Virus record (IMG/VR): IMGVR_UViG_3300002042_000001
Coordinates: 1 to 64,000 of that record
Reading direction: 5' to 3' (one strand)
DNA from: a virus
Length of the DNA: 64,000 nt
The notes under the pieces were generated by a model. It was not told the origin of the DNA and made no database searches. It was given only the letters and a program-made list of their open reading frames with translations. Positions 1 to 64,000 of this stretch are shown here, one piece after another. Numbering within the stretch: position 1 is the stretch's first letter; every line of letters begins with the position of its first letter. The translations under genes were made by a program, and so were the position numbers.

Positions 1-62
1 TCAGGTAAAGCGGGTGCTTTGGGTGCATCAGATCGAAGGTTCGAATCCTTCTCGCGAGACCA
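1..62 (+). tRNA. tRNA-Pro(UGG), 3' portion only; 5' end lies upstream of the window
   Basis: anticodon arm ggtgc/tttgggt/gcatc; T-arm gaagg-ttcgaat-ccttc; acceptor 3' strand tcgcgag + A + CCA ending at 62. Confidence 0.75.
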
Positions 63-79
63 TTTGAAGGAGTATGAAT

Positions 80-202
80 ATGTTTGATATTGTAATTTTG
101 GTTGGCGTTGGCGCTTTCATTGGTTGGAATGTACCACAACCCGCAATCACCAAGCGCGCTCAAGACGCGGTTGTAAATTGGTTCGCAAGTCTGCGTACTT
201 AA
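80..202 (+). CDS. small hydrophobic protein (40 aa, MFDIVILVGVGAFIGW...)
   Basis: GAAGGAG at 66-72, 7 nt before ATG 80 (in-frame ATG also at 74); one TM-like segment; TAA at 200-202; below ORF-track size cutoff. Confidence 0.4.
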   Translation: MFDIVILVGVGAFIGWNVPQPAITKRAQDAVVNWFASLRT

Positions 203-419
203 AAGTTAGGCGGACGTTGGTGTTTCTAGGCACACGCGCACAACGTTTCGTCTTTTATTTTCACGCGAGGAGTAATGTTATGAAGTATGAAGGTACAAGA
301 GATATCACTAACCATGGTGGCGGTTCTGCTGACATTAGCGGTTTATGGATTGAAGGTTGGCAGGGTGAAAGGCCCACTATCGAAGGTTGCGGCCCATTTA
401 GGGTTCAGTAGTTGGAATT

Positions 420-496
420 TGGATTGTAGCTCAGTGGTAGAGCGGGGCGCTGTTAACGCCTGCCTGTCGTAGGTTCGAACCCTACCTGTCCAGCCA
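420..496 (+). tRNA. tRNA-Asn(GUU)
   Basis: D-arm tagctcagtggtagagc, anticodon loop ctGTTaa, T-arm gtagg-ttcgaac-cctac, encoded CCA; one acceptor mismatch. Confidence 0.85.
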
Positions 497-671
497 GATT
501 ATGCGGTAATGGTTAAGTCCATTATTACCGCTCCAAATTGACGCAGTTAACTTATAGAGACTGCCGAACGGGTGACCTAATAATTAGGATATAGTACGCA
601 GAATTAAGCGTTGAAAAATACCGAACGAACAAAAGCTTCTATATGACGAGGGAAAGACCTCAACAGTTTTA

Positions 672-743
672 GTCGGTGTAGCTCAGTGGTAGAGCAGTGG
701 TCTCCAAAACCGCGTGTCGTGGGTTCGATTCCTACACCCTCGT
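672..743 (+). tRNA. tRNA-Trp(CCA)-like gene with aberrant acceptor stem
   Basis: canonical D-arm, anticodon arm gtggt/ctCCAaa/accgc and T-arm gtggg-ttcgatt-cctac; 3' acceptor strand accctcg (736-742) does not pair with adjacent 672-678; its complement lies at 647-652. Confidence 0.55.
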
Positions 744-757
744 CATAAAGGAAGAAT

Positions 758-916
758 ATGTTTATCAAGATTTCACATTCACGCAAGATACGCGATAGGT
801 TGATTACGTCCAGTTATAGCATTCACGAAGACAATCATTTGGAATTGGCACGCGTAATGAAAGAAACGCAGAAGCTTTCGAAGTTACATGATGACTTTCA
901 AATACGAATGAATTAG
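758..916 (+). CDS. small hypothetical protein (52 aa) between tRNAs
   Basis: AAGGAAG at 748-754 before ATG 758; stop TAG 914-916 shares its G with tRNA-Lys position 1. Confidence 0.3.
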   Translation: MFIKISHSRKIRDRLITSSYSIHEDNHLELARVMKETQKLSKLHDDFQIRMN

Positions 917-991
917 GACCGTTAGCTCAGTTGGTAGAGCACCCGACTTTTAATCGGGTTGTCGCTGGTTCGAACCCAGCACGGTCCACCA
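916..991 (+). tRNA. tRNA-Lys(UUU)
   Basis: perfect acceptor ggaccgt/acggtcc, anticodon loop ctTTTaa, T-arm gctgg-ttcgaac-ccagc, encoded CCA. Confidence 0.9.
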
Positions 992-996
992 TTTTC

Positions 997-1082
997 GCGT
1001 AGGCTGGGCACGAGTGAGCCCACCGGACTGTAAATCCGACGCTTAACCGCTGTGAGGGTGCAAATTCCTTCTCTACGCACCA
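997..1082 (+). tRNA. tRNA-Tyr(GUA), long variable arm
   Basis: acceptor gcgtagg/tctacgc, anticodon loop ctGTAaa, 86 nt with extra arm, encoded CCA; T-loop reads tgcaaatt (atypical). Confidence 0.7.
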
Positions 1083-1137
1083 TTATCCACTTCAAATAGT
1101 TATCGAATCGTTTATAAGCATAGCTGACAATATCACT

Positions 1138-1554
1138 ATGAAAGAGAACGATATGAAAACATGGCAAGTAATCGGAGCAATCGCTCTAGTAGGTATCGGT
1201 GTACCAATCGGTTGTTCGGTAATGAACACCGCAACCACCGTTGCAACAGCGCCAGGAAAGGTTGTTCAAAAGACCTTTCAGGCGGACAACATCATCACAA
1301 ATTATGAATGGTACTACGACACTTACGCCGCTTATGAAGCGCGTTTGGGTCAGATTACCGATCATTCATCTTATCTCGAAGCTGAAGAAGATCGCATTGA
1401 AATTCAGCGGCTTCGGATTGAGTTGACCGCGATGCGACAATCTTGTCGTGATCTGGCAACAAAATACAACGCTAACTCGCAGAAGGTGAACAAATCCATC
1501 TTCAAGGGCGGCGCTGTACCTGAAACTATCGAAAAGGAAAAATGCAATGCGTAA
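1138..1554 (+). CDS. membrane/lipoprotein-like hypothetical protein
   Basis: ORF track 138 aa; N-terminal hydrophobic segment ending ...GVPIGC (lipobox-like). Confidence 0.6.
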   Translation: MKENDMKTWQVIGAIALVGIGVPIGCSVMNTATTVATAPGKVVQKTFQADNIITNYEWYYDTYAAYEARLGQITDHSSYLEAEEDRIEIQRLRIELTAMRQSCRDLATKYNANSQKVNKSIFKGGAVPETIEKEKCNA

Positions 1555-2020
1555 ACTATTTATCGGAATTGCTGCGATTGCAGCATTGGCTCTAACTGCA
1601 TGTGGACCTGATGAACCGCAGAAGGTAACTCAATCTCAAAAGGCTGCAAAGGCTGCTGAGTCAGTCACCTACAGCGAAAATGCAGAAATCGACAACATCA
1701 AGAACCGTCTGGAATTGACTTCAAATCCTGGCGCTCTTGGTTTTATTCTGCTGATGAACCAAGCCGGCCAACCAATCGCCTATTACGGCGTGAAGGGCAA
1801 GGTAACATCTTCGGGCAAGCGTCTGACCAAACCTTTCGAACGTGAATTCGAAGGTCGTCATGTGCCGGCGCCAAGCGATGAAGGCACATGGGGTTCAAGC
1901 GACCCGTACGTGTACTTCTGGACTACCAGCGGTCAATACATTCAATGGAATGGCGACTACCTGTACAGCGACAAGCCGTTCAGAACACGCGTAGAGCCTT
2001 TGGTGATCGCAACGAAATAA
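1547..2020 (+). CDS. lipoprotein (signal peptide + lipobox LTAC)
   Basis: ORF track 157 aa, MRKLFIGIAAIAALALTAC...; 8-nt overlap with upstream ORF. Confidence 0.7.
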   Translation: MRKLFIGIAAIAALALTACGPDEPQKVTQSQKAAKAAESVTYSENAEIDNIKNRLELTSNPGALGFILLMNQAGQPIAYYGVKGKVTSSGKRLTKPFEREFEGRHVPAPSDEGTWGSSDPYVYFWTTSGQYIQWNGDYLYSDKPFRTRVEPLVIATK

Positions 2021-2025
2021 GGTTT

Positions 2026-2102
2026 GTTGGCGGTAGCTCAGTTGGTAGAGCGCTAGTTTGTGGTACTAGAGGTCGCGGGTTCGAACCCCGTCCGTCACCC
2101 CC
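2026..2102 (+). tRNA. tRNA-His(GUG) with encoded G-1
   Basis: anticodon arm ctagt/ttGTGgt/actag, T-arm gcggg-ttcgaac-cccgt, extra 5' G able to pair with C73; 3' end ...cacccca (exact end +/-1). Confidence 0.8.
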
Positions 2103-2110
2103 ATATTGAG

Positions 2111-2166
2111 ATAGAACCCACCATACGGTAAAACGTATACGTGGGTTCTATACGTTTTACCGTATG
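2111..2166. repeat. two interleaved perfect inverted repeats (A-B-A'-B')
   Basis: A 2111-2121 atagaacccac pairs with A' 2141-2151; B 2122-2139 catacggtaaaacgtata pairs with B' 2149-2166. Confidence 0.9.
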
Positions 2167-2228
2167 CGCTTGACAGTTACGATCACAAGCGCTACTTAAT
2201 AAGTCGTAATAAGAGGTAATAACTGCTA

Positions 2229-2564
2229 ATGAGTAGAACAGAGAACCATTTTGGAATCATCACTGAAATATGTGACACGGTAACTGGCTTCGAGGCTAAG
2301 TATACGCTAGCGCAGAGTGAGCATAGTCTTGTTCCTGCCGACGATGACAGTGCGTCATACATCGACGACCCTGAATTCCAGTACGTCGCTTCCATTGACA
2401 TGATGTTCAAGATCGAGACAGAAGAGAACGAGTATGGGCACACTAAGATGTTGCCACTCGCGCCTCAAAAGTGGGCGTTCACTGCATCATTCTATAATGG
2501 TGGCGGTAGCTTGTCAGAAGTGTTGGATGATATGCTTGAAGAAGCGCTTGGGGAAACAGAATGA
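2229..2564 (+). CDS. hypothetical acidic protein
   Basis: ORF track 111 aa; AAGAGG before ATG; ATGA overlap with thyA start. Confidence 0.6.
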   Translation: MSRTENHFGIITEICDTVTGFEAKYTLAQSEHSLVPADDDSASYIDDPEFQYVASIDMMFKIETEENEYGHTKMLPLAPQKWAFTASFYNGGGSLSEVLDDMLEEALGETE

Positions 2565-3441
2565 CAACCACCGAATCAGAACAAACGTTCCTAAGATTGC
2601 TCGCGAACGTTCAAGCGAACGGTAATGACCGTGGCGACCGCACTGGTACTGGTACGCGCAGCATCTTTGGTATGCAATCGCGTTACGACCTGTCACAAGG
2701 TTTCCCACTACTGACAAACAAACGCGTACCGTTCAAGTCGGTAATTAGTGAGCTACTTTGGTTTATCGAAGGTAGCGGTGACGAACGGCGTCTCGCTGAA
2801 ATATTATACGGCAAAGATCGTCAAGAATTGACCGACAAGACAACCATTTGGACCGCGAACGCACACGCCGATTATTGGGTGAACCGTGGTTACAAACAAC
2901 AAGAGGGCGACCTTGGTTATGTATATGGTGCGCAGTGGCGAAACCAAGTTAACGCTGAAACAGGCGAAAGTTACGACCAGCTACAAATATTGATCGAGGG
3001 TATTAAGCGCGACCCTGAAGGGCGCCGGCATATTCTCAGCGCTTGGAATGCACCTGAGATAGATATGATGGCGCTACCACCGTGTCACGTCATGTCGCAA
3101 TACTATGTGCGTGATGGCTATCTCGATTGCCAGATGTATCAGCGCTCGAACGACCTATTCTTAGGCTCACCGTTCAATCTCGCAAGCTACTCGGCGCTAA
3201 CTATGATGATCGCACAGGTATGCGACCTGAAGCCAGGAGAATTCATCTATACGATGGTGACGCACATATCTATCAGAATCACATGAAGCAGGTCAATGAG
3301 CTTTTGAAACGCGCACCGCGACCAGCACCGATCTTGAGGCTGAACAAGTCCGTAAAAGAAATTACAGACTTCACCATGGATGACTTCGATCTTATCGGTT
3401 ACGACCCACACCCTGCAATCAAAGCGGATATGGCAGTATGA
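2561..3441 (+). CDS. thyA: thymidylate synthase ThyA, reading frame broken by a 1-nt frameshift near 3253-3257
   Basis: ORF 2561-3286 carries DRTGTGT, ALPPCH, QRSND.FLG.PFN.ASY; ORF 3127-3441 (other frame) carries GDAHIYQNH...YDPHP; junction acgatGGtgac. Confidence 0.85.
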
Positions 3442-3569
3442 GTTGCCCGTTCTCAGCAGCGGGTAGGTTTGAAGAGCGTCGTCGTGATGCCGAACAAAAC
3501 CGCGCAGCAGAACGAGTGATCGCTAAAGGTAAACAAGACTCACGTCTACCAAGGAAGCAAGATGAGTAA
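3438..3569 (+). CDS. small basic hypothetical protein (43 aa)
   Basis: ATGA overlap with thyA stop; its TAA overlaps next start region (3562). Confidence 0.35.
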   Translation: MSCPFSAAGRFEERRRDAEQNRAAERVIAKGKQDSRLPRKQDE

Positions 3570-3804
3570 ACCAAAAGGACACCGTTTTAGTGGATGGCCT
3601 GGGGCGTGGTGTCTCGATTGTGGTTCACCAGACCCATACGAAGTTGCGCTCGGCAAGGGTCACCTTGACGTGACGATGGACGATAAAGGTGAATATAACG
3701 GCACAATATGGTCGCACCCCAAGTTGAAAAAGAAGTACGACCAGTATACGATCTGTCGCGAACCAGACGCAAACCGCTTTAACCCTTACAGAAGAGATAA
3801 ATAA
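3562..3804 (+). CDS. hypothetical protein (Cys-containing, 80 aa)
   Basis: ORF track; AAGGAAG before ATG. Confidence 0.6.
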   Translation: MSKPKGHRFSGWPGAWCLDCGSPDPYEVALGKGHLDVTMDDKGEYNGTIWSHPKLKKKYDQYTICREPDANRFNPYRRDK

Positions 3805-4223
3805 TGAAACCAGAAACCGCCGCATTACTTGCGCACCACGCTAACGATCAGGGTATTACTATCGACGAGCTAGTCGAAAGTTTGCTGCAAACGGCAGACG
3901 CGATGAATATGGAACAGTATATTCTGGTATCTATCATGGAAGAGTGCGACGAAATATCGCAACGCTGCGCGAAGGCACTACGCTTCGGCACGGATGAAGT
4001 CCAATCTGGTCAGGCGTTTAACAACATTCAGCGCATCGGTCTCGAATTCAATGACCTGATGGGCGCAGTCACATCGTGGAACGAATACCAACGCGGCATG
4101 CACGAAGGTAACCTCGGCGAAGAAAGGTGTATCAAAAACGTAAAACATCTGATAGACGCTAAGACTGAAAAGATGGTGAAGTGGATGAAATACGCCGTAG
4201 ACGCAGGGACATTGCAACAATGA
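3804..4223 (+). CDS. hypothetical protein, possibly all-alpha NTP pyrophosphatase (MazG-like)
   Basis: ORF track 139 aa; EECDEISQ and EFNDLMG resemble MazG-type E-x-x-E/D motifs (weak). Confidence 0.4.
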   Translation: MKPETAALLAHHANDQGITIDELVESLLQTADAMNMEQYILVSIMEECDEISQRCAKALRFGTDEVQSGQAFNNIQRIGLEFNDLMGAVTSWNEYQRGMHEGNLGEERCIKNVKHLIDAKTEKMVKWMKYAVDAGTLQQ

Positions 4224-4678
4224 ATGAAAAACGCGAAATATATGGGCTCGACGAAGTATGGTTGGAAGTGAAACGCTTTCACGCTACGTTTCAGAAGCCA
4301 AACCCCGACATACCTGTTATGCAATCGGTCGAAGATGTAACCAACCGTGCGAATTGGATTCGCAGCGAAGTCGAAGAGCTTGAAGAAGCCGAAACACTTG
4401 TCGATCAGGCAGACGCCTACCTCGATATTTTGTACTTCGCAATAGGCGGTCTAGTAGAGTTGGGTATCAGACCTGGCGCCTTATTCGAAATTGTGCAAGC
4501 GGCAAACATGGCGAAACTGCACAAGTGTGTCAAGACTGGCGACATGATACCAGTCATTCGGTCGAGCGACGGGAAGATAATCAAACCAGAAGGTTGGATA
4601 TCACCAGAACCTATGCTCGAACAGGCAATTCAGAGGCAAGTGCAAGGTCGTGACGCGCTCGAACGATACGGTGTATAA
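4220..4678 (+). CDS. MazG/PRA-PH-like nucleotide pyrophosphohydrolase
   Basis: ATGA-coupled start; EVEELEEA ... DQADAYLDILYFAIG ... QAANMAK pattern typical of phage MazG-like family. Confidence 0.6.
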   Translation: MNEKREIYGLDEVWLEVKRFHATFQKPNPDIPVMQSVEDVTNRANWIRSEVEELEEAETLVDQADAYLDILYFAIGGLVELGIRPGALFEIVQAANMAKLHKCVKTGDMIPVIRSSDGKIIKPEGWISPEPMLEQAIQRQVQGRDALERYGV

Positions 4679-4749
4679 GCCAGTTAACGAATCGGTAACA
4701 CCTTGTTACAACGGTCTCGATAAGCAAGACTGGTTACCGGAGAACGCAG

Positions 4750-4914
4750 ATGACTATGAACAAGAGTGATTACTTCAAAGCAGTAGCAGCTTGGGAGCGA
4801 CCTCGAATTCTACCGAAGCAGAACGGTGAGCGGTTTTACTTTAACCAACATGGCAAGAAGGTGGTCGTCGATGAAGACGAATACCAAGCCTCACTGAAAG
4901 AAGGAAACGATTGA
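4750..4914 (+). CDS. small hypothetical protein (54 aa)
   Basis: GGAG 7 nt before ATG 4750; TGA overlaps next ATG (TGATG). Confidence 0.45.
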   Translation: MTMNKSDYFKAVAAWERPRILPKQNGERFYFNQHGKKVVVDEDEYQASLKEGND

Positions 4915-5495
4915 TGCGCATTGGCTTTATTGGTGCACACCGCACCGGCAAAACAACATTGGCGAACCTACTCGCTGAAGAACTCGAAATCCCCATGGTA
5001 GCGTCGAACGCTTCATCGATTGCGAGCAACAAGAAATTCGACATGGGTGCGAAAAACTCAATCGGTCGTCGTCTTGAATTTCAAGAGGCTATTTTGGTCG
5101 ATATGCTGAACAATCAGGTGAAAGCTGAAGGTAGCTTTATCTCAGATCGCACACCAATTGATGCAGCCGCATACCTCATGGCTGACGTTCAAGCTAGCGT
5201 CGGCACTACGCAACAACACGGCGAACTGCTCGAATACTTCGATGCAGCGGCTCGCATGACCTCAAAAACCTATGACGTTTGCATTGTGGTTCCACCAGGC
5301 ATTGCCGTTGAACCGACAAAAGGCAAACCACCAGTCAATGGAGCGTACCAAGAACACGTGCACATGCTGTGCGGCGGTATGCTAGTGGACGATCAAGTCG
5401 ATCTGTATTGGGATGCTATCCCTCGCGATTGTCTTGAAGTCGAAGATCGCATGGACGCCGTGCGTGGTATTCTCGAAGCATTCGAAGCGGAATAA
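4914..5495 (+). CDS. P-loop NTPase/kinase (AAA_28 / NadR-like)
   Basis: Walker A GAHRTGKTT at N-terminus; ORF track (start trimmed to ATG 4914). Confidence 0.65.
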   Translation: MRIGFIGAHRTGKTTLANLLAEELEIPMVASNASSIASNKKFDMGAKNSIGRRLEFQEAILVDMLNNQVKAEGSFISDRTPIDAAAYLMADVQASVGTTQQHGELLEYFDAAARMTSKTYDVCIVVPPGIAVEPTKGKPPVNGAYQEHVHMLCGGMLVDDQVDLYWDAIPRDCLEVEDRMDAVRGILEAFEAE

Positions 5496-5496
5496 T

Positions 5497-6030
5497 ATGC
5501 AGATTGTCAATTTCTTCGACCTTGAAACTACGGGTCTGAACGAGCCAGAAGAGCGCATCATTGAAGTGTGCGCAAAGCTGTACAACTTGGACACCGAAGA
5601 GCATCTTGAGACGTACTTGCAGCGCATCAACCCCGAACGTAAGATCGGTGCGAAGGCTGCTAAGGTGCACAAGATCAAGAACGAAGACGTTGAGAATGAG
5701 CCGATTATAGAAGATGTGGCGGCTGATATCGAGCGTATATTCGGTCTGCCACATTTTCACGTTGCACACAATGGCGACTGGTTCGACTTCCCCTTTCTAA
5801 CACGCGAAATGCAACGCATCGGGCGACCGATCAACCTAACCAGCACGTTCGACACGATGGTCGAAGCTCGGTGGGCAACGTCTCTCGGTAAGAACCCAAG
5901 ACTCGGTGAGCTTGCAACCTGTCTGGATATTGAGTATAATCCCGATGAAGCACACGCTGCCGAATATGACGTTGACGTTATGGCAAAGTGTTTTTTCACA
6001 GGTCGTAGACTAGGTTACTACGGAATTTAG
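5497..6030 (+). CDS. DEDDh 3'-5' exonuclease (DnaQ-like)
   Basis: FFDLETTGL, HNGDWFDFPFL, HAAEYDVDV motifs; start ATG 5497. Confidence 0.8.
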   Translation: MQIVNFFDLETTGLNEPEERIIEVCAKLYNLDTEEHLETYLQRINPERKIGAKAAKVHKIKNEDVENEPIIEDVAADIERIFGLPHFHVAHNGDWFDFPFLTREMQRIGRPINLTSTFDTMVEARWATSLGKNPRLGELATCLDIEYNPDEAHAAEYDVDVMAKCFFTGRRLGYYGI

Positions 6031-6053
6031 GTACGGCAGCGTTTTCATATATA
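6030..6053 (+). promoter_or_regulatory. class II box GGTACGGCAGCGTTTTCATATATA, 18 nt upstream of ATG 6071
   Basis: one of 4-5 copies of GGTACGGC(A/G)GC-N5-7-CATATA in the window. Confidence 0.5.
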
Positions 6054-6070
6054 CAGAGTAGGACGGAATT

Positions 6071-6550
6071 ATGCAGATCAAAACATCAATGGGCTATGCC
6101 GCAGCACGTGCGATTGACAGCCTCATCACCCAAGGTAAGAAGAAGCCAAAGGGGCTCGACGCAGTGTCGATTGACGCCAGCTTTATCACTGTTGAATTCG
6201 CAGACGAAGCAAGTGGTCTCGAAGCCGTAGCTAGCGCTGTCGAATTCGTAAAAGGTAAACTTGCAGACGCAGAGAGCGCTGACGAACCAGACGCGAAGGT
6301 TGTGGGTGGTCTACGTGACGCAATCACCAATCTCGGTGCGCTACCACGTCAAATCAGTGCGCAATTCTTTGTACGCGAGGCTTCCGATGAAGGTCAGGAA
6401 AGCCACTCGACAACCGGAAGCGAATCGTCTAATACCGTTACATCGCAATCAAGCGACAATGAAACGGAGAACGAAGACAATGGCGAAACGAGCAACGAAA
6501 CCGACGACGAAGACCAAAGCGTCCTCGACCTCGGCGAAATCGACAACTAA
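6071..6550 (+). CDS. hypothetical protein with highly acidic S/T/E/D/N-rich C-terminus
   Basis: ORF track 159 aa. Confidence 0.55.
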   Translation: MQIKTSMGYAAARAIDSLITQGKKKPKGLDAVSIDASFITVEFADEASGLEAVASAVEFVKGKLADAESADEPDAKVVGGLRDAITNLGALPRQISAQFFVREASDEGQESHSTTGSESSNTVTSQSSDNETENEDNGETSNETDDEDQSVLDLGEIDN

Positions 6551-7061
6551 AACAGTCGCACAAACGAAATCAACAGCGGCGGCATCAACCCCCGAAGACA
6601 CGAATACCGCCGCTGTTGCAGCAGCCGAAACCAAATCGACACCGAAAGTTGATAAGGCAAAAGTTGACGCTACAACCAAAACCGAAGCACCAGCACGTAA
6701 TTTCTGCGATGTTGCTGCGCTGACACAGCAGAAATTCACCGCCAACCAGAACGCGCTCAAAGCGAAAAAGGTTGCTGAAAAGGTGAAGAACGCTGTTGCC
6801 GCTATCGAAGTTGGTAAGAAGCTGAGCAAGTACACACGCTCTGCCCTGACGCTACTCAAATCCGAAGGTACGGTTAGCGGCCCAATCATCACCAAACAAT
6901 TCGAAACCGATGGTCTGTCTCCTGGCACTGCACGTGCACAGGCGCAACAGCAGACGGCGTTGTTCAAAGTCATTGGCGTTGCAAAACCCTCTGGTGAAGA
7001 TGGTCGTAAGCTGGTAACAGATGACTCGAAGCTGATCGACGAATTGCTCGCATCAGCATAA
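6480..7061 (+). CDS. hypothetical protein with K/T/A-rich basic N-terminus
   Basis: ATG 6480 with GGAG upstream; overlaps previous ORF by 71 nt in another frame; start uncertain. Confidence 0.5.
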   Translation: MAKRATKPTTKTKASSTSAKSTTKTVAQTKSTAAASTPEDTNTAAVAAAETKSTPKVDKAKVDATTKTEAPARNFCDVAALTQQKFTANQNALKAKKVAEKVKNAVAAIEVGKKLSKYTRSALTLLKSEGTVSGPIITKQFETDGLSPGTARAQAQQQTALFKVIGVAKPSGEDGRKLVTDDSKLIDELLASA

Positions 7062-7067
7062 CAGTTA

Positions 7068-7104
7068 GACAGGTGCGCATTCCCCTCCCAACCGCGCACC
7101 TGTC
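7068..7104 (+). terminator. 11-bp GC-rich hairpin without U-tract
   Basis: gacaggtgcgc (7068-7078) / gcgcacctgtc (7094-7104), 15-nt loop. Confidence 0.35.
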
Positions 7105-7125
7105 GCCTAACTAGAAAGGTTTCTA

Positions 7126-7317
7126 ATGAACGATTTTGAAAAGAAGCATGACAGACTTATGAAATTCTCGCTATACGCTGGCGTAACCAGTGCAGTCTGT
7201 TTTGGCATTGTTATAGTTTGCGGTATATTTCTAATCTCGCAGATGGACCCCAAAGAGATAGCGCGTGATGCTGGTGAAGTCGCCGCCGAATTCAACGATG
7301 GAATGAACGGTGAGTGA
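7126..7317 (+). CDS. small membrane protein
   Basis: ORF track 63 aa; one TM segment; leader-like GAAAGGT before ATG. Confidence 0.55.
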   Translation: MNDFEKKHDRLMKFSLYAGVTSAVCFGIVIVCGIFLISQMDPKEIARDAGEVAAEFNDGMNGE

Positions 7318-7504
7318 TAGTATCGACCCAAGAACAGGCAGAAAGCTTGGTGACCACGGTGAGGCGTTACACGCTATCAACTATTCGTTAGATCATATCA
7401 ATGACTTTTATGAGGCTGATAGTTTTCTGAAAGCTTGGCGGGAAGGTGCCGCTTACGAAGAGTGGCCCGAATATTACACATGGCTCAAGGAGCAAGAAGC
7501 GTAA
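7310..7504 (+). CDS. hypothetical protein
   Basis: ORF track 64 aa, GTG start. Confidence 0.5.
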   Translation: MSDSIDPRTGRKLGDHGEALHAINYSLDHINDFYEADSFLKAWREGAAYEEWPEYYTWLKEQEA

Positions 7505-7941
7505 TGGCTGGTTCGAGAATACCGAAAGATTGGGAAGCTTCTGGTCATATCGTTCGTTACGATGTAACCGACAAAAAACAGGTTGAAGAGCTATCACGCT
7601 TGCTCGTGATGGAAGAAGAGGGTCCGAAACAAAAAGCTTCGGTCGCAGGCATTTTGGTCGATCAAGGATTGATGCAAGTTGACTGGTACACCCGTATGGT
7701 ATTGCGCGTCGCAAGGTGGCGTAACCGCAAAGAATTGAATTCAGCGGAAGTCGCGATATTCTTCTTTGTGCAATTCCCAACACTCGCTGACGATCTGCTA
7801 CTCGGTGCGGCTAAACACTGCTACTACGGTAAAGATGTTGACACGCCGGACGCTATCTGTGGTTTCGACCAGCAAGAAGCGGACTTCATATCGACACTTA
7901 TCGGTGGCTCAAGAAGGTTTATTAGACAACATGACGCCTGA
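7504..7941 (+). CDS. hypothetical protein
   Basis: TAATG-coupled ATG 7504 within ORF 7435-7941. Confidence 0.6.
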   Translation: MAGSRIPKDWEASGHIVRYDVTDKKQVEELSRLLVMEEEGPKQKASVAGILVDQGLMQVDWYTRMVLRVARWRNRKELNSAEVAIFFFVQFPTLADDLLLGAAKHCYYGKDVDTPDAICGFDQQEADFISTLIGGSRRFIRQHDA

Positions 7942-8476
7942 TATAGAACTCTTGGAAAACTTTGCACCAGCGCAAGACGTTGAGAAGCTTTGGGACATGG
8001 TGCGGTGGGATGACACTGATCGTAAGCAAATGGTTCCACGCTATGAGCGGTGGGTGAACGACCTTGGTCGGTGTTACACGTATGGTACAGAACCGTACGA
8101 CCGAACATATACGCCACGCGGTTTTTACGGCAACGATTTCATATTGAAGCAGATGTTGGATATCAACCTCGAAGTTGAAAGCAATTGTTGCTTCATCAAT
8201 GGTTACATCAATCAGTCGCAGCACCTTGGGTGGCATGCAGACGACTCACCTGAAATGTCGCATGATGCGCCTATCATCATTATCAGCTATGGCGCTGAGC
8301 GTGAGATATGGTTCGCGCCCAAAGGGCAGAAGCATGACGTGACACAGGTCAAGATGTCACACCGATCAGCGTTGATTATGCCGGCAGGTATGCAACGCGA
8401 TTGGTTGCATCGTATACCGAAGCTCGACCGCGAATGCGGTAAGCGAATCAGCTACACCTTTAGAACGCTGATTTAA
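7931..8476 (+). CDS. 2OG-Fe(II) oxygenase, AlkB-like
   Basis: LGWHADD ... H ... RISYTFR motif pattern; ATG 7931. Confidence 0.7.
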   Translation: MTPDIELLENFAPAQDVEKLWDMVRWDDTDRKQMVPRYERWVNDLGRCYTYGTEPYDRTYTPRGFYGNDFILKQMLDINLEVESNCCFINGYINQSQHLGWHADDSPEMSHDAPIIIISYGAEREIWFAPKGQKHDVTQVKMSHRSALIMPAGMQRDWLHRIPKLDRECGKRISYTFRTLI

Positions 8477-8625
8477 GACGATTAGAGCGCTTTTAAGCGT
8501 TTCTAGCTGTCATTTGACCTAGAGCGCTATAATCGCTCTCAGATCGCACCAAATCAGGAAGCAGGGGTAATTATCCACTATACTTTTAGTGCAAGCGACG
8601 CTAAACAGCTTGTGAAAGGTAAATA

Positions 8626-9273
8626 ATGCTCGATTTAGACAACATACGCGAAGGTCAGCAGAAGATACGACAGCACGTCGCGTCGGGTGATAAGTTGCAG
8701 TTGTTACGCATCGACGAGCATAGATCAATATTACATTGGCAGGGCGATGGTATCGAGCATATTCCAAATCAACGCATAGTCATGTGTCAGAACGGCGGCA
8801 ACCAGTTTACCGCAGTCAAGCAAGGTGATGAATACATATTCACTAAGGGTTGGTATCAGATGGACCCCGAAGATTGGCGCGAGACAGCGTTTCGCAGGAA
8901 GCGCCTGCTCGACCTAATCAGGTTATCAACATTCAAACCGCCATCTATTTCGTACGTACCGAAGGCGTTTTGCCACCCTGCCGTGCGTGATGTAATATTC
9001 GGTGAGCATATACTTGGCATCAAGATGCACAAGAGCGACGAGAATAACCAGTGGAACTTTGCGTTGGTGTACCGTGAAGGTAAAGCCGACCAGCAGACCT
9101 CACCAGTGTGGGGTGGTAAACCCTGGGAGAGCATACCAGCGAAAGAGTGGTGCGCTAACTTACCGAAGAAGCCACCTTTACCTTTCAAGAAGTTTGAGGT
9201 AGAGACTATGCAAGATGTAGTTAAAGAAGAAATCGCTGAGCTTGAAGAGCGAGCGGATTGGGGATTGTTTTGA
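8626..9273 (+). CDS. hypothetical protein, C-terminal ...ERADWGLF
   Basis: ORF track 215 aa; leader GAAAGGTAAATA before ATG. Confidence 0.65.
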   Translation: MLDLDNIREGQQKIRQHVASGDKLQLLRIDEHRSILHWQGDGIEHIPNQRIVMCQNGGNQFTAVKQGDEYIFTKGWYQMDPEDWRETAFRRKRLLDLIRLSTFKPPSISYVPKAFCHPAVRDVIFGEHILGIKMHKSDENNQWNFALVYREGKADQQTSPVWGGKPWESIPAKEWCANLPKKPPLPFKKFEVETMQDVVKEEIAELEERADWGLF

Positions 9274-9557
9274 AGAAGATCACGGAATTCAAAGTTGACC
9301 GCCTCAAGAAGTGGTGCGCAGCAGAGTTGTCACCAACTGTGACAATGCGTGGCGACACCGATCTGCTAGTCATCAGCGAAATTATCGTCAAGTCTAGCGG
9401 CGTGGTTATTCTGCGCTCGTTCGACACGGTGAAAGGTTCTGGTGGAATGAATGGCGCCGACAAAGTAATTATGACCGAGCATATCATCGACCCTGAAGAT
9501 ATCTTGGCGGTAACAGTACAGCGAGAGCATGATGGCGAAGAAACCGAAGAAACCTAG
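9258..9557 (+). CDS. hypothetical protein; start uncertain (TTG 9258 or TTGA-coupled TTG 9270)
   Basis: ORF track 99 aa; no ATG near 5' end. Confidence 0.5.
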   Translation: MGIVLKKITEFKVDRLKKWCAAELSPTVTMRGDTDLLVISEIIVKSSGVVILRSFDTVKGSGGMNGADKVIMTEHIIDPEDILAVTVQREHDGEETEET

Positions 9558-9664
9558 CAGCCGCAACCCGATTGCAGGCTCCCGCCATAGAGGTTTGACT
9601 CGCGTTCAGATTATCCCGAACAAGAAGAAACCGAAACGGCACGACAAGCATAAAGGGCAAGAAG

Positions 9665-9991
9665 ATGAAATTTGAATGGGGTTTGGAAGACTTTCGAGTA
9701 GGTCGAAGGGTATGGATTAGTAGCGGTGCATCGAACGGCGAGTGCATGATCGGCTACAACTATAACAGCGCAGTCGAGCCAGTCGATTGGGCCAAGATGA
9801 CAAACAGCGAACGTGATATTTGGCGTGAGTTGAACGATAAGCGCTTTTGCCTTATCAGCCTCACTGATGGCTGCTTGTACAATGAAAACCTGACCGCCCA
9901 GGAAATGGTGGACCAACTCAACAAATACGGCTATCAACCAACGACATTGGAAGGCGATTACATGAAGTATCGCCAGCAGGTCGTGAAATGA
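9665..9991 (+). CDS. hypothetical protein
   Basis: ORF track 108 aa. Confidence 0.6.
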   Translation: MKFEWGLEDFRVGRRVWISSGASNGECMIGYNYNSAVEPVDWAKMTNSERDIWRELNDKRFCLISLTDGCLYNENLTAQEMVDQLNKYGYQPTTLEGDYMKYRQQVVK

Positions 9992-10296
9992 TAGTATTCT
10001 TTGGCGCACCGATCTATACCGCTTCGCTGACCTTCGATGGGTTCGAGCGACCAGTCACCATCAACGGCGGTTTGATACCGCATATAATGCCACAGAAGGT
10101 GCGTGAACCTGACAACGACAACCAACCAGATGACCTCAACGATGGGGAATTCATGTGGAGTGTTGACGTGAAAGCGTTTCACGTGGTAGAGCTAATGGCT
10201 GATACAGAAGAAGAGGCGCGTATCAAAGCAGATCGATACGTGGAACGAATGGGTGGCGATGTTGATGGAACATCAGAAGTGGAGCCGAAGGTATGA
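9988..10296 (+). CDS. hypothetical protein
   Basis: ORF track 102 aa, ATGA coupling. Confidence 0.6.
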   Translation: MIVFFGAPIYTASLTFDGFERPVTINGGLIPHIMPQKVREPDNDNQPDDLNDGEFMWSVDVKAFHVVELMADTEEEARIKADRYVERMGGDVDGTSEVEPKV

Positions 10297-10382
10297 ATGA
10301 CTATGTATATTTAATTGTGCCAATCGCAGGCGTTGTTGTCTCAGTGGCAATTTATGCTTGCGTACGCAGAATGCGTCGCTAG
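10293..10382 (+). CDS. 29-aa single-TM peptide
   Basis: ATGA overlap with upstream stop; MNDYVYLIVPIAGVVVSVAIYACVRRMRR. Confidence 0.35.
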   Translation: MNDYVYLIVPIAGVVVSVAIYACVRRMRR

Positions 10383-10720
10383 TGCCGGCGCCCTGGGATA
10401 ACTTCGTCGATATTAAAAATCGATACCCGCACTTGATCGGGCGTAGCGACGCGTACAACGAGGCTATCGATATGGCTTGGTTGATTACCAATGTCATTAA
10501 ACTGCGCGCCCGCGTGAATGAATTGTTCCGCGCAATCAATGTGCAGGTGGAATTGCGCAGAAAGTACAAACGGCAAAGAGACGCGCTTGACAGCGGTCTA
10601 TCTGACGTGCATATCTTAATTCAAGAGCAAGCACAGGCTGGCATGTACAATATCGAAGATATGCAAGAAGTGCTGGATTATATCGAACACTATCGAGCAA
10701 AGGGTAAAGGTGATGGCTAA
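10358..10720 (+). CDS. hypothetical protein (start TTG 10358 or GTG 10382)
   Basis: ORF track 120 aa. Confidence 0.55.
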   Translation: MRTQNASLVPAPWDNFVDIKNRYPHLIGRSDAYNEAIDMAWLITNVIKLRARVNELFRAINVQVELRRKYKRQRDALDSGLSDVHILIQEQAQAGMYNIEDMQEVLDYIEHYRAKGKGDG

Positions 10721-10916
10721 ATTCACAATTTTCGCACGACCAGATGACGACATTGCATCTATTCTGATTATCCCAAGTGAGGGTGAAGACCCCGAAACCG
10801 CCAAGCGAAATGCTATAGGTCAAATGAACAACCTTGGCTTCGAGCAAGAAGATATGCACATTATCGGCGTGGTTGGCGGTGATATTAACGTATTGGAGTG
10901 GAACGACCGAGCATGA
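10710..10916 (+). CDS. hypothetical protein
   Basis: ORF track 68 aa. Confidence 0.55.
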   Translation: MMAKFTIFARPDDDIASILIIPSEGEDPETAKRNAIGQMNNLGFEQEDMHIIGVVGGDINVLEWNDRA

Positions 10917-11257
10917 CATTGCCCTTAGATATTAGCCACATGGCTTTGCCAGCGCGAACCATGATTACAGACCACGCATCAGTCCGTATACTTGAGGCGT
11001 TGGGCGGTGACGACTTCATCGAGAAGTATAACGCCGATGACTTCTTTAGCAGTGACAATCCGCAACCGCGTATGCAGTTTGCTATGCCGCACAACAACCG
11101 CATGGTGCACTTTGAAATAAGCGAGAAGGAAGACCTAACGCTGATCGTGGTCATGTTTACGGATAAAGGTGACGGGAAGCGAAACTTCTTGCATTGCGAA
11201 TATGATTCAAGCTATGACGAATTGAAAGCAACATTTGAAGACATGCTAGCGAGGTAA
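10913..11257 (+). CDS. hypothetical protein
   Basis: ATGA-coupled ATG 10913 in ORF 10898-11257. Confidence 0.6.
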   Translation: MTLPLDISHMALPARTMITDHASVRILEALGGDDFIEKYNADDFFSSDNPQPRMQFAMPHNNRMVHFEISEKEDLTLIVVMFTDKGDGKRNFLHCEYDSSYDELKATFEDMLAR

Positions 11258-11258
11258 A

Positions 11259-11888
11259 ATGGACACTTCATTCGTCAATGACAAACCAAAAGCAAAGCAG
11301 GCGTTGCAGCTTTGCAAGCTACATCATGCGGGGCAAATGCGAAAGTGGTCGAACGTACCATATTGGCATCATCCGGTCGAAGTAACCGAGATACTATTAC
11401 AGTGCGACTATGTGGACGATGACACGATTGCAGCATCGCTATTGCACGACACCCGCGAAGACACCGATATTACAGTCCATGAGATTGAGGCTATTAGCTC
11501 GAAAACTTTCAGGCTAGTTGAGGCGCTAACCAACACCGAGCGGTGGGCTGGTGATAAGGAACGGCAGCTTGAGCATAACCTGAAACGTTTAAGAGGCGCA
11601 CCACGTGACGCAAAGCTTATCAAAGCTGCTGACGTGCTACACAACAGCCGTGATATCGTGCAAACCAACATCAAACGAGCGCCCAAGTATCTGATTAAAA
11701 AGATACGGACGCTTGAAGCTGTGCAGACAGACTCGAACGTGTGGAGACAGACGCAGAACGAAATGGGCCGTCTGGTCAAACAGGCTCACGCATGGTTCGA
11801 AGAAGATCAGCGGTTGGACCGCGAGCAATTCGAAGACGCCTTGGTATTCATCGAAGCAGAAGAATTGCTACAGCAGGCTTTGTTCTAA
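11259..11888 (+). CDS. RelA/SpoT-family HD hydrolase (Mesh1 / small alarmone hydrolase-like)
   Basis: HHAGQMRKW..VPYWHHPVEV and AASLLHDTREDT motifs. Confidence 0.7.
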   Translation: MDTSFVNDKPKAKQALQLCKLHHAGQMRKWSNVPYWHHPVEVTEILLQCDYVDDDTIAASLLHDTREDTDITVHEIEAISSKTFRLVEALTNTERWAGDKERQLEHNLKRLRGAPRDAKLIKAADVLHNSRDIVQTNIKRAPKYLIKKIRTLEAVQTDSNVWRQTQNEMGRLVKQAHAWFEEDQRLDREQFEDALVFIEAEELLQQALF

Positions 11889-11893
11889 CCCAC

Positions 11894-11921
11894 TTCACGA
11901 ATCATTCCTGATTGCTAAAGT
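11894..11921 (+). promoter_or_regulatory. class I sigma70-like promoter: TTCACG-16-TAAAGT, preceded by AACCCAC
   Basis: conserved AACCCACTTCACGAATC element directly after stop codon. Confidence 0.5.
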
Positions 11922-11942
11922 ATGCTAAAGTATGCTAAAGTT
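11913..11942. repeat. tandem decamer TGCTAAAGTA x3
   Basis: tgctaaagta tgctaaagta tgctaaagtt; flanks attgctaaa / tttagcaat are inverted. Confidence 0.85.
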
Positions 11943-11958
11943 TAGCAATGAAAGGTAC

Positions 11959-12243
11959 ATGATGAAGATCAATGGTTTCAATTTAACGTACCGCGTAGGC
12001 GAGAACCAGCGGTGTCCGTGTTGTCAAAGGCAGCAATGGCATATAGGTCGCACGATGGCTGAATGTGCTTTCTGTGAAATGGCGCTACCTCTAGCCGATC
12101 AAGCAAGACAACCGGCTCAGCCAAGGTACTCCGTTACCAAATCTGGTACGGCAGCGTTTGCATATAGAGCAGCAGATGGGAACGCCGAAAGGTTGCGAAA
12201 TGGTTTCCGTCCTGGCGAGCTACAGGTAATGGTAGCTGGATAA
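11959..12243 (+). CDS. Cys-rich (CxxC...CxxC) hypothetical protein
   Basis: ATG 11959 placed after GAAAGGTAC leader; ORF track 11932-12243. Confidence 0.55.
   Translation: MMKINGFNLTYRVGENQRCPCCQRQQWHIGRTMAECAFCEMALPLADQARQPAQPRYSVTKSGTAAFAYRAADGNAERLRNGFRPGELQVMVAG
12145..12166 (+). promoter_or_regulatory. class II box GGTACGGCAGCGTTTGCATATA inside coding sequence
   Basis: 19-nt identity with copy at 18709-18727, read in a different frame. Confidence 0.45.
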
Positions 12244-12254
12244 GCATTGCCCAC

Positions 12255-12282
12255 TTCAGTTAGCGGTGCGAATCGCTAAGGT
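12255..12282 (+). promoter_or_regulatory. class I-like promoter TTCAGT-16-TAAGGT
   Basis: CCCACTTCAG ... GCGAATCGC context, leader CGAAAGGTAAGAAAATG downstream. Confidence 0.4.
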
Positions 12283-12311
12283 GGTAAGACCAAACAGCGA
12301 AAGGTAAGAAA

Positions 12312-12695
12312 ATGTTTACAGACTTCACTAGCAAAGGTTATCAGCAGCTTGGCGACGAGGTTGTCAGCGAACTAGCTGCACTCGGTCGCAAGCATGGGCT
12401 CGACTTTGATATCGTCGGTGGTTCGGTTGGGATAACCGACATGACGCTTAAAGTAAAAGCGAAGACGATCAATACTGGCGCCATCGAAAAAGAGAAGCGC
12501 GAAGCAATGGACCGCAACGGTATCGGGTTCGGTATTGGCTCTAGCGATTACGGTCGCACATTCATGTTTCGCGGACAAGCTTACAAGCTTGTGGGTATCA
12601 AAGCGTCTCGCCCCAAATATCCTGTACTAGCTGAGCAGGTTGGCACTGAGAAGGTGTACAAATTCCCAGCTAGCGTACTTTCTGAATTGAGGTAA
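12312..12695 (+). CDS. hypothetical protein
   Basis: ORF track 127 aa; conserved leader. Confidence 0.6.
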   Translation: MFTDFTSKGYQQLGDEVVSELAALGRKHGLDFDIVGGSVGITDMTLKVKAKTINTGAIEKEKREAMDRNGIGFGIGSSDYGRTFMFRGQAYKLVGIKASRPKYPVLAEQVGTEKVYKFPASVLSELR

Positions 12696-12698
12696 TCA

Positions 12699-13022
12699 AT
12701 GGCAAATATTGTATTCACAGGCAAGGGTGAAAACCCAAAGGGTGACTTTGTTGTTCGCGCAGAGTGTGAGCGATTGGCTGAAGAGAAAGGTCATCACATC
12801 CAACGCGGTGTAACCAGATCGACCGACTATCTCGTGGCTGCGCGGCACGATACCGTCAAAGCAGACAAAGCGCGTGAGTTTGGAACGCACGTTATCACCT
12901 ACAAGCAATTCTTTGAGTTGCTTGCTGTGGGCGCTATTACAAACAAAGACACGGCGATACCGAAGGTTGAACCGTTGGACTTCTCCGACTGTGAGGACGA
13001 AGAAGGTTGGGGTATGTTCTAA
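12699..13022 (+). CDS. BRCT-domain protein, C-terminal ...EEGWGMF
   Basis: IVFTG...TRSTDYLVAA...KADKAREFGTHVITYKQFFELL resembles LigA-type BRCT. Confidence 0.6.
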   Translation: MANIVFTGKGENPKGDFVVRAECERLAEEKGHHIQRGVTRSTDYLVAARHDTVKADKAREFGTHVITYKQFFELLAVGAITNKDTAIPKVEPLDFSDCEDEEGWGMF

Positions 13023-13397
13023 GTGCCTATTATGAGTGGAGTTTTTGACGAAATGGAAGACGAAGAAGCCCAAGATTATATCAAGAAAATCATGGAGTAT
13101 ACCCCTGACGGGGATAAAGACAGCTACTTCAAACAAATGATGGAAAACGACGCGGTACGTGACCAGCTATGGCACGAGCCAGGTTTGACGATGGGTAAGG
13201 AAGACAAGCGCTGGGAGAAGCGAAAGGTCAACCAAGAAATCGCCGAGCGTAAAGAGCGCGAGCTTGCCGCTGTGGAACAGCGTATGGCGGAAGAAGAACA
13301 ACGCGTCGCGGCTCTTAAAGAGCTTGAAATTGCGAGGGAAAAAGCTAATAAAGAACGTGATGAAAACGAAGGTCGTCCAGAATGGGGTATCTTTTAG
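13023..13397 (+). CDS. charged coiled-coil protein, C-terminal ...RPEWGIF
   Basis: ORF track 124 aa (GTG 13023 or ATG 13032). Confidence 0.6.
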   Translation: MPIMSGVFDEMEDEEAQDYIKKIMEYTPDGDKDSYFKQMMENDAVRDQLWHEPGLTMGKEDKRWEKRKVNQEIAERKERELAAVEQRMAEEEQRVAALKELEIAREKANKERDENEGRPEWGIF

Positions 13398-13416
13398 ATT
13401 TGATGTAGGAATAGCC

Positions 13417-13665
13417 GTGCCAAACCCCAAGATCGTAGCAGGTATCAGAAATCTAAAGAACGCCACCACATCAGCAACCAATGCGGCGGCTGCTACCACT
13501 TCTGCCATGAATAATATGTCAGCAGCAGCTTCACAGGCACAAGCGTCGATGAAAGAATTAGCGCAGAAGTACAACGGTATGAAGGCTACTATGATTATCG
13601 AAGACGACCCTATTATACGCGAACCGATCACGCAAGAAGAGTTAGAAGGGTGGGGAATGTTTTGA
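13417..13665 (+). CDS. hypothetical protein, C-terminal ...LEGWGMF (GTG start inferred)
   Basis: downstream part of ORF 13264-13665; AGGAA 5 nt before GTG 13417. Confidence 0.45.
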   Translation: MPNPKIVAGIRNLKNATTSATNAAAATTSAMNNMSAAASQAQASMKELAQKYNGMKATMIIEDDPIIREPITQEELEGWGMF

Positions 13666-13925
13666 CCCAAGGTAAAGTACCGAAGTGGGAAATGTACGGC
13701 GGGGTGGTCTTCATGGACTACAGCATCTATTGCAAGAAAGATGCAGACACCGAAGAGAAGTTTTGGGCTGTTCGTCTCGCACCGCACTTTGTCGAAGAGT
13801 GCTATGACAAGCTTGGCGACGCTATAGGTGCTGTCTTGCGCAATCATCGCAACGCACAAGCAGAGGTTTTGAACGGTATACGCAGACCAGAACCAGACCC
13901 AAAGCGACCACCGGAAGCCGCTTGA
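13650..13925 (+). CDS. hypothetical protein; start uncertain (GTG 13650 / TTGA-coupled TTG 13662 / ATG 13692)
   Basis: ORF track 91 aa. Confidence 0.5.
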   Translation: MGNVLTQGKVPKWEMYGGVVFMDYSIYCKKDADTEEKFWAVRLAPHFVEECYDKLGDAIGAVLRNHRNAQAEVLNGIRRPEPDPKRPPEAA

Positions 13926-13950
13926 CCATTGCAGGAGAATCGTGCATTAC
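13922..13950 (+). promoter_or_regulatory. sigma70-like promoter TTGACC-17-CATTAC
   Basis: followed by leader ACGAAAGGTAATGCAATG. Confidence 0.4.
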
Positions 13951-13977
13951 AGTTGCAAGACAACGAAAGGTAATGCA

Positions 13978-14688
13978 ATGCGATATGTAAGGTTAGTGGC
14001 AGTCGAAGATGAATACGACAACACACCAGGATTGGCGATTAAAGGTTGTCGCACTGACTATGAAGGTTTCATGGCAGCGCGAGACGGTAACCTGATCGCA
14101 CATGACTTGATTGAACATCAGAACGGGCTTGAAAACATGGGTCCGGTATGGGATGAACTGCAAGCTCTCGGTGGTATATGGCACACACGCGGTCGTTGGG
14201 GTCAAATGCTTACCAAATACGGTTCGCACTTCACACCTGACTACCACATTGGCGCAAGCATTCAACAGATGCACGGCGACCACATGCTGAACGGTTATCA
14301 CCACTTTCACGATTGGGATTTACTCGGCCCCAAGCTCAACACATACGAACATTTGTACGACGAGGATTTCTTATTGTGTATCGAGCAAGCCAGAGGTTTA
14401 ATTGAAGGCGAACGCAAGTCACATTGCGAATGTCCAGACGATCACGAATATTACACCGCAGCACGTGACGCTATCTTGGCGGCGTCATTGCACCACCTAC
14501 GTACTGGCTTTCGCAAAGCAGAGCGACGCTTCGGTGGGTATGACTTCAAATCCCACGACACGTACCGACGCATTCAAGATGCTGTTAATGGTGTTGTGAA
14601 GATGGTCGATTTCGAAGGGCAAGAGTTTCTGCTAGGTTACAGCAGCTACGAAGCCACAATCAGCGAAGTATACGAAGAGGAATATTGA
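13978..14688 (+). CDS. hypothetical protein (236 aa)
   Basis: ATG 13978 at conserved leader spacing; ORF 13942-14688. Confidence 0.65.
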   Translation: MRYVRLVAVEDEYDNTPGLAIKGCRTDYEGFMAARDGNLIAHDLIEHQNGLENMGPVWDELQALGGIWHTRGRWGQMLTKYGSHFTPDYHIGASIQQMHGDHMLNGYHHFHDWDLLGPKLNTYEHLYDEDFLLCIEQARGLIEGERKSHCECPDDHEYYTAARDAILAASLHHLRTGFRKAERRFGGYDFKSHDTYRRIQDAVNGVVKMVDFEGQEFLLGYSSYEATISEVYEEEY

Positions 14689-14689
14689 T

Positions 14690-14965
14690 ATGCTCCACCC
14701 GATGAACCTAGACAACTCACAACCGCACAAAGATGGCGGTCGAGTATGGCCCTTCACACGCGCTGGTGGCTCACAGTTGGTCACCGTGCGACAGCTACCC
14801 AAACCAGTCGCCGGCATTCGGTACACCATACGCGTAACCAACCGCAGCGGTGAAAAGATCGAGAGTTGGGCTTACAAAACAATGACAGGCGCTAAGAAGC
14901 GTGTGATGTTAGAAATGCCAAAAATGGCAATGGCTTATGAGCAATCCCAATTGCAATCTCGTTAG
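14690..14965 (+). CDS. hypothetical protein
   Basis: ORF track 91 aa; contains 22-nt repeat 14708-14729. Confidence 0.5.
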   Translation: MLHPMNLDNSQPHKDGGRVWPFTRAGGSQLVTVRQLPKPVAGIRYTIRVTNRSGEKIESWAYKTMTGAKKRVMLEMPKMAMAYEQSQLQSR

Positions 14966-15002
14966 AAACTAGCTATGTTATTTCTAACAGAAAAGGAATA
15001 GC

Positions 15003-15545
15003 ATGACAGAGTTTGTAGGACACATTCGCGATGGTGGTTTGTTACCGCTAGCGCAAGATTTCGCCGCAGCAGTGATGTTAGCGGGTGACCAGAACGAAAC
15101 CATCCACCGCGAAGGTGAAGATGAAACTTATCTCAAACGTTGGTTTGTGGCTCGCAAGAACATGATACCAACAGTGATCGGTGAACGTATCAGCAAAGAA
15201 GAATCACGCGCAGTAGCGGGCTTCGTGCCAAGCATGGTAGAAAACGTTTACGTGCACAAATTCGGTGCAGGTGACGCGAACGAAACCTTGCACGATCATC
15301 CGTGGTGGAACGTGTCGCTGATAGTCTCCGGTGGGTACACCGAGCAACTGGATGACCGACTGGTCGAGCGCAACCCAGGCGATGTAATTATTCGACAAGC
15401 GGCTGATCGACATGCGATACGGCTAGTCAAACCTGACACCGTAACGATCTTTGGTACGGGCATCAAAGAGCGCGAGTGGGGTTTTTGGGTCGATGGCGAA
15501 TTCGTACATTGGCGTGACTTTCACAATCATACGAGGGAAATATAA
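15003..15545 (+). CDS. hypothetical protein (His-rich, possibly cupin-like)
   Basis: ORF track 180 aa; HDHPWWN ... H. Confidence 0.6.
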   Translation: MTEFVGHIRDGGLLPLAQDFAAAVMLAGDQNETIHREGEDETYLKRWFVARKNMIPTVIGERISKEESRAVAGFVPSMVENVYVHKFGAGDANETLHDHPWWNVSLIVSGGYTEQLDDRLVERNPGDVIIRQAADRHAIRLVKPDTVTIFGTGIKEREWGFWVDGEFVHWRDFHNHTREI

Positions 15546-15727
15546 TGGCCGAAGAAGGTAAATTTGCAGAACGTATGAAGATGCAGCAGCTTGAAATGCA
15601 AGTCGAGCAGGCAGAGCAAAACATGTCCATGTTGAAGAATGTGTTTCGAGAATTATTGATTGATCTTGATGATGAAAATTGGGATAGCATTATCGAAACA
15701 ATTGAGGGTTTTAGAGGTAAGGTATGA
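15545..15727 (+). CDS. small coiled-coil protein
   Basis: ORF track 60 aa. Confidence 0.55.
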   Translation: MAEEGKFAERMKMQQLEMQVEQAEQNMSMLKNVFRELLIDLDDENWDSIIETIEGFRGKV

Positions 15728-15948
15728 GACGCAAGCTAGAAGATGATGGCTTAATTCATATCGACCTTACCGGACCTGCGGGTAACGCGTATTCTCTCAT
15801 GGGTACGGCAGAGCAGATCGCTAAGTCAGAAGGTTGGGATGAACAGTAGATCGAAGCGCTGGTGGAAAACATGAAGTCAGGCGACTATGAACACCTAGTC
15901 TCGGTGTTGGATGATACGTTTGGGGAGTTGGTGGTTTTATATGAGTAA
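15724..15948 (+). pseudogene. 73-codon gene interrupted by in-frame TAG at 15847-15849
   Basis: ATGA-coupled start; 41 codons, TAG, 32 further sense codons; end overlaps next start. Confidence 0.5.
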
Positions 15949-16255
15949 ATTCACAGCAGAGTATCGCGTGGACAATCGCACTTTCAGTCTCGACATTGAA
16001 GCTGAAGGGTGGCAAGAAGCTGAATTCAAACTTGAAGCGTTGCGTGACAATGGCTACTTCGTAGAGAAAGACGTGATCGAGTATCAGTTGGACTCGTTCG
16101 TCTATCGAGCGCGTTGCAGGCATTTCGAGACCGAAGAAGAAGCACGCCGGCACTTGGCTATAATCAAGTTTCATTCACGCATAACGGGTGAAGTAGTGTT
16201 TCGCACGAAAGTGCCCAACTTCTTTGCTGGTCTGATATCAAAACGGATAGACTAA
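15941..16255 (+). CDS. hypothetical protein
   Basis: ATG 15941 within ORF 15911-16255. Confidence 0.6.
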   Translation: MSKFTAEYRVDNRTFSLDIEAEGWQEAEFKLEALRDNGYFVEKDVIEYQLDSFVYRARCRHFETEEEARRHLAIIKFHSRITGEVVFRTKVPNFFAGLISKRID

Positions 16256-16260
16256 CCCAC

Positions 16261-16288
16261 TATGCGAATCGTCGTAACGTGCTATTGA
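16261..16288 (+). promoter_or_regulatory. class I promoter TATGCG-16-TATTGA after AACCCAC
   Basis: element starts right after TAA 16253-16255; leader ACGAAAGGTAAACGAAATG. Confidence 0.5.
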
Positions 16289-16318
16289 TGGTGCACAAGC
16301 TAACGAAAGGTAAACGAA

Positions 16319-16597
16319 ATGCTTTTAGACACTATCACAGATCAAGAGACGCGCTTCACCATTGCAGACTTTGGTGATGGCGAAATCGGAATTATCGACA
16401 CCGATGATGCGCTGGAAAGCACAGACGTACCGTGGACGATTGAAATGTGGCAAGATCACGCTCACAACGGATGCGGAGCTAGCAACTGGCAACTTGATGC
16501 GCACAATCGCACACTCGACTTGGAATTCTGTAGCTCACGATCAATGACGACCGAAGAGTGGGATGACTTTCAAGATCACTTGGAAGAAATCGCATGA
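16319..16597 (+). CDS. acidic hypothetical protein
   Basis: ORF track 92 aa. Confidence 0.6.
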   Translation: MLLDTITDQETRFTIADFGDGEIGIIDTDDALESTDVPWTIEMWQDHAHNGCGASNWQLDAHNRTLDLEFCSSRSMTTEEWDDFQDHLEEIA

Positions 16598-17187
16598 ACA
16601 TTGACGAAATACGCCGCAGCAGTTACCGAAACTTTCACACGCGAGGGCTCGACTACGTTTGCCTAAGTCGTGGTGACAGTCTGACTGTGAAGGCGTATTT
16701 CATTCATGGTGACGTGACAGACGCACCAGAGCTTGTAGTGCCACACAATCATCGGTACGACTTCACCACACAGGTGTTGGATGGGCAAGTAAGTAACCAG
16801 ACATTCGACATGACCAACGGCGATGGCGTGCAGCTATTCGACTACCGCACACCGCTCAATGGTGGCGATGGTTTTACGTGGGTTGATGAATGCGGTCTCG
16901 AAGTGGCAGATGATATCTGCTATCACAAGGGTGAAACCTATCACCAGCGAGCGCATGAAATCCACACGCTGAAATTGCACAGCAAAGATACGGTGCTTAT
17001 ATTGTACCAGTTTGAAGACGTGTTGGATTTAAGCGAACCGTCGCAGTCATTTAGGATTGGTGACGGTAAAGAGCTACCGAATATGGATGGGCTCTATGAT
17101 GAATTCTCTAACGATCAGATCATGCAGCGGCTTGCACGATTGCGTCACCTTGGCTTCGAAACGAGACTATTAGATGGTTATGCGTGA
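16594..17187 (+). CDS. hypothetical protein (His-rich, possibly cupin-like)
   Basis: ORF track 197 aa, ATGA coupling. Confidence 0.6.
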   Translation: MNIDEIRRSSYRNFHTRGLDYVCLSRGDSLTVKAYFIHGDVTDAPELVVPHNHRYDFTTQVLDGQVSNQTFDMTNGDGVQLFDYRTPLNGGDGFTWVDECGLEVADDICYHKGETYHQRAHEIHTLKLHSKDTVLILYQFEDVLDLSEPSQSFRIGDGKELPNMDGLYDEFSNDQIMQRLARLRHLGFETRLLDGYA

Positions 17188-17204
17188 CAGAGAAGTTATC
17201 GAAT

Positions 17205-17315
17205 ATGATGGGTACTTATGGTCACCATATCAAACCTTACCAGCTACGCAAGAGCATTGAGCTTGACGAGCTTCTTAAATCGCACGGAGACGAAGATAAT
17301 TGGGGATTGTACTAG
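17205..17315 (+). CDS. 36-aa protein ending ...GDEDNWGLY
   Basis: ATG 17205; shares the C-terminal W-G tail motif. Confidence 0.4.
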   Translation: MMGTYGHHIKPYQLRKSIELDELLKSHGDEDNWGLY

Positions 17316-17352
17316 CCACTGGTGGTAACCGTTAGCGTCTGCTAACACAATA

Positions 17353-17565
17353 ATGAAAGTGAAGAAACGAATGGAACAAGACGTAGAGCAAGAATTGTGC
17401 GACGAGTTGGCAGCGTGGTGCAAGAAGAACGGGCTACCTGAAAGCGACCTTGATCGCTTGATGACTAGCGAAGGGCTCACCGACGATCAATACGAATGGC
17501 TCACCAAATACTCGGTGCGCTGGAACGAAATGATCGACGAGCAATACGGTTTAATGCCAGCATAG
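17353..17565 (+). CDS. hypothetical protein
   Basis: ORF track 70 aa. Confidence 0.55.
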   Translation: MKVKKRMEQDVEQELCDELAAWCKKNGLPESDLDRLMTSEGLTDDQYEWLTKYSVRWNEMIDEQYGLMPA

Positions 17566-17574
17566 GAGATAACA

Positions 17575-17991
17575 ATGGCAACAGAAGCACAAATTCAAGC
17601 CTCAATCGAAAGATCGCAGGCTAAAAAGCAACCAAAGGCGGAATTCAGCAACGCTGACTTGCTCGCTGATAGCGGTCTTAGCATCGCGCACTTCCAACGG
17701 GAAGACACCCCGTTGCTGCGCGACATGACGGTGGCGTATGATTGTCAATACGACAATATCATCACCATGGCGACCGCAGTATGTCACCGCAAGGACACGT
17801 TCTGCAAGAAATTCGGTACGCGTACGGCTATCGAAAACTTCCAGGCTGGTGAAGTAATTCGCATGCCACGTGACCGTTCGGTTACCGCATACCAGCAGAT
17901 CGGTCTTATGGTAGGTGCAATGATGCGTTCGCCAGAAGGTATGATGGATGCTATCCGCAAGGATATCTTCGAAGGGCGGTTTGACCGATGA
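17575..17991 (+). CDS. hypothetical protein
   Basis: ORF track 138 aa; GGAG before ATG. Confidence 0.65.
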   Translation: MATEAQIQASIERSQAKKQPKAEFSNADLLADSGLSIAHFQREDTPLLRDMTVAYDCQYDNIITMATAVCHRKDTFCKKFGTRTAIENFQAGEVIRMPRDRSVTAYQQIGLMVGAMMRSPEGMMDAIRKDIFEGRFDR

Positions 17992-18332
17992 ACGAAGATG
18001 ATGGCGTTGAAAACGTAGAAATTCTCGGTACGCATAACGTCGCAACCGATGGCCCATTCAAAGCATCTATGAGCGTATTGCTGATCGGTGTGGAAGGTGA
18101 GTACGAAGGTTACGACGCATGGGCAGAGATTGACCTGCCGGTGGGTATGCGACCGTCAGACGAGAAGCTTGAAGAAATGTTGGCGTGCGCCCTTGAGCAA
18201 GCTCCTGGCTTTCGTCTCGCAACGCGCAAAGAATTCATGCAACGTATCTTGGCTGAACGCACAGGTGCGGACGTGAATTTCAGTGTCCCAGGTCCGACTG
18301 AGTTTCGGTTGAAAGCGAAGGTTGATGGGTGA
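17988..18332 (+). CDS. hypothetical protein
   Basis: ORF track 114 aa, ATGA coupling. Confidence 0.6.
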   Translation: MNEDDGVENVEILGTHNVATDGPFKASMSVLLIGVEGEYEGYDAWAEIDLPVGMRPSDEKLEEMLACALEQAPGFRLATRKEFMQRILAERTGADVNFSVPGPTEFRLKAKVDG

Positions 18333-18669
18333 CGATGGTTTTATAGACTATACCAAGCCAATTTTTGACGATCAGGGTTTTCGCCTTTGCATTGTTAAGG
18401 TTGAGCTTCAAGATGGACAGTCTGTGACTATACCTGATACGGTGGAAAATAAGACTTTATGCATGTACATTGAAGAAGGTACGTCATTTGCTTTAGGGTA
18501 CTGGGCGTCAAATAACCGAACGTTAGACTACGCTTGGTTTGACTCTTGGGGTAATATGCATGATGTTAACAGCGCGAACGTAGGTGGGGAGTACCCTACT
18601 GGACCGATTACAAACGAGGATAAAAGTATGATTGACGCAGATAAGAATCCTCTTTGGGGTTTGATGTAA
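18325..18669 (+). CDS. hypothetical protein, C-terminal ...KNPLWGLM
   Basis: ORF track (TTG 18322 / ATG 18325). Confidence 0.6.
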   Translation: MGDDGFIDYTKPIFDDQGFRLCIVKVELQDGQSVTIPDTVENKTLCMYIEEGTSFALGYWASNNRTLDYAWFDSWGNMHDVNSANVGGEYPTGPITNEDKSMIDADKNPLWGLM

Positions 18670-18878
18670 TGAATAAAGCGCCACCCTTTGATGAAGCTCT
18701 GGTACGGCAGCGTTTGAAAACGCGTCACAGGGTGGCGTTAAACGTCATCAAGTTGCACTCTTGGGCGCCGAATGTGTTGATGTATTTCGTCCGCGAAAAA
18801 CTTATGATGGTCGATATGGATAAGGGTGGTAACCTAATGGGTACATCGCAAATCTGTCACGGCTTAGTTGAGCAATGA
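18669..18878 (+). CDS. hypothetical protein
   Basis: TAATG-coupled ATG 18669; contains class II-like box 18711-18727. Confidence 0.55.
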   Translation: MNKAPPFDEALVRQRLKTRHRVALNVIKLHSWAPNVLMYFVREKLMMVDMDKGGNLMGTSQICHGLVEQ

Positions 18879-18952
18879 TATCAATGGGTTAAGGCGTATT
18901 GGCTTTACAGTACGTTTACAGATCGTAACCGCTTTGGGAGTTATTTGTAAAC

Positions 18953-19132
18953 ATGGCAAGGAAGAAACCAAGACAGCGTTTCAAGAAGGTGAATAGTCAA
19001 GACTTGAAAGATCGCCGCAAGAGGTTCGCGGTGCGCAGAAAGGGCGCTCGCAAGTCAACCCTCGAAGAGCTAAACAAGCTCGACGAAGCAATCGCGGCGG
19101 AAGAGAATAACCCTGACTGGGGAATGTTCTAG
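18953..19132 (+). CDS. 59-aa protein, basic N-terminus, C-terminal ...NNPDWGMF
   Basis: ATG 18953 to TAG 19130-19132; just below ORF-track cutoff. Confidence 0.55.
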   Translation: MARKKPRQRFKKVNSQDLKDRRKRFAVRRKGARKSTLEELNKLDEAIAAEENNPDWGMF

Positions 19133-19136
19133 CCTG

Positions 19137-19165
19137 TTGCAACGCAGCATGCGAGTCGCTAATCA
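19137..19165 (+). promoter_or_regulatory. sigma70-like promoter TTGCAA-17-TAATCA
   Basis: followed by leader ACGAAAGGTTTTTAAC with ATC at the usual ATG position. Confidence 0.4.
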
Positions 19166-19280
19166 GGTTGCAACACAACGAAAGGTTTTTAACATCGAAA
19201 AATTAGCACAGGTAGTAGGTGGCGTAATCGGTCTCGGTGTCGCGTATCTTCTTATACAAACATTCTTTTGGATTAACTGA
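19149..19280 (+). CDS. small TM protein; start ambiguous (ATG 19149 without SD, or ATC 19194 at leader start position)
   Basis: frame ...IEKLAQVVGGVIGLGVAYLLIQTFFWIN, TGA overlaps ATG 19280. Confidence 0.3.
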   Translation: MRVANQVATQRKVFNIEKLAQVVGGVIGLGVAYLLIQTFFWIN

Positions 19281-19573
19281 TGACAGAAAGTCTTCATAAA
19301 TTCTGCGACCGCTACGGCTTAGATATAGCGCAGTTTGATAAGTTGTTCGCCAACCTCAAGCTAAACAAACCATATCAGGTCGATTGGTTGATGCAGTTTC
19401 ACCACCCAACGGTGCAGCGGGCTCTCGAAGAAGATATTACGGCGTTGCGAATGATACGTGACGATTATCGTAGGGCTGATGCGCAAGGTGACTTCATCGC
19501 CGCGCACCAGAATTGGAAAGCTGAAGTTGAGGCTATGAAAGATGAAGAAAACCCTCTATGGGGTCTATTGTAG
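19280..19573 (+). CDS. hypothetical protein, C-terminal ...EENPLWGLL
   Basis: ORF track 97 aa. Confidence 0.6.
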   Translation: MTESLHKFCDRYGLDIAQFDKLFANLKLNKPYQVDWLMQFHHPTVQRALEEDITALRMIRDDYRRADAQGDFIAAHQNWKAEVEAMKDEENPLWGLL

Positions 19574-19582
19574 GAGAATGAC

Positions 19583-19681
19583 ATGGGTTGTTTAGGTATT
19601 ATTGTGGTAATAGCCATCGCGCTGACTGGCGATTGGTCATGGTGGTGGTTCCTGGCTTTTGCGTTAGCGCTGCTCGACTGA
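19583..19681 (+). CDS. 32-aa Trp-rich TM peptide
   Basis: AGGAG 6 nt before ATG 19583; same frame as upstream gene across its TAG. Confidence 0.45.
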   Translation: MGCLGIIVVIAIALTGDWSWWWFLAFALALLD

Positions 19682-19691
19682 TCGAACCCAC

Positions 19692-19720
19692 TTGCAGGCG
19701 CTACCTGATCGGTGCATAAG
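19692..19720 (+). promoter_or_regulatory. class I-like promoter TTGCAG-17-CATAAG after AACCCAC
   Basis: leader GCACGACAAACGAAAGATAAGATG downstream. Confidence 0.45.
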
Positions 19721-19745
19721 AATCGCACGACAAACGAAAGATAAG

Positions 19746-20006
19746 ATGATGAACGAGAATTTAAGAAACGGATTGATTACAGCATGCATAGTTGCATTGG
19801 CTTTTTGGTTCTTTTCAGATAAACCTGAACCAGAACCGCTACCACTCGGTGAGCCATACGTACCAGTTTACGCGGCGCCGGCACATGATTACAGCGCTGA
19901 GATACGCGCTAACAATCGCACGATGCAAGACATTTGCATTCAAACGGGCGCAGCGTGTGACGCAGCAGCGGTTACGCAAGGTCAGGTTGATCGGCTGGGA
20001 CAATGA
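19746..20006 (+). CDS. membrane-anchored hypothetical protein
   Basis: ATG 19746 at leader spacing; TM ITACIVALAFWFF. Confidence 0.6.
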   Translation: MMNENLRNGLITACIVALAFWFFSDKPEPEPLPLGEPYVPVYAAPAHDYSAEIRANNRTMQDICIQTGAACDAAAVTQGQVDRLGQ

Positions 20007-20254
20007 ACTTATCACAAGCAGCTATTGCAGCAATCGCAAACGACGATCTGGATGATGCAGTACGACCGATACAAGATTGCTTCGGCGTCGAGAGCGGTGA
20101 TACTGCGAGTGAATACTTTTCAAATCTTGAAGGTGATGACCCTAATTCAGTTTGGCGTAATTTAGAATATGATGAACGCCGCGCGCATATTATTGCTTAC
20201 ATCAAGCTTGAAGTGATATGGCTCGACACTGGTGAGACGTGCTATGAAAGCTAG
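20003..20254 (+). CDS. acidic hypothetical protein
   Basis: ORF track 83 aa, ATGA coupling. Confidence 0.6.
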   Translation: MNLSQAAIAAIANDDLDDAVRPIQDCFGVESGDTASEYFSNLEGDDPNSVWRNLEYDERRAHIIAYIKLEVIWLDTGETCYES

Positions 20255-20417
20255 TCGGTGGCAACGTAAGCAAAATCCAAAAATGGTTCGCGACCCAAGA
20301 AAAGATGTCGAAACCGTAGAGCAGCGCGAAGCGCGCATAAAAGTAAAATTGAAGCAAAAGCTGGCGCGAGAACGTGAAGAACAACGCGAAGAGCTTATAG
20401 AGGTGGCTTTATTTTAA
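20244..20417 (+). CDS. basic coiled-coil protein ending ...EVALF
   Basis: ORF 20232-20417; ATG 20244. Confidence 0.5.
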   Translation: MKASRWQRKQNPKMVRDPRKDVETVEQREARIKVKLKQKLAREREEQREELIEVALF

Positions 20418-20422
20418 CCCAC

Positions 20423-20450
20423 TTTGCGAATCGTTATTGTCTGTTATTGT
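20423..20450 (+). promoter_or_regulatory. class I promoter TTTGCG-16-TATTGT after AACCCAC
   Basis: element begins at stop codon; leader ACGAAAGGTAAGACAGTG. Confidence 0.5.
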
Positions 20451-20480
20451 GCTTACATCGACAAAACGAAAGGTAAGACA

Positions 20481-20825
20481 GTGACCGTGGAATATAAAAC
20501 TAGAGTCGAGCAGAACGGCATCGCTTTGCAGGTCGCAAAGATAGCATCCAATACTTATATCAAAATTGTTCGCCTAAGTGATAGTGTTGTTATACGGTCA
20601 TTTAATGATGGGCCGTATATCGGCAAACTACGCCCGCTTTATCAGCTATTCAAAGATAGGTGCACCATGTCACTAGAGGGCAGCATTCTAAATATGAGCA
20701 AAGAACAAAAAATCTGCGCACAATCCATCGCTAATATCGTGCACCGCAATGAATATACGGACTATGTATTGAATAACAGTGGAGCTATCTTCTACCCTAT
20801 GGGTGGTGGATTGAGAAGAGTGTAA
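20481..20825 (+). CDS. hypothetical protein (GTG start at leader position)
   Basis: ORF 20424-20825 trimmed to GTG 20481. Confidence 0.55.
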   Translation: MTVEYKTRVEQNGIALQVAKIASNTYIKIVRLSDSVVIRSFNDGPYIGKLRPLYQLFKDRCTMSLEGSILNMSKEQKICAQSIANIVHRNEYTDYVLNNSGAIFYPMGGGLRRV

Positions 20826-20827
20826 CT

Positions 20828-20992
20828 ATGGTTTGGATTTATCGCAAGAATGATAACTATGAGCTTGCTTGGCACAAAGGCGAGCAAGAGTGGGTTGATG
20901 CTACGTGGGATTTCCCCACTACCTACAATGATGTAACACAACCGTGCGCAGATGTACCTGACGGCGGAGAATGGGTGGAAATACCAGAATGA
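20828..20992 (+). CDS. 54-aa hypothetical protein
   Basis: ATG 20828; TGA overlaps next ATG (ATGA). Confidence 0.45.
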   Translation: MVWIYRKNDNYELAWHKGEQEWVDATWDFPTTYNDVTQPCADVPDGGEWVEIPE

Positions 20993-21363
20993 AAAAGATA
21001 TTCAACATTGATCGAGCCGCAGTCGAAAAGATGATCGCCTGGGCTGAAAAGCAAAGCGATGATATACCGCGTGAGGGTTGCTCATATTCCGCACCGTGCG
21101 TGGTTGGTTCGGCGTTTCCGCCAGCGGTGATCGATCACGTAACTTCCACCTACACCGACGGCGGGAAAGAGGCAGTTGGTGAAGATTCCTGTCTATTGGA
21201 TAACTTTTGCATTGGTAATCTCATTGGGAATAGGTACGCCAATATATCAATCGACGACGACGTGCAGTTGGGTTACCTACAGCGCGCACAGGGTTATTTT
21301 GATGGTGGTAATTCAATGAGTGAAGTTATCGATAATCTGAGAAAAGCAATTGGAACACTGTAA
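20989..21363 (+). CDS. hypothetical protein
   Basis: ATG 20989 within ORF 20971-21363. Confidence 0.6.
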   Translation: MKKIFNIDRAAVEKMIAWAEKQSDDIPREGCSYSAPCVVGSAFPPAVIDHVTSTYTDGGKEAVGEDSCLLDNFCIGNLIGNRYANISIDDDVQLGYLQRAQGYFDGGNSMSEVIDNLRKAIGTL

Positions 21364-21366
21364 GTT

Positions 21367-21504
21367 GTGAACGCACAAGGTGCAAATGCAGCGCGTGTGA
21401 AATGGTTAGAAGTACGCGTTTCGGAACTACAAAAAGAGGTTAGAGACCTCAAAGAGCGTTTAGCGTATGCAGAAGGTGTAGAATTTGAATCAATGGTTGG
21501 TTAA
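21367..21504 (+). CDS. 45-aa coiled-coil peptide (GTG start)
   Basis: open frame GTG 21367 to TAA 21502-21504. Confidence 0.3.
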   Translation: MNAQGANAARVKWLEVRVSELQKEVRDLKERLAYAEGVEFESMVG

Positions 21505-21546
21505 TTAGTCTATTGTGTTGCGCGTTCATTCGTGTATTGTGTCTTT

Positions 21547-21777
21547 ATGACCAAAAAGAAAATTAAGGTAGGCGATAGCGTCAAGGTTAAATATGAGGGT
21601 AAACTTGTATACGGCTCGATAACCAATGTGGATAATTTCTCTGAAAAGACGTTGTACGAGGTAACAATGGAAGGTGGTGTAAAGGAATATGCATATTACT
21701 GGGAAGAAGAATTCCTAGATCATTTCGAAGAAGTGCAGATATTTGTGAACCCAGACAAGAATGAGGCTTTATTCTAA
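21547..21777 (+). CDS. hypothetical protein ending ...NEALF
   Basis: ATG 21547 in ORF 21532-21777. Confidence 0.55.
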   Translation: MTKKKIKVGDSVKVKYEGKLVYGSITNVDNFSEKTLYEVTMEGGVKEYAYYWEEEFLDHFEEVQIFVNPDKNEALF

Positions 21778-21782
21778 CCCAC

Positions 21783-21811
21783 TTCACAAATCAGGAGCAA
21801 CGCGGTAAAAG
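21783..21811 (+). promoter_or_regulatory. class I promoter TTCACA-17-TAAAAG after AACCCAC
   Basis: leader TGAAAGGTAAGAACA followed by ATA. Confidence 0.45.
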
Positions 21812-21845
21812 GTGAGCGTTAAGACAAATATGAAAGGTAAGAACA

Positions 21846-22220
21846 ATAGGTACAAGATCACTAATATGCTTGGTTGAAGACGCAAGCATCAAAGGAATTT
21901 ACTGTCACTAGGATGGATATCCTGACCATAATGGCGCAATTCTCAAAGAACACTACCAGAATGAAGAAAAAGTCCGAGAGCTTATTGCGCTTGGTGGTAT
22001 CTCTTCGCTCGGACCTAACATTGGTATTAAGCACGATTTTAACAATAGCAACGAAGAGCCGTTCAAAGATATGGTAACGGCTTATGGCAGAGATAGAGGT
22101 GGCGGTGTCAATATAAGCTCTTTTTCAACCAAAAAGCAAGCCCGACAGTTTGCCGCCGAAATGTGGTGCGAGTATATCTATTTTTATAAAGATGGTAAGT
22201 GGACACATAGCAGGGTGTAA
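21846..22220 (+). pseudogene. 124-codon gene with ATA at the leader start position and in-frame TAG at 21909-21911
   Basis: IGTRSLICLVEDASIKGIYCH-TAG-DGYPDHNGAILKEHY...; single open frame to TAA 22218-22220. Confidence 0.55.
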
Positions 22221-22228
22221 TTACCATC

Positions 22229-22257
22229 TTTACGAATCGCATAATTTCCTGCATTAA
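22229..22257 (+). promoter_or_regulatory. class I-like promoter TTTACG-17-CATTAA
   Basis: leader GCACGACAAAAACGAAAGGTAAGAACAATG. Confidence 0.4.
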
Positions 22258-22288
22258 GGTTGCACGACAAAAACGAAAGGTAAGAACA

Positions 22289-22498
22289 ATGGCAGTATTC
22301 ACACTAGATAGCGACCAACGCAGGTTACTGGCGGATTGCATATCTATAGGGTATGAAGGTGCATTAGTAGAAGATGACTTAGCCCAAAACGATGATACCA
22401 TTGCAAGCATGATGGATGAACTTGAAGCGTCAAACCGTACAATCGAAATCACTATAATGCCGGTGGGTGCAGTCAACTTACATGATCGGGTAGAATGA
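22289..22498 (+). CDS. hypothetical protein
   Basis: ORF track 69 aa, conserved leader. Confidence 0.6.
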   Translation: MAVFTLDSDQRRLLADCISIGYEGALVEDDLAQNDDTIASMMDELEASNRTIEITIMPVGAVNLHDRVE

Positions 22499-22695
22499 TG
22501 GACCTTCTAGCTATACCGCTAACCAGACCATGTGGGTTTCTCACTGACAGGCAGGATGAGGCACTACAGGCTGCGGCTAAACCGTATGCAGTAGACAAAG
22601 ATGCTTCATGGGGTGAAATTGCAACCGAAGCAGAAGATGACGGTGAGTATCGATTGGCTGATCTGATACGTAGCTGGTACACGTGGGGTTGCTGA
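22495..22695 (+). CDS. hypothetical protein
   Basis: ORF track 66 aa, ATGA coupling. Confidence 0.55.
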   Translation: MMDLLAIPLTRPCGFLTDRQDEALQAAAKPYAVDKDASWGEIATEAEDDGEYRLADLIRSWYTWGC

Positions 22696-22698
22696 ATA

Positions 22699-22851
22699 AT
22701 GTATAACAAAGAAATTGCAGAGCATATCAAAGATGCATGGGAAGAGGGTATTTGTGATGGGCTCGATATAGATGATGTCAGCGTGGTTGATTATCTATGG
22801 GAAGATAGTATTGCTAAAAAGATGTACGATCAGTTAATAAAGACAGGCTAA
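22699..22851 (+). CDS. 50-aa acidic hypothetical protein
   Basis: ATG 22699 to TAA 22849-22851. Confidence 0.4.
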   Translation: MYNKEIAEHIKDAWEEGICDGLDIDDVSVVDYLWEDSIAKKMYDQLIKTG

Positions 22852-23213
22852 TGGTATTCGTGTGATACCCTAAATGTTGGTGTAATTTCCCAACATGCTA
22901 AATAGTAGGATGGTGCGCTAATAGTTAGGCGGTCTATTTGCACACTTTCTTCGTGTCAATCAAGCAATCAATTTTCTCTTATACACGTGGGGTTTGTCGA
23001 AAAACGCCTATTTTCCTTCCACAAGAGGGAAGGAACCCATGGCTCACCCATGGGATGAGTCACATTGGCAGCGTAAACGCCATGGGTGTTATCAAACCTC
23101 GGACTATAGCCATCACATTCATAGGATTTGTATCACCCATAGTCCATCGAATGCAGGCGTTACACACGGTCCATGGGTTTCAGGCTCCCACGCTATACAT
23201 TCATCGAAGCCGC

Positions 23214-23242
23214 TAGACAACTCACAACCGCACAGCTATAAG
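23214..23242 (+). promoter_or_regulatory. sigma70 promoter TAGACA-17-TATAAG
   Basis: 5/6 matches in both hexamers, 17-nt spacer, about 43 nt upstream of ATG 23285. Confidence 0.6.
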
Positions 23243-23284
23243 CAATGCAACAGAGCGACAAACACGAACACAGGAAGAAAGATT

Positions 23285-23593
23285 ATGGACCTTTTCAAAT
23301 CAATTATGACCGCTGCTCACGAAAGCGATAGCATCTCTGCACTCAACATTGTTGCGGCGTCAATCGGTGTCGAAATCCCTGACGATGCAGTTGCCAAAGC
23401 AGAAGCAGAAAGCGACGACAACAATTGGGCCAATGCAAGCTATGAAGATCGCGTTGCCACCATGATGCGTTCAGCGGGTCTGATTGTCACCACCATCCTT
23501 CCAGTCACCTATTTGATGCAGAAGATGCAAGCAGCGGCGGATGACGATGCACCTGACGGTGATACACCATCGAGCGAAGTGGGTGTCAGCTAA
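23285..23593 (+). CDS. hypothetical protein (102 aa, C-terminal TM-like segment, acidic tail)
   Basis: AGGAAG before ATG 23285; downstream part of ORF 22994-23593. Confidence 0.6.
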   Translation: MDLFKSIMTAAHESDSISALNIVAASIGVEIPDDAVAKAEAESDDNNWANASYEDRVATMMRSAGLIVTTILPVTYLMQKMQAAADDDAPDGDTPSSEVGVS

Positions 23594-23646
23594 CACCAGT
23601 TTGTCGAGCGCCACCGTTTGATTACCTTTCTCGCGGGGGCAAGCGG

Positions 23647-23698
23647 GAAAACCCGCCACGAGAGCTACCAAGCATCGTCGGCGGGTTTTCTTCGTCTT
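23647..23698 (+). terminator. rho-independent terminator with competing upstream hairpin
   Basis: gaaaacccgcc (23647-57) / ggcgggttttc (23680-90) + ttttcttcgtctt; 23643-23656 gcggg-aaaa-cccgc shares the same strand. Confidence 0.55.
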
Positions 23699-23788
23699 AA
23701 TTCCAATTGCCCATGGGTCTGCGCTGTTTATGGCTGCGCCAACGCGCTTGCCCCTTGTGCCCTTGGAATTAACCCTCAGACCCATGGG
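23697..23788. repeat. interleaved inverted repeats X-Y-X'-Y'
   Basis: X ttaattccaa 23697-706 / X' 23763-772; Y cccatgggtctg 23710-721 / Y' 23777-788. Confidence 0.85.
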
Positions 23789-23797
23789 AAAGGAATT

Positions 23798-23820
23798 GGT
23801 ACGGCAGCAAAGACATATAT
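23798..23820 (+). promoter_or_regulatory. class II box GGTACGGCAGCAAAGACATATAT
   Basis: copy of the GGTACGGCAGC..CATATA element. Confidence 0.45.
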
Positions 23821-23929
23821 GAGTTGGGAGCGGCTTGCCCTGTTTCGCAAATCGATATCCGCGTTGCATTGTCCATGGGCTCTTGCTGTGTTTCCCACAG
23901 GGTGGGAAACTTGCATCAATCGAACCCAC

Positions 23930-23957
23930 TTCACGAATCACTCCGAATGTTTATTGT
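23930..23957 (+). promoter_or_regulatory. class I promoter TTCACG-16-TATTGT after AACCCAC
   Basis: leader ACGAAAGGTAAGACAATG downstream. Confidence 0.5.
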
Positions 23958-23987
23958 GGTATGCAGACAACGACGAAAGGTAAGACA

Positions 23988-24125
23988 ATGTAGGAATTAT
24001 TATTAACAACCGACTGCGAAAATGAACAAGATATCGCAGAAGAGCTTGAAATAATCGCCGATATGGTACGCGATGGGTTGACCAGTGGTGAAACGCCGAA
24101 CGGTAACTGGTGGAGTTTAAAATGA
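23988..24125 (+). pseudogene. 45-codon gene with TAG as codon 2 (23991-23993)
   Basis: ATG at conserved leader position, then TAG, then 43 sense codons ending in ATGA overlap with 24122. Confidence 0.4.
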
Positions 24126-24433
24126 AACTATTACACAAGGTTCTAGCGGTTGCATGTGCACTAGGTGTTATCGGTGCGACTGCTTACGGTTCACTGCAAG
24201 CACACAAAGAGTTGCAAGCAGCAGACGATCACGTGGTCATGTACGTATACAGCGAAGACGACGCGTGGAACGAGTGGTACGCGAACATCGAGTCACAAGA
24301 ATTGACCGAAGCACCGATCTGCTTATATGAAGGTGCAGCACACCAGCCCACCAACGAATTCGGCATGCGCTATATGATCGCCGAGTGTGAGGTTCCAGCG
24401 TTCTACCCTGAAATTACACAACTTGCCAATTAA
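24122..24433 (+). CDS. secreted protein (signal peptide)
   Basis: GGTGGAG 6 nt before ATG 24122; MKLLHKVLAVACALGVIGATAYG. Confidence 0.65.
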   Translation: MKLLHKVLAVACALGVIGATAYGSLQAHKELQAADDHVVMYVYSEDDAWNEWYANIESQELTEAPICLYEGAAHQPTNEFGMRYMIAECEVPAFYPEITQLAN

Positions 24434-24451
24434 TATAATCTTTGCTACAAT
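24423..24451 (+). promoter_or_regulatory. sigma70 promoter TTGCCA-17-TACAAT
   Basis: overlaps end of upstream gene; drives 24484 gene. Confidence 0.6.
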
Positions 24452-24483
24452 GCGCGAATTGTTAACAACCAAACACAAGGATT

Positions 24484-24732
24484 ATGATTATGGCTGTAGC
24501 TACTGAAGTATTGGGTGCGGTTGGCACCTACTCTGCTGTTTCCGTTACTGCGGACGGCGCGATTACAAAGGTTCAAACTGGTGGACCTGGCGGTGCTTAT
24601 GAATTTGTTGACTCTGCGGGTAACCCTGCCAAGGTTCAGTTGAATGGTCAGGAAGCGGCTTCCGTTTTCGCTACCATCGCTGAATCTGATGTTGACGCTA
24701 TTGCGACTGCATACGCCGCTGCTATTGCTTAA
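24484..24732 (+). CDS. A/G/V-rich 82-aa protein in a stand-alone promoter-gene-terminator unit
   Basis: ORF track; AAGGA before ATG (24484 or 24490). Confidence 0.65.
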   Translation: MIMAVATEVLGAVGTYSAVSVTADGAITKVQTGGPGGAYEFVDSAGNPAKVQLNGQEAASVFATIAESDVDAIATAYAAAIA

Positions 24733-24753
24733 TAGGCAATAACATTGAATTTG

Positions 24754-24781
24754 AAAAGGCTGCCTTCGGGTGGCCTTTTTT
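24754..24781 (+). terminator. rho-independent terminator
   Basis: aaaaggctgcc-ttcg-ggtggcctttt + tttttg. Confidence 0.75.
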
Positions 24782-24936
24782 GTGGCTGTAACACAGTCCA
24801 TGGGTGCTAGGCATCGCATAGTCCGGCAGTTTCAGGCATAATCTGTCTTGGCGCAACGTTGGGCTTGGGCTCATGTTGACCTGGTTCTACCTGGTAGCCA
24901 TTGAAAACGCTTGATTTTAACCCATATCGAAGCCAC

Positions 24937-24964
24937 TTGTAATAATGTCCTGCATCGTTATATC
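24937..24964 (+). promoter_or_regulatory. class I-like promoter TTGTAA-16-TATATC
   Basis: GCCACTTGTAA context; leader GCACGACAAACGAAAGGTAAGACCATG. Confidence 0.45.
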
Positions 24965-24993
24965 TGATTGCACGACAAACGAAAGGTAAGACC

Positions 24994-25341
24994 ATGACAC
25001 AGAACAGCGAAGCACACATTCGATCAGCACCGAAGCTGCACCTGACCGATACTGATATCGGCACGTTTCGAGCATCAATGACACCGCTTATGGCATTGCA
25101 GCTAGCACAGCACCTTGGAATGCGTCACGTCGATACTGCTAATCAAGGCGAGTGGTACGCAGAAGCATATCAAGATGCCCACGATGTGGTTGCGCCATTC
25201 AAGATGGTTCTATGCAACGATAAGCAAGGTTGGGTTGAGTGTCACGAAGAAGACATGGAATTCATCGCGAACGCTTGCACGAATGATGTATGGGCACAAA
25301 AGAACGCACCTGACAATCTGATTACCGCTTACGTGGTATGA
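24994..25341 (+). CDS. hypothetical protein
   Basis: ORF track 115 aa, conserved leader. Confidence 0.65.
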   Translation: MTQNSEAHIRSAPKLHLTDTDIGTFRASMTPLMALQLAQHLGMRHVDTANQGEWYAEAYQDAHDVVAPFKMVLCNDKQGWVECHEEDMEFIANACTNDVWAQKNAPDNLITAYVV

Positions 25342-25367
25342 TGCACCCTAGTTGAAAGGGTAACGTC

Positions 25368-25419
25368 GAACCCCGCTCGCACAGGCTGAAATGCCCAGGA
25401 GTGCTGCGGGGTTCCTTTT
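25368..25419 (+). terminator. rho-independent terminator
   Basis: gaaccccgc (25368-76) / gcggggttc (25406-14) + ctttt. Confidence 0.7.
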
Positions 25420-25440
25420 ATCGAACAGCTCCCATGGGTT

Positions 25441-25463
25441 GGTACGGCGGGCTTTTCATATAT
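25441..25463 (+). promoter_or_regulatory. class II box GGTACGGCGGGCTTTTCATATAT
   Basis: copy of the GGTACGGC..CATATA element. Confidence 0.45.
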
Positions 25464-25623
25464 GGACCACCCATGGCTTTTGCCTGTCTACCGGCACGCA
25501 TCCCACCGAAAGCGCGAATCGCTCCATGCGAATCACCCTAAATATATAGAACGGGCGCCTGCGCGTGGTCCAGATGGGTTATTAAGTCAAGCAATCTTTT
25601 CCGCTTTTTATTGCATTTTCTCC

Positions 25624-25652
25624 TTGCGCGAATCGAATCACTCTCCTAGTTA
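25624..25652 (+). promoter_or_regulatory. class I-like promoter TTGCGC-17-TAGTTA
   Basis: GCGAATCGAATC context; leader TTCGAAAGGTAAATACAATG. Confidence 0.35.
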
Positions 25653-25699
25653 CAAGTCATCGCAGCAATAACGCAGCGACAATTCGAAAGGTAAATACA

Positions 25700-26404
25700 A
25701 TGACTAAATCAGTAAAAACAGAAACCGCACCTGCTCAAATTCGCGCAGACGCACTACAGCTTAGCAATCAAAAAGTCGGTAACATGACTGCGCAGATCGT
25801 GAAAGCGTTCACCGCACGTGACAAATTCGAAGCTGCTAACGGTGTCGATATCACCGCAAATAACAGCTACACTCGCGAACGTGACCGCATGCTGCGTGAA
25901 AAGCAGTCTGTTGCACGGTTGTTTACAGTACTCGGTGTTACAGCAAGCAACGTGATTAACCGCAAGGTTAGCGCTAACGCAATGTTCAATGCAAAAGCGC
26001 TGAAAAAGGTCACCGAAATTGCATGCTTTGTGACTGGTAACGCACAAGATAAGCGCAACCTGTCACTTGAAAAGGTAACGCAAGCGTTCATCGCATGCGC
26101 TCTGATAGCGAGCGACAACAAAATGACGGTAATTCAAAACCCCGTTAACAAGCGCTTCTTATCAGCGACTAACCTTGATGCGTACATTGCAGATGAAACG
26201 CTGCGCAATTCGCTCGCTGATATGCGTCACAAAGCAATGACTGAAGGTCGTGACACGCAATCGTCACAAGCGCGCAACGTGCTTGACGTTCTCGGTCTAG
26301 GTACTATCAGCAGCGTTGACAAGCACCGCGACGCTATCACACTAGCGTCTGGTCATGCGTTCTTTGATCTGTTCAAAGGTCGCTATATGACTAAAGCAGC
26401 GTAA
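25700..26404 (+). CDS. hypothetical protein (234 aa)
   Basis: ORF track, conserved leader. Confidence 0.7.
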   Translation: MTKSVKTETAPAQIRADALQLSNQKVGNMTAQIVKAFTARDKFEAANGVDITANNSYTRERDRMLREKQSVARLFTVLGVTASNVINRKVSANAMFNAKALKKVTEIACFVTGNAQDKRNLSLEKVTQAFIACALIASDNKMTVIQNPVNKRFLSATNLDAYIADETLRNSLADMRHKAMTEGRDTQSSQARNVLDVLGLGTISSVDKHRDAITLASGHAFFDLFKGRYMTKAA

Positions 26405-26424
26405 CAGCAGCTTAGCGTAACGAT

Positions 26425-26470
26425 AAGAGCTAGCTAGGTGGTAGCACTGCTTAGCTAGCTCTTTCGTCTC
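26425..26470 (+). terminator. 12-bp hairpin terminator
   Basis: aagagctagcta / tagctagctctt + tcgtctct. Confidence 0.55.
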
Positions 26471-26510
26471 TGTAGCATAGCTTACAATCGATTTAAGAAG
26501 GTATTTCAAA

Positions 26511-26750
26511 ATGGTTCATGGTATAACGTTCGTTAATATATTCACTCTAGCAATGATCGTGCTTCTAATCGCACCTGAGTGCATACGACGCTATCAGCAT
26601 GCAATCGATAGCATGACAATCATCGGCGTTGCACCTGCATTCAAACCTAAGCGCGGTCACCTATTCTTGCGCGGTGTTACTGGTTTAATGGTTGCTGGTC
26701 TGGTTGCTTATGACTCGGTGATTTTGGTTGCATGGTTTGCGAATCACTAA
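26511..26750 (+). CDS. membrane protein (2 TM)
   Basis: ORF track 79 aa; last + strand gene before strand switch. Confidence 0.55.
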   Translation: MVHGITFVNIFTLAMIVLLIAPECIRRYQHAIDSMTIIGVAPAFKPKRGHLFLRGVTGLMVAGLVAYDSVILVAWFANH

Positions 26751-26901
26751 ATAGATAGCTCCGCAATGGTGAGTCGCATTGTCAATAGTGCGACTCGCAA
26801 CCCAAGAGAAGTCTTAGAAAAATTATTTATCTTGGACCCGGATGCCGCCTATTCGCCGGCACATATTTTAACCGACCCATCCACAGGCGGGGGGTATATG
26901 A

Positions 26902-27090
26902 CTAATCACTGCCATCCACAGGGGTATATACACCATCATCCACTTGTACGTGACCTAGCTCTACCAGTCTATCGAGTACGAGTTTGGTTTCCGATTGTGT
27001 CTTCCATATCCACCCTGGGAGATAGTTACGCCACGAACCGAATTGTCGCAGCATATCCAATACGTCTTGCTGTCTCGTACCGAGTTTCAT
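26902..27090 (-). CDS. hypothetical protein (possible winged-helix)
   Basis: ORF track 62 aa. Confidence 0.5.
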   Translation of the reverse strand: MKLGTRQQDVLDMLRQFGSWRNYLPGWIWKTQSETKLVLDRLVELGHVQVDDGVYTPVDGSD

Positions 27091-27341
27091 TCGATTATCT
27101 CAATCTCGTACTCAGTAATGATTGCTACCTTCGCACCGCACTTGATGACTGGTTTACCGTCTGTCGTCGATAAGATCGTTGCTACCGTGTTACCTTCTGC
27201 ATCTTTGATCGCGAGCTTGTGTGCGCGTTTCTGTACTTTGCCGCTTGGGGTGTTGGAGACGCGTATCGAAGGGTCGGGGTCAACCCAATTGCGTTTGTTG
27301 TTCGAACCAATGACGTTCTTGCATACGGATATATAGTTCAT
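27087..27341 (-). CDS. hypothetical protein
   Basis: TAATG-coupled ATG 27341 within ORF 27087-27365. Confidence 0.55.
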   Translation of the reverse strand: MNYISVCKNVIGSNNKRNWVDPDPSIRVSNTPSGKVQKRAHKLAIKDAEGNTVATILSTTDGKPVIKCGAKVAIITEYEIEIIE

Positions 27342-27586
27342 TACCGATTCCCTTCTACACACCATACCAATTGCATATTATCCAGCACCGCGTGATCTTT
27401 ATAAGTCGCGTACTGCCACCATTGATCGAGTGGACCTTCCAGATAGGTCTTCTTTTGAATGCGACGACGATAGCATTTCTGCATAAATATCGTGCGACCG
27501 TCATAAGTCTTTTGCGGCCAGAATACAAAAGACTTGTGCCAATAACCTATAGGATAGCCGAATATAGGGGTGTTTACTATGTTCAT
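27341..27586 (-). CDS. hypothetical protein (Trp/Tyr-rich)
   Basis: ORF track 81 aa. Confidence 0.6.
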   Translation of the reverse strand: MNIVNTPIFGYPIGYWHKSFVFWPQKTYDGRTIFMQKCYRRRIQKKTYLEGPLDQWWQYATYKDHAVLDNMQLVWCVEGNR

Positions 27587-28293
27587 GCCAATACTTCAAT
27601 GCGACCGCCTGTCATGCGTACCGTGTAGCCGTCATTCAATAGACGCATAGCCATATCGTCATCGTTCGATGAAGCTGGCGCTGGTACGAGTGCTGGTGGT
27701 TCCGGTAATGGCAATTCTTCGATGCTTTTCAAACCCAAATCAGGTAGAAGATCGTCGGTGGTTATTTTCATCAACTCCGAGATATCTTCTTGCGTCAATT
27801 GCTCTTCGCGTGGTTCGCCTTCCGCGTACAACCACTGTTCGGGGATTTTCTTAACGAAGACGTATATGCCGGCACGGTCGTCTGCGAATGTCAGGTCATC
27901 CCAAGAGATACATGTCTTGACCGCTTTGGCGGTTTCGCGCTCTCTGAAGCATTCTGGTTTCTTGACCGTGCAATACGATGCAACGGCGCCCGATGTTTCA
28001 CTGACTCTTTTGTTGCATTGACCGCTGTGCTTGCCTTCATCGGTTACGCGCAAAGTTACAACCAGACCTTGTGGGGTATATTCGTGACTGATGTAATGTT
28101 TCTGATCGACGATACCAAAAGCTTCAATACCGTCATCGGTGACAGTGTAGCTGATTGTTCCTTGACCAAATCTTCCGCGAGTGAATTTAAGCAGCGTTTT
28201 CATGTTTTCTTCCTTCAAGTTGAATTCTAGCTGACCTTTACCATTGTTTTTATTGAACTTAAAGAGTTTTTTGAATATATTCATGCCGATCAC
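27583..28293 (-). CDS. hypothetical protein (236 aa)
   Basis: ORF track; GTGA coupling (alt ATG 28284). Confidence 0.65.
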   Translation of the reverse strand: MIGMNIFKKLFKFNKNNGKGQLEFNLKEENMKTLLKFTRGRFGQGTISYTVTDDGIEAFGIVDQKHYISHEYTPQGLVVTLRVTDEGKHSGQCNKRVSETSGAVASYCTVKKPECFRERETAKAVKTCISWDDLTFADDRAGIYVFVKKIPEQWLYAEGEPREEQLTQEDISELMKITTDDLLPDLGLKSIEELPLPEPPALVPAPASSNDDDMAMRLLNDGYTVRMTGGRIEVLA

Positions 28294-28730
28294 TGTCGTT
28301 GAAGCATGTAAAATAGACCGACATTACACCAGTGGTATTTTTCAGGTTCGTCTAGCCGCATAAAGTCTTTCATTGTCAGACTAATTGGTTCGCCAGTATT
28401 TTCTGAAATAGCAACACGCTCCATATTCTCTAGCCATTTTAGGGAATTATCTCGATCTTCAGCAAGAAACTCAAATGGACACCCATCAAGTCTATCATAA
28501 TACCGATCACCGGACCATTCAATTATAGCATTACGGTAGAAGGCGAAGCGCTGTTTAGGAATTATACCTAACCGATACCATTTGCGCGTGGTGCTGCGTT
28601 TGGTTTCAGCTTCAACTAGCTTGGCCGCTTTGTCTTGCACTTTACCTTCATAATCTTGGTAAAGAGCTTCACGAGCATTACCAATCATTTGCAATAGGTT
28701 CTCCTTCGAGACTGGTACAAAACCTTTCAT
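28290..28730 (-). CDS. hypothetical protein
   Basis: ORF track 146 aa. Confidence 0.65.
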   Translation of the reverse strand: MKGFVPVSKENLLQMIGNAREALYQDYEGKVQDKAAKLVEAETKRSTTRKWYRLGIIPKQRFAFYRNAIIEWSGDRYYDRLDGCPFEFLAEDRDNSLKWLENMERVAISENTGEPISLTMKDFMRLDEPEKYHWCNVGLFYMLQRQ

Positions 28731-28772
28731 AGTCGTATCGGACCTTTCCTTGGTGGTGTAATTTCAAGCGTA

Positions 28773-28892
28773 CTATCTGGTACTATCTTTTTTGCGACCT
28801 ACTTTACCATCGTCGATGATAACGAAGTTGGGTACGCGAATGCGTTTGTAATCGATGGTAGTCTCAACGGTTACTGATAATTTGTTACTCAC
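28773..28892 (-). CDS. 39-aa hypothetical peptide
   Basis: GTGA overlap with upstream stop; fills gap between 28889 and 28730. Confidence 0.3.
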   Translation of the reverse strand: MSNKLSVTVETTIDYKRIRVPNFVIIDDGKVGRKKDSTR

Positions 28893-29146
28893 GAATCTAT
28901 CCTTTCAAATTGGTAGCCTGATTTGGTATATTCAGACGGTGAAGCTGTTGTGATGTAACGCTCTTCCCAAGGTTCTCTGCCAGAGTAGGCAATATCCACA
29001 GGGCCACGATTCATCTTCGCATAGACGCCGCCCGCTCTTCGTGCGGCGTACTTGTCTTCGAAGTCGCGGACTTCAATGTTCGGACCACGAGCATCTGCAT
29101 CATAGATATGAAACTCGAATTCGTGTGTACGTTTAATCAATGTCAT
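28889..29146 (-). CDS. hypothetical protein
   Basis: ATG 29146 within ORF 28889-29215; 14-nt overlap with phosphatase gene. Confidence 0.55.
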   Translation of the reverse strand: MTLIKRTHEFEFHIYDADARGPNIEVRDFEDKYAARRAGGVYAKMNRGPVDIAYSGREPWEERYITTASPSEYTKSGYQFERIDS

Positions 29147-29828
29147 AACGTTTGTCTCTTTCAAGTTGCACTTCCAATATTTCAACAGGAGCCCCTTGCT
29201 GGTCGTTGAAAACACCGATTGCTTGCCGACCAGTTAACCATGCAAACGTATCGAAGTTACTTTTGTCGGGATTGAGTATTGGTCCGTCTTCGTATTGTTC
29301 GTGACCGTGTACTACATGTTTACCCATGAAGCTGTAATTATCCTCACGCGGCGCTCGAACCCACATCATTTGTTCGGTGTTTTGATGCTCTAAATCAAGT
29401 TTAGGGTTGAAACCAGCATGAACAAATGCTTGATGATCGGTCATGTGATAAACTGGCAGCGCGTTCAACCAAAAAATATGCTCTTTCGGTATCTTCAGTG
29501 GCAACATCAAATCACCATGTTTATAACCGTAAGATTGCAACGTCATGTCGCCACCATTACCAGTCCACCATTCCAAACGACCGCGAGCTAAACACTGCAC
29601 CATCATATCTTCATGGTTGCCTTTAAGAATTACCCACTCCCAATTATCTTTTTCAGGACCATTTATCAAATGTTCGATAATCTGCGCTGATTGAGGCCCA
29701 CGGTCAATGAAGTCACCAGTGATTACCAGCTTACCACCAACATCGCCGGCATGTTCTTCGACCTTGGCGATAACTGCCTTTAATATATCAAAGCGACCGT
29801 GCAGATCACCAATGGCATAAATATTCAT
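29133..29828 (-). CDS. lambda-type Ser/Thr protein phosphatase / metallophosphoesterase
   Basis: GDLHG, GDFIDRG, GNHE, HAG, GH motifs. Confidence 0.85.
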   Translation of the reverse strand: MNIYAIGDLHGRFDILKAVIAKVEEHAGDVGGKLVITGDFIDRGPQSAQIIEHLINGPEKDNWEWVILKGNHEDMMVQCLARGRLEWWTGNGGDMTLQSYGYKHGDLMLPLKIPKEHIFWLNALPVYHMTDHQAFVHAGFNPKLDLEHQNTEQMMWVRAPREDNYSFMGKHVVHGHEQYEDGPILNPDKSNFDTFAWLTGRQAIGVFNDQQGAPVEILEVQLERDKRYDID

Positions 29829-29836
29829 ATCAATTC

Positions 29837-30097
29837 CTAGTTGATAACAGGCTTGATGACTTCAATCACCTTCCATGCAACAATTCGATCTTCGTAGTCT
29901 TTGCATTCATCCCAAATCCACCAACTTTCATCAGCGCCATCCCAAAATGCAGCGGTTTCACCGTCACATACATCTTCCACTTTAACCGAGTCAGGGAAAT
30001 ATACCGCTACAACGGTGTGCTGACGCTCAACTTCAGGCAAAGGGCATGATTTACCATCGTGCGCGGTAAAACCTTCAGGTAGTTCAAATTTCAACAT
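29837..30097 (-). CDS. hypothetical protein
   Basis: ORF track 86 aa. Confidence 0.6.
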   Translation of the reverse strand: MLKFELPEGFTAHDGKSCPLPEVERQHTVVAVYFPDSVKVEDVCDGETAAFWDGADESWWIWDECKDYEDRIVAWKVIEVIKPVIN

Positions 30098-30126
30098 AAA
30101 TACTCTTTCACTGTTTCTATTTCACT

Positions 30127-30155
30127 CTTATAGCGAGTTTCACCGTTCGGTGAAA
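30127..30155 (-). promoter_or_regulatory. class I-like promoter on minus strand: GCCACTTTCAC-17-TATAAG
   Basis: minus-strand TTTCAC (30155-30150), 17-nt spacer with palindrome tttcaccgaacggtgaaa, TATAAG (30132-30127). Confidence 0.5.
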
Positions 30156-30211
30156 GTGGCTTATAATTCCGCAAACACTTCCCTGACTACCTACCCATCC
30201 GAGAGGTATTT

Positions 30212-30421
30212 TCATTTGATCTTCCTATACTGATATTTGATCGTGGTGTCGCCATGAAAGTTGGTCTTAATGAAGCCGCACCGCATCACTGGAGCGAATA
30301 CAGGTAGCCAATTTCCATAATGATCGCGCACAGGAAACCATGCGAACCAGATATGCCACTCACCTACCATACGCATCTGCTCTTCATGCGTCTCTTCAAG
30401 ATCGACTTTAAGCATCGACAA
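30212..30421 (-). CDS. hypothetical protein
   Basis: ORF track 69 aa. Confidence 0.55.
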   Translation of the reverse strand: MSMLKVDLEETHEEQMRMVGEWHIWFAWFPVRDHYGNWLPVFAPVMRCGFIKTNFHGDTTIKYQYRKIK

Positions 30422-30692
30422 GCTCTAAACTCAAGATGCAGTAGTCATTGTCGAGAACAGCGCTAGAAAACGCACAGGGAACAGTTTTCGACGTGATATA
30501 AGTCACACGAACGATCTGCTCTTCGCCGGTATAGCAACCTTCGATGTTGTCGTACCGTTGCAGCGTGATAAGATCACCGACCTGAAAATTGCGGTCGAGG
30601 TCGTATCGCAAATCGTGCTTCTTGGCGCCATCGACAATAGCATCGAAAAAGTGCGACCATGATTTACATTTGTGGCGAGTTGGTTGGCTCAT
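30408..30692 (-). CDS. ASCH/DUF3850-like protein
   Basis: KSWSHFFDAIVDGAKKHDLRYDLDRNFQVGDLI pattern; ATGA-coupled ATG 30692. Confidence 0.5.
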   Translation of the reverse strand: MSQPTRHKCKSWSHFFDAIVDGAKKHDLRYDLDRNFQVGDLITLQRYDNIEGCYTGEEQIVRVTYITSKTVPCAFSSAVLDNDYCILSLELVDA

Positions 30693-30880
30693 TTGGTAAT
30701 CTCCATTGTTGACGTATGTCCTATTTTCCATTGAGGGTAATCTCTCACTGATTTTCGAACAGCAGCGCCTATAGCTTCGTCTTGATTTGCTACATCTTTA
30801 CAGTCGTACAATTGAGTTTGCAATGATAAACTACCATTAGCTTCAATCTTCTGTTGGCTTACTGCAACTACAACTCTCAT
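30689..30880 (-). CDS. hypothetical protein
   Basis: ORF track 63 aa. Confidence 0.5.
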   Translation of the reverse strand: MRVVVAVSQQKIEANGSLSLQTQLYDCKDVANQDEAIGAAVRKSVRDYPQWKIGHTSTMEITK

Positions 30881-30883
30881 AAT

Positions 30884-32125
30884 TCACCCCTTAATATTGA
30901 TTACCTGTCGCAGCGTGTGTAAAATTTCAACCAGATCGGGTTGCGCACCCATCACTGAGTCGATATCTTTGTACGCGCTCGGTGTTTCGTCGAGGGTACT
31001 TGCGTCTGCTCGCGTCTCGATACCTTCAAGCGCTGCCGCATGGTCTTCCACAGAAACTTTACGCTTCGCTTCAGACCGAGACATAACTCGACCAGCACCA
31101 TGACTACAACTATGGAAGCTGTCAGTATTTCCCAAACCCCGAACGATGAACGACTTTGCTCCCATACTACCAGGAATAATTCCCAAATCTCCTTCTCTTG
31201 CACGAACGGCTCCTTTCCTTGTCACCCATACATTCTCACCATAGTGGTGTTCGCGTGTCGCATAGTTGTGGTGACAGTTGATAGCGACCGCCTTGCTTGT
31301 AAACGGTTGTTTGATCGTGTCGCGCATAGCCATAAGTGTATTACGCATCATAATTTCACGGTTCAAAGCTGCGAAGTCTTGGCCCCAAGTCATCGCTTCG
31401 ACGTAATCATCAAACATTTCGGTATGCTCGACCAGATACGCCAAATCACGATCTGGCAGGTAATGGTCAAGATGCCAATGTTCAGCTTCGCGCTTTGCAG
31501 CGTTAATGAAATTCGTTCCGATACGGTTACCGACACCACGCGAACCAGAGTGAAGCATTACCCACACCCAACCTTCTTCGTCGAGACACACTTCAACGAA
31601 GTGGTTTCCACCACCAAGAGTGCCCAAGTGATGCGCGGTGTTTTGCAAACCGAGCTTCGGATATTTCTCAAGAATTTTGTCATATCGATCAGATAGCTTT
31701 TTGTTCCATTCTGAAGCGACGTGATTAGGTAGAGTACCCCAAGCACCACGGTCGATACCTTGTTTGCCGTTACCTGTGCGACCATGAGGAACCTTACGCT
31801 CAATCGCTGCGCGAATATGACCCAAACTATCGGGAAGATGCTCAGCGCGTAATGTCGTTTGTACAGCCATCATACCACAGCCGATATCAACACCGACCGC
31901 TGATGGAATAATTGCGCCTTTGGTTGCTACAACACTACCGACACAAGCCCCGTAGCCAAGGTGCACATCTGGCATGCCGGCAACATGTTTGTGAATGAAA
32001 GGTAGTGATGCAACATTTTGTAGCTGCTTAATCGCATTCTCGTCAAACTCCCGATGCGAATCCCAAAGCTTGAGGTTTTTCCCACCAAGCGGGTTCTGTC
32101 TATATGAATACATTTGCTCTGTCAT
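30884..32125 (-). CDS. rtcB: RtcB RNA ligase (3'-phosphate/5'-hydroxyl)
   Basis: DIGCGM, HSGSRG.GN, INCHHNY, GSMG, HGAGR motifs; TAATG-coupled ATG 32125. Confidence 0.9.
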   Translation of the reverse strand: MTEQMYSYRQNPLGGKNLKLWDSHREFDENAIKQLQNVASLPFIHKHVAGMPDVHLGYGACVGSVVATKGAIIPSAVGVDIGCGMMAVQTTLRAEHLPDSLGHIRAAIERKVPHGRTGNGKQGIDRGAWGTLPNHVASEWNKKLSDRYDKILEKYPKLGLQNTAHHLGTLGGGNHFVEVCLDEEGWVWVMLHSGSRGVGNRIGTNFINAAKREAEHWHLDHYLPDRDLAYLVEHTEMFDDYVEAMTWGQDFAALNREIMMRNTLMAMRDTIKQPFTSKAVAINCHHNYATREHHYGENVWVTRKGAVRAREGDLGIIPGSMGAKSFIVRGLGNTDSFHSCSHGAGRVMSRSEAKRKVSVEDHAAALEGIETRADASTLDETPSAYKDIDSVMGAQPDLVEILHTLRQVINIKG

Positions 32126-33126
32126 TAGCTTAGACCATCTTTGCTCATTCTGGTCAGATACCACTCTTTCGCTTTCTGCGAAATTGGCTTCGAGATTTCT
32201 TTCTTCTCGTAAGGAAGCGCGGCGATAGTGTCACCTTCTTCCTTCATAATATCTGCGAAGACCCACTTCAGGAAGTCACCTATGTAGCGCATTTCCAATT
32301 CACCACCTTTATCGAGAACAGCTTCTTGCAAACCTTGCTCTAAACGGCTCTCTGTGACGAATGTATCGACCACGTTGTTGATACCTTCAATATGCTCAAT
32401 ATCGACCTTAGCGAGCTTTGAGACGCGACTAGAGCTATGCTTCTCACCCTTTACCTTGAACCAGTAATCGCTCGACAACCAGTCGTCGTCAACGCACTTC
32501 CAAACAATACCTTCCCCGACACCATCGGCGATACCGAAGTGTTTGGCGACCGGACACTCAGCCTCGATCTTCAGCGTAAGGTCAGCCATCTTATTCTGCA
32601 CAAGGTGCGGATTATTGAAATCGATCTGCACCGCAAACATTGGGAAGTCAACGATCAGATAGATATTCGCCTCTTCACGAGCGGTAAGCGGCATGATCGG
32701 TTTCCACTCGTCGTTGATGCGCAAGGCGAAAACCATAAACATCTTCGCCAATTCGCTGATACCAACCGCCTTCTGGATGCCTTCACCACACCACTCGCCA
32801 TAGACCGTGATACGATCTTCATTGGTGCAATCGAATTGTTCACGAATTTCACCGATAAGCCACATAACCGACTTTTCATTTTCGGACATGTGCTTAGCGA
32901 ATCCGGCGTGATCGTCGCCTGGAACAAGTACACGGTTCTTCGACCGATATTCGATCTGGTCATCGCGAACCTGAATAGAAGCATTAGTACCGTGCAGCTT
33001 CACCGTACCGTGAAAGGTAAGCGTCGGTAGTGGTTTCTCATGGTACTTACAATGCTCGCGCACCTGTCGCACCGCGTTACGAAACTGACCGATAGAAGGC
33101 ATTTTATTTTTTACATTTGTCATCAC
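32125..33126 (-). CDS. ATP-dependent RNA ligase (Rnl2 / DRB0094-like nucleotidyltransferase)
   Basis: motif I KLHGTN, VYGEWCG, EGIVWK, FKVKGEKH. Confidence 0.75.
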   Translation of the reverse strand: MMTNVKNKMPSIGQFRNAVRQVREHCKYHEKPLPTLTFHGTVKLHGTNASIQVRDDQIEYRSKNRVLVPGDDHAGFAKHMSENEKSVMWLIGEIREQFDCTNEDRITVYGEWCGEGIQKAVGISELAKMFMVFALRINDEWKPIMPLTAREEANIYLIVDFPMFAVQIDFNNPHLVQNKMADLTLKIEAECPVAKHFGIADGVGEGIVWKCVDDDWLSSDYWFKVKGEKHSSSRVSKLAKVDIEHIEGINNVVDTFVTESRLEQGLQEAVLDKGGELEMRYIGDFLKWVFADIMKEEGDTIAALPYEKKEISKPISQKAKEWYLTRMSKDGLS

Positions 33127-33326
33127 ATGATTCCCGAATCGTCGAAAGTGTATTTGTTCGGTATAGCGTGTTCATCACCTTTTGCAAAGATGGCTTTACC
33201 GCCTTCAGACAGCATAGACTGCGCCCTGTAATCCCAATAGCGATGATAGAAGTCTGGTTTACCCCATACCTTTACTGCGTTCCAGTAACGGTCATCTTTG
33301 AAACCTATGAAGTGAATACAGCACAT
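33123..33326 (-). CDS. hypothetical protein
   Basis: ORF track 67 aa. Confidence 0.55.
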   Translation of the reverse strand: MCCIHFIGFKDDRYWNAVKVWGKPDFYHRYWDYRAQSMLSEGGKAIFAKGDEHAIPNKYTFDDSGIM

Positions 33327-33335
33327 TCATGCTGA

Positions 33336-33827
33336 TTAGCGCACAAAGAACCGATTGTAAATAGGATTGAGCAAAGAAGTAATCGTACAGAAAGAAGTTT
33401 CATGCGGTGGCTTATGATGCGACCAGTGGTCTTTTCGCGAAAGTAGAATTCGACGATCTTGCAACCAAGCGACAACCTTCGGCGGTTTAGATAAATGCGA
33501 CCAATAGTGTGTTTGATTTCCCATGCTGCCAGCTAACCACGCCGAAACCAGTAAGGTGCTTGGTCCGAATATCAGCAGAAGCGGGAATGCAACAACGCTA
33601 GCCGCAGCAATAGTGGTTCCATTGCGAGACCAAAAACCAGCATCCATCATAGCCATTGGCTCTGCATGGTGCAGTTGATTTGGTTTAATAATCGCGTCAT
33701 CAAACCACTTAACGCCAGTTAAATCGGTATTATCCTCAATGTAATGTACAACACCAGAAAGAAAATCAGCCAGTAAAATTCCTGATATTACTTGTGCTAT
33801 GAACAATATTAGCTCGATCATTTTCAA
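33336..33827 (-). CDS. CarF/TMEM189(PEDS1)-like membrane lipid desaturase domain protein
   Basis: His boxes: DFLSGVVHYIED, QLHHAEP, THYWSH, DHWSHHKPPH...FC; multiple TM segments. Confidence 0.6.
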   Translation of the reverse strand: MKMIELILFIAQVISGILLADFLSGVVHYIEDNTDLTGVKWFDDAIIKPNQLHHAEPMAMMDAGFWSRNGTTIAAASVVAFPLLLIFGPSTLLVSAWLAGSMGNQTHYWSHLSKPPKVVAWLQDRRILLSRKDHWSHHKPPHETSFCTITSLLNPIYNRFFVR

Positions 33828-34260
33828 AATCCAATTCTACTACTTCAACGTTAGCCTCGTCGAACATCATTCTACCAGCTTCCATGGATTCCTTCCACCT
33901 AAAATCGTCACTTATCGGAAGACATACCTGCCGAGTGATTCCGGCTTGAACAATGTGGGCTGCGCACCTGTCACAAGAACCACCAATGCAGTTAATGTAA
34001 ATAGTACAACCATCAACCGGACCGCGAGCATTCAATATAGCATTAAGCTCTGCATGAACCACACGCGAAAGCTTAGTAGCCCGGTCTGCATACACTTCCG
34101 GCGAGTCATCGCAACCACGAGGAAAGCCATTATAACCAATCGAGGCTATAGTGCGATCTGGTCTAACAATTACAGCACCAACTTTCAAAGATGGGTCTTT
34201 AGACCAAAGAGAAACATGCTCAGCAGTTTCCATGAAGCGTTTATCCCATTTATCAATCAT
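33766..34260 (-). CDS. dCMP deaminase
   Basis: VHAELNAI and C..CDRC zinc motifs. Confidence 0.85.
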   Translation of the reverse strand: MIDKWDKRFMETAEHVSLWSKDPSLKVGAVIVRPDRTIASIGYNGFPRGCDDSPEVYADRATKLSRVVHAELNAILNARGPVDGCTIYINCIGGSCDRCAAHIVQAGITRQVCLPISDDFRWKESMEAGRMMFDEANVEVVELDFENDRANIVHSTSNIRNFTG

Positions 34261-34574
34261 AGTATCTGCCTAAATTCGATTGCCTTACCAAGTGCGGAAT
34301 AGTGGTCGATTGCCTGTTGCATACCGCCGCTGATTCCTCTGTCGGTGTATACCGCTATCATATCAGCTTGGTGACCCCAATATAAGCCGGCAGCGATACC
34401 CTTGTCTCGCTCAGCCTGAATATCATCGTCGAGAATGCCTTTCTGCGTATAAATCAAATGTGAAGCAATCGGAGCCTCACCAAGAGACAGCGAGTGAGCC
34501 ATACACTTGCGAGCGTACTCGATATTTTCTTCAACTTCACCCGCGAACGGGCTTTCCAACATTACTAATTTCAT
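34257..34574 (-). CDS. hypothetical protein, possibly nucleoside 2-deoxyribosyltransferase-like
   Basis: ESPFAG...GEAPIASHLIYTQ...YTDRGISGGM pattern (recalled, unverified). Confidence 0.4.
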   Translation of the reverse strand: MKLVMLESPFAGEVEENIEYARKCMAHSLSLGEAPIASHLIYTQKGILDDDIQAERDKGIAAGLYWGHQADMIAVYTDRGISGGMQQAIDHYSALGKAIEFRQIL

Positions 34575-35209
34575 TGTACCATCCTTGCTTCAACGTCTCT
34601 GTACTGACCATCGGGCATTACCACTGTAGCAGTATCTCGACTATAATTCTCATATATAACAGGGCAATATGTATCGTCAACAGTGGACATTGTTCTGGCT
34701 GGCGCACCCGCTGGTCCAAGCTCGACACGTTCCGGCACCCTTGCGGTTTTTAATACCACAAATTTAGGGTTCTCTAACGAAACGCCGTGCTTAACCATCG
34801 GTGTCAACTGTTCTATCGTAAATGGCAACCTTTGCGCCCATTCACGCAGCGGTTTACCTTTGTACTCCCAATCCGGTGGTCTGCGAGTGCGACGCTCAGC
34901 GTCTTTCTGCATTTCTTGCGCATAGCGAGCGGCGTCTAGTTGGTGTTGCATTAGCTCACTTTGCTCGTGAGCTTGATTAACTTCCGCTTCGTGCGTCTCT
35001 TCGAGTATAGCGACGACATTCACACCATCAGGGTAGAGTGAATGTATCACTTCGTCGGCGTAGAACCAACCATCCCAAATAATCTCACCAGACTCCTTAT
35101 GCTCGCGCCACACCACAACAGCAAAACCTGGGTCTTCCTTTATGCGGGCGCAATGCTGCTTACCGTCTTTGTGAGATTTCTTGGGCGGATATTCCTTATA
35201 GGTTTTCAT
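34571..35209 (-). CDS. hypothetical protein
   Basis: ORF track 212 aa. Confidence 0.6.
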   Translation of the reverse strand: MKTYKEYPPKKSHKDGKQHCARIKEDPGFAVVVWREHKESGEIIWDGWFYADEVIHSLYPDGVNVVAILEETHEAEVNQAHEQSELMQHQLDAARYAQEMQKDAERRTRRPPDWEYKGKPLREWAQRLPFTIEQLTPMVKHGVSLENPKFVVLKTARVPERVELGPAGAPARTMSTVDDTYCPVIYENYSRDTATVVMPDGQYRDVEARMVQ

Positions 35210-35457
35210 CAGCCAAGCTTAGTCATTTTCAGATTGGAAATGAGAGAGTCCAATTCATCTTCGTGAAAATTCTCAAACAACTCCCATACCTCTTCTTCGT
35301 TTTGCTCAGGAAATTCCACGCAAGCACGAAGCTGGTGGTCTTCTTCCTTGTTCCAGACCTGAACGATCATAACGAATTCTTCTCTTTCGTCGAAGCAAAG
35401 GTAAGCTAAAGCCTGACCAAAGGGCATGTCGAAGGTTCGAGCGAATTGTCTGCTCAT
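35209..35457 (-). CDS. acidic hypothetical protein
   Basis: ORF track 82 aa. Confidence 0.55.
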   Translation of the reverse strand: MSRQFARTFDMPFGQALAYLCFDEREEFVMIVQVWNKEEDHQLRACVEFPEQNEEEVWELFENFHEDELDSLISNLKMTKLG

Positions 35458-36614
35458 GTCGTACGCTCGTGGTCGTGAAATTGCGTCACAACACCGAAGC
35501 GTGGTTTTGGTATGTCGGTGTCTGTATAACCGAAATAGCGCACTGTAACGACGCTGTGGTCTTCCTGTAGCAATTCTACACCGCGATCATAGCTTCCGCG
35601 AATACCAGCACCGAAAATGTTGGTTTCCTTTTCGAAGTCAGGTCCGTTTGATCGGTCGGCGCCAGGAAGCCAACACCAGGCTTTCTTCGCAGCGCCAGCC
35701 CAATTACCCGTACCTTCATCCAGACGGACTAGATCGAATTCAGCGTCATCAAAATCTTTGCGCTTCTGAAGCGACTTCGACCGAGACTGCTTGTACGGCG
35801 CGTCGAGACGTAGCATAGAACCTTCGTAGCCCAACTGAATAGCTTGAGCGTGACAGTCATCAAAATGCTTCGCGCTTTGCAATGTGTAGGTTGGAACGAA
35901 TTGAATGGCGCTACCGCATTCATACGGCGCACTGGTTTCACTACCGATAAAGAAGTCATCGAGCCAATCTTTACGCTGGGAGAAGTCACCAGTGTTCGAG
36001 GGAACATCATAAATATGATATTGAGCGATCTCAACGATCTCAGCTTGACGCTCTTCATCTGGATTCGCTTTTTTCAACGCCGACATAAGTTCGCCAAAGC
36101 GGTCACGATAGTCGTGATTGTAAAGCTCACCATCAAGAACCAGATCAGGCTCAGCTTCAAACGCTGGCGCGAGACCTTGAATAATGTGTGGGCAACTGGT
36201 GATCGGTTTACCCTGCCGACTGAACATTCCTTCGGCGGTCATAACACAACGCATACCATCAAGCTTCGGTTGCATGAACATCGGCTTGGACCAATCGGTC
36301 TTTTTCGGTTCATACTTCGCAGCGAGCATAGGTTTATAGTAATGCGCACCACCTTTAGCGGCTTCAGGTGTCGTATGATACTCACGCGTCAGCTTGTGCT
36401 TGTAACCAGCAGCTACTTCAAATTCTGCTTGCTCTTCAGCACTGCGTTCATTCGACCGACCAACATTTGTTGGCTCTGCTTGTGTCCACTCGGATTCAAC
36501 CAGCGAACCGCCATCAATACCGGCGATTGTGCGATAGCGTGAACCATCAATTTCCATGAACCATACGCGCAGCTTACCTTTGCTGTCGTACTTGTAAGTC
36601 TTATCTTTAATCAT
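35454..36614 (-). CDS. ATP-dependent DNA ligase
   Basis: motif I KLDGMR; size 386 aa; ATGA coupling. Confidence 0.85.
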   Translation of the reverse strand: MIKDKTYKYDSKGKLRVWFMEIDGSRYRTIAGIDGGSLVESEWTQAEPTNVGRSNERSAEEQAEFEVAAGYKHKLTREYHTTPEAAKGGAHYYKPMLAAKYEPKKTDWSKPMFMQPKLDGMRCVMTAEGMFSRQGKPITSCPHIIQGLAPAFEAEPDLVLDGELYNHDYRDRFGELMSALKKANPDEERQAEIVEIAQYHIYDVPSNTGDFSQRKDWLDDFFIGSETSAPYECGSAIQFVPTYTLQSAKHFDDCHAQAIQLGYEGSMLRLDAPYKQSRSKSLQKRKDFDDAEFDLVRLDEGTGNWAGAAKKAWCWLPGADRSNGPDFEKETNIFGAGIRGSYDRGVELLQEDHSVVTVRYFGYTDTDIPKPRFGVVTQFHDHERTT

Positions 36615-36623
36615 AACGATTCC

Positions 36624-36959
36624 TTATTCGGTTTCGCTATTATCTAGCACCGTGTTCTGACAAACGCTAGCGGGTTCTTCTTGCTCCACCGTCTCTTTGA
36701 CGCAGTTGTAAAACTGCCGCAACAGGTTGAAGTTAACCGCCAGAATGCCGTATTCTTTGGTGACGCTTACGTTATCGACCGCAAGCTCGCCCATATCACC
36801 CGTCTGTAGGTTCGGCAACTTCTTCGGGGGTTGGTCGAGCGCTGACGGGATGGGTGGTATCGATTGCTTCGTTGACGGTGGCACGTCCAGTGTTAATGGA
36901 CTCGCGCACGCTGTCAGAAACAACGCACTGCTGATAAATAGGGTCGTTAGCAATTTCAT
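36624..36959 (-). CDS. proline-rich lipoprotein, o-spanin-like
   Basis: MKLLTTLFISSALFLTAC lipobox; starts inside 36796-37293 and ends beyond it. Confidence 0.5.
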   Translation of the reverse strand: MKLLTTLFISSALFLTACASPLTLDVPPSTKQSIPPIPSALDQPPKKLPNLQTGDMGELAVDNVSVTKEYGILAVNFNLLRQFYNCVKETVEQEEPASVCQNTVLDNSETE

Positions 36960-37293
36960 CTTGAATGTTCCTTATGATTGGTTCGAAGGAGACGTTTACT
37001 TCAGCCTCGCGAATGGTTGCAATGTGATCGAAAGCAATATTCATTGCCGCGAGTTGGTTGTTCTTCTCGGTAACCTCTGCGTTCGCTCGGTTGATAGCTT
37101 CGGTGTATTCCTTTTCAGCTTCATCAAAACCGGCTTTTTCGGACACTTCGACTAGGTTGTCGCGCCACTTATCGAATTGATAGTAGCCGAAACCGACCGC
37201 ACCAGCGAGCAATACACCATAGATCAGGTACTTGTTACCGCTTGCGAAAGCTTTTGTTGCAGCCCATGCTGTACCGATTGTCAAAAATGCCAT
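36796..37293 (-). CDS. N-terminal TM + coiled-coil protein, i-spanin-like
   Basis: TM LIYGVLLAGAVGFGYYQF then charged helical region; overlapped by lipoprotein gene. Confidence 0.5.
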   Translation of the reverse strand: MAFLTIGTAWAATKAFASGNKYLIYGVLLAGAVGFGYYQFDKWRDNLVEVSEKAGFDEAEKEYTEAINRANAEVTEKNNQLAAMNIAFDHIATIREAEVNVSFEPIIRNIQDEIANDPIYQQCVVSDSVRESINTGRATVNEAIDTTHPVSARPTPEEVAEPTDG

Positions 37294-38012
37294 TATCTGC
37301 TTACTCCGCTCGTTTTCTTTATGCGCGTCCAGTCATCGCGACTTAACAGACCTTTCTTCACATAGTCAAACACTCTTTCAGCCGAAATAAATCGAGACGC
37401 GTTGATTATATGTGCGTCATCTGCGGGAATGCTTGCCCCTGACTCGCGGTTAATCTCACGCGCATCGCGACCGCGAATGTCAGCCAGGATATTGGGGTAA
37501 TGCTTGGTATGCTGGGGTGGACCGTTTCGCGTTGACATGCTCTTGCCGTATAATTGTATTTCGCGCCAGCTTGCGCGATCTTCCGGTTCTGCGATCAGGA
37601 ATAATTTCAAATCTGCTTCCGGCACAACATTACGACCAACGTCGCGACCATCTAATACACAACCACCATCGCGACTAGCCCATAGCGCGATCATTTCATC
37701 GACCCATTCACGCGACTTACCATCACATGATATAATGCTCGCCGTGCGACTTGTGCGTTCGGTTCGAAGGTCTTTATGGTCTTGTGTGTTCAAGGGGAAA
37801 TCTTCGTCTGCCAGAAGGTCGAATACCTCGGCGCGAATTTCATCTTCGGTCAACAAAACCTCAACCGGACCCTCTACACGTTCGTTCAAACGAACAGCAA
37901 GACAGCGCCAAATAGAACCAGTATCAAGCACAGGATAATTCAGGTATTCACCAAGCGCTTTCGCGAGTGAACCTTTGCCGCTGGCTGATAAACCGTCTAC
38001 CGTGATAATCAA
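37293..38012 (-). CDS. cmk: cytidylate kinase-like (d)CMP kinase
   Basis: ITVDGLSASGKGS, LDTGSIWR, DGRDVG, RGRDAREINRE motifs. Confidence 0.75.
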   Translation of the reverse strand: MIITVDGLSASGKGSLAKALGEYLNYPVLDTGSIWRCLAVRLNERVEGPVEVLLTEDEIRAEVFDLLADEDFPLNTQDHKDLRTERTSRTASIISCDGKSREWVDEMIALWASRDGGCVLDGRDVGRNVVPEADLKLFLIAEPEDRASWREIQLYGKSMSTRNGPPQHTKHYPNILADIRGRDAREINRESGASIPADDAHIINASRFISAERVFDYVKKGLLSRDDWTRIKKTSGVSR

Positions 38013-38497
38013 TTGATACTCCTGTTATCCAATACAAGCGCAGGCACTTGTAATTCAAATATCGTCGATAGGTCGATTAAACTATTTCGAATGGTATTTG
38101 CAAGGGCTATTTGGTCCGATGTATGATGCTGAGCATTCAATTCTAATAGATCGGAGCGAGTGAATTGAAACACCGGACCAAATTCGTTGTGTGCGTTTAA
38201 TGCGTTAGTGAGCTTGGTAACCAGATCAGCTACGGTCGCTAGAGCAATATCCGCATCAGAAGTTTCTTCTTCGGGTTCGTAATTCTCAGAAGCACCGCCA
38301 TGGATTAGACTTTCAAATACCGGAACCAGCGCATCGCGATCTTCATCTTTCATAATTTTCATTATAGCTTCTGCACGAATAACATGCTGACCAGCTAATT
38401 CCATAAGCTGCTCGCGTTCTGTACCAGTATCATTCAGAAGATCGGCATCGAGAGCTTCCATAGCGTCTTTGTACTTAACCGGATAATCACCAGCCAT
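38009..38497 (-). CDS. acidic hypothetical protein
   Basis: ORF track 162 aa. Confidence 0.6.
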   Translation of the reverse strand: MAGDYPVKYKDAMEALDADLLNDTGTEREQLMELAGQHVIRAEAIMKIMKDEDRDALVPVFESLIHGGASENYEPEEETSDADIALATVADLVTKLTNALNAHNEFGPVFQFTRSDLLELNAQHHTSDQIALANTIRNSLIDLSTIFELQVPALVLDNRSIN

Positions 38498-39023
38498 AAA
38501 TAGTCCTTATCTCTTCGTAAACCAGTTGCAAGGACATATAGAAAACACCCAAGTCACTGTTGTTGTGAATAGTGAAGTCGATCAGACTTTCGTCAAACTG
38601 GTCGAAACCATTGCATGACTCAAGCTTGCGATCATTTTGAATGCGAACGACAACACCGCCAACATCTTTGATTGCTTGACCTTGCTTCATGCGAATTGAG
38701 CCGAATGACGCTGGACCATCGTTGTTCATATTTTCGATAGCACGTTCGACCCAATAATTCTTACCGTATTTTGCCTCGTACTCTTCACCTAAAGTACCCA
38801 TGGCTTCTCTCACGGAAATAATTTGACCATACGCAGGAATCAAAGAGGACTTCCCTTCTTGCGTATAAACATCATCTTCGGTGAGGTTGAATTCAGACAT
38901 AGATAGGCGGCGAAGCTCTTCTGAATCGTCGAGCTTCGCAACACCATATTCCGATTGTAGGTAATCCTGCGCGGTTGATTTACCGTGCTGCGGAAAACCG
39001 CAAAAGCCAATAACTTTCTTCAC
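38487..39023 (-). CDS. deoxynucleoside monophosphate kinase-like P-loop protein
   Basis: GFPQHGKST Walker A; T4 gp1-like layout (recalled). Confidence 0.6.
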   Translation of the reverse strand: MKKVIGFCGFPQHGKSTAQDYLQSEYGVAKLDDSEELRRLSMSEFNLTEDDVYTQEGKSSLIPAYGQIISVREAMGTLGEEYEAKYGKNYWVERAIENMNNDGPASFGSIRMKQGQAIKDVGGVVVRIQNDRKLESCNGFDQFDESLIDFTIHNNSDLGVFYMSLQLVYEEIRTIYGW

Positions 39024-39029
39024 TGGTGA

Positions 39030-39308
39030 TTACTCAACCAGTTTCGCAAGGTTACCTTTGACTTTCGCTGCTGTAGCGCTTTCAGCCAGTTGCGAAGCGC
39101 GACGATCTTGCAAAGACACAATGCTTTGCTCGGTACGTTCTGCTGCGGCTGCATTGCGAGCTTCGACTTTTTCGAGCTTCGCGAGCGCTTTATTGATGAC
39201 GCTCAATGCGCCTTGAACCGTACCGGCATTGCGAACGCAATTCAGGCGGTTGATTAGTGGTGTGCGCTGAAGGAGAATAACCCCCATTGCGCTCATTAGT
39301 TCAAGCAT
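39030..39308 (-). CDS. hypothetical protein
   Basis: ORF track 92 aa. Confidence 0.55.
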   Translation of the reverse strand: MLELMSAMGVILLQRTPLINRLNCVRNAGTVQGALSVINKALAKLEKVEARNAAAAERTEQSIVSLQDRRASQLAESATAAKVKGNLAKLVE

Positions 39309-39374
39309 ATTTATTCACTCCGTTTTCGTTTCGTTACCAACTTACTAGCAAGTGATTAACGAGAACGCAAGAGC

Positions 39375-39659
39375 TTATTTACGCTTTAGAGCGGCGATTA
39401 GCATTTCCCTATCTTCGTCAGACAGCTTTTCTTCGTTACGAAGAATACCAAGCAATGGCTTAGGTAAACGGTTGATGACTTTCTGTTGACGTTCCAGCAA
39501 TTCAACGATCTGCTTCTCTTCGGCAAGAATGATGCTCGCCGCAAGTACGTCGCTGATGCGGAAGCTATGCTTCTTCGCAAGCTCTTGAACCTGCGCCCAA
39601 GACTCTGCTGATACTTTCGTTGTGACTGTTTTCAGCTGTAATGGAATTGGTAGTTTCAT
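39375..39659 (-). CDS. hypothetical protein
   Basis: ORF track 94 aa. Confidence 0.55.
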   Translation of the reverse strand: MKLPIPLQLKTVTTKVSAESWAQVQELAKKHSFRISDVLAASIILAEEKQIVELLERQQKVINRLPKPLLGILRNEEKLSDEDREMLIAALKRK

Positions 39660-41191
39660 GTCGTTCGCCTCTTGAAGCCTATGTTAGCATAATCAAAGTC
39701 CTCACCAGGCTTCAACACACCTTCAACAAATCCTGGCGTCTGGTCTACAATCGCCTTTCGTTGTTTAGCGTGTTTGATAAGGTGTTTGTTCGTTCTATCG
39801 ATAAAGTCTACCACTAGAGCTACATTCGGTCCAACTGATTTTCTACGCAAGCAACGACCGATACGCTGCCTGATAGCGACTTCAGCCTTGCCACCACCAG
39901 CGAGTACCAAAATACCCACTGCCGGCACGTCAACACCAACGTCGAGAATGGTGGAGCCGATCACATAATCGAATTCACCTGAAGCGAGCATATCAAGTGA
40001 TATTTGCCGCTTATCTTTGTTACTCTCACCAAAGATGAAAGCACCACGCAGTCCGGCTTGCTGCAACATTTCATGCAGTATCTTACCATGCTTGCGTTTC
40101 TGAATAAGGATTAAACCAGGCAGTCCGAACCTGGAAGCCCGAATGATTTCAGCACACACGTGCTTATTGCGTAAGTGGTTCGAGATAATACCAACATCTT
40201 CGGCTTTCTGCCACGCTGTACCTCGACGCAGACGATCTGGCATTTTACAATCGACATACTTAAATATCGGGGTTGCGAGAATGCCACATTTAATAAGCTG
40301 CTCTTCAGATACGTCGATACGAATAGGTCCGAACGAACCAATCAACTTCATATTACTTTCAGCGTCTCGCATTAACGGCGTTGCCGTTAACGCAAGCCGA
40401 TACGGTGCGTTCTTACATTTCTGCAAGACCAGATAGTAACCGCCGCCAGAGCTTTCGTGTGCCTCTTCACCGATCACGAATTCGATGGAAGACAAGAAGT
40501 CTAAAGCTTCATCCTTCTTTTCTTGATGTGCTGCGGCGCCTAATTGAATTTCTTGCTTGGTCTGTTTGTAATAATCAGGCTCATAATCAGCAATGCGCTG
40601 TTGCAACGTCTGCACCATACTCAGCACCACGTCACCAGACGTGTCCCACTGACTATCGCCGATGTAGCTGCACTTGAAGCCGCTTTTCTTCAGCGACTTC
40701 CCCATTTGATACAGCAACACCTGTCGCGTCGTGATAAACATCGTCTTGCGACCGATGCGCTTAATACACAGCGCAGCGACGCGTGATTTACCACCACCAG
40801 TCGCGATACGTGCGATCATGCTACCATGCTTCTCTAACGTGCGCACAGTCTTGAATTGATATTCGCGATCATCGTCTGCTGGGAATTCATCAACCAAAGG
40901 CTCATCCGGCGTGGGCATCGGACCCAGTGGGGTTGGTAGCGCTTTACGGTGATAGTCAAACTCGACACCAGCTTGCTTCAAAACGTTAATGACGGTAGGT
41001 ACGAAACCTGCTGGGAATTTGCCGCTCGACCAATCAAACAGGTCTGAGAAGCCGTCCCAGGAGCCGTTACCAACAAACTCGGAGCCCTCGATCTTGTACG
41101 AGAGAGCTTCTTTAATAGCAAACTTTGTCGGGTCATCGATACCATCGACCTTACCGGCAACTGCTGAGTGTAGGAGACGTGCTTTAGTCAT
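39656..41191 (-). CDS. superfamily 2 DEAD/DEAH-box helicase
   Basis: Walker A ATGGGKS, DExH-like GEEAHE, C-terminal helicase motifs. Confidence 0.85.
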   Translation of the reverse strand: MTKARLLHSAVAGKVDGIDDPTKFAIKEALSYKIEGSEFVGNGSWDGFSDLFDWSSGKFPAGFVPTVINVLKQAGVEFDYHRKALPTPLGPMPTPDEPLVDEFPADDDREYQFKTVRTLEKHGSMIARIATGGGKSRVAALCIKRIGRKTMFITTRQVLLYQMGKSLKKSGFKCSYIGDSQWDTSGDVVLSMVQTLQQRIADYEPDYYKQTKQEIQLGAAAHQEKKDEALDFLSSIEFVIGEEAHESSGGGYYLVLQKCKNAPYRLALTATPLMRDAESNMKLIGSFGPIRIDVSEEQLIKCGILATPIFKYVDCKMPDRLRRGTAWQKAEDVGIISNHLRNKHVCAEIIRASRFGLPGLILIQKRKHGKILHEMLQQAGLRGAFIFGESNKDKRQISLDMLASGEFDYVIGSTILDVGVDVPAVGILVLAGGGKAEVAIRQRIGRCLRRKSVGPNVALVVDFIDRTNKHLIKHAKQRKAIVDQTPGFVEGVLKPGEDFDYANIGFKRRTT

Positions 41192-41197
41192 TCGCGC

Positions 41198-41226
41198 ATA
41201 TTACCACTACAAGACAAGCTTTGCAA
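41198..41226 (-). promoter_or_regulatory. sigma70 promoter TTGCAA-17-TAATAT, only 6 nt from helicase ATG (leaderless candidate)
   Basis: minus strand: -35 at 41226-41221, -10 at 41203-41198, ATG at 41191. Confidence 0.55.
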
Positions 41227-41255
41227 GTATTACTGTATTCACCTTGTCGCGAAGC

Positions 41256-41277
41256 ATATTACCACATTTGGTAATAT
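41256..41277. promoter_or_regulatory. palindrome atattacca-catt-tggtaatat giving TGgTAATAT extended -10 boxes on both strands
   Basis: 9-bp arms; part of the 12-nt direct repeat gcatattaccac (41196-207 and 41254-265). Confidence 0.5.
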
Positions 41278-41290
41278 AGGGCTTCCAATT

Positions 41291-41317
41291 GCGGAGAATA
41301 TGGTGTATATTCTCCGC
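41291..41317. repeat. 11-bp-arm palindrome in the 5' UTR of the ParB-like gene
   Basis: gcggagaatat-ggtgt-atattctccgc. Confidence 0.85.
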
Positions 41318-41334
41318 ACATACGAGGATATTGC

Positions 41335-41988
41335 ATGAATTATGAACAAATCGACCCACGTTTGATAAAGCCAAACTCTTGGAATTCAAACGTTGTTAGC
41401 CACGAGAATGAATTGAAGTTGCGCAAATCGATTGAGCGTAACGGTCTTTTCAAACCGATTGTTGTACGCACACTCACAGACGGCTCCCTGGAATGCCTGG
41501 GTGGCATCCATAGAGCCGAGCAATCAGCAGAGCTAGGTCTCAGCGAAATTCCAGTCATCAACCTTGGTGAAATCTCCGACGATCAAGCGAAGGAAATCAG
41601 TCTCGCCGACAACGCTCGGTATGGTATCGACGACTCTTCAAAGCTGTACGAAATCCTGAAAGACATGGATGCAGATGTAGTCGAAGATATTATGCCATGG
41701 ACAACTGAAGATATGGAAGCTATAACAGCTTCCTTAGCTGTTGAAATCGAAGAGCTTGATTTAGACGAGCCAGAAATCGAAGAAGAGAAGAAGGATAATG
41801 AAGAAGCGCCAGAAAAGACTGAACGCACCCACCAGTTGATGCGGTATCGTGTATCAGTTGCGGGCGCGGCGGGCATTTCGGCGATAATCAAGAAGACGAT
41901 GAAAGAGCAAGGCTTCACCAAAGAGGACGATCTTACCAATGCTGGTGACGCCCTCGAATATCTGATCGGACAACTCGATAATGAGTAA
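41335..41988 (+). CDS. ParB N-terminal domain (ParB/Srx-like) protein with acidic linker
   Basis: LFKPIVVR ... LGGIHRAE motif pattern. Confidence 0.7.
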   Translation: MNYEQIDPRLIKPNSWNSNVVSHENELKLRKSIERNGLFKPIVVRTLTDGSLECLGGIHRAEQSAELGLSEIPVINLGEISDDQAKEISLADNARYGIDDSSKLYEILKDMDADVVEDIMPWTTEDMEAITASLAVEIEELDLDEPEIEEEKKDNEEAPEKTERTHQLMRYRVSVAGAAGISAIIKKTMKEQGFTKEDDLTNAGDALEYLIGQLDNE

Positions 41989-42154
41989 CTACATTGATGA
42001 AGACGAAGAGGAACCGAAATTCTCTGAATGTCTTACGTGCAAAAACTTTAACCGCAAGCGCATTTGTAATCAATGCGACTCAGGTGAATTCTTCGAGGAA
42101 GAAGACCCTGAAGGTATCGACGACTTTTTCAACGGAGATAAATATGACCGCTAA
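41981..42154 (+). CDS. 57-aa zinc-ribbon protein (CxxC-N9-CxxC), acidic
   Basis: ATG 41981 overlaps upstream end; TAA 42152-42154 overlaps next start. Confidence 0.45.
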   Translation: MSNYIDEDEEEPKFSECLTCKNFNRKRICNQCDSGEFFEEEDPEGIDDFFNGDKYDR

Positions 42155-42821
42155 AGTAGACCCATATAACTTGGCAGAATTGCCAATCGAACAGTGGAAT
42201 GTATCTGACCTCAAACCGTACGAGCGTAATACCAAAGTGCACAGTGATGCACACGTGTTGAAGCTCGCCAAGTCAATCAAGGCAGATGGATTGTATGATG
42301 CGATCATCGTCGATGCGCAAGGCGTGATTATCGCCGGTCATGGTCGTTGGCAGGCTGTCACAGAATTGGGCTGGCAGAAGGTTCCAGTGAAGTGCGCCAA
42401 AAACTTGTCGAGAAACCAAGCTGATGCGGCACGTATCGCACACAACAAAACTTCGTCTGTTGAATACGACGCCGATTATATGGCTGAAGAGTTGCAACGC
42501 CTGTCGAAAGCAGACGATGTTGACGTTTATGCCTTCTTGGATGATAACGAAGTTGAAATGTTTATCGAAGACGTGGGCGAGCCTGACCTTGGTGCTTTCG
42601 CTGACGATCTTGAAGGTGACATTGACCTTCAGGAGCAAGATTCGAAAGACAAGGTTGAAGAGATTGACGCCTCGGAAGAGAAGATCGTCAAAGTCCTGGG
42701 TTTCAATTCAATCCCAATTGCAGCTTCTAAAGATGTTCGCCGATTTATGGCTGATATTGAAGCTGAGACAGGGAAAGAGGGTGCAGAAGCATTCGTGGAG
42801 TGGTGCAATGGCCGAACCTGA
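42144..42821 (+). CDS. second ParB-like nuclease-domain protein
   Basis: GGAG before ATG 42144; DLKPYERNTKVH ... IIAGHGRWQA motifs. Confidence 0.7.
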   Translation: MTAKVDPYNLAELPIEQWNVSDLKPYERNTKVHSDAHVLKLAKSIKADGLYDAIIVDAQGVIIAGHGRWQAVTELGWQKVPVKCAKNLSRNQADAARIAHNKTSSVEYDADYMAEELQRLSKADDVDVYAFLDDNEVEMFIEDVGEPDLGAFADDLEGDIDLQEQDSKDKVEEIDASEEKIVKVLGFNSIPIAASKDVRRFMADIEAETGKEGAEAFVEWCNGRT

Positions 42822-43119
42822 AGAAAAACCAAGCAATGTCCATGATATATGGACTGGTCGCCCAACTGACAAATGTCTCGACGATGAATATTTCCAGATC
42901 GAGAAGGAGCGTACACTGAAAACGCTCGAAGAATTGAAGGAAGCGGTCGAGAAAGACGAATGCGTAGGTATCGCTATCGTGATGGGCCACCGTCACGGTA
43001 TGAATCGAGAGCTTACTAACGTCACTACCGTATTCTCAGGTGCAGCTTCGGAGTACAGCGCCACTTTCATGGGTGGGTTGGATATTCTGAAGCAGCGAAT
43101 TTATGAGGATAATCTATGA
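42808..43119 (+). CDS. hypothetical protein
   Basis: ATG 42808 within ORF 42424-43119. Confidence 0.55.
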   Translation: MAEPEEKPSNVHDIWTGRPTDKCLDDEYFQIEKERTLKTLEELKEAVEKDECVGIAIVMGHRHGMNRELTNVTTVFSGAASEYSATFMGGLDILKQRIYEDNL

Positions 43120-43751
43120 CGAAACTTACGCTCAATAAATCATTCAACAGCAAGGTTGAACGATCACCGCGAGTTATCAAGGTTGCAGAAGCCTTTGGGC
43201 TCGGTATGGAAGATCACGAGTTTGTCGTTCTGGATGAAGTCGAATTGGAAATCAATGACGGTGATATCGTTTATGTCGAGGGACAGTCTGGTTCCGGTAA
43301 GTCGGTGTTGCTGCGCGAAGCTGTCGCCGGCTTAGAAGCTGCCGGCAAGTCGGTTATGAATATCGACGATATTGAGTTTGAGGACAAACCACTAATCGAC
43401 CAGATTGGTGACTCACTCGCAGATGCAATGCGCTTACTGTCGTTTGCAGGTCTAAATGACGCGTATCTGTACATTAGATCACCAAAGCAGCTATCAGATG
43501 GTCAGAAGTACCGTTTTCGTCTCGCTAAGCTTGTAGAAGCGAATGCAGACGTTTGGGTAGCAGATGAATTCGGTGCTGTTCTCGACCGTGTTACCGCGAA
43601 GCTGGTAGCCTTCAACCTAGCGAAGACTGCTCGCCGCAATGGTAAGACTTTGATGGTCGCCACGACACACAAAGATTTGGTCGGTGAGTTGGCGCCTAAT
43701 ATTCAGGTGACCAAGCGCTATAACGACCGTATCGAGATTAAGAATGGATAG
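43116..43751 (+). CDS. stand-alone ABC-type ATPase domain
   Basis: Walker A GQSGSGKS, signature LSDGQKYR, Walker B VWVADEF, H-loop TTH. Confidence 0.75.
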   Translation: MTKLTLNKSFNSKVERSPRVIKVAEAFGLGMEDHEFVVLDEVELEINDGDIVYVEGQSGSGKSVLLREAVAGLEAAGKSVMNIDDIEFEDKPLIDQIGDSLADAMRLLSFAGLNDAYLYIRSPKQLSDGQKYRFRLAKLVEANADVWVADEFGAVLDRVTAKLVAFNLAKTARRNGKTLMVATTHKDLVGELAPNIQVTKRYNDRIEIKNG

Positions 43752-44649
43752 TTTCGAGCATCAAATTCTGATCGAAGACGATCACCCGTGGGAAGTTGAC
43801 CGAACCACTATGGAGCCCGTGCTTGGGCTCGTAGGTGATATGACTGTGCAACGCGGAACCATTGAGGATTGGCGTCAGTTAGAAGACCTACACTACAAAC
43901 AAGCCGGCAAGCTGCCGGCAGGTTCGCACCACTTCACGTTAAAGCTTGATGGGGAGTTGATCGGTTGTCTGGTAATGGCATCACCGAAGTTGTTGTTGAA
44001 AGAGCGCCATGTGTTATTTCCGAAGATCAAACCAACTGGTCAGGACACAAAGCTGACCAACCAATATCGAATGAAATGGATTAACGCAAACATGGCTGTT
44101 GTGGCTCGCGTCGTGGTTGATACCATGTATCGCGGTGCTGGACTTGCTCAACGGTTTACGAATATCGCCAGCCGGATGGAAGGCAAGCGTTACATTGAAA
44201 TTCAAAGCTCAATGTCGAAGTACAATCTGTTCGCTCACAAGGCTGGTTTCAGGTTCGTAAAACCTATGCGATCAAACAAGTACGAAGTCGGCCTTAAATT
44301 CTTTCGCAGCACTTTCGAGAGTAACCCCGCCGACCTAGAACAGATATTGGACGAGTGGTCGTCTAAAGATCAGGTCGAACGAGACGCCATCGAAGCGGCG
44401 ACTAAGAAATTCTACCTAGCGAATAGCGCCTTGGAGAAGACGGGTAAAAGCCTAGGTGGAGTTGGTGAAGCAAGGGTTGAACGGATGACTATGCGTGATT
44501 GCGTTAGCTCTTTACAGCAGATGGTTTTGGCTAGTCCATTGTACGGTGTTTATGTCAATCCTGATGTTGGTCGTGAAGACCTACCAGAAGTTATTCCGAT
44601 TTCGTGGTTTGATAATCAAGCGGTTGGAAAGAAGATGGTGGTAAAATGA
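43744..44649 (+). CDS. GNAT-like acetyltransferase-fold protein
   Basis: VARVVVDTMYRGAGLAQRF resembles GNAT motif A; ...LFAHKAGF. Confidence 0.5.
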   Translation: MDSFEHQILIEDDHPWEVDRTTMEPVLGLVGDMTVQRGTIEDWRQLEDLHYKQAGKLPAGSHHFTLKLDGELIGCLVMASPKLLLKERHVLFPKIKPTGQDTKLTNQYRMKWINANMAVVARVVVDTMYRGAGLAQRFTNIASRMEGKRYIEIQSSMSKYNLFAHKAGFRFVKPMRSNKYEVGLKFFRSTFESNPADLEQILDEWSSKDQVERDAIEAATKKFYLANSALEKTGKSLGGVGEARVERMTMRDCVSSLQQMVLASPLYGVYVNPDVGREDLPEVIPISWFDNQAVGKKMVVK

Positions 44650-44735
44650 CCTTATTCGAGATATTATTCTTGTTCGGTGCGGGAGTGTGGACATGGAGAC
44701 AAATAGAGGATTCGTTTGATGAAAGCATTGGATGA
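44646..44735 (+). CDS. 29-aa TM peptide
   Basis: ATGA coupling to upstream stop. Confidence 0.25.
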   Translation: MTLFEILFLFGAGVWTWRQIEDSFDESIG

Positions 44736-45018
44736 CAAGAAGCGTAGTGTCTTGATGACGAGCAAACAAATACGCATTCTCAAAGCTCTTGTCAAGCGAA
44801 ACACCGATGGTTCGGCTCTTGACGTGTATCAGTTAATCGACTGTACAGCGCCAGGAACAACTCGCGGTGCTATGATGTGTTCTCTCCGACACATGTTCAC
44901 TCACGGCTTGATTGAAGATGGTGCGAAGGTAATTCGAAATAGCAGATCACGCCGAACGTTTGAGATTACAAAGCTTGGTGCGGATATGATTAGACCTGAG
45001 AACCTGCCGACCAGTTAG
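44719..45018 (+). CDS. winged-helix DNA-binding protein
   Basis: ORF track 44716-45018; MarR/PadR-like helix pattern (weak). Confidence 0.5.
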   Translation: MKALDDKKRSVLMTSKQIRILKALVKRNTDGSALDVYQLIDCTAPGTTRGAMMCSLRHMFTHGLIEDGAKVIRNSRSRRTFEITKLGADMIRPENLPTS

Positions 45019-45251
45019 ACCGAAATCGATTCCCTTACGCGTGCGCGTAAATAATATATATAATATAACTTATAGGTTAGATAATATGATTCAAGATTCA
45101 GATTATGATTCTGTCTTTTATACCTTTCTTCGAAAGGTAAGAAACGCGGTTTTTTCTCTCTACTTTCACTTAGGACTTTCATCTATGAGTCCTACGGTGT
45201 TAGAATATTCTGACCTAGAAACCGAATATGAAATCTCTCGGAGTTACGACT

Positions 45252-45821
45252 ATGAGTAAAACACTTACACCTTCTGACTGGGCTGAAGCTCAAACACTCT
45301 TCGAACGCGGCGAGAAGTCTATTCAAGAGATTGCTGACATGCACGGTGTTACGCGTCAGTCGATCTATCAAGGTTTTAACAGACGTGGTGTGAAAGGTCA
45401 ATCGCGGTTGTCTGAGGTTATGGAAGAGACCACCGATGCTGCGAAAGAAGCCCGCGATGCCCGCTTGAAGAAAGCGAATGTGAAGCGCGACCAGTATTCC
45501 GCGTACAACGATGCGCTCGCACGTATTGCGATGAAGAAACTGCTTGCTGCTGACAAGAGCGGCAACCTGTCTGTCGTGAACGCTGATCTTATCGCTATCA
45601 AAAACGCTGGTGTCATTATCGAACGCGCTCGCAAAGAGGGTTGGGATATCGAACGTATTGACGAATTGCTGGGCGACGACGATGGTCTGCTGCCTGACTT
45701 GAACGTTGGTGAATACGACAACAAAGAGTTGGAAGCTATTCAGAAAGCCAACGAAGACGAGTATCTGCAATCGATTATCTCGGAAGATGATGAAGATGAC
45801 GAGGAAGGTGAAGACGAGTAA
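45252..45821 (+). CDS. terS: terminase small subunit
   Basis: N-terminal HTH (SIQEIADMHGVTRQSIYQ), acidic tail, immediately upstream of TerL. Confidence 0.65.
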   Translation: MSKTLTPSDWAEAQTLFERGEKSIQEIADMHGVTRQSIYQGFNRRGVKGQSRLSEVMEETTDAAKEARDARLKKANVKRDQYSAYNDALARIAMKKLLAADKSGNLSVVNADLIAIKNAGVIIERARKEGWDIERIDELLGDDDGLLPDLNVGEYDNKELEAIQKANEDEYLQSIISEDDEDDEEGEDE

Positions 45822-45826
45822 GCGCA

Positions 45827-47086
45827 ATGGCTCATTACAGCATGCCAAATATCGATATAAAGCTCCACGGGGCGCAAGCACAGGTCTTTCGATCTAGGGC
45901 TCGCTTCCGTGTGCTTGTAGCTGGTCGTCGTTTCGGTAAAACGCACCTTGCGCGTACCGAGATTATTCGCGCAGCACGTGGCGCCGGCAAAAAACTAATC
46001 TGGTACATTGCACCAACATTCGGCATGGCACGTGAGATTATGTGGGATGATTTGCTGGACGCCCTGCCAGATAGTTGGATTGCGAAGACGCACGAAACGC
46101 GACTTGAAATTCGATTGATTAACGGCTCGGTCATTCAGCTTAAAGGCGCCGACCGTGGTGATACGCTGCGTGGTCGTGGTGTTAATTTCATCGTGCTTGA
46201 CGAATATCAGGACTTCAAACCTGAGATTTGGGATAAGGTTCTTTACCCGACGCTAACCAACACTCGCGGTAAGATGGTTTGTATTGGCACGCCTAAGTCG
46301 TTCAACCACTTCTACGAAATGTACGAGTCAGGTCAGGATGAAAAGAATAGGCTGTCTGGTAAGTGGGCTTCCTGGCAGTTCCCGACGATCATGTCGCCGT
46401 TCATCCCGCCATCCGAGATTGATTACGCTCGCGAGCATCTTGACCCTAAAACCTTTCGTCAGGAATTCGAAGCGTCGTTCGAAACAATGTCCGGTCGTGT
46501 GTATTATACATTCGAACGTGGAATTCATGTTGGTAAATATCCATTCAATCCGAAGTTACCAATTATCGTCGGACAGGATTTTAACGTGGACCCAATGTCT
46601 TCGGTGATTATGCAACAGCAACCAAACGGTGACGTGTGGATTGTTGATGAAATTTACCTGCCGAGTTCGAACGTGGTTGAAACCTGTGAAGAGCTAGACC
46701 GTAAGTATTTCAAGCAGCGCAAGCAAATCACAATCTACCCCGACCCTGCTGGCGGTAATAGATCATCATCGCGGGGTGAAAGCGATCTTGATATTTTCAG
46801 ACAACGCGGGTATAAGAAGCTCATATATAAGAAGAAACACCCTTTGGTGTCAGATCGTATCGCTACCGTCAATGGTATGTGGATGAGTGCTGATGGTACG
46901 CCAAAGATGTTTGTTGATAAGCGCTGTAAGCATTTGATTTCGTCGATGGAGCAAACCATGTACAAGTCTGGTACGCCTGTCGTTGATAAGTCAATGGGTA
47001 TGGAACACATGGCTGATGCTTTAGGTTATCCCATCCATTATCTGTACGGTCAACGTTTCAAGAAAATGATTGGCTATAATTTCTAA
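45827..47086 (+). CDS. terL: terminase large subunit
   Basis: Walker A-like AGRRFGKT, Walker B FIVLDE, C-terminal nuclease-size domain. Confidence 0.85.
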   Translation: MAHYSMPNIDIKLHGAQAQVFRSRARFRVLVAGRRFGKTHLARTEIIRAARGAGKKLIWYIAPTFGMAREIMWDDLLDALPDSWIAKTHETRLEIRLINGSVIQLKGADRGDTLRGRGVNFIVLDEYQDFKPEIWDKVLYPTLTNTRGKMVCIGTPKSFNHFYEMYESGQDEKNRLSGKWASWQFPTIMSPFIPPSEIDYAREHLDPKTFRQEFEASFETMSGRVYYTFERGIHVGKYPFNPKLPIIVGQDFNVDPMSSVIMQQQPNGDVWIVDEIYLPSSNVVETCEELDRKYFKQRKQITIYPDPAGGNRSSSRGESDLDIFRQRGYKKLIYKKKHPLVSDRIATVNGMWMSADGTPKMFVDKRCKHLISSMEQTMYKSGTPVVDKSMGMEHMADALGYPIHYLYGQRFKKMIGYNF

Positions 47087-47104
47087 TTGAGGTATACTGG
47101 CGCG

Positions 47105-48724
47105 ATGACAATTCAACTTAGCCAACTTAAAGCAGCCGGTCACGATCAATTGAAGAATCTGATCGAGCGACGCCATCCTGATTATCAGGATAAACATGAC
47201 CACTGGGAGTTCATGGAGCTTTCGTACGTGGGTGGTCGTGATTGGATTGATTCGAATATCTTTACCTATCACAAAGAGGGTCACAAGGAATTCGAAAAGC
47301 GTAAAGAACGCGCTTACCGCTTCCCGCACAGTCGGGAAGTTGTGTCTTTGGTGAACAAATATGTTTTCAAAGGCTCGATTGAGCGTAAGAAAGAGCTTCC
47401 GCAGCATGTCAGTGATTTTTGGGGCGCGTCTACTTTGCTGAAGCGCCCAATCGAAGATTTGATGAATACTATTTCCGCCTGGACTTCAACGTTCGGTCGT
47501 ATTTGGGTTGTCGTCGATAACAACATTCCAGAACACGTTGTAACCGAAGCAGATCGCAAAGCTTCTAAGGGTCGTACGTACGCGTATTTCCTGAAGCCGC
47601 AAGACGTGTACGACTTCGAGTACGATGACGATGGTGAGCTTGAATGGATGGTCAATGTTGAGTTTTACCGCGAGTCGGGTTCTCCGCTTGAAAATTCTGG
47701 TGGCGTAAAGCAACGCTACCGTATCTGGACCAAAGAATATACGGCTGTCATAAGCGAAGATAAAACCTCTGGTGAAAAGATTTTCAGCCTGGACCAATCA
47801 AGTATCAAAGAAACAAACTTGGGCATTGTTCCGGTGTTTCCAGCCGATCACATTACAACCGACGATCTATATTCCGCTAACGCATTGATTGAAGACGTTG
47901 CGTACTTGGACCGTGCTGTTGCAAACTACCTGTCTAACCTCGACGTGATTATTCAGGACCAAACGTTCTCGCAGCTTGCTATCCCGTATCAGGGTTTGCT
48001 TCCCAGCGAAGCTATCGTGGATGGTGACGATGACGACGATGGTTACGCCGATCAGATGAACCACATTCAACAGATGGGTACGAAGCGTGTCTTCGCCTAC
48101 AATGCTGAAGGTGGTGTCGCGCCTGAATTCATTTCGCCGGACGTTAAACAGGCTGATATCATCATGCGAGCGGTCTCTAAGATCGTCGGTGAGATTTATC
48201 ACTCTATCGGTATGGCTGGCGAGCGTACAAAAGAAGACAACGCTGCTGGTATCGATAATAGCTCTGGTGTTGCGAAAGCATACGATTTTGAGCGTCTAAA
48301 CGCTATGCTAGCTGCAAAAGCACGGTCGCTGCAAACTATTGAGCATAACATGATTCGTATCGTGAACGCTTGGTATGGTAAGAACGCTGAATTGCAAGAT
48401 ACAGAAAACTTCGTGACCTATCCGCAAACTTTCGACGTGCGTAACCTCGCTGATGAAATGGATAATGCACAGCGTCTATCTGTAATGAACGCACCGAAGT
48501 CTATTCGCAAACAACAGATGAAACGTCTCGGCGAGAAGATGTTCCCGCAGGCTGAAGAAAAAGAAATCAAGGATATTCACAAGGATATCGAAGACGAATG
48601 GTTGGAGATTGATGAAGATCAGTTCGGTCCACCACCTACTATGGACTCGACGAAAGATAAGCCTGTTCCTGGCAAGAAGAATACTCAAGGTGAGAACCGC
48701 AAAGAGGGCGATAAAGAGGAATAG
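47105..48724 (+). CDS. portal protein
   Basis: about 540 aa directly after TerL; start TTG 47087 or ATG 47105. Confidence 0.7.
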   Translation: MTIQLSQLKAAGHDQLKNLIERRHPDYQDKHDHWEFMELSYVGGRDWIDSNIFTYHKEGHKEFEKRKERAYRFPHSREVVSLVNKYVFKGSIERKKELPQHVSDFWGASTLLKRPIEDLMNTISAWTSTFGRIWVVVDNNIPEHVVTEADRKASKGRTYAYFLKPQDVYDFEYDDDGELEWMVNVEFYRESGSPLENSGGVKQRYRIWTKEYTAVISEDKTSGEKIFSLDQSSIKETNLGIVPVFPADHITTDDLYSANALIEDVAYLDRAVANYLSNLDVIIQDQTFSQLAIPYQGLLPSEAIVDGDDDDDGYADQMNHIQQMGTKRVFAYNAEGGVAPEFISPDVKQADIIMRAVSKIVGEIYHSIGMAGERTKEDNAAGIDNSSGVAKAYDFERLNAMLAAKARSLQTIEHNMIRIVNAWYGKNAELQDTENFVTYPQTFDVRNLADEMDNAQRLSVMNAPKSIRKQQMKRLGEKMFPQAEEKEIKDIHKDIEDEWLEIDEDQFGPPPTMDSTKDKPVPGKKNTQGENRKEGDKEE

Positions 48725-48726
48725 GG

Positions 48727-48755
48727 TTGCCAAGGCGCCATTTGTGTTGTATATT
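48727..48755 (+). promoter_or_regulatory. sigma70 promoter TTGCCA-17-TATATT
   Basis: intergenic between portal and scaffold genes. Confidence 0.55.
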
Positions 48756-48794
48756 GCCCTGAAATGGTAATACAAATCAAGACAAGGTGTTTTT

Positions 48795-49652
48795 ATGACT
48801 GACGAAGAAAAGAAAGCTGCCGCTGAAGCTGCCGCTGCCGAAAAAGCCGCTGCTGAAAAAGAAGCCGCTGAGAAAGCCGCAGCTAAAGAAGCCGCTGAAA
48901 AAGAAGCAGCCGACAAAGCTGCTGAGAAGGAAGCTGCTGAAAAAGAAGCCGCTGAGAAAGCCGCTAAAGAAAAAGCTGAAGCTGACAAGAACAAGTCTGA
49001 AGAGCAGAAGAAGCTGGAAGCTCTTCAAGCCGAGCTTGATGCTGAAAAAGCCAAGCTGAAAGAATTCGAAGGTATCGACCCTGAAAAGGCGAAAGCTGAT
49101 GCGAAGAAATTGGCTGATGCTGAAAAAGCAGCGAAAGATGCCGAGAAGGCTAAGGCAAAAGCCGAAGGTGACTTCGCCAAGCTAGCCGAAATTCAGCAAG
49201 CCGAGCGCGAAGCTGAAATGAAAACCCTCACCGATGAACGCGACGCTGCTCAAGCGAAGGCTGACAAAGCTCAAGCTGCTGCCGACGCCGCTGCTATCTC
49301 TGTTGCATTTTCCAACTCGCAGTTTCTTTCTGAAGAAACTATTCTGACACCCGCGAAAGCTGAAAAGCTATATTCCGATCTTGTCGAATTCGAAGAAGGC
49401 AACATTGTTGTATATGATTCGCCGGCAGGTGTTGATGGTCGCGCTCGCGTGATGGACTCGCAGGGCAAGTCACTTTCGTTCAACGACGCAATATCGAAAG
49501 TGGTCAACGCAGACCCCGATAAAGACACATTGCTGAAAACAAAAGCGAAACCAGGCGGCGATACGAAGACTGAAAAGGGTAAAGCTGAACAGGCTGCATC
49601 CGACCGTCACAGTCGTTTAGCCGAGGGTATTAAGAACCTTCGCAACAGTTAA
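48795..49652 (+). CDS. scaffolding protein
   Basis: A/E/K-rich coiled coil between portal and capsid genes. Confidence 0.7.
   Translation: MTDEEKKAAAEAAAAEKAAAEKEAAEKAAAKEAAEKEAADKAAEKEAAEKEAAEKAAKEKAEADKNKSEEQKKLEALQAELDAEKAKLKEFEGIDPEKAKADAKKLADAEKAAKDAEKAKAKAEGDFAKLAEIQQAEREAEMKTLTDERDAAQAKADKAQAAADAAAISVAFSNSQFLSEETILTPAKAEKLYSDLVEFEEGNIVVYDSPAGVDGRARVMDSQGKSLSFNDAISKVVNADPDKDTLLKTKAKPGGDTKTEKGKAEQAASDRHSRLAEGIKNLRNS
48813..48975 (+). repeat. degenerate 15-nt tandem repeats encoding (AAEKE)n
   Basis: gctgaaaaagaagcc-type units. Confidence 0.8.
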
Positions 49653-49676
49653 TTGCAAAAAAGTTTAGGATAGGCG

Positions 49677-49705
49677 TTGCCATGTCCTAAACTTTTTGCT
49701 ATTAT
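49677..49705 (+). promoter_or_regulatory. sigma70 promoter TTGCCA-17-TATTAT
   Basis: the -35 lies in the loop of the hairpin 49657-49700. Confidence 0.55.
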
Positions 49706-49752
49706 GTGCCAACGAAACATTTTTTGAAGATATTTTTTAGGAGTTACCGATC

Positions 49753-50658
49753 ATGGCATTGCTACGTGCTGAAGCTGAAAAGCTTTCCAACAACGTTCTC
49801 GAACAGGGCGTCATTGAAGAAATTATCGACCGTGATGCGATGTTCGCGCTCATGCCGTTTAAGAAAATCGTTGGTAAGGCTTATGTCTATAACCGCGAGA
49901 AAACGCTTTCCGAAGCTGAATTCTTGGACCCATATGATGACGTTCCAGAAGGCGCTGCCGACTTCGACGAAATCGTTGCCAAGCTGCGCATCCTTGCTGG
50001 TGACGTAGATATCGACAACTTCCTCGACGAAACGATGGATGACACCAACGACCAGACTGCAATTCAGATTGCAGCCAAAGCAAAAGGTATGCGCCGGAAG
50101 TTCCAACGCACCCTCGCAATCGGCGACTCTGGTGTGTCTGCGAAAGAATTCGACGGTCTCGCAACTCTTTGTGACGCTGGTCAGGTTCTAAACGCTGGTA
50201 CTGATGGTGAAGCTCTGACTTTCGAACGTATCGATACGCTGATGCGCATGGTTCCAATGGGCGCCGATGCTTTGATTATGCGTGGCGGTACTCACGACGC
50301 TGTTCTTGCTGCACAACGTGCACTTGGTGGTACGATGCCTGAGCATATCACTTTGCCGAACCACTCGAACATCACCGTTCCTGCTTATCGCGGCATTCCA
50401 ATCCTGATTAACGACTTCCTTCCTGGCGATGAAGACCTGGGTTCTGCGACCGACACTTGTTCGATCTATGCAGTCCGGTTCAACGAAGCGGACGGCCTTC
50501 ACGGCATGTTCGGCGGCCCATCTGCTGGTATTCGGGTACAGGCTCTCGGCCCACTCGAAAAGAAAGACGCTGATCGTTACCGTCTGAAGTGGTACTGCGG
50601 TACTGCTCTGAAGTCCACCAAGTCTCTGGCTCGGTTGGCAGGTATCACCAACATCTAA
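49753..50658 (+). CDS. major capsid protein
   Basis: 301 aa after scaffold, followed by strong terminator. Confidence 0.75.
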   Translation: MALLRAEAEKLSNNVLEQGVIEEIIDRDAMFALMPFKKIVGKAYVYNREKTLSEAEFLDPYDDVPEGAADFDEIVAKLRILAGDVDIDNFLDETMDDTNDQTAIQIAAKAKGMRRKFQRTLAIGDSGVSAKEFDGLATLCDAGQVLNAGTDGEALTFERIDTLMRMVPMGADALIMRGGTHDAVLAAQRALGGTMPEHITLPNHSNITVPAYRGIPILINDFLPGDEDLGSATDTCSIYAVRFNEADGLHGMFGGPSAGIRVQALGPLEKKDADRYRLKWYCGTALKSTKSLARLAGITNI

Positions 50659-50685
50659 GTGTTGGTCGATCACTAACGAAATCCC

Positions 50686-50722
50686 GAAGGGGCAGGGCTC
50701 GGCTCTGTCCCTTCTTTTTTAT
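50686..50722 (+). terminator. rho-independent terminator
   Basis: gaaggggcagggc-tcg-gctctgtcccttc + tttttta. Confidence 0.8.
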
Positions 50723-50734
50723 CAGGAGTATATT

Positions 50735-51250
50735 ATGAAAGTACGTATCGTATCTAAAGGCTGGGAGACATTCACTGGTCAAATGGGTCCAGGCGCCATC
50801 TTCAAAGACGGTGTATCTGTAGAAGACCTTCACCCTCGGATTATTGCTCGAATTGGCTCTTCGGTTATGATTCAAGACGCTGAGACCGGCGAGCAAGTTG
50901 GTCCAGCGGTTATTGCGCGGTTGATGCACGATAAACCAATCGCACCCGCTGTAGTTGCTATCAAACGTGAAGACGTTGAAGCCGCTGCTGAAGTCGAAAA
51001 AGAAAAGCTGATCGAAGCTGAGAAGGAAGACGCGAAAAAAGCCGCTGAAGCTCTCGAAGCCGCGAAAGAGAAAAAAGTAGACGAGGAAGCTGATATCGTC
51101 TATACCCGCGAAGAGTTGGAAGCAATCGCTGCTAACGATGGTATCGCAGGTCTGCGTGAAATCGGTGAAGTACACGGCGTCAAAGGTCGTGCTATCGCCG
51201 AAATGATCGATGAAATCATCGAAGCACAAAACAAGAAGTTGGCTGAATAA
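50735..51250 (+). CDS. head-associated protein with C-terminal HeH/Rho-N-like motif
   Basis: ORF track 171 aa. Confidence 0.55.
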   Translation: MKVRIVSKGWETFTGQMGPGAIFKDGVSVEDLHPRIIARIGSSVMIQDAETGEQVGPAVIARLMHDKPIAPAVVAIKREDVEAAAEVEKEKLIEAEKEDAKKAAEALEAAKEKKVDEEADIVYTREELEAIAANDGIAGLREIGEVHGVKGRAIAEMIDEIIEAQNKKLAE

Positions 51251-52047
51251 TGACGACCAATGTATCTGCTGGTACTGATGCCAGTCTGACAATCGCTACC
51301 GTAGACGACGCTGGGGCTGCAATCCCTGGCGTGTCTGCCACCTGGGCTCTATATGACCAAGCGGGCGAAGAAGTTACGACTGGTTCGGTGAGTGGGTACG
51401 GTACTAACGAGTCTTCCGTTTCAATCGAGATTGATAAGCAGTTTATCACTATCGAAGAGAATACCGAAGGTCGTGAGGTTGTCGTTTTCATTACACAGGA
51501 TGATAGCGACATTGTTGAGGTTCGGGATTATTTCTTGATCGTTAACAACAATCCGCTCGAAATTATGGGCAATTCGTGCATGAGTTACGCGGAAGCTCTA
51601 GCGATGCGCACCGAATTCGGCTCTCTTGATGGTTGGGATGCAAACGTCGATGTTGATGTACGTGCAGCCGCTATGAGGCAAGCCTTCGCTCACCTGAGTC
51701 GTATTCGCTTCAAGGTTCCTGGCGTATCACGTTTCAATCACGTGCATACAGACGAGCTATACACCAAAAGCTATTTTCACCTTCAGCGTGCTACGGTCGC
51801 TGATTGGAACGATTCGAACAAAGACTTCCGTCGCTGCATGAAACGTGCACAGATGCAAGAAGCCAATAACCTTCTCGGTGGTGACCCTATCGGCAAGAAA
51901 CGTGCTGAAGGCATTATCTCCGAGACTATTGGTGAAAGCTCTATGTTCTTTCGTTCAACCCCGTACCTTAATCTCCCAATCAGTCGGCAGGCGTATGACG
52001 AAGTTAAGGGCTACATTACTTTAAGAGTGGATATTGCAAGAGCATGA
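51250..52047 (+). CDS. virion morphogenesis protein (unknown)
   Basis: ORF track 265 aa. Confidence 0.6.
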   Translation: MTTNVSAGTDASLTIATVDDAGAAIPGVSATWALYDQAGEEVTTGSVSGYGTNESSVSIEIDKQFITIEENTEGREVVVFITQDDSDIVEVRDYFLIVNNNPLEIMGNSCMSYAEALAMRTEFGSLDGWDANVDVDVRAAAMRQAFAHLSRIRFKVPGVSRFNHVHTDELYTKSYFHLQRATVADWNDSNKDFRRCMKRAQMQEANNLLGGDPIGKKRAEGIISETIGESSMFFRSTPYLNLPISRQAYDEVKGYITLRVDIARA

Positions 52048-52808
52048 TTTTCAAGATCACAGAATTAGCCGAACAGTCGGTTAGTAGGTACGGTCGCTTT
52101 TTGAATGTTCTCAGGTCTCAGTTTGAAGTAACTATCCGCGTTCTCAATGACGAAATATCCTTCGACCAACGTCGCCAAGAAGCACTATCGGTGTCTCGTG
52201 GTGAATTTCAACGCTTTCAGAATACCGAACACGCTGAATTGAATGATGACAGCGCTGATATAGCTCGCTTAGCGTACTCAGACGCTATGTCAGACGCAAA
52301 CCAGACACCAGACGTGATACCAGACCACTTTGCTGATTTTATCTTTCAAGCAGCGTTCTACACGGTTTCTATCATTGATGCGCAAGCGCGTCGTGATACC
52401 TTTGCAATGATGCAGGGTTTGCAAGAAACATATCAACGCGTCGATCTATACCAACGCGTAGGTAATCGCAGTCGTATCTCTGCCGTCGCCGCCGTCATTC
52501 AAGAGAACGATATCAACCCGAAGTTTCAATTCGTCGATAGAATTGGTCGGCGATATAAGTCGAGTAAGCATATTCGTTCCACGTATCGATCACACCTGCT
52601 AAACGTGTACAACGAAGTTTATATGGCAACAGCAGCCGAATTGGGGTATAGTACGCTTTTCATCGACCACCCGAACGTTGACTATAAGTGGCACGGTGCT
52701 GAAATATCTATATCGCCTGACGTGACCAATGTACCGAGTTATCAGGATATCAAAGATGAAGTGTTTCACCCGTCATCGCAAGCTCAGCTAAAGATAGCTA
52801 TGGAGTAA
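52044..52808 (+). CDS. virion morphogenesis protein (unknown)
   Basis: ORF track 254 aa. Confidence 0.6.
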   Translation: MIFKITELAEQSVSRYGRFLNVLRSQFEVTIRVLNDEISFDQRRQEALSVSRGEFQRFQNTEHAELNDDSADIARLAYSDAMSDANQTPDVIPDHFADFIFQAAFYTVSIIDAQARRDTFAMMQGLQETYQRVDLYQRVGNRSRISAVAAVIQENDINPKFQFVDRIGRRYKSSKHIRSTYRSHLLNVYNEVYMATAAELGYSTLFIDHPNVDYKWHGAEISISPDVTNVPSYQDIKDEVFHPSSQAQLKIAME

Positions 52809-52812
52809 CAGT

Positions 52813-53175
52813 ATGTTTAGACCAAATACGCATGGTTTCCTGTACAGGAAAGAAGCGCAAAGGAACAAATTTGGCAAAGAGACATTCGTTGCACCAAGTC
52901 GCATCCCTTTGGCGGTCGTTCGAGCCAACCGCGACGTTGAAAGTACATCGGTGCGTGCTGATAGCTCTTCGAGCCGTGGCGCCGCCGAGCAAAAAGAAGC
53001 AACGATTATGCTGTTGCTGCCGAAAACAATCAAGACGGTCGAGGGTGATGTTATTCGCTTCTTAGATCGGTTCATGGAGATTACTGGTATTCACCCGCGT
53101 ATCGACGTGTGTGGTCAATTAGACCACTATGAATTGACTGGTGATATCCGTGACGAGTTGAACGTCGATGGCTAG
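52813..53175 (+). CDS. head-tail joining candidate
   Basis: ORF track 120 aa, position. Confidence 0.55.
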   Translation: MFRPNTHGFLYRKEAQRNKFGKETFVAPSRIPLAVVRANRDVESTSVRADSSSSRGAAEQKEATIMLLLPKTIKTVEGDVIRFLDRFMEITGIHPRIDVCGQLDHYELTGDIRDELNVDG

Positions 53176-53632
53176 ATTATATTTCAAAGGTGATTCTGCC
53201 GGCAGACTTGCCGGCACATTCAATCGCGAGGGTAAATTGGTAGGTAAGAGGGCTCTGCGCAATATGCGTCGCGTCTCGAAGCTTGTTATGGAGCAATCGA
53301 AGAAGAATGCGCCTGTTGATTGGAAGGGGCGCAACAAGACAGACCCACCTGGGCATGAATTGGAGCGCTCACACAAGGTTGAAGAGCAATACGCCGATGA
53401 TCGGCGATTAACTGCAACTGTCGTAGTTGGCGGTATTGTCGGTGGTGTGAATGTTGATGCTTACGCACAATGGTTGCATGATGACTTTTCGTGGTCGTTG
53501 GGTCCAGCTTCACGCGATAAGGCTGGTAGAGGTAATGATGTTGGTCCGCTGTTTCTCGAACGTGCGCTAACAAAGTATGAAGATGAATTCGACGATATGT
53601 TGGATGAAGCGTTAGGAGAATTGTTGCGATGA
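53168..53632 (+). CDS. HK97 gp10-like head-tail protein candidate
   Basis: KKNAPVDWKG resembles gp10-family NAPVDTG motif. Confidence 0.5.
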   Translation: MARLYFKGDSAGRLAGTFNREGKLVGKRALRNMRRVSKLVMEQSKKNAPVDWKGRNKTDPPGHELERSHKVEEQYADDRRLTATVVVGGIVGGVNVDAYAQWLHDDFSWSLGPASRDKAGRGNDVGPLFLERALTKYEDEFDDMLDEALGELLR

Positions 53633-54012
53633 AACATTTAGATTATGTAGCGGCGCTACTCGAAACCGAAGGTAAAGGCACGTTAGGTACTGACATTTTC
53701 ATCGGTACTCTGCCGGCTGACGTAAATCGGGGTATTATGCTTAAAGACCCTCTTTTGGGTCACGCGGTCAATGAAGAGTTGCCCGACTGGTATCAAACCA
53801 ATTTTCAGATAATCATTCGCGACCCTGACGAACAAGTGGGCTCTGAAAGGGCAGAAGCGATCTTCGAAATTCTATTTCAAAACCACGTCGAGACCACTGA
53901 TCTTACGGTGGTTAAGATGTTTCCGCGTACGAAACCAATCATGTACCCACGTAATGATGCCGACGAAGTTGAGTTTTCAATGCTTGTACGCATTCATTTC
54001 GGAGAAAAATAG
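53629..54012 (+). CDS. tail completion/terminator candidate
   Basis: ORF track 127 aa, immediately before tail tube gene. Confidence 0.55.
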   Translation: MKHLDYVAALLETEGKGTLGTDIFIGTLPADVNRGIMLKDPLLGHAVNEELPDWYQTNFQIIIRDPDEQVGSERAEAIFEILFQNHVETTDLTVVKMFPRTKPIMYPRNDADEVEFSMLVRIHFGEK

Positions 54013-54086
54013 ACAAAGGGTATGGATATCGTCGAATGATTGTGGTATCATGCCTGATAACGAATTTTTTCTATTAGGAGTCTATC

Positions 54087-54602
54087 ATGTCGTACGACAA
54101 TCTCGAACTCGGTCCATGCACCGTATCTTTCAAAGGCACTGACCTTGGTCTGACCAAGGGTGGCGTCGAAGTTGAATTTGCAACTGAAATTTCTGACATT
54201 ACCGCTGACCAGTTTGGTGATACTGTATTGAACCAGTACATCAAGGGTCGTTCGGTCATGGTTAAGGTTCCTCTTGCTGAAAACGATCTGGACAAATTCG
54301 CTGCTGCATTTCCTGGCGTCTCGCTGGTTGTTAATGGTCCAGACAAGAAACTTGTCATCAATTCTGCTGTTGGTACTTCCCTTCGCGCACTAGCTGGACC
54401 TCTGGTTCTGCACCCTAAAGAGCGTGATGTTGCCGATAAGAGCCGCGACGTTGTTGTTGGTCTCGCAATGGCAAAAGGCGATATGTCTTTCGCGTTCAAG
54501 CACGACGACCAGCGCGTCTTCGCACTTGAATTCCAAGGCTACGTTGATCTGGACACTGACGAGCTTCTGACCTTTGGTGACCCAACTGTTGTTGCTCCTT
54601 AA
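54087..54602 (+). CDS. major tail (tube) protein
   Basis: 171 aa, AGGAG before ATG, upstream of chaperone/TMP. Confidence 0.7.
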   Translation: MSYDNLELGPCTVSFKGTDLGLTKGGVEVEFATEISDITADQFGDTVLNQYIKGRSVMVKVPLAENDLDKFAAAFPGVSLVVNGPDKKLVINSAVGTSLRALAGPLVLHPKERDVADKSRDVVVGLAMAKGDMSFAFKHDDQRVFALEFQGYVDLDTDELLTFGDPTVVAP

Positions 54603-54608
54603 CCCTAA

Positions 54609-54637
54609 TTGACATACGCGGGGGTTTGGGATATAAC
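54609..54637 (+). promoter_or_regulatory. sigma70 promoter TTGACA-17-TATAAC
   Basis: consensus -35; overlaps hairpin acgcggggg/ccctcgcgt. Confidence 0.5.
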
Positions 54638-54668
54638 CCTCGCGTATTCATAATTAGGAATTCATTAT

Positions 54669-55085
54669 ATGTCTGAAGAAAACGGTCCTCGCTATCTGAA
54701 TCTGGATGATCTGGAAACGGAAAGCGATATCACGATTAAGCATGATGGCAAAGAGCATAGAATGGCTACTTTGACTGTCGATAAATTCATCGAACAACAA
54801 AAGCGGGCTTCTGAGCTTGAAGCTGAATCGGAAAGAGCAAAAGCCGAGGGTAAAGAAGTTGATGACGATGATATGGCGAAGGTAGTAACCTTGCTTAAAA
54901 CGTCTGTCAGCGAATACTTCCCAACCATTCCGGTCAATGAGCTTCCCGTTGCGAAGCTATTCGCGATCTTCGGGTTTCTGAATGAAGTCTCCGCAAAGAT
55001 TAACGACGATGCCTCTCAAGGCGCCGAAGGTGTCGAAAGCACTGACGGTGAAGCGTCGGGAAACGTGGAACGGGAAGACGATTAA
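54669..55085 (+). CDS. tail assembly chaperone (gpG-like)
   Basis: acidic 138 aa upstream of tape measure; slip site near 3' end. Confidence 0.7.
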   Translation: MSEENGPRYLNLDDLETESDITIKHDGKEHRMATLTVDKFIEQQKRASELEAESERAKAEGKEVDDDDMAKVVTLLKTSVSEYFPTIPVNELPVAKLFAIFGFLNEVSAKINDDASQGAEGVESTDGEASGNVEREDD

Positions 55086-55405
55086 AGACTATCGACTTCC
55101 CATATTTCGTCGCTCGCATCTGTCGTGAATACGGTATGAAATGGAATGATGTTCTATCAATGCCGGTAAAAATGTTCTGGTCATTCCAGAAGCAGATTGA
55201 CAGGCTAAAAGCGGACGACGAGTTACGATTATTTCAATCCCTGTCCATGTCCAATAGTCAAGATGCTGATGGTGTTAGAGCATACATAAGCAGTTTGAAA
55301 GAACGTATTGGTAATCCAGCGCACGCTGAAGCGATCTTCGATGAAGAGAAGTTCCAGCAATTAGCCGCTCAGTTTGGACAGGAAGTAGACAAGGAAGATG
55401 GCTAG
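54669..55405 (+). CDS. G-T-like chaperone fusion via -1 frameshift at 55058-55064
   Basis: no stop in -1 frame from the slip site through ORF 55136-55405, which ends 8 nt inside the TMP gene. Confidence 0.6.
55058..55064 (+). other. -1 programmed frameshift heptamer G GGA AAC
   Basis: zero-frame codons tcG GGA AAC; -1 frame open to 55405. Confidence 0.65.
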
Positions 55406-58400
55406 TCGTAGACTAACAGTTGTACTCGACCTCGACTCCGGTCGTTACTCTGGTCGCATGCGCGGCGCTGCTAATGTAACTAAGACGTTGCAAGGGCGCG
55501 TAGACCGTACTTCCAAATCGATGAGAGGGATGGGCAATAGTTTTGACCGTGCTGGTCGGCAAATGTCCACCCCTCTCCAAAAACTCCGTGATTATGTTCT
55601 GGTACTTGGTAACGTTCGTCTAGCTTTGCTAAACGTGCGTGACATTGCCGTAGGTTGGGTCGGCGCTCTGGTAAAGCAGTCTGCCGAGGTTCAACGTTTG
55701 ACCGTTCTGATGAAGGGTCTTTCCGCTGCAACTACCGAATTTGGCCGTAACGAAGAAGCTCGTAACAACTTGAACGAATTGTTCAAAATGTCGCGTGGTT
55801 CTGGTATCGCGGTTCAATCACTATCCGACTCCTTCGTTAAAATGAAATCTGCTGGTCTCGACCCTACCGATGGTTCGCTGCGCTCTCTCGTAGACGCAGT
55901 GTCCGCGTTTGGTGGTACGTCTGATACCTTCCACCGTGCCTCTATCGCTATTCAACAAATGGCTGGTAAGGGCGTTATCTCTATGGAAGAATTGCGTCAG
56001 CAGTTGGGTGAAGCTGTTCCGACCGCTATGTTCGACATGGCTCGCGCAATGAACGTATCTGTCGGCGAGTTGGTAAAAGCTGTTTCCGATGGTAAAGTCG
56101 AAGCTGCGCCGGCACTACAAGCACTCTTTGAAGAATTCGAATTGAAATATGCTGGTGCTGGTAAGCGTTTGGCAGATACCTTCAATGGTCAGATGGCTAT
56201 TGTTTCGACGAATATGCTAGAGCTATCCAATAGCTTCACAGGCTTGTTCGATGAAATGGATGGTTCGACTGGTCAGCGCGAAGGAAGTTTGTTCTCAACT
56301 ATTGCGGACAACCTGAAAGACCTTAACCAAGCTCTGCAATCAACCGAAGCTAAAGAAGCTATGGCTGATCTTGGTCGATCTGTTGGTGCTATCGCAAACG
56401 CAATCGCTGGGGCTATCCGGTGGGTGATCGAATGGCGTAACCAAATCGGCGCTCTTGTACAGGTGATCGTATCTGGTTTCTTGCTTGTGCAAGCGCAGAA
56501 GCTTATAGGTTACTTCCTGACGCTTGGCACAGGCGCAACGCTATCTCTCGGTAACATCGGTAAAGCGATGACCGCCACGCAAGGTCCGGCTGCTGGTATG
56601 GTCGCCTGGGGCCAGAAGATACAGTTGCAACAACGCGGCGCGAACATCTTGTCTGGTCAGCGTGTAACCGCTATCAGGTCTGAGATTACTGCTACTCAAC
56701 AAAAGATCGCCCAGCTTCAGATTGAAACTCGTCAGCTTGGTATCAACGCAAACTATCATGGTATTACCGCAAAGGCTATCCGTGGCAAAATGCTTGCCGC
56801 ACAAGCTGCGCTTAATCAAGGTAAAGTGGCTGGTCGTTTTAGAGACTTCGAAACTGGTCAGTATATCTCACAAGCGAAGGCTATCGCTAATAACAATGCA
56901 ATGATCGCATTGAACGCACGAGCTAAAGCTGCTGCTTCAGGGAGCGCAAGACAACTCGCTGCTGCTGAAGCTAACCTAACTGCTGCTCTTGCTGCTCAAA
57001 CCGCAGCACAGACGCGTTTAGGTGTAGCTACGACCGCTTCGACCGCTAAAAAAACCGCATTTAGTATCGCAACTGGTATTGCCGCTACCGCCGCACGTGG
57101 TTTTGGTATGGCGGTAAACTTTGCACTTGGTCCGGTGGGTATTATCATTGGTCTACTGTTCTCTGCTGCTTCCGCTGCTGGTGCATTCGCTAGCTCTGCT
57201 GATCGAGCCGCTGATGCTGCTCGTAACATGGCGAACGGTATATATACACTCGCAAACGCAGAACGCTTCCGCGAGCGTCTGGATGAAATTAAGGTTAAGA
57301 AGGCTAAACTTCAGGGTGAGATTAGTCGTAAAGGCGTAGGTCGAGAGACTGGTGGCTACCTGGGTTATTCTGTGAGTGAAGCGCCAAAAGCGCACTTAGA
57401 TAAGCGTCGTCGTGAATTAGCTGCCCTCGAAAAAGAAGAGGCCAGAATTATGAGCGACCTTGGTCGTAATAACGATCAAGTGCGGGCGCAAGACTTACGC
57501 CGACATGGTGAAACGATCAATCAAAAGATCGAAGTACAACGTGCGGGTGTGTCTAGTCAGTATCAAATTGGTTTGCAGGAAATTAAGAATAACCGCAATC
57601 TCAATGAGGCTCAAAAACTACAACAAACACAAGCGTTGCGTGAACGTACGCAAGCTTCACTTCGAGCTATTCCACAAGCAGCAATTAGTGCGCTGGAAAG
57701 TAGCTTGGGTAAAGTTATCGATAAGCACGGTTCGGGCTCTCAACAGGCAGCTAACGTAGCTGAGCTTTTGAATAACGTAACCGAAAGTCAAAACTCCGCT
57801 TCAGCTTCATTCGAGCATGGGGTAGAGCCAGTCAACAACTTCGCAAACGGTCTCGGCTCTGCTGGTGACGCTGCCGGCAAGACTGGTAAGAAAGTTGGCG
57901 CTACGACACGTAAGGTTACCGAAGCTGAAAAGGCTTTCAAGCGATTTAATACTCAAATCGTCAGCCAGCTTACTAAGATCGCTGAACTTGAAGACGAGCT
58001 TGCAACTGGTGGGCAGAATAGCGAAACCGCAAAGCTTACCGCTCAATTGGAAAACGGTCGCTTGAAACAAGCCACTGAACAGCAAGTTGCTTCAATGTTT
58101 GCGAACGCTGCCCGTATTGACCAGTTGAAAAAACAGATCGATATCGCTGATACAATGTCCAAGCTTGATACGGAGATTATCAAGGTGGAAGCTTCTGCGC
58201 ATGCTCTGTGGACTGGTTTTGTGAACGACTCTTTCGAAGCTGCTCAAGCTGCTGCGCAAGTCGAAGACCGCTTCGCTGATATGTTGACTGGTCTGACTGG
58301 TGATGATCTTGAAGCAGCACTCGCTAAAGTGGAGCGCATCAAACAGGCTCTTAAAAACGAAGAGGCTGTCGAGATTGCTAACGACTGGCATCGTATGGCA

Positions 58401-59249
58401 GAAGAAATTGAAATCTCTCTGTTGAACGAAAACCTGCAACGTCAGCGTAACTTCGAATTGGAAATGGAGCGTCAACGGGCTCTGATTGAATTGACGCGTG
58501 AAGGTACACAGAAGCGCCAGATTATGGAAGAAGCTTTCGCTCGCTGGAAGATGGCGAAAGAGAAAGAGCTAGCGCGTGAAAACGAGTCGTCTATTATTAA
58601 GATGGCTCGCGATTGGCAGAACCTTGGTAAAAACATGGACGAAGCGTTCGGTACTGCACTGAGCAACTTGGTTGATGGTCTTGCTGAAGGCGAGCTTGCG
58701 TTCGATGACTTCGCTATCGAAATCGTTAAATCTCTGATTAAAGTTATTCTGCAAGCAATCATCGCATACGCTATTCTGTCGGCTTTGGGCTTCCCAGGAA
58801 GCTCACAAAATTCCGCACCTTCTTTTGGTAGCTTCCTGAAAGGCGGCATCGGTAACTTCTTAGGCGGTTTCGGCGGTCTTGGTGGTTCGAGTGAGGTTCC
58901 TGTAAATCACAAAGGTGGTATTCTTGGTAACCGTGGCACGACACGATCTGTCGATATGTCTGTATTCTCTGGTGCGCCGAAGTTTCACGATGGTGGTTTG
59001 CTTCCTGGCGAAATCCCAATCATCGGTAAAGAGGGTGAAATCATTCTCAACGAAGCGCAGCAATCGAATGTCGCTAGCGGTCTGAAGCCGAATGTACAGG
59101 TAAACGTTATTAATAACGGCACAGATGTAGAGGCGTCGGTTAGCGACCCTAAATTCGATGGTAAGCAGATGGTCGTCGATGTTGTATTGGATGCAGCTTC
59201 GAAGCCTGGACCGATGCGCGACATGCTAAGCAGCTTCAAAGGTAAGTAA
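55398..59249 (+). CDS. tail tape measure protein
   Basis: 1283 aa, coiled-coil rich, TM-like segments. Confidence 0.9.
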   Translation: MASRRLTVVLDLDSGRYSGRMRGAANVTKTLQGRVDRTSKSMRGMGNSFDRAGRQMSTPLQKLRDYVLVLGNVRLALLNVRDIAVGWVGALVKQSAEVQRLTVLMKGLSAATTEFGRNEEARNNLNELFKMSRGSGIAVQSLSDSFVKMKSAGLDPTDGSLRSLVDAVSAFGGTSDTFHRASIAIQQMAGKGVISMEELRQQLGEAVPTAMFDMARAMNVSVGELVKAVSDGKVEAAPALQALFEEFELKYAGAGKRLADTFNGQMAIVSTNMLELSNSFTGLFDEMDGSTGQREGSLFSTIADNLKDLNQALQSTEAKEAMADLGRSVGAIANAIAGAIRWVIEWRNQIGALVQVIVSGFLLVQAQKLIGYFLTLGTGATLSLGNIGKAMTATQGPAAGMVAWGQKIQLQQRGANILSGQRVTAIRSEITATQQKIAQLQIETRQLGINANYHGITAKAIRGKMLAAQAALNQGKVAGRFRDFETGQYISQAKAIANNNAMIALNARAKAAASGSARQLAAAEANLTAALAAQTAAQTRLGVATTASTAKKTAFSIATGIAATAARGFGMAVNFALGPVGIIIGLLFSAASAAGAFASSADRAADAARNMANGIYTLANAERFRERLDEIKVKKAKLQGEISRKGVGRETGGYLGYSVSEAPKAHLDKRRRELAALEKEEARIMSDLGRNNDQVRAQDLRRHGETINQKIEVQRAGVSSQYQIGLQEIKNNRNLNEAQKLQQTQALRERTQASLRAIPQAAISALESSLGKVIDKHGSGSQQAANVAELLNNVTESQNSASASFEHGVEPVNNFANGLGSAGDAAGKTGKKVGATTRKVTEAEKAFKRFNTQIVSQLTKIAELEDELATGGQNSETAKLTAQLENGRLKQATEQQVASMFANAARIDQLKKQIDIADTMSKLDTEIIKVEASAHALWTGFVNDSFEAAQAAAQVEDRFADMLTGLTGDDLEAALAKVERIKQALKNEEAVEIANDWHRMAEEIEISLLNENLQRQRNFELEMERQRALIELTREGTQKRQIMEEAFARWKMAKEKELARENESSIIKMARDWQNLGKNMDEAFGTALSNLVDGLAEGELAFDDFAIEIVKSLIKVILQAIIAYAILSALGFPGSSQNSAPSFGSFLKGGIGNFLGGFGGLGGSSEVPVNHKGGILGNRGTTRSVDMSVFSGAPKFHDGGLLPGEIPIIGKEGEIILNEAQQSNVASGLKPNVQVNVINNGTDVEASVSDPKFDGKQMVVDVVLDAASKPGPMRDMLSSFKGK

Positions 59250-59251
59250 TC

Positions 59252-59605
59252 ATGGGTGACATTCCAACAATAACAATCGGCGAAAGCCCATCTAAGTTTC
59301 GACGCACGATGGATGATAACGTCATCAAATCTGACAGCGACGGTGGTTATGAATTCCGCCGCCGCAGGTTTACGCGTAAGCCGTCTTATATATTCCAGAC
59401 AGGTTTTATTGGTATTTCACAAGCTGAAAAAGACACCTTAGAAGCCTTTTGGGAAGATAAGTTGACTGACACCGCGTTCACGTATGACGACTATATCAAC
59501 GGCTCTTCGTATAACGTTACATTTGACAAACCAATGGATTTCAAATATACGGGCGTTGGTCCAACCCGAATTTGGGAAGTGACGATATATATGAGGCAAG
59601 TTTAA
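59252..59605 (+). CDS. minor tail protein (lambda gpM-like position)
   Basis: 117 aa directly after TMP. Confidence 0.6.
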   Translation: MGDIPTITIGESPSKFRRTMDDNVIKSDSDGGYEFRRRRFTRKPSYIFQTGFIGISQAEKDTLEAFWEDKLTDTAFTYDDYINGSSYNVTFDKPMDFKYTGVGPTRIWEVTIYMRQV

Positions 59606-60231
59606 TGGCGAAACGACATATTTCAGTTGAGACCGCTATCGAGAAGAATAAGGTTGTATCTGCAACTCCGATCATCATTTTGATGGAAATAAATCTGACG
59701 AACCCTAATACGCGTGTGGTGGATGAAGTTATTCGCATCGCTCGCAATGATGAAAATATCACATTCAACGGCGAGTTGTATTTAGCTGGTAACTTCAATG
59801 TGAGCGTCAATAACAAGAAGGGTGAGCAAGCGTCTATCGACTTGACCGCAAGTGACCCTACGGGCTTCATTCGGTCTAAAATGGATGCTTACGCTGGTGG
59901 TGTGGTATCGACCGTACAGTTGATGACGGTAAATGCTGATCGACTGGACAAGCCAGAAGAGCTTTCTGAAAAATTCTCTGTAATTTCATCTTCTGTGAAA
60001 GATGTTGATCTGACGTTCCGACTTGGTGTCGCTAACGCTCTCGCGTTCTCGTTTCCGCGCAACCGTCAGTTTAGAGACCGCTGCTCGTGGCGGTTCAAAG
60101 GGTATGGTTGTCAGTACGCCGGCCCTGACAGCACATGCAGTTACACGTTTGATGGTCCAAATGGCTGCCTCGCAAAAGGAAACCAGAAAAATTATGGTGG
60201 ACTTCGAGGTCTAGTTCCGTTAAACGTTTAA
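59605..60231 (+). CDS. minor tail protein (gpL-like, Cys cluster)
   Basis: TAATG-coupled; CSWRFKGYGCQY...C...C motif. Confidence 0.65.
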   Translation: MAKRHISVETAIEKNKVVSATPIIILMEINLTNPNTRVVDEVIRIARNDENITFNGELYLAGNFNVSVNNKKGEQASIDLTASDPTGFIRSKMDAYAGGVVSTVQLMTVNADRLDKPEELSEKFSVISSSVKDVDLTFRLGVANALAFSFPRNRQFRDRCSWRFKGYGCQYAGPDSTCSYTFDGPNGCLAKGNQKNYGGLRGLVPLNV

Positions 60232-60259
60232 CTTGTAATCATTCTCAACGCATGGCATA

Positions 60260-60661
60260 ATGACCAAACATTCCGAAAAATTTCAAGTACCATCGTATGC
60301 AGACCTAATCGGCAAACCTTTTCAAAGGGGTGGTCGTGGTCCGAACGAATATGATTGCTACGGATTGGTCCGCGAAATGAATCGACGTGCTGGTATCATT
60401 ATTCCTGACTTCCTTGACCCAGGAACATTAGAAAAGATCGAACACTTGATTGAGCATAATTCAAAAGCATGGAAGAAAGTTCCAATGGGCACTGTGGGTT
60501 CTACGGTGACTATGCGCTTGCGCGGTATTGGTTCGCATGTTGTTTATATGGTCTCTCGTGATAGGTTCTTACATGCAATCGAAGGTTCTAACGTAGTGGT
60601 TGAACGCGCATCTGTAGCGCCTTTTAACAACGCCAAGATCGGAGCGTATGTGTATGAATAA
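60260..60661 (+). CDS. NlpC/P60-family tail peptidase (gpK-like)
   Basis: catalytic Cys context YDCYGLV, downstream His. Confidence 0.7.
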   Translation: MTKHSEKFQVPSYADLIGKPFQRGGRGPNEYDCYGLVREMNRRAGIIIPDFLDPGTLEKIEHLIEHNSKAWKKVPMGTVGSTVTMRLRGIGSHVVYMVSRDRFLHAIEGSNVVVERASVAPFNNAKIGAYVYE

Positions 60662-63600
60662 CGCCCCCGTCTTGATGGAAGATGATCGCAAGGTTGATCT
60701 GCATATTATGTACGATGTGCTTAATCCGACTGAGATTGAGCAACACGAGCTTGAATGGTATCGCGGCGTTACGCTGGGTGATTACCTGCAAGGTCTCGAC
60801 GACTCTGTTGATTGGATGGTGTTTCATAATGGCGTTGAGGTTGAAAATATCGAAGCTGCGAAAGATACCGCATTCGAAAAAGGTGACCGTCTATCTCTAG
60901 CGGTAATCCCGCAAGGTGGTGGTGGTTTTAAATCGATACTGCGCGCATTGGTAACAGTAGCGTTCGTGGCAGTAGGCTCAATAATCGGTGGGCCAATCGG
61001 CGCCGCAATTGGTGGGCTCGTAGCAGGGCTCGTAAATGCGTTTCTGCTTACACCGAAGCCTAAAATCTCTGACAATGAGCAAGAGACCACTTACGGTATC
61101 GATGGTGCTAAGAACAGCGCTACCGAGAATATCCCGTTCCCTGTGGTCTATGGTGAATTTCGTCAAGCTGGTAACATTATTGATTTGTATACGGAAAACC
61201 TGGGTGATACTCAGTACCTTTACATGCGTATGGTTATGGCTGATGGTCTCATTGAGGGTATGACCGATATTGAGGTTAACGAACAGCCAATCGATAACTT
61301 CGACAATGTTTCCACCAAGACCACTCTCGGCGAGCTTAACCCTGTTATCAACCCTTGGTTTCAAAACACCATTCGTCAGATTAACAAAAACATCAAACTC
61401 GACACCAGTTGGACCGAGCATGAAACGACCGATCAAATCGACCGCGCTCGCTTCGACGTTATGTTCCCTAAAGGCTTGGTTGATATCGACAAGAAAAAGG
61501 GTGACTACCGTAACAGGTCGGTTACCTTTCAGGTTGAATATCGCCCCGATGACGTAACACCTTGGGAGAATATCGAGACTGATATTGTTTCTCAGGCGTC
61601 TCTACCAGACCGCCCAGCAAGCACGACGCAACCTGATATTTCAGGTTTCGACGTTCAGGTTCAAGTTCCTGTGGATGAATTGCGCGATCTGCCACCAAAC
61701 ACTGATCTTGAATTTCAATACCGCAAGGTCGGCGATAGTGTTTGGAATGTTAAGCAGGTTGCCGCTGATGTAGTGCTAGCTAACTCTCAAAGCTCCACAC
61801 CGGAGTTTGCAGAAGAACAGCCGCATAACAATCTTGGTTTTGCGTCTTGGAATTTCTACGAGTACGATATCGATTATGGTGAGTGGGAGTTTGGTACTAA
61901 CTATGGTGGTATCAGCAACGTTCAAGGTTTTCAATCAGGCGGTCAATTCACCGTAACCGATAGTCGTACCGCTCAAATTCGTCGATCTTACCAGACTGGC
62001 GTATTGCCAAAGGGTAACTACGAGCTTCGTATTCGCCGTACCACTGCCACTTCAACGTCTGAGTATATCTTGGACGAAGCGTACCTTACCGATATTGCTG
62101 AAATTGAATCCGATGCAGTTGCGGTAGTTGGTCGCGCTACATTGTCTATTCGTATCAAGCTTACCGATCAATTGAATGCTGTTCCAACGGTAACCGCTCT
62201 GGTGCAGGGCTCTAAAATTCAGAAGTACGATATCGAAGGTAACCCGACTGTCGTCGAGTATGATAACAACCCAGCATGGTGTTACGTTGATGCAATGACC
62301 AGCGTATCTCGCGGTGCGCAAATCTCGGTTGATGATATCGATTGGGCGGCGCTGCACGACTGGGAAGAGCATTGCACGGATAATAGCCTAGAATACAACG
62401 GCGTATTCTCTGGTACGGGTAACGTACATGACGCCGTTGTGGAAATCTGTGGAGTGGGTGATGCCGCCCCAATCAACTTGGGTACTAAGCACTCTGTTGT
62501 GATCGACCGTCCGCGTGAACCAGTACAGATGTTTAACTCTGCCAATATGGTGAAGGAAAGCTTCTCTGTTACGTATATGCCTCTAACTGATCGTGCGAAC
62601 GAATTCGAGGTTACATATTATGACAAGCTAGACCGCAACAAAGAAAAGACCATTCGGTATGTGGACCCTAATGCTGTAGCGTTCAATGAGACGCCGCGAT
62701 CTGTGTCTATTCCGCTTCGTGGTGTTGATAACCGCGAACGTGCGGCTGAAGAATTGTGGAAAATGATCTATGCGAACCGATTGCTGGTTCGTACTGTGAC
62801 GTTCGACGCATATACTGACGTATTGGCGGCATCACTCGGCGATGTAATTCTGGTGCAATCTAATCAGATGGAGTGGTCGCAAGGCGGCTTGATTGGTACT
62901 GGTAGCGACGATCAAAGCGCTATTGTGCTTGACCAAGAAGTTCCATACGTGGGTGGTACATCATACGGCTTGATTATTCAGCACGACGCTGCGAAGGCTT
63001 CCGATGTAACCGTTAGCTCAAAAGTTGGTCAAAAGCTTTTGGTGACGGGTGACGCTAACCTGTACTCTAAAGATATTCACCGCGTCATCATAAACGGCGA
63101 AGACTATCCCGTTGTTAAAGTTGATGACGGCACCACTTATCAGACGATCACACTCGACGGCGATCTTTCTGGTATCAGTGTAAGCGACAATGTTGAATGC
63201 TGGCGCACTGACGTTCTTGAAGAGCGAACCGTAACAGGTCATGCCGTGGTTGATGGTGTAAGCGTTCTAACTCTTGATACTGCATTGGTAGAAGCGCCAG
63301 AATTTGGTAACCGCTTCATCTATGGTGAAGTCACAGAAATCAACCAGCCATATACTATCCAATCAATTACTGGTTCGGGCATCGAGCGTCGTACTGTGTC
63401 CGCTGTCGAATACAACGCTGCTGTGTACAACCCTGGCGAAGTAGCTCTCGAAGTTCCAATTACACCGCTAGACACTCGCGTTGTTCCGCAAGTTAAAGAC
63501 TTGCGCATCGACTTTGATCTAGTATCGAAAATCAACCAGCAAACCGTGAACGTCCACGTTAAGTGGAATAGCGGACACATTCTAAACTATACCGGCGCTG

Positions 63601-64000
63601 ACGTGTACGCTCGCATCAATGGTGCTGACTGGCGTGCTACCAACACGGTATGGAATGTAAATGAAATTCACTTCACCGGAAATATCGATGACGAAATTGA
63701 GGTAAAGGTTGTTGCGTTCAACAATCGCTTCGACCGTTCGCCTATTGCGTACGCTCCGACCACAGAAGCCACTATCGATAATGTGACACTGACTGAAGAC
63801 GGTATCGGTATCAGTTATATCCCTGATGACCCGTTGGACCCAATTGTTCCTATTGAGGATTTGCGCCCAGCAGAAGCTAACTCAACCGAAGGTGCGCCGG
63901 CAGGTACGTTTGTTGCTGGTACGTTGGCTGAAATTGTTGTGTCTGATGCTGCTGTACAAGCTGCGTTGATTTCCGATATTGAAGACGATGTAAGCGATCT
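60654..64000 (+). CDS. tail tip / host-specificity protein, gpI-like N-terminus fused to gpJ-like body; 3' end beyond window
   Basis: frame open from ATG 60654 to the window end (absent from ORF track because no stop is reached); Gly-rich TM-like segment then J-like sequence. Confidence 0.8.
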   Translation, partial: MNNAPVLMEDDRKVDLHIMYDVLNPTEIEQHELEWYRGVTLGDYLQGLDDSVDWMVFHNGVEVENIEAAKDTAFEKGDRLSLAVIPQGGGGFKSILRALVTVAFVAVGSIIGGPIGAAIGGLVAGLVNAFLLTPKPKISDNEQETTYGIDGAKNSATENIPFPVVYGEFRQAGNIIDLYTENLGDTQYLYMRMVMADGLIEGMTDIEVNEQPIDNFDNVSTKTTLGELNPVINPWFQNTIRQINKNIKLDTSWTEHETTDQIDRARFDVMFPKGLVDIDKKKGDYRNRSVTFQVEYRPDDVTPWENIETDIVSQASLPDRPASTTQPDISGFDVQVQVPVDELRDLPPNTDLEFQYRKVGDSVWNVKQVAADVVLANSQSSTPEFAEEQPHNNLGFASWNFYEYDIDYGEWEFGTNYGGISNVQGFQSGGQFTVTDSRTAQIRRSYQTGVLPKGNYELRIRRTTATSTSEYILDEAYLTDIAEIESDAVAVVGRATLSIRIKLTDQLNAVPTVTALVQGSKIQKYDIEGNPTVVEYDNNPAWCYVDAMTSVSRGAQISVDDIDWAALHDWEEHCTDNSLEYNGVFSGTGNVHDAVVEICGVGDAAPINLGTKHSVVIDRPREPVQMFNSANMVKESFSVTYMPLTDRANEFEVTYYDKLDRNKEKTIRYVDPNAVAFNETPRSVSIPLRGVDNRERAAEELWKMIYANRLLVRTVTFDAYTDVLAASLGDVILVQSNQMEWSQGGLIGTGSDDQSAIVLDQEVPYVGGTSYGLIIQHDAAKASDVTVSSKVGQKLLVTGDANLYSKDIHRVIINGEDYPVVKVDDGTTYQTITLDGDLSGISVSDNVECWRTDVLEERTVTGHAVVDGVSVLTLDTALVEAPEFGNRFIYGEVTEINQPYTIQSITGSGIERRTVSAVEYNAAVYNPGEVALEVPITPLDTRVVPQVKDLRIDFDLVSKINQQTVNVHVKWNSGHILNYTGADVYARINGADWRATNTVWNVNEIHFTGNIDDEIEVKVVAFNNRFDRSPIAYAPTTEATIDNVTLTEDGIGISYIPDDPLDPIVPIEDLRPAEANSTEGAPAGTFVAGTLAEIVVSDAAVQAALISDIEDDVSD

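Follow-up and report, generated by a model that had tools for sequence, protein, structure and literature searches.

The tRNA-Trp gene that starts at position 672 of the window (the first 64 kb, 64,000 nucleotides, of the 103,495-bp IMG/VR virus record IMGVR_UViG_3300002042_000001) belongs, with a probability that we put at roughly 90%, to a lineage of natively mismatched phage tRNA-Trp genes, and the "insertion" that it seems to carry does not exist. This lineage is widespread in uncultured phages. Its acceptor stem is natively GUCGGUG / CACC(C/U)UC, with G1-C72 paired, U2.U71 and C3.Y70 unpaired and four normal pairs, and the 25 nt that the first-pass annotation had read as an insertion between acceptor positions 7 and 8 are an ordinary leader followed by the gene's own 5′ strand (672–678). 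This copy differs from its relatives in three private features, all of them at the 3′ end, namely the loss of one C, the change of CCA to UCA, and a leader helix formed by 637–652 and 737–752.

The two ends of the record overlap by 79 bp, which indicates that the assembly is circular. The genome encodes the portal, large terminase, major head and tape-measure proteins of a tailed phage, together with RtcB, a second RNA ligase, a DNA ligase and thyA, and by all signs (lipobox proteins, and a tailed phage with a tape-measure protein) the host is bacterial. Analysis with ARAGORN and Rfam revealed an array of seven tRNA genes that spans the record junction:

tRNA-Met, starting at position 101939 of the record
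tRNA-Pro, starting at position 103402 of the record (window 1–59)
tRNA-Asn, starting at position 420 of the window
tRNA-Trp, starting at position 672, the gene under study
tRNA-Lys, starting at position 916
tRNA-Tyr, starting at position 997, weak
tRNA-His, starting at position 2026

Several other features of the array and the genome were recorded. The end overlap runs through tRNA-Pro(TGG) (genome 103402–103478, window 1–59), so the partial tRNA at the start of the window is an artefact of the assembly junction and not a truncated gene. The tRNA-Tyr(GTA) gene at 997–1082 has an encoded CCA, a D stem of 3 bp, a T loop of 8 nt and a long variable arm; it was called by ARAGORN only with a lowered threshold, and its Rfam score of 28.7 bits is just below the cut-off of 29. 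Just 3′ of tRNA-Asn, at window 503–531, lies a strong imperfect hairpin (GCGGTAATGG ... CCATTATTACCGC) without a U run, which may be a processing or stability element inside the array. The RtcB gene (30884–32164, minus strand, 423.7 bits) adjoins the gene of an RNA ligase of family PF09414 (32125–33126, minus strand), and in a related contig (G004/L045, 1495–2936) a tRNA-Lys(UUU) gene stands immediately upstream of the RtcB homologue; this region of the window (30884–33126) looks like a tRNA-repair and replacement module.

ARAGORN called a tRNA-Trp(cca) at 672–742. The match to the Rfam family RF00005 was local, covering model positions 8–63 at 679–735 with 42.6 bits (gathering score, 29), and it contained the D, anticodon and T arms with the conserved U8, A14, G18G19 and T-loop UUCGA, which agrees with the earlier description of the D, anticodon (ctCCAaa), variable and T parts as canonical. 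The match stopped short of model positions 1–7 and 64–71, and the contiguous seven-pair acceptor with a 5-bp T stem that makes a full-length match was absent. With a canonical body and a match that is only local, the acceptor stem is the problem part of the gene. The features of the locus are as follows:

637–640, plus strand: lower leader strand TTCT, which pairs with 749–752 (AGGA) in the MFE and constrained folds
642–652, plus strand: leader strand TATGACGAGGG, the perfect complement of 737–747 and an exact 11-mer inverted repeat
643–672, plus strand: mini-ORF MTRERPQQF, nine codons and a stop, the last base of the stop being G1 of the tRNA
653–671, plus strand: A/U-rich spacer from the leader strand to the tRNA, with no copies and no BHB motif
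672–678, plus strand: native 5′ acceptor strand GTCGGTG (tRNA positions 1–7), conserved in the lineage and used by ARAGORN
679–735, plus strand: tRNA-Trp body with canonical arms (RF00005, 42.6 bits)
681–684/692–695, plus strand: D stem of the body
697–701/709–713, plus strand: anticodon stem of the body
704–706, plus strand: anticodon CCA, in the loop CTCCAAA
714–718, plus strand: variable loop of the body
719–723/731–735, plus strand: T stem, with the T loop TTCGATT
736–742, plus strand: 3′ acceptor strand A67–C72 (ACCCTC) with discriminator G73 (742); the C66 of the lineage is absent
737–752, plus strand: trailer strand, 737–747 pairing with 642–652 and 749–752 with 637–640
743–745, plus strand: TCA in place of CCA (alignment A2), T743 pairing with A646
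758–916, plus strand: 52-aa ORF directly 3′ of the tRNA-Trp locus

The seven bases preceding U8, GTCGGTG, had been described as unable to pair with the 3′ acceptor strand. This is correct for the register 736–742 but not for 735–741, where five of the seven positions pair (G1-C72, U.U, C.C, G-C, G-C, U-A, G-C). The latter is the register drawn by ARAGORN, which uses up one pair of the T stem, leaving it with 4 bp, and accepts the two mismatches.

Viral contigs were then scanned with a 5′-anchored query consisting of GTCGGTG and the D arm (TAGCTCAnTGGTAGAGC). The scan returned 20 other viral contigs, and the 5′ strand of the window was identical to all of them at 7/7 positions. At positions 66–72, nine of these contigs have CACCCTC, seven CACCTTC, two CACCGAT, one CACCGGC and one (L071) CATCGAC; the 3′ strand CACC[C/T]TC is accordingly present in 16/20 contigs, and the exact window type, CACCCTC-G, in nine. 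Nineteen tRNA-Trp genes continue after positions 66–72 with G73 and then CCA, one of them with CCT instead. A 3′-anchored scan (T loop through ACCCTCG, with one extra base allowed) gave four loci. Three of these are tRNA-Trp genes, each with the 5′ strand GTCGGTG; L051, the remaining one, is an odd non-Trp tRNA-like locus where ARAGORN found no gene. As the window strand matches that of the lineage at every position, U2.U71 and C3.Y70 are inherited and are not the tail of an insertion. The claim of a displaced 5′ acceptor strand thus fails on the identity of GTCGGTG in the 20 other contigs; the interval 654–678 exists, but it ends in the conserved 5′ acceptor strand of the lineage.

Alignment of the window gene with 17 relatives (alignment A2; 18 sequences, 16 of them distinct) showed that the D, anticodon and T stems are 96–100% paired with compensatory changes in five pairs, and that the pairs 2-71 and 3-70 are non-standard in 11/16 distinct sequences. 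The body of the window gene shares 46–52 of 57–58 aligned positions with lineage members, which themselves gave full-length Rfam matches with only pairs 2-71 and 3-70 flagged. Across the contigs L052–L054 and L056–L072, U2.U71 and C3.Y70 are unpaired in 16/20, and the other stems covary. The contigs L054 and L072 are near-identical and differ within the tRNA only at positions 70–71, which read CT and are unpaired in the former and GG and paired in the latter; the Rfam score of L054 (CUC, unpaired) was 63.6 bits, versus 72.3 bits for its paired near-twin L072 (GGC).

The surroundings of the relatives speak to the same point. In five of them (L056, L057, L058, L064 and L067) the gene begins 8–10 nt past the CCA of another tRNA, so a displaced strand has no room there. 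No significant helix was detected within 100 nt upstream of 16 lineage members (all p ≥ 0.05) or within 100 nt downstream of the 15 with enough 3′ sequence, and no cis partner for the unpaired positions 70–71 was found on either side of the lineage members. No member, then, has an upstream complement beyond chance with which a displaced strand could be equated. The first-pass annotation had named relatives with a normal contiguous acceptor stem as a finding that would count against it, and in spirit this is what the relatives display, although their strand is contiguous and natively mismatched. Cultured phage records contained no match of >90% identity to the mismatch-type queries L052 and L058, and a literature search turned up no account of phage tRNAs with insertions, or with conserved mismatches, in the acceptor stem.

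Some observations on individual members of the lineage deserve mention in their own right. The L059 gene (8408–8502, minus strand) carries, between U33 and C34 of its anticodon loop, a 19-nt hairpin-forming insert (CTTGC-GTCA-GCAAG followed by CTGGA), which is shorter than any group I intron could be. At 2904–3013 of L071, a 561-kb viral contig, a gene start of GTCGGTG and the D arm is combined with a matching 3′ strand, CATCGAC, and a long insert that replaces the anticodon arm region; this locus may be an interrupted tRNA or a tRNA-like RNA. In L052, L060, L066 and L068, the tRNA-Trp gene is preceded by a conserved box (GGTTACTnATAG) that resembles T7-type promoters, with a covarying hairpin after the box. 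The sequence GTTAACTTATAGAG at window 546–559, about 115 nt upstream of the window tRNA-Trp, resembles this box.

A direct search for orthologues of the locus yielded none from a related phage. Megablast of 1–2400 against phage records returned nothing, and the neighbouring ORFs 1138–1554 and 758–916 had no relatives in viral contigs, the latter having no Pfam homologue either. ORF 1547–2020 had 21 relatives, none of them syntenic with tRNA-Trp; a metagenome scan gave a single, non-syntenic contig; and no tRNA-Trp was present in the capsid-protein relatives (60–78% identity; five records searched in full).

An interim model, a 24-nt insertion with GG microhomology and compensatory changes, was dropped once the GTCGGTG lineage had been found. 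It arose because GAGGG (648–652) and GGTG (675–678) together form the exact complement of CACCCTC, so that the interval was first read as a 24-nt insertion; removal of 24 or 25 nt in silico gives ARAGORN a clean tRNA. A scan for GAGGGTG with the D arm in 185,579 bacterial and archaeal species returned only three tRNAs, all non-Trp, and a viral scan for the uninterrupted gene, with a gap of 0–30 nt allowed, returned only one normal tRNA.

The same interval might be taken for an intervening sequence of 24–25 nt that is excised like an archaeal-type or other protein-spliced intron, the exons being resealed by the phage RtcB. Removal in silico does leave an acceptor stem of 8 bp without a mismatch, or one of seven positions with a single A/A mismatch, and RtcB and another RNA ligase are among the phage's proteins. 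The presence of RtcB, as would be expected for an archaeal-type intron, is nevertheless weak evidence, since many phages carry this enzyme for tRNA repair. A script scan of 630–760 found no BHB motif bracketing 651–677, and the splicing endonuclease EndA (PF01974) was not found in the phage, the sole match being one of 11.8 bits antisense to a cytidylate kinase gene. The interval is far below group I intron length and ends in the lineage's own acceptor strand, and an uninterrupted GAGGGTG tRNA-Trp is absent from the viral and bacterial collections searched. We therefore regard excision as hardly credible, and the suggestion of an insertion that must be removed falls with the BHB motif and the endonuclease. 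The spacer 653–671 is an ordinary 5′ leader, not an intron; it has no second copy within the window, and its matches in phage records are at chance level only. Archaeal tRNA introns and split tRNAs resemble the locus in the apparent interruption of the 5′ strand, the complementary flanks and the presence of RtcB, but the window lacks BHB and EndA, its "intron" contains the lineage acceptor strand, and the host is by all signs bacterial.

The complementarity that had suggested a displaced strand is real. The perfect pairing of 644–652 with 737–745 was confirmed and proved to be part of a longer helix of 11 perfect bp, a 1x1 A/A mismatch and 4 further pairs, in which 15 of 16 positions are paired. 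When the 80-nt leader was shuffled 200,000 times, a complement of at least 9 bp arose in 329 shuffles and one of at least 11 bp in 8. The longest leader complements of the phage's other six tRNAs were 4–7 bp, and those of 26 control tRNAs (fetched loci) 4–6 bp, apart from one 9-mer that consists of A and T only and lies outside the acceptor strand. The leader-trailer helix is locally far beyond chance; since a few such helices are expected by chance when very many tRNAs are inspected, the local p-value makes the case look stronger than it is. No second copy of the 11-mer occurs in the genome. Rfam listed no other RNA family at the locus at E up to 10, and no promoter or terminator signal there exceeded shuffles.

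Folding of the 636–752 transcript gave −16.5 kcal/mol for the native cloverleaf, −31.3 kcal/mol for a cloverleaf closed by the leader helix, −38.5 kcal/mol for the latter with optional extra pairs and −38.8 kcal/mol for the unconstrained MFE. The prediction thus favours the leader helix over the native acceptor stem by about 15 kcal/mol, in a calculation that leaves out proteins and co-transcriptional folding. The lower part of the helix overlaps AAGGAAG (748–754), the likely Shine-Dalgarno sequence of ORF 758–916. We propose that in the array transcript the leader would hold the 3′ strand, its helix outcompeting the weak native acceptor stem, and that the RNA would fold as a closed, tRNA-shaped stem-loop which also masks part of the ribosome-binding site that belongs to the small ORF downstream.

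The 3′ end of the gene carries the changes private to this phage. In alignment A2 the lineage consensus reads ...CCTAC-CACCCTC-G-CCA, versus ...CCTAC-ACCCTC-G-TCA in the window. The window gene has the ACCCTC-G of the lineage, whereas C66, at the junction of T stem and acceptor, is missing as a one-column gap relative to the 17 relatives (possibly a sequencing error), and its loss is the reason why Rfam aligns the window copy only locally. The end G-TCA instead of CCA, as already stated in the first-pass annotation, contrasts with CCA in 16 of the 17 aligned relatives (CCT in one). Through C74T, T743 pairs with A646 and the leader helix becomes continuous. Both private substitutions lie in the helix region, and with C74T making the helix continuous they look selected rather than neutral.

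The thyA gene, 2.5 kb away, is split at window 3240–3262 by the loss of one G from a short run ('atggtgac' for the expected atgggtgac), with both halves matching the thymidylate synthase family; the split is either a sequencing error or a pseudogene, and this one-base loss could be a sign that the assembly contains homopolymer errors. Over 2.7 kb, the comparison with a contig of 97.6% identity showed no gaps, which indicates that indel errors are not rampant. The missing C could nonetheless be a sequencing error, and in that case the native tRNA would be typical of the lineage and possibly functional once nucleases remove the leader.

On that assumption the gene would encode an ordinary working tRNA of the lineage, with the helix being due to chance or acting as a transient clamp of the precursor. 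Host nucleases would remove the clamp, first RNase E in the U-rich spacer and then 3′-5′ exonucleases; RNase P would cleave at 671/672, and the CCA-adding enzyme would repair the 3′ end. Many tRNA genes do not encode their CCA. Restoring the C would leave C74T as the only departure from the lineage consensus, lineage members are full tRNAs by Rfam score, thyA close by has likewise lost 1 nt from a short homopolymer, and the body is intact. On the other hand, the 2.7-kb comparison is free of indels, the helix is very unlikely by local chance and far more stable than the native stem, and no clamp of this kind occurs in any other lineage member. We consider this reading possible but on the whole unlikely.

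The shortened junction, the lack of CCA and a clamp far stronger than the acceptor stem suggest instead that this copy probably does not mature normally. To us the balance is about even as to whether it has ceased to mature as a standard chargeable tRNA, being either recently crippled and in decay or kept as a structural or processing element in the shape of a tRNA. The body shows no disruptive change, which would be unlike a long-dead gene and to that extent counts against the reading we favour, as does the selected look of the two private substitutions. Of the options raised at the outset, two are still candidates: a leader-trailer processing helix, the helix being real and private to this phage, and a degenerate pseudo-tRNA, with one C lost and TCA in place of CCA.

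The leader strand might also serve as the acceptor strand itself, 647–653 providing the 5′ side of a mature tRNA that tolerates a 25-nt loop between positions 7 and 8, or of a two-piece tRNA. The T stem of 5 bp, A653/A736 and 647–652/737–742 would make exactly 12 stacked layers, the canonical length; the GAG of the leader pairs with C70-U71-C72, including the positions left unpaired by the native strand; and C74T lengthens the helix. However, the gene has kept its conserved native 5′ strand at the usual position, and no lineage member uses an upstream strand. The discriminator would become U743 in place of the invariant G73, followed by CA-U and not CCA, and the helix stays paired past +1, where base pairing hinders RNase P. 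We know of no natural tRNA with an additional arm at that place, between positions 7 and 8, and we consider such an acceptor strand distinctly doubtful. We are just as sceptical of the idea that the lineage mismatches are a selected device, by which the tRNA escapes or exploits a host factor that reads the acceptor stem, with the leader helix as a substitute 5′ strand or a maturation switch; were it true, the outcome would be a tRNA with an extra 25-nt loop, or gated maturation.

Gating by translation can be envisaged as well, with ribosomes on the mini-ORF 643–672 melting the leader strand and so freeing the 3′ strand for the native stem. The mini-ORF lies precisely over the leader strand, and its last base is G1 of the tRNA, but chance quite often leaves a short open frame in a leader of 30 nt. 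As it has neither a Shine-Dalgarno sequence ahead of its ATG nor a Trp codon (only Met and Pro match array tRNAs), we give a translation-coupled switch little weight and hold it to be very unlikely. Zero terminator-like sites were found in 1–2400, and of the hallmarks of a leader-peptide attenuator, namely a translated leader ORF with codons matched to the controlled tRNA and a terminator/antiterminator, none was seen. Judged by its sequence, the mini-ORF is probably not translated.

At the DNA level, the inverted repeat of 11 bp flanks the tRNA body, as might be expected if an attachment site or a mobile-element junction had left a scar in the tRNA gene, with the repeat acting as recombination or terminal repeats. 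Against this, the 103-kb genome encodes no tyrosine integrase (PF00589), the 11-mer is single in the genome, and the gene sits within the seven-tRNA array. The ORFs inside and next to this array gave no Pfam match except weak, sub-threshold Ig-like ones in the 472-aa ORF, and no nuclease domain was seen among them. We find such an origin highly improbable.

Comparison with known systems places the gene among phage tRNA-Trp genes with the same parts and a different acceptor stem. Of the annotated genes, the tRNA-Trp gene in Ruegeria phage DSS3_MAL1 comes closest, with 92% identity over 675–739. The tRNA-Trp(CCA) genes of cultured phages (Caulobacter CcrMagneto, phiCbK-like phages and DSS3_MAL1) share the isoacceptor, D arm, anticodon loop, T loop and G73 with the window gene, and that of CcrMagneto also begins with the same GUCGGU. 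Their stems are fully paired (GUCGGUC/GACCGGC in the phiCbK group; AGGGGUG/CACCCCU, then G-CCA, in DSS3_MAL1), whereas that of the window gene is mismatched, and we know of no leader-trailer clamp in any of them.

The RNase III stems of bacterial rRNA operons and phage early transcripts likewise form a long helix across the 5′ and 3′ sides of a stable-RNA gene, and the predicted 11 + 4 bp of the window helix, with the 5-bp T stem stacked on it, would amount to about two turns. We are not aware of RNase III-type leader-trailer stems around single tRNAs. Unlike in those stems, the acceptor strand of the tRNA itself makes up one side of the window helix, and staggered cleavage within the helix would therefore destroy the tRNA. 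In mitochondrial tRNA 5′ editing (Acanthamoeba, Dictyostelium, chytrids), Thg1-like 3′-5′ polymerases repair mismatches in the first three acceptor pairs. The lineage mismatches likewise concern 5′-strand positions 2 and 3, where repair templated by the 3′ strand would give GAG or GAA; in contrast to the edited tRNAs, G1-C72 is already paired, and no Thg1-like gene was found in the phage.

For annotation, these results mean that a phage tRNA which looks broken or interrupted can be true to a lineage whose acceptor-stem mismatches are built in, and that such genes are not to be called intron-bearing from one sequence. The mismatch lineage and its paired/unpaired dimorphism bear on how phage tRNAs mature and how they coexist with host defences that target tRNAs. 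The clamp of 11–15 bp in this one phage should, as far as the folding predictions go, block normal maturation, and it bears on the same questions of maturation and defence.

Follow-up and report, generated by a model that had tools for sequence, protein, structure and literature searches.

A recurrent C-terminal tail in small phage proteins

Why should eight small proteins of one phage, with no apparent relationship to each other, end in the same few residues? This question is raised by a 64-kb window of viral DNA (positions 1 to 64,000 of IMG/VR record IMGVR_UViG_3300002042_000001, part of a 103-kb contig). A preliminary description of it listed eight open reading frames with an acidic stretch followed by Trp-Gly and two hydrophobic residues before the stop codon. 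That observation is confirmed and proved stronger than first described. The eight C-termini are exactly as listed: ERADWGLF (stop ending at 9273), DEEGWGMF (13022), GRPEWGIF (13397), ELEGWGMF (13665), DEDNWGLY (17315), KNPLWGLM (18669), NNPDWGMF (19132) and ENPLWGLL (19573). A census of all six reading frames of the window found these eight ORFs ending in W-G-[L/M/I]-[F/Y/L/M]-stop and no others, all on the + strand between 8.6 and 19.6 kb.

Such a number far exceeds chance. First-order Markov simulations of the window gave a mean of 0.18 (maximum 2 of 300), the internal frequency of a generalized pattern gave an expectation of 0.27 (P = 5e-10), and within-gene residue shuffles for the strict pattern gave a mean of 0.003 (maximum 1 in 5000). 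Of the 23 WG dipeptides in all called proteins, eight sit at positions -4/-3. The similarity resides in the peptide and not in the DNA, as had been proposed, since the codons and flanking DNA differ and no DNA repeat covers the tails.

The eight carriers

Carrier 1 (8626..9273, +; 215 aa) ends in EERADWGLF, with tail codons at 9259-9270. A globular domain of about 178 residues is followed by a variable linker of about 30 residues and the tail. An AlphaFold model gave pLDDT values of 75-92 for residues 1-178 and of 50-65 for the linker and tail, and no fold match was found in the PDB. Its orthologue in L052, a syntenic metagenomic relative, is 51 % identical and ends in QREDWGLF. Carrier 2 (12699..13022, +; 107 aa) ends in CEDEEGWGMF and had been described as a BRCT domain protein. 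This assignment falls just below the Pfam cut-off (PTCB-BRCT, 21.4 against 22 bits) but is backed by matches to PHROG ligase-BRCT families at 1e-9. Three homologues of 58-66 % identity end in EGWGLF, EGWGIF and EGWGIF. Carrier 3 (13023..13397, +; 114-124 aa, starting at GTG 13023 or ATG 13053) is highly charged, probably helical, and ends in GRPEWGIF; its L052 orthologue is 25 % identical and ends in AREDWGLF. Carrier 4 (13417..13665, +) comprises about 82 aa from GTG 13417, preceded by AGGA, whereas the longer ORF from TTG 13264 overlaps carrier 3. It ends in EELEGWGMF, and its L052 orthologue, 27 % identical, ends in EELEGWGSF.

Carrier 5 (17184..17315, +) ends in GDEDNWGLY and had been counted as a 36-aa protein, which corresponds to a start at ATG 17205; it may instead start at GTG 17184, which overlaps the upstream stop (GTGA), giving 43 aa. 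No orthologue was found in L052, so its status as a gene is the least secure of the eight. Carrier 6 (18325..18669, +; 114 aa) ends in DKNPLWGLM, and its stop overlaps a downstream ATG (TAATG at 18667-18671); the L052 orthologue is 32 % identical and ends in GDELWGLM. Carrier 7 (18953..19132, +; 59 aa) has a very basic N-terminal half and ends in EENNPDWGMF, and no orthologue was found in L052. Carrier 8 (19280..19573, +; 97 aa) ends in DEENPLWGLL. Its only database match is itself, but an L052 orthologue, 32 % identical, ends in EDLEGWGEF.

The carriers had also been called early genes, which remains an assumption, as sigma-70-like promoters are not enriched (15 found against 17.2 expected). 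The TTG starts of the next genes proposed to overlap the stop codons (TTGA at 9270 and 13662) are plausible, but each is only one of several candidate starts. In a rival reading at the RNA level, TGGGGN, encoding Trp-Gly, would be kept as a Shine-Dalgarno-like element coupling translation of the next gene, with the peptide as a by-product. In four of eight cases a candidate start lies 5-10 nt after TGGGG (TTG 9270, GTG 13023, TTG 13662 and ATG 18669). In the other four, however, there is no coupled start or the next gene has its own Shine-Dalgarno sequence. Moreover, relatives use Phe or Tyr (TTY/TAY) in place of Trp, which destroys the G-run, the last two residues stay hydrophobic through different codons, and the upstream acidic and N-P residues are part of the pattern. 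This explanation is therefore considered highly improbable.

Conservation of the tail in related phages

The tail is under purifying selection. Six carriers have orthologues in L052 and all six keep the tail: the last four residues are 79 % identical, compared with 40 % in the linker and 36 % in the body. Trp and Gly are identical at 12 of 12 positions (P = 4.5e-6), while the codons change synonymously (GGT/GGA, TTG/CTG). An exhaustive HMMER search with carrier 1 found six distant homologues of 23-28 % identity, all of which keep a tail (NPLWGQF, NPLFGAFG, EVWGMFG, SPIYGIC, HPGAFMF and HPLAFMF), although the linker is unalignable. Similarly, all seven orthologous pairs between the Pseudomonas phages hairong and nickie keep their version of the tail at 27-68 % identity. 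Absence from homologues and a lack of enrichment over shuffled controls had been named beforehand as outcomes that would refute the proposal, and neither was observed.

Related phages carry the same kind of tail on other, unrelated proteins. Relatives of the SSU5/Nickievirus/RHEph10 group bear lineage-specific versions, such as NPxFGRF and YGxWA, on 5-11 genes each. In hairong 11 tails were found against 0.41 expected, and in RHEph10 five against 0.38, while nickie has eight in 50 kb, X66 five in 70 kb and L052 seven in 18.8 kb. By contrast, 26 more distant loci of the metagenome scan (L020-L050 apart from L022) have none on either strand. A blind DNA-pattern scan of 2.9 million viral contigs returned eight loci, three of which belong to this phage group. 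Use of the tail is nevertheless uneven across the group: SSU5 has none of the canonical tails, only three W-x-x-W ends, and the loci L017 and L018 show a single tail each in 11-14 kb.

These data also bear on whether the common end is merely historical, the carriers being fast-diverging paralogues or sharing a recombined C-terminal cassette. In favor of this view, the carriers cluster within 11 kb, some are adjacent (12699-13665), and a weak similarity exists between coiled-coil-like stretches of carriers 1 and 3 (a repeat family; 37.5 % over 24 residues). However, BLASTP detected no relationship among the bodies of the eight proteins, and a comparison of the tail-less bodies of 27 carriers found only one orthologous pair. 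Sizes range from 36 to 215 aa, and domain content differs (BRCT against a domain with no PDB fold match). Neutral remnants would not stay 79 % identical while bodies fall to 36 %, nor recur on different protein families in distant phages. Common descent is the least likely explanation.

Docking motif, degron or mimic

The tail is best described as a C-terminal short linear motif of the general form acidic-[N/H]-P-x-Ar-G-x-Ar-(x)-COOH, that is, a net-acidic, Pro-containing flexible stretch followed by two aromatic anchors around Gly, with no or one further residue before the stop. In this phage it reads W-G-[L/M/I]-[F/Y/L/M], often preceded by N-P-x. The 20 residues before the tail carry a net charge of -2.2, against -0.5 in other proteins (P = 0.004), and Pro sits at -2 or -3 in 16 of 24 carriers. 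Together with the low-confidence linker and tail of the one carrier modelled, this is what a shared recognition tag on a flexible tether looks like.

The preliminary description inferred a docking or degron tag aimed at one hub, by analogy with SSB tails, the T7 gp2.5 tail and clamp-binding peptides; this interpretation is only partly supported, because the choice between docking and degradation is not decided, the hub is not identified, and the named analogues do not fit as families. In the acidic tip of bacterial SSB (DDDIPF) and the tails of T7 gp2.5 and gp4, an acidic flexible stretch likewise ends in an aromatic residue at or next to the C-terminus and serves as a docking peptide. In those systems, however, one hub protein carries the tail and many partners read it, whereas here many clients carry it. 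The I-P-F signature is absent, and the relatives' own gp32-type SSBs end in a different acidic-amphipathic tail (LDDLLAELDAL). The closest functional analogy is offered by the gp45 clamp-binding tails of T4/RB69 and PIP-box peptides (gp43, gp33, gp55; Q-x-x-[LIM]-x-x-[FY][FY]), where several functionally different phage proteins share a C-terminal hydrophobic or aromatic peptide for one hub. The consensus differs, with Ar-G-x-Ar and no Q-x-x-h spacing, no gp45/PCNA-like clamp was recognised in these genomes, and the carriers are more numerous (5-11 per genome) and include many tiny ORFs.

The host β sliding clamp (DnaN) is an improbable but not excluded hub, to which degenerate motifs would recruit phage proteins, or for which they would compete. 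Clamp-binding motifs (Q-phi-x-[L/M]-[F/L]) of bacterial polymerases, Hda, MutS and others are likewise short, often at the extreme C-terminus of many unrelated proteins, with hydrophobic anchors that plug into one pocket of a hub in DNA metabolism. Relatives encode a Pol III alpha polymerase and a DnaQ-like exonuclease, with no clamp recognised, and this phage's replicase of that type would presumably use the host clamp. The window's tails, ending in [L/M/I]-[F/L], resemble QLGLF of Pol II at positions 3-5, and a review states that the LF moiety can bind on its own and that the pocket accepts very different motifs. On the other hand, the defining Gln is absent in eight of eight tails, position 2 is Trp instead of an aliphatic residue, and Gly is invariant. 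The relatives' versions place R, K, E, T or G at position 4, which must be L or M, and many add a residue after the last aromatic. The clamp pocket is highly conserved among bacteria, so lineage-specific tails are unexpected for this hub.

A degron or timing tag, marking proteins for removal by one protease and limiting their activity to one phase of infection, is unlikely but also not excluded. The protease could be a host enzyme reading non-polar C-termini or the HslV-like peptidase of some relatives. The window's tails are non-polar, a property linked to instability in bacterial C-terminal degrons, and most carriers are small proteins of unknown function. Furthermore, hairong, nickie and RHEph10, all rich in tails, encode an HslV-family peptidase, whereas SSU5 has no canonical tails and lacks it. 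However, no HslV-like gene lies in the 64-kb window, in L052 or in the part of X66 examined. The invariant Gly, the fixed i/i+3 aromatic spacing and the upstream N/H-P go beyond what non-polar-end degrons need, and the relatives' tails carry charged residues at x (FGRF, YGKWA). Conserved carriers, including the WGR protein beside the primase, the Gam-like protein and the proteins beside Rad50/Mre11, are replication- or repair-linked and not obvious candidates for timed destruction.

A further possibility, regarded as very unlikely, is mimicry of the C-terminal peptide by which the small subunit of ribonucleotide reductase docks on the large subunit, which would place proteins on NrdA or compete there. 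RNR beta tails are classical acidic-aromatic docking peptides, and in two relatives NrdB itself ends in TWGDAFN and DWGDAF, close to the tails of the same contigs (NPLWGQF, EVWGMFG). The NrdB of hairong ends in W and its tails in W-[A/S], while those of RHEph10 and X66 end in F, as do their tails. Only four NrdB tails were available, too few to test co-variation, and the NrdB of this phage lies outside the window. In SSU5, NrdB ends in QFADL and the tail-like ends are WATW, which does not fit. The spacing also differs (W-G-D-A-F against W-G-x-F), the RNR tail is a one-to-one subunit contact, and it is not obvious why 8-11 unrelated proteins would all bind NrdA.

A proposed address tag for one hub

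The enrichment, the peptide-level selection, the conservation in orthologues, the distribution across the phage group with lineage-specific versions and the tethered architecture are established by the sequence analysis, whereas docking rather than degradation, and the existence of a single hub and its nature, are inferred. That the tail is a selected recognition tag read by a common partner of some kind is very likely, while the docking reading as a whole is only somewhat more likely than not. No clamp-like or other peptide-binding hub was recognised in the window, where the replication genes of this phage were not seen, or among the relatives' unannotated replication proteins. Carriers with recognisable domains are DNA end- or nick-binding proteins: BRCT, WGR, and a protein annotated as Mu Gam-like end protection in nickie and host nuclease inhibitor in hairong. 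Conserved carriers also sit next to the primase and the Rad50/Mre11-like genes. As most carriers have no recognisable function, this link to DNA metabolism rests on a few annotated cases and on gene position. The lineage-specific versions (WGΦF, FGRF, YGxWA) fit a co-evolving partner, and the hub is tentatively placed in phage DNA replication, recombination or repair, more likely phage-encoded than host-encoded, although the combined claim of a phage-encoded replication or repair protein is held with rather low confidence.

In this view, the two aromatic or hydrophobic anchors, set three residues apart by the invariant Gly, would insert into one pocket of a single partner, and many unrelated accessory proteins would be tethered to the same hub, in the way clamp-binding or SSB-tip peptides work. 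No description of such a tail was found in the literature searched. Kept by evolution while the rest of each protein drifts, in this phage and its distant relatives, it looks like an undescribed address tag that plugs many proteins into one still unidentified partner.

The C-terminal tails and their expected frequency

The preliminary description had listed eight C-termini of a common form, and this observation holds. Listing all ORFs between 8 and 20.5 kb reproduces these C-termini exactly as written there, and a census of every stop-to-stop ORF in all six frames of the 64-kb window finds exactly eight endings of the form W-G-[L/M/I]-[F/Y/L/M]-stop, all on the + strand, with stops ending at 9273, 13022, 13397, 13665, 17315, 18669, 19132 and 19573. 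Chance gives far fewer. Markov-1 simulations of the window give a mean of 0.18 such endings, at most 2 in 300, while the internal frequency of a broader pattern predicts 0.27 among 115 called genes (P = 5e-10). Shuffling residues within each gene gives 0.003 per genome for the strict pattern, never more than 1 in 5000 trials. Eight of the 23 Trp-Gly dipeptides in all called proteins sit exactly at positions -4/-3, and 8 of the 32 + strand genes that end in this 11-kb stretch carry the tail. A further ORF at 22495-22695 (+) ends in SWYTWGC, that is, W-G plus one residue before the stop, and could be a degenerate ninth tail or could be chance.

The tail is a feature of the peptide and not a DNA repeat, as the tail codons differ, the downstream DNA differs, and no repeat family covers the tails. 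Three further ORFs, with stops at 11888, 20417 and 21777, provide an instructive contrast. Their -ALF ends looked at first like a second tail class, but they share the DNA GCTTTRTTYTAACCCACTTYRCRAATC, which occurs five times against 0.01 expected and is followed by a conserved leader. The -ALF ends are therefore an effect of a promoter-like DNA cassette that overlaps the stop, and they are unrelated to the tails. The repeated element, TTYTAACCCACTTYRCRAATC, lies on the + strand at 11883-11903, 16250-16270, 20412-20432, 21772-21792 and 23919-23939. About 45 nt downstream lies the leader, CRACAAAACGAAAGGTAAG-N-ATG, with copies at 12290, 13956, 16296, 19171, 20459, 22263, 23971, 24977 and 25674, and the copy at 20377-20430 is conserved in L052, a syntenic metagenomic relative. 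The arrangement looks like a phage-specific promoter plus leader/SD cassette. A second repeat of 22 nt, GGTACGGCAGCGTTTTCATATA, has six copies on the + strand in the small-ORF region (6030-6051, 8124-8145, 12145-12166, 18701-18722, 23798-23819 and 25441-25462) and could be a regulatory site or a second promoter class. Early expression of the carriers, as the preliminary description had it, remains an assumption: sigma-70-like promoters are not enriched (15 found against 17.2 expected), and the repeated phage-specific cassettes are better promoter candidates.

Genome context

The window encodes a tape measure protein, portal, large terminase and major head protein, a DEAD-type helicase, two ParB-like proteins, two ABC-type ATPases, RtcB, an RNA ligase, an ATP-dependent DNA ligase, a DnaQ-like exonuclease, thymidylate and nucleotide enzymes, and four tRNAs. 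The genome belongs to the SSU5/Nickievirus/RHEph10 type of ~105-120-kb siphoviruses, with which it shares core genes and synteny (DEAD helicase, two ParB-like genes, two ABC ATPases, TerL, portal, capsid). Its portal is 43-47 % identical to those of the group, its gene order matches that of phage hairong, and 28 window proteins have homologues in these genomes. A megablast of the region against GenBank phages gave no match, so that no close relative is present among them. The proteins occur only on one 103.5-kb JGI contig, so the window covers about 60 % of the genome, and the replication genes of this phage lie outside it.

The tRNA cluster at 420-2103 (tRNA-Asn, Trp, Lys, His), together with RtcB at 30884-32164 (-), the RNA ligase at 32125-33126 (-) and a metallophosphatase at 29133-29828 (-), looks like a tRNA-repair kit of the kind that phages use against anticodon nucleases. 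A gene at 33336-33827 (-) has a strong match to the lipid desaturase domain (PF10520, E = 3e-32) and sits in the nucleotide-metabolism module, next to a dCMP deaminase and a cytidylate kinase; it is an unusual auxiliary gene for a phage.

The carrier proteins

The carriers range from 36 to 215 aa, and Pfam and PHROGs recognise only a BRCT-like domain in the 107-aa protein. In Pfam, PF12738 scores 21.4 bits against a cut-off of 22 and PF00533 scores 16.8 against 21.3, both below the gathering score, whereas the PHROG ligase-BRCT families match at 1e-9 and 2e-8, and one homologue carries precomputed PF00533 and PF12738 hits. With the last 12 residues removed, 27 carriers from four genomes show no BLASTP similarity to each other, apart from one orthologous pair between two relatives. 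The 20 residues before the tail are net acidic (-2.2 against -0.5 in other proteins, P = 0.004), and a proline lies two or three residues before the first aromatic in 16 of 24 carriers. An AlphaFold model of the 215-aa carrier, built on an alignment of its homologues, has a confident globular domain (residues 1-178), followed by a low-confidence linker, a helix and an unstructured tail. A fold search with this predicted domain found no significant match in the PDB, and a profile of the tails against all PDB chain sequences gave no hit.

Conservation of the tail

The tail is under purifying selection. Back-translated searches of IMG/VR with the 215-aa and BRCT-like carriers returned nothing, and word-index homology searches with the 215-aa carrier and with the carrier whose stop ends at 19573 found only the queries themselves. 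An exhaustive HMMER search of 1.84 billion representatives, however, found six true homologues of the 215-aa protein at 23-28 % identity in the full-length alignment. All of them end in a version of the tail (AEDNPLWGQF, ESNPLFGAFG, ENSEVWGMFG, EDSPIYGIC, EEHPGAFMF and EDHPLAFMF), while the ~30-residue linker in front is unalignable. Two of their contigs share the window's gene order, in which AAA_28 and RNase_T are followed, further along, by the 2OG-Fe(II) oxygenase and this protein. The homologues of the BRCT-like carrier (58-66 % identical) end in EGWGLF, EGWGIF and EGWGIF.

One of the latter homologues lies on L052, a 56.8-kb contig that is about 70 % identical to the window at the DNA level and fully syntenic with it. 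L052 has seven tails in 18.8 kb; six of the window's eight carriers have orthologues there, and all six keep the tail. Pooled over the six pairs, identity is 36 % in the body, 40 % in the linker and 79 % in the last four residues. Trp and Gly are identical at 12 of 12 positions (P = 4.5e-6), with synonymous changes such as GGT/GGA and TTG/CTG. Paralogy or cassette shuffling as the origin of the common end is contradicted by this conservation, by the differing codons and flanking DNA, and by the lack of similarity among the bodies. Two small carriers (17184-17315 and 18953-19132) have no detectable orthologue in L052, and L052 has one tail gene without a tailed counterpart; tails are therefore also gained and lost.

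Lineage-specific versions in the phage group

Tails of this kind are a hallmark of the phage group, although their use is uneven. The Pseudomonas phage hairong has 11 (0.41 expected), typically [Y/F/W]-G-x-[W/F]-[A/S/G] and in one case NPEWGTW, and the Pseudomonas phage nickie has 8 in the 50 kb retrieved, with endings such as FGGWA, FGGWS, FGHFS and NPQYGIW. The Rhizobium phage RHEph10 has 5 (0.38 expected), namely NPRFGMF, ENFGRF, NPMFGRF, HPNYGRF and HPNFGRF, and the Rhizobium phage X66 has 5 in the 70 kb retrieved, namely YGRF, FGAF, FGGF, FGAF and YGTF. Gene calls in the relatives were made with a crude caller and checked against the annotation of the records, so that these counts could shift by one or two. 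All seven orthologous pairs between hairong and nickie keep the tail at 27-68 % body identity. SSU5 has none of the canonical form, only three W-x-x-W ends.

In L022 (Ga0209125_1000455), a 42 %-identical metagenomic relative, six of 44 genes end in D-x-W-COOH (DPTW, VGAW, GDSW, SDNW, CGDW and PDSW; + strand genes ending at 5287, 14807, 16711, 17754, 19323 and 19691), and one ends in PGWGEFA. This may be a further diverged version of the tail, to which the WATW, WATW and AWDW ends of SSU5 may also belong. Another 26 more distant loci (L020-L050 apart from L022) from the same metagenome scan, which used a three-sequence alignment, have no tails on either strand and serve as a negative control. 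A blind scan of 2.9 million viral contigs for GAN-GAN-NNN-TGG-GGN-ATG-TTY-stop returned eight loci, three of which turned out to be members of this same group. One of them, L002, carries the orthologue of the RHEph10 WGR protein ending in PEWGTW, followed by a small gene ending in DTWGMF.

The general form is an acidic stretch, then [N/H/S]-P-x, then Ar-G-x-Ar with 0-1 further residue before the carboxyl end. Gly is invariant in 24 of 24 carriers, whereas the x position is lineage-specific: hydrophobic in the window's clade, mostly Arg in RHEph10, and free in the Pseudomonas phages.

The conserved Trp-Gly codons may also serve as a weak Shine-Dalgarno element for translational coupling, since candidate downstream starts at 9270, 13023, 13662 and 18669 lie 5-10 nt after the TGGGG of the tail codons, one of them forming a TAATG overlap. 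This is possible as a secondary use in four of eight cases, but it cannot explain the other four, the Phe/Tyr versions, or the conserved last two residues.

Functions suggested by the carriers

Where a domain or an annotation exists, it points to DNA ends and nicks. Examples are the BRCT-like domain in the window, WGR in RHEph10 gp034 and its X66 counterpart, located right after the primase and before the ligase, and a protein annotated as Mu Gam-like end protection in nickie and as host nuclease inhibitor in hairong. Two proteins lie directly after the Rad50/Mre11-like pair in hairong and nickie, and SSU5_076 occupies the same position. The relatives' replication module consists of DnaB, a primase, Pol III alpha, a DnaQ-like exonuclease, a gp32-type SSB, a RecA/UvsX-like recombinase, CobS/CobT-like ATPases and RNR.

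No sliding clamp was recognised. When the unannotated replication-module proteins of hairong were scanned for a clamp or peptide-binding domain, only gp32 and Rad50/SbcC were recognised. A ~270-aa protein at 6261-7061 (+), conserved next to the DnaQ-like exonuclease in all seven genomes compared, was considered as a possible clamp. It has a long acidic, Ala/Thr-rich, low-complexity N-half and a conserved ~100-aa C-terminal domain, matches no family, and shows nothing at the sequence level that points to a clamp. Its annotated TTG start overlaps the preceding ORF (6071-6550), so the true start is probably later.

Comparison with known docking peptides and degrons

In how it seems to work, the tail is closest to clamp-binding peptides. 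The β-clamp-binding motif is defined as Q-phi-x-[L/M]-[F/L] (PMC11139829). Position 1, where the motif has Gln, is D, G, E, G, N, L, D and L in the eight tails, and position 2, where it has an aliphatic residue, is Trp in 8 of 8 window tails and W, F or Y in the relatives. Only the last two positions match, and not in every tail: in the window, L or M stands at position 4 in 7 of 8 tails and F or L at position 5 in 6 of 8, whereas relatives' versions such as FGRF, YGKWA and FGGWS violate position 4. The clamp pocket is conserved across bacteria, while the tails vary by lineage. The host β clamp is nevertheless not excluded for this phage alone, because the LF moiety can bind on its own (PMC11139829).

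The nearest phage example is the T4 gp45-binding tails of gp43, gp33 and gp55. The tails described here lack the Gln and the i/i+3/i+4 pattern of PIP-box or gp45-binding peptides (Q-x-x-[L/I/M]-x-x-[F/Y]-[F/Y], or L-x-x-h-F spacing), their consensus being Ar-G-x-Ar. SSB tips, the T7 gp2.5/gp4 tails and RNR beta tails are more distant analogues, and the tail does not fit the defining features of these families either. In contrast to the SSB tip, an acidic run ending in I/L-P-F-COOH on an OB-fold SSB, the tails end in W-G-h-h without P-F, and no carrier matches an SSB family in Pfam or PHROGs. The gp32-type SSBs of the group (hairong_059, locus L010 6742-7581; RHEph10 gp051; SSU5_057; X66 SSB) carry their own conserved acidic-amphipathic C-terminal tail (DDLDSLLEAE, DVLADLDSI, LDDLLAELDAL, AILAELDNLV), a second docking peptide distinct from the shared tail in the same phages.

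RNR alpha is another candidate partner. The RNR small subunits (NrdB) of two metagenomic relatives, L017 (3467-4423) and L018 (678-1631), end in TWGDAFN and DWGDAF, close to the shared tail of the same contigs, although the four NrdB sequences at hand are too few to assess co-variation with the tails. In RHEph10 both NrdB (DTADDEF) and glutaredoxin (SSGDDDF) carry a different acidic-Phe end. Either RNR alpha is a candidate hub, or this is a parallel docking system.

A degron is a further possibility, since non-polar ends would suit one. Stand-alone HslV-family peptidase genes occur in three tail-rich relatives, hairong (hairong_165, locus L011 10466-10993), nickie (gp006, locus L051 47282-47809) and RHEph10 (gp093, locus L014 1556-2008), and the hairong protein begins Met-Thr-Thr, like the mature N-terminus of E. 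coli HslV. This is a possible link to the tails as a degron or docking site, but no such gene was found in the window, SSU5, L052 or the retrieved part of X66. In addition, the conserved carriers appear to be core DNA-metabolism accessory proteins, and the motif is more specific than known non-polar-end degrons require. None of the tails ends in A-A, as an ssrA-type ClpX degron ([L/V]-A-A-COOH) would. The penultimate residue in the window is L, M or I rather than the Tyr of an HbYX docking tail (hydrophobic-Tyr-X), which the x-W/F-[A/S/G] ends of hairong and nickie resemble only loosely.

Resemblances to the GroEL strongly-binding peptide SWMTTPWGFLHP and to the colicin E9 TolB epitope ENNPWGG were considered, but could not be documented in the literature and are not used as evidence. 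Full-text literature searches on the tail strings, phage C-terminal or short linear motifs, and hub peptides found no description of this tail. C-terminal linear motifs that dock on a hub are already known; what is new here is the consensus and the phage group, together with a presumed hub that remains unidentified.

Proposed mechanism and biological significance

The preliminary description had interpreted the tails as a shared docking or degron tag aimed at one hub, and this interpretation is partly supported. The best-supported reading is that a C-terminal motif on a flexible acidic tether (for example AMKDEENPLWGLL) plugs many unrelated proteins into one pocket of a common partner. The analysis itself establishes the enrichment, the peptide-level selection, the conservation in orthologues, the distribution across the group and, for one modelled carrier, the tethered architecture. 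Binding itself, recruitment rather than destruction as the purpose of recognition, the existence of one hub, and its place in DNA replication or repair are inferred, as is its co-evolution with the tail, which the lineage-specific versions suggest. One extra residue after the last aromatic is tolerated in the Pseudomonas phages and in some metagenomic homologues, which argues that the free carboxylate would not be read as strictly as in PDZ- or SSB-tip-type pockets, although the near-terminal position is obligatory.

A bolder reading, unlikely but compatible with the evidence, is that the tails define a previously unknown, phage-encoded organiser unrelated to sliding clamps or SSB. One protein of this phage group would read Ar-G-x-Ar C-termini and thereby gather 5-11 otherwise unrelated accessory proteins (DNA-end binders, host-takeover or anti-defence factors) at the replication and repair machinery, with the pocket and the tail co-evolving lineage by lineage. 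In a more exotic variant, the Ar-Gly bond would be a processing or conjugation site, as in Atg8-type or ubiquitin-like precursors.

The motif retrieved members of the group from 2.9 million contigs by pattern alone, and the same approach, a census of C-termini within each genome, could reveal similar tags in other phages. Most phage early-region genes are small, fast-evolving and of unknown function. A shared, selected C-terminal tag on 5-11 of them per genome would mean that they act through one common partner, so that a single pull-down with a 10-residue peptide could assign a context to many of these genes at once. It would also add a hub-and-peptide principle for phage replication or host takeover, in a phage group that includes phage-plasmids of Enterobacteria and phages of plant pathogens (Pseudomonas syringae, Xanthomonas) and of Rhizobium.

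Follow-up and report, generated by a model that had tools for sequence, protein, structure and literature searches.

Does the in-frame TAG at positions 15847-15849 mark a phage gene that is being lost, or one whose full-length product is still made by suppression or read-through of the amber codon? A first-pass annotation of the stretch of viral DNA concerned (64,000 nucleotides, here called the window) had left this choice open. The evidence favours decay.

A tRNA cluster opens the window. Small genes on the plus strand form a long series, whose products include a thymidylate synthase, a DnaQ-like exonuclease and an HD-domain protein. On the minus strand, one block encodes RtcB, a helicase, a CMP kinase and two ligases, one for RNA and one for DNA. 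The late genes form a further block (terminase, portal, capsid and tape measure), which also encodes a tail protein cut off by the end of the window after more than 1127 aa. The large terminase resembles, at 53-57% identity, its counterparts in siphophages of ~105-120 kb that infect Stenotrophomonas, Rhizobium, Xanthomonas and Klebsiella, and it has more than 2000 matches in T5-like phages whose hosts are Salmonella, Vibrio and Escherichia. The window is part of a tailed phage, which we read as a marine T5-like siphophage. A megablast search of positions 14000-18000 against GenBank phages gave no match, and the region thus has no annotated close relative in that set. The RtcB gene (E 1e-126) adjoins the RNA ligase gene (30884-33126, minus strand), and the two likely form a tRNA-repair module in a phage with its own tRNA set.

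The interrupted gene is closely linked to both of its neighbours. Its start codon (15724-15726, plus strand) overlaps the stop codon (TGA, 15725-15727) of an upstream 60-aa, coiled-coil-like open reading frame (15545-15727, plus strand) in an ATGA arrangement. From there, the frame reads through 41 sense codons, MRRKLEDDGLIHIDLTGPAGNAYSLMGTAEQIAKSEGWDEQ, to the TAG and then through 32 more, IEALVENMKSGDYEHLVSVLDDTFGELVVLYE, to a TAA at 15946-15948, giving 73 codons when joined. Its 3' end is overlapped by the ATG at 15941 that opens a downstream 104-aa gene (15941-16255, plus strand). This layout agrees at every position with the one first described. Because of the overlap at 15941, coupling to the downstream gene would be lost if ribosomes stopped at 15849, leaving that gene with only a weak GGTGG Shine-Dalgarno (SD)-like element. 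Exact-product look-ups for the 60-aa and 104-aa neighbours, and for the neighbours of the two further TAG-interrupted loci described below, returned nothing on record; in two of these look-ups, the GTG taken as the start may have been wrong.

An open run of 32 codons beyond a stop is not rare, its chance probability being (61/64)^32, or ~0.2. The gene exceeds chance because its homology spans the TAG, not because of the length of the open run. The composition of the frame points in the same direction. Codon-usage log-odds trained on the long open reading frames of the window are positive in this frame only, on both sides of the TAG (+12.0 before and +6.7 after it), and the score of the downstream part (0.21 per codon) compares with the 0.18 that accepted small genes have on average. 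No further lesion is found in this part of the frame.

When the joined 73-aa sequence was compared with profile collections, PHROG_1933 gave a single HMM match that runs across the TAG (residues 11-64, profile positions 12-66 of 71, E 2.7e-13). Proteins annotated as hypothetical in many phages, Melnitz, Ac42, Acj9 and PSTCR6 among them, also match, with 50% identity over residues 11-72 for the Melnitz phages. A family profile built from four metagenome homologues (cut-off E <= 1e-3) found 2271 cluster representatives; the best 150 are nearly all 70-110 aa long and match almost the whole profile. None of the 113 aligned family members ends before the TAG column. Two conserved motifs, (I/V)DLtGPxGNA and MKSGDYxxL...FGE, are present in the gene and form invariant columns in an alignment with the homologues P0001-P0004. 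The most conserved one, M-K-S-G-D-Y...F-G-E, lies 3' of the TAG, in the segment at 15850-15948 (plus strand), where it reads MKSGDYEHL...FGE. The uninterrupted frame of ~70-80 codons that is usual for the family is here broken by a TAG at codon 42. Judged by its sequence, therefore, the stretch from 15724 to 15948 is one 73-codon gene with an in-frame amber codon, as the first-pass annotation had proposed, and a disrupted member of PHROG_1933. As to the function of the family, searches of Pfam, NCBIfam, PDB sequences and, by Foldseek, of the PDB and BFVD structures yielded only uncharacterised phage proteins or noise.

The likely consequence of the interruption follows from the predicted structure. 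An AlphaFold (AF2) model of an intact relative (pLDDT 88) shows a compact beta-alpha-alpha-alpha-beta fold, in which the first and last strands pair, and places the TAG where helix 2 begins. The part up to and including the TAG (15724-15849, plus strand) encodes strand 1 and helix 1, and the segment behind it helices 2-3 and the terminal strand. According to this model, the 41-aa product cannot form the family fold, since it lacks helices 2-3 and the strand that pairs with strand 1. The TAG column itself is variable and indel-prone, with E, K, D and Q all occurring and a gap in 39% of the members, so that any residue inserted there would probably be tolerated.

The closest relatives reveal the state that preceded the TAG. 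Two metagenome contigs (L002 and L003), which share 95.5% nucleotide identity with the window over ~3 kb, carry an intact 74-aa gene with CAG (Gln) in place of the TAG, a single C/T transition at 15847. The 74-aa metagenome protein is 95% identical to the joined sequence across its whole length. The search with the joined sequence that had been suggested at the outset thus identified glutamine as the residue at this site in the closest relatives and homologues that do not end there. The interrupted gene differs from its 95.5% relative by six substitutions in 225 nt; this number is too small to test for selection, and a dN/dS analysis was dropped as uninformative. In the neighbouring genes, synonymous changes outnumber non-synonymous ones. 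Related short contigs come from the JGI metagenome samples 3300002030, 3300000217 and 3300002035 (prefixes BBAY60 and LBB22012). Exact 30-mer scans around the TAG, with N at the variable base, gave no matches in IMG/VR and the metagenome contig collection, and an IMG/VR search with the protein of the intact relative retrieved only relatives at ~55% identity.

Only one base separates the TAG from the CAG of the sister sequences, and the related metagenome contigs contain error-like indels, which raises the concern that the T at 15847 arose in sequencing or assembly, or that the consensus here reflects a minority variant. We consider this highly improbable. The errors seen in the metagenome contigs are indels, not substitutions, and the TAG recurs in another contig (L030), from a different sample record, that is 99.5% identical to the window over positions 15580-19287; both read GAACAGTAGATCG at this site. 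L030 does not represent the same assembly, since relative to the window it has two deletions (of 1 nt and 8 nt), a run of Ns and one SNP, and the presence of the TAG in two non-identical assemblies makes a sequencing error unlikely. On these grounds, the TAG is probably not an artefact. Neither of the two outcomes that the first-pass annotation had named as refuting it, homologues ending at this position and an error at the TAG, was borne out. The two deletions, at L030 positions 520 and 2583 (window positions 16099 and 18163-18170), frameshift two genes that are intact in the window and reflect either real decay or assembly errors of the metagenome contig.

The region has also gained and lost whole segments. 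The 60-aa open reading frame upstream of the interrupted gene lies on an insertion of 192 nt (window positions 15533-15724) that is absent from L002 and L003, its junction falling in codons 1-4 of the interrupted gene; L030 is identical to the window over the part of this open reading frame that it covers (from 15580). Conversely, ~300 nt at positions 2568-2874 of L002 are absent from the window. Further downstream on the plus strand, at 17353-17991, a 70-aa gene ends with a TAG (17563-17565) and an in-frame 138-aa gene starts at ATG 17575, three codons on. Two genes are also called here in L002 and L030, and this TAG arrangement is therefore probably coincidental. The overlapping pairs of open reading frames at 4911/5413, 6071/6261 and 41994/42424 were considered as candidate frameshifts or pseudogenes and rejected as ordinary separate genes.

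Taken together, these data lead us to regard the locus as an accessory early gene, in a marine T5-like phage, that a CAG>TAG change has recently turned into a null allele, a reading to which we assign a probability of roughly 0.72. The gene would be one copy of a family whose single-domain proteins of ~74 aa are widespread among phages, located in the early/accessory region, and a single C>T transition in the sub-lineage of the window would have changed CAG (Gln42) into TAG. Under the standard code, ribosomes would stop at 15849 and release the 41-aa fragment. Because this fragment is predicted not to fold, the allele is most likely null or strongly hypomorphic; in a dispensable gene, it would amount to a young pseudogene. 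The 32 downstream codons would be intact because the lesion is recent and little time has passed. As expected of a young pseudogene, the stop is one base away from the CAG of a relative whose 74-aa gene is intact, and the truncated product lacks, in the AF2 prediction, elements needed for the fold. We infer a loss of function, with the full-length protein made at most in traces through ordinary near-cognate read-through. Such read-through of TAG is mostly due to tRNA-Gln, which would restore the sister sequence. Among the points that count against a null allele are that all three premature stops in the window are TAG and that the frame behind this one is free of lesions and gene-like in its codon usage.

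The gene could also have been split rather than silenced. Ribosomes would then stop at 15849 and reinitiate 21 nt downstream at the internal ATG 15871, producing two peptides, of 41 and 25 aa, whose association might rebuild the domain. This ATG follows a weak SD-like sequence (GGTGG) at a distance of 5 nt and encodes Met50, which is kept in 108 of the 113 homologues, so that the ATG was there before the TAG, and in the model strand 1, contributed by the N-terminal fragment, pairs with strand 2, contributed by the C-terminal one. However, the intact relative L002 likewise has both the ATG and an SD-like sequence (GATGGA), so that nothing has evolved to support reinitiation. Moreover, the 25-aa piece lacks most of helix 2, none of the 113 aligned family members is split, and the scenario is purely inferential. 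We therefore judge a functional split to be very unlikely.

Even less can be said for programmed read-through, in which the TAG would act as a regulated, leaky stop that yields two isoforms of different length. In its favour, an A comes directly after the TAG, and the long frame is translationally coupled at both of its ends. Against this, the stop is not conserved, with CAG in the closest relative and no family member stopping at this position; it lies inside a single compact domain instead of between domains; and the RNA downstream of it lacks a stimulatory structure, its folding being no better than that of shuffled sequences (z = +1.03). This mode of expression is thus extremely improbable. 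Ribosome hopping was rejected as well: the codon preceding the TAG is CAG, no codon matching it, as needed for landing, was noticed nearby when the downstream sequence was inspected by eye, and a structure is likewise absent.

The alternative with the widest implications is that the TAG is decoded as sense, either by a phage tRNA encoded elsewhere in the genome or by an amber suppressor of the host, yielding the full 73-aa protein. In-frame TAGs would then be tolerated or regulatory, and could represent an early stage towards TAG recoding. In E. coli, amber codons followed by A are comparatively leaky and well suppressed, and a supE-type suppressor, like near-cognate read-through, inserts glutamine, the ancestral residue of the gene. 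An ancestral glutamine is also what is seen in phages that read TAG as Gln (10.1101/2021.08.26.457843; PMC9523058). In addition, the frame behind the TAG is intact and coding-like, the phage has its own tRNA set, its genome has been seen in part only, with the replication genes lying outside this part, and all three premature stops in the window are TAG, with no gene found to be interrupted by TGA or TAA. The last point carries limited weight: given the codon usage of the window, a random nonsense mutation produces TAG with a probability of ~0.41-0.43, so that three out of three corresponds to p ~0.07.

The way in which the window uses TAG argues for the standard code. TAG terminates 21 of the 118 genes in a crude map based on open reading frames, 14 of them at least 60 aa in length and some of them, such as the portal and tail-region genes, belonging to the late block. 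The in-frame extensions beyond these terminal TAGs are short and have non-coding scores, and late genes ending in TAG fit their PHROG profiles nearly to the end (positions 1-109 of 114, 3-122 of 127 and, for the portal, 4-469 of 493). TAG thus serves as a normal stop of late genes. Whereas recoded phages are recognised by a gain in coding density above 5-10% once TAG is translated (10.1101/2021.08.26.457843), the density of the window, estimated with a crude caller based on open reading frames, falls from 82.7% under code 11 to 80.8%. The GC content is not low (given as 47-49% and, more broadly, as 43-50%), and the in-frame TAGs sit in small early or accessory genes rather than in the structural or lysis genes that are favoured in recoded phages.

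Nor does the part of the tRNA complement seen so far contain a suppressor. The first base of the window lies inside a tRNA, of which only the 3' part is present, and the cluster at 1-2103 (plus strand) comprises this partial tRNA-Pro and tRNAs for Asn (GUU), Trp (CCA), Lys (UUU), Tyr (GUA) and His (GUG). The Asn, Trp, Lys and His genes and the partial one were found with ARAGORN and Rfam. The probable class-II tRNA-Tyr, which has a long variable arm and directly follows the tRNA-Lys gene (997-1079, plus strand), was missed by ARAGORN and emerged from a permissive Rfam scan with 28.7 bits, just under the 29-bit gathering score; its GUA anticodon disqualifies it as a suppressor. The tRNA-Trp (672-742, plus strand) is weak, scoring 42.6 bits over model positions 8-63 only and showing two mismatched acceptor-stem pairs, and may be degenerate or have mis-bounded ends. 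The first-pass annotation had pointed out that the array continues upstream and might include a CUA-anticodon tRNA. It does continue: a contig (L027) that is 98% identical to window positions 1-2690 and reaches 3.7 kb further upstream contributes tRNAs for Met (CAU) and Pro (UGG). These are the only ones it adds, and they are preceded by a 472-aa open reading frame, tail-fibre-like by eye, so that the array as seen so far starts there. None of the seven tRNAs (Met, Pro, Asn, Trp, Lys, Tyr and His) in the window and the 3.7 kb of L027 has a CUA anticodon, and a suppressor encoded elsewhere retains a small weight. For comparison, a CUA suppressor tRNA is present in about 40% of recoded genomes.

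The first-pass annotation had grouped the locus with two other in-frame TAGs as three cases of the same kind. Both TAGs exist, at 21909 and 23991, but the loci are of differing kinds. The first (21846-22221, plus strand) matches PHROG_1987 (E 2.1e-25). It begins with an ATA behind a conserved GAAAGGTAAGAACA leader, exactly where 119 of 120 retrieved homologues have their Met start. Its TAG (21909-21911) replaces a Trp that is invariant in all 120 (YCHWDGY motif), and its C-terminus is ~20 aa shorter, with 118 of the 120 homologues extending at least 13 residues beyond it. With three independent lesions (ATG>ATA, TGG>TAG and truncation), the gene is, by comparison with its family, a decaying pseudogene, and it shows that accessory genes of this region do decay. 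The homologue search found no close relative (best ~54% identity), so the lesions are polarised against the family only, not against a sister strain. To judge from these alignments, no Gln-inserting mechanism would rescue the gene: the ancestral residue differs from the Gln at 15847, and suppression would restore neither the ATG nor the missing C-terminus.

At the second locus (23988-24125, plus strand), an ATG is directly followed by the TAG and 43 open codons, which have a modest coding score and whose end overlaps the start of the following gene (ATGA). The locus shares its leader with the PHROG_1987 gene, has no homologue among 5.8 billion proteins and may represent either a start-stop element or an allele with a nonsense mutation in its second codon. 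The leader belongs to a promoter-like unit that occurs three times on the plus strand (~21779-21848, ~22225-22291 and ~23925-23990) and consists of 'cacttcacRaatc' or 'tttacgaatc', a spacer, 'cgaaaggtaagaaca' and the start codon. The units precede small genes, two of the three with damaged starts (ATA and ATG-TAG). Next to the last of them lies a GC-rich intergenic stretch of ~330 nt (23600-23925, plus strand) with a folding energy of -126.9 kcal/mol (z = -3.6; none of 100 shuffles as good). Within it lie long hairpins that carry CCCATGGG motifs, as well as one hairpin resembling a terminator. The stretch has no match to an Rfam family and may represent a repeat element or else a structured RNA.

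The three in-frame TAGs do not form a coherent suppression signal, given that TAG is a normal stop, that no CUA tRNA was seen, that one of the loci is a pseudogene with an ancestral Trp and that the preponderance of TAG has p ~0.07. Nothing in the window points to TAG recoding or suppression, and the genome otherwise uses the standard code. We therefore regard suppressor-dependent expression of the 73-aa protein as unlikely. The broader proposal that an amber suppressor exists in this phage lineage or in its marine host, with TAGs in early accessory genes being tolerated or throttling expression, appears distinctly improbable.

The finding looks real but ordinary, a knock-out mutation in a dispensable gene. 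If the interpretation as a recent null allele is correct, the locus should be annotated as a disrupted PHROG_1933-family gene and not as a 41-aa protein. It would then provide no evidence for an alternative code, and the window should be translated with table 11. Its nonsense allele, the multi-lesion pseudogene and the indels the size of whole open reading frames would illustrate the turnover of an accessory region in a marine T5-like phage at a level of about 95-99% identity. Only if suppression were to operate would the locus bear on how stop-codon recoding starts in phages. It would then capture a standard-code, mid-GC T5-like phage at the first step towards TAG recoding, for which a route has been proposed in which a suppressor is acquired before in-frame stops accumulate.

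Several known systems share features with this locus. In programmed read-through, as exemplified by the A1 protein of Q-beta (at UGA) and retroviral gag-pol (at UAG), an in-frame stop is likewise followed by an open, protein-like frame. The stop at 15847, in contrast, is not conserved, interrupts a single domain and has no stimulatory structure. The TAG-recoded ('genetic code 15') phages, among them crAss-like and Lak phages (10.1101/2021.08.26.457843; PMC9523058), resemble it in having TAG in place of Gln and phage-borne tRNA genes. Unlike them, the window contains just one to three sites in 64 kb, all in early accessory genes, keeps TAG as a terminator of structural genes, shows no gain in density, no suppressor tRNA among those seen and no low GC content, and has Trp as the ancestral residue at its second site. 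Of the four features that define TAG recoding, three are absent: a density gain, the disuse of TAG as a terminator and a consistent Gln. The fourth, a suppressor tRNA, was not seen among the seven tRNAs of the window and L027.

A further parallel is provided by the decaying accessory genes of large lytic phages. Here, too, the lesions sit in small, non-core genes, and the region gains and loses genes between close relatives. The neighbouring locus at 21846-22221, with its start loss, nonsense codon and truncation, is an example, whereas the gene at 15724 has acquired one lesion so far. The classical am mutants of T4 and lambda carry CAG>TAG changes and grow only on supE, supD or supF hosts. 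They share with the present allele the single transition, the glutamine ancestor and the open frame downstream. The allele described here differs in that it is natural rather than laboratory-selected and affects a small accessory gene, which is probably dispensable, so that no suppressor would be needed for viability. In these respects, the locus behaves like a classical amber allele and not like the TAG-recoded phages.

Follow-up and report, generated by a model that had tools for sequence, protein, structure and literature searches.

PHROG 1987 is a widespread family of uncharacterised phage proteins, with members in many large phages. By tblastn it is found in 151 phage records, including those of cyanophages, KVP40-like vibriophages and Caulobacter CcrColossus-type phages, where its members are annotated as intact hypothetical proteins, and a search of 5.8 billion proteins returned 565 homologues at E <= 1e-3. 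Three motifs mark the family: an invariant N-terminal M-G-T-R-S, a Y-C-H-W-D-G-Y and a G-R-D-R-G-E. Interrupted or unusually started genes are themselves familiar from several settings. Nonsense and start-loss mutations are the classical knock-outs of dispensable phage genes, among them escape mutants in which a phage gene sensed by a host defence system has been inactivated. The unusual start codon of infC is shared by its orthologues and has a regulatory role. Starts at AUA, AUC, AUU and CUG have been measured in bacteria at 1-2% of AUG, AUA initiation in E. coli being in this range (10.1101/063800), and stop-codon recoding, with TAG read as Gln, has been described in crAss-like, Lak and other gut phages (10.1101/2021.08.26.457843; PMC10879173).

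Here we describe a member of PHROG 1987 that has lost both its start codon and a near-invariant Trp codon. It lies in a 64,000-nucleotide stretch of DNA (hereafter the window) that is part of a 103,495-bp JGI/IMG contig and belongs to a novel, uncultivated, marine, T5-like phage, which is also present in JGI samples 3300002035, 3300002030 and 3300000217; its putative large terminase (45827-47086) shares no more than 57% identity with those of T5-like siphoviruses of Stenotrophomonas, Rhizobium and Klebsiella. Downstream of a tRNA cluster, many small early genes follow one another on the + strand, and the locus is one of them. A first-pass annotation, made without database searches, had noted an ATA at the usual start position behind a leader (21846-21848, + strand) and a frame of 124 codons (21846-22220, + strand) that is open except for a TAG at 21909-21911 (+ strand), all of which is read directly in the sequence. 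The TAG sits within ...GIYCH-stop-DGYPDHNG... and apart from it the frame remains open until the TAA at 22218-22220, with no frameshifts or further stops. In a profile search with the TAG masked, as that annotation had suggested, homologues span the TAG position: residues 1-120 match profile positions 1-113 (of 128) of PHROG 1987 with E = 1.4e-27, a full-length match. Known members include KVP40.0229 (Vibrio phage KVP40) and gp089c (Caulobacter phage CcrPW). The window copy shares with the family the G-T-R-S after position 1, the YCH-DGY and the GRDRG, a similar length and a predicted alpha/beta fold; it differs by an ATA for Met1, a TAG for Trp22 and a Gly for the Glu of GRDRGE, and the intact members are annotated as ordinary complete genes. 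The window copy is at most 53% identical, over its full length, to any homologue.

Residues were counted over 120 aligned homologues. All of them have Met at position 1, without a single non-Met start, and position 22 is Trp in 117, Ser in two, Phe in one and Tyr in none. Where the family begins with M-G-T-R-S, the window reads ATA GGT ACA AGA TCA (I-G-T-R-S). The DNA of the closest homologue reads ATG GGA ACT CGT TCG ... TGC CAT TGG GAC GGA TAC and, because it has ATG and TGG at the two altered positions, the ATA and the TAG would each derive from a single G-to-A transition. The motif that the first-pass annotation had given as YCH(W/Y)DGYP is confirmed with its Trp (117/120), Tyr being found in none (0/120); of the two origins it had proposed for the TAG, TGG agrees with the closest homologue and TAY finds no Tyr at position 22, while its single-step change from ATG to ATA accords with the universal Met1 and with the ATG of the closest homologue. 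All motif residues are kept except Met1, Trp22 and the Glu after GRDRG, this last being the only departure, beyond Met1 and Trp22, at the 41 columns with a conservation of 90% or more. Intact members deviate at 0.8 ± 1.1 of the same 41 columns.

The function of the product could not be read from known domains: no match was found in Pfam or NCBIfam, nor in the PDB by sequence or by fold. A confident AlphaFold2 model (pLDDT 84, pTM 0.81) gives a predicted fold that matches only uncharacterised viral (phage) proteins in BFVD. Among ~15 billion proteins, neither an intact allele nor a homologue with more than 53% identity over the full length was present, in a search that included 'repaired' alleles by exact sequence. 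A chimeric query made of neighbour proteins likewise gave no match. Relatives of the locus were also sought by megablast against phages, by protein and DNA-pattern scans of IMG/VR, and in metagenome contigs and genomes; among the matches listed for phages, IMG/VR, metagenome contigs, genomes and proteins, none falls between 53% and 99.9% identity.

The signals around the start of the gene are well preserved. The ATA directly follows a 14-nt leader, the Shine-Dalgarno-like element GAAAGGTAAGAACA (21832-21845, + strand), an identical copy of which (22275-22288) stands before the next gene, whose ATG is at 22289. Leaders of related sequence are found ahead of other starts as well, ten of them ATG and one GTG, matches with at most two mismatches numbering 8 against 0.35 expected by chance, and the ATA occupies the exact slot where the other leader-borne genes have their start codon. 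The GTG, at 20481, opens a leader-borne early gene behind ACGAAAGGTAAGACA. Non-ATG starts are thus tolerated behind the leader, but only canonical ones apart from the ATA case. In the gene map and in manual six-frame inspection of its larger gaps, by which smaller cases may escape, no further unexplained coding gap was seen. Upstream, the box ACCCACTTCAC (21777-21787, + strand) forms part of an early-gene module: it occurs exactly at 11888, 21777 and 23924 and as close variants at 12249, 16255 and 20417, every such box lying 63-74 nt upstream of a leader-borne start. These three exact copies and three variants make the 'class I promoter' of the first-pass annotation real as a repeated motif, and the box is a putative promoter. 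In most modules it is trailed by GAATC; the box at 21777 has AAATC instead, which may perhaps represent a further G-to-A change.

No other entry into the frame is apparent. Between the upstream in-frame TGA (21831) and the ATA (21846) there are only the codons AAG GTA AGA ACA, and reading of the frame gave no alternative start in this interval. A 15-codon upstream ORF (ATG at 21830) was considered as an alternative entry and rejected, being out of frame and devoid of a ribosome-binding site. The only canonical in-frame restart is Met71, which opens a residual 49-aa ORF (22071-22220, + strand), the sole piece callable by a gene caller and on record as a called product of the 103,495-bp source contig; such a fragment would lack the conserved N-terminal motifs. 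The locus shows two marks of a pseudogene, the ancestral Met1 being gone without a replacement start and a TAG standing where relatives have a sense codon for Trp. The GC content of the disrupted gene (42%) is low, yet like that of neighbouring genes, and was discarded as an indicator of AT-biased decay since it is uninformative.

In our opinion, the PHROG 1987 gene at 21846-22220 is probably a recently inactivated (pseudogenised) accessory gene. Its initiator ATG would have become ATA by one G-to-A transition and the TGG of its near-invariant Trp22 an amber TAG by a second, the promoter box and the ribosome-binding leader being left in place. The leader would still recruit ribosomes but AUA initiation would be only rare and, because the few chains that start would end after 21 residues, a functional product is presumably not made. 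The break appears recent because only one of the 41 conserved columns deviates besides Met1 and Trp22. Nonsense changes make up only ~3% (3.2%) of random substitutions in the coding sequence of this genome, so that a second disabling hit among the first few substitutions is uncommon, with a chance roughly estimated at ~15% under pure drift, which leaves room for selection for complete silencing. The retained promoter and leader, the double hit and the amber-only stops (see below) all count against plain decay. The loss may thus reflect either neutral drift in a dispensable gene or selection, for example against a product that is harmful in the current host.

Two other early genes of the window are interrupted by premature TAGs. 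One of them (15724-15948, + strand) is a member of PHROG 1933 with a TAG at 15847-15849, across which the profile match extends (E = 2.7e-13). The relative P0121 (L047/L048), which comes from another sample and is 95-96% identical, has CAG (Gln) at this codon, and the TAG allele recurs in contig L054. By this comparison of alleles (CAG versus TAG), the TAG at 15847 is a demonstrable nonsense mutation in a neighbouring gene. The other gene (23988-24125, + strand) has an exact box at 23924 and a leader at 23975, followed by ATG-TAG, the amber being codon 2 (23991-23993). Past the TAG it runs for 43 codons and meets the next gene in an ATGA overlap; weak homologues cover its residues 9-44, and the same ATG-TAG is found in contig L049. 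The premature TAGs of these two genes show that small accessory genes continue to decay by point mutation in the lineage. The scan for interrupted frames, which was non-exhaustive and addressed in-frame stops rather than frameshift-interrupted genes, revealed no premature TAA or TGA in the window. Given codon usage and the observed transition bias, three premature stops would all be TAG by chance with p = 0.07, an amber-only pattern that hints weakly at an amber-specific tolerance and is suggestive at most. Because the residues replaced differ (Trp at 21909, Gln at 15847), one suppressor could not restore both genes.

Three other explanations must be weighed against inactivation. The gene might be expressed at a low level or conditionally, by AUA initiation combined with read-through of UAG by a host or phage amber suppressor tRNA, in which case the same suppression would rescue the ambers at 15847 and 23991. 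Such expression would account for the retention of the promoter box and of a perfect leader, for an otherwise intact frame in which the other invariant residues are kept and for premature stops that are amber in three cases of three. A purine after the stop codon favours suppression, and all three TAGs have a purine next. It is also true that in E. coli AUA can serve as a start, at 1-2% of AUG (10.1101/063800), and that ~39 kb of the genome lies outside the tRNA search. However, multiplying this rate by a partial read-through leaves a negligible yield, and a non-Met start occurs in none of the 120 homologues. The tRNAs argue in the same direction. The phage cluster (1-2103, + strand) encodes a Pro fragment, Asn, Trp-CCA, Lys and His tRNAs, its 3.7-kb upstream extension, available from relative contigs, adds only Met(CAT) and Pro, and no tRNA with a CUA (suppressor) anticodon was found in the 64-kb window or in these 3.7 kb upstream in relatives, for a genome of 103.5 kb. 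A special initiator tRNA for AUA was considered and rejected: because it has a U1:A72 pair and no G-C run (GGG/CCC) in its anticodon stem, the phage CAT-anticodon tRNA is not an initiator but has elongator features. It could be a tRNA-Met, or a lysidine-modified tRNA-Ile2 reading AUA; in the relative strain, it maps to L051 2248-2324, ~1.4 kb upstream of the window start. Finally, TAG is an ordinary terminator in this phage. In a rough gene map of 130 genes, 54 end with TAA, 53 with TGA and 23 with TAG (21 TAG-ended genes among the better-scoring calls), and back-up stops are not enriched after TAG relative to TAA and TGA, the median distance being 10-11 codons for all three. With Trp needed in one gene and Gln in another in addition, we regard expression of the 21846 gene by this route as unlikely. 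The broader proposal, that UAG is partly suppressed during infection (by a host tRNA or one encoded in the remaining 39 kb) and that the three amber early genes are all made at a low level or conditionally, seems to us very unlikely; the AUA start would then further throttle the 21846 gene. If true, early accessory genes of a marine T5-like phage would be under a natural expression switch based on amber codons. Between the two readings offered by the first-pass annotation, recent inactivation of an accessory gene and expression through non-canonical initiation plus amber suppression, the normal use of TAG as a stop, the lack of a visible suppressor, the Trp/Gln mismatch and the low rate of AUA initiation in E. 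coli favour the former.

A reassigned code, in which TAG would specify an amino acid as it does in certain crAss-like and Lak phages, would explain the three in-frame TAGs within conserved frames, a feature that the window does share with recoded phages. Naive ORF-length statistics gave no information on this point, but the gene map and stop usage lead us to reject a global recoding: rather than being avoided as a terminator, TAG ends ~18% of the genes, among them the putative portal gene (47105-48724) and further late genes, and the in-frame TAGs found are only three, all in early accessory genes, whereas known recoded phages concentrate them in late genes (10.1101/2021.08.26.457843). Moreover, the implied residues are inconsistent (Trp at 21909, Gln at 15847), one site is an ordinary CAG in the 95% relative and thereby a demonstrable CAG-to-TAG mutation, and a suppressor tRNA was found neither in the window nor in the 3.7-kb upstream extension. 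Recoding is thus extremely improbable. The last alternative holds that the real phage has ATG and TGG and that the lesions stem from sequencing or assembly error, laboratory mutagenesis or hypermutation. In both cases a G within T-G-GG has become A, which might point to a systematic process, but the codons concerned, TGG and an ATG with GGN after it, largely dictate this context. An 8,998-bp contig, L049 (JGI sample 3300002035), matches window positions 19327-28320 at 99.89%, the differences over 9 kb being 4 SNPs and 2 indels, and has both the ATA and the TAG; since it was assembled independently, the lesions are not an error of one assembly. Nor is this a laboratory amber mutant, because every source is an environmental metagenome. 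Compared with the 95% relative, the window shows a symmetric spectrum of substitutions (T>C 27, A>G 26, G>A 24, C>T 20), and this, together with the environmental origin, rules out G-to-A hypermutation or mutagenesis. We therefore hold an artefactual origin to be highly improbable. L049 is of the same strain, so that it confirms the bases and does not supply an independent lineage; the sharing of ATA and TAG by related phages, which the first-pass annotation had named as an outcome that would speak against its proposal, was found in this 99.9% identical, same-strain contig only.

As with near-cognate initiation at the AUU of infC, the locus has a strong leader, correct spacing and then an AUN codon. 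Unlike in infC, however, the unusual start is not conserved among orthologues: all 120 homologues have Met, and a single strain is known to carry the ATA. The locus also resembles nonsense and start-loss knock-outs, single transitions having apparently created an amber and destroyed the start of a non-essential early gene with its regulatory signals intact, with the difference from laboratory knock-outs that the lesions here are fixed in environmental populations.

Most likely, then, this is an ordinary finding, a freshly dead gene of a widespread phage family, which nonetheless has annotation value: the locus should be described as a disrupted PHROG 1987 gene and not as the 49-aa or 54-aa 'hypothetical protein' of gene callers. 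It also indicates that small early accessory genes of an uncultivated lineage are being lost by point mutation and not by deletion: three ambers and a lost start are fixed in environmental populations, and one of the ambers can be dated to after the split from the 95% relative. If the loss was selected, it is tempting to speculate that PHROG 1987 proteins are candidates for phage products that are costly or sensed by a defence.

Several features of the surrounding genome may be mentioned. The same-strain contig L049 shows small length polymorphisms in translation-start regions: at 19577, immediately ahead of the start codon of gene 19583, it has one more ATGAC in tandem, and at 22276 it has one A fewer in the leader A-run of gene 22289. 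The relative strain, known from JGI BBAY60 samples, is mosaic, being 99.85% identical over the tRNA region (window 1-2690 versus L051) and only 95-96% identical at 14.5-17.7 kb (window 14512-17740 versus L047). Gene-sized indels also separate the two, the window gene at 15545-15727 being missing from L047, which in turn carries ~300 additional bases near window position 17240.

Unusually long non-coding stretches lie between early genes at 22852-23284, 23594-23923, 24733-24930 and 25342-25640. These four stretches hold 10 of the 18 CCATGG sites of the window and all four CCCATGGG palindromes, against 0.32 expected. They have no Rfam match and do not align with one another as a single element; operator sites, or a structured element that has yet to be described, are possible readings. 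Further downstream, in the region 45040-45160, GAAAGGTAAGAAAC at 45132 resembles a leader and is trailed by GCGGTTTTTT without a start codon. Ahead of it comes very AT-rich sequence that contains short repeats. The region, which lies immediately before the putative terminase-portal block (from 45252 on), may be regulatory or packaging-related.
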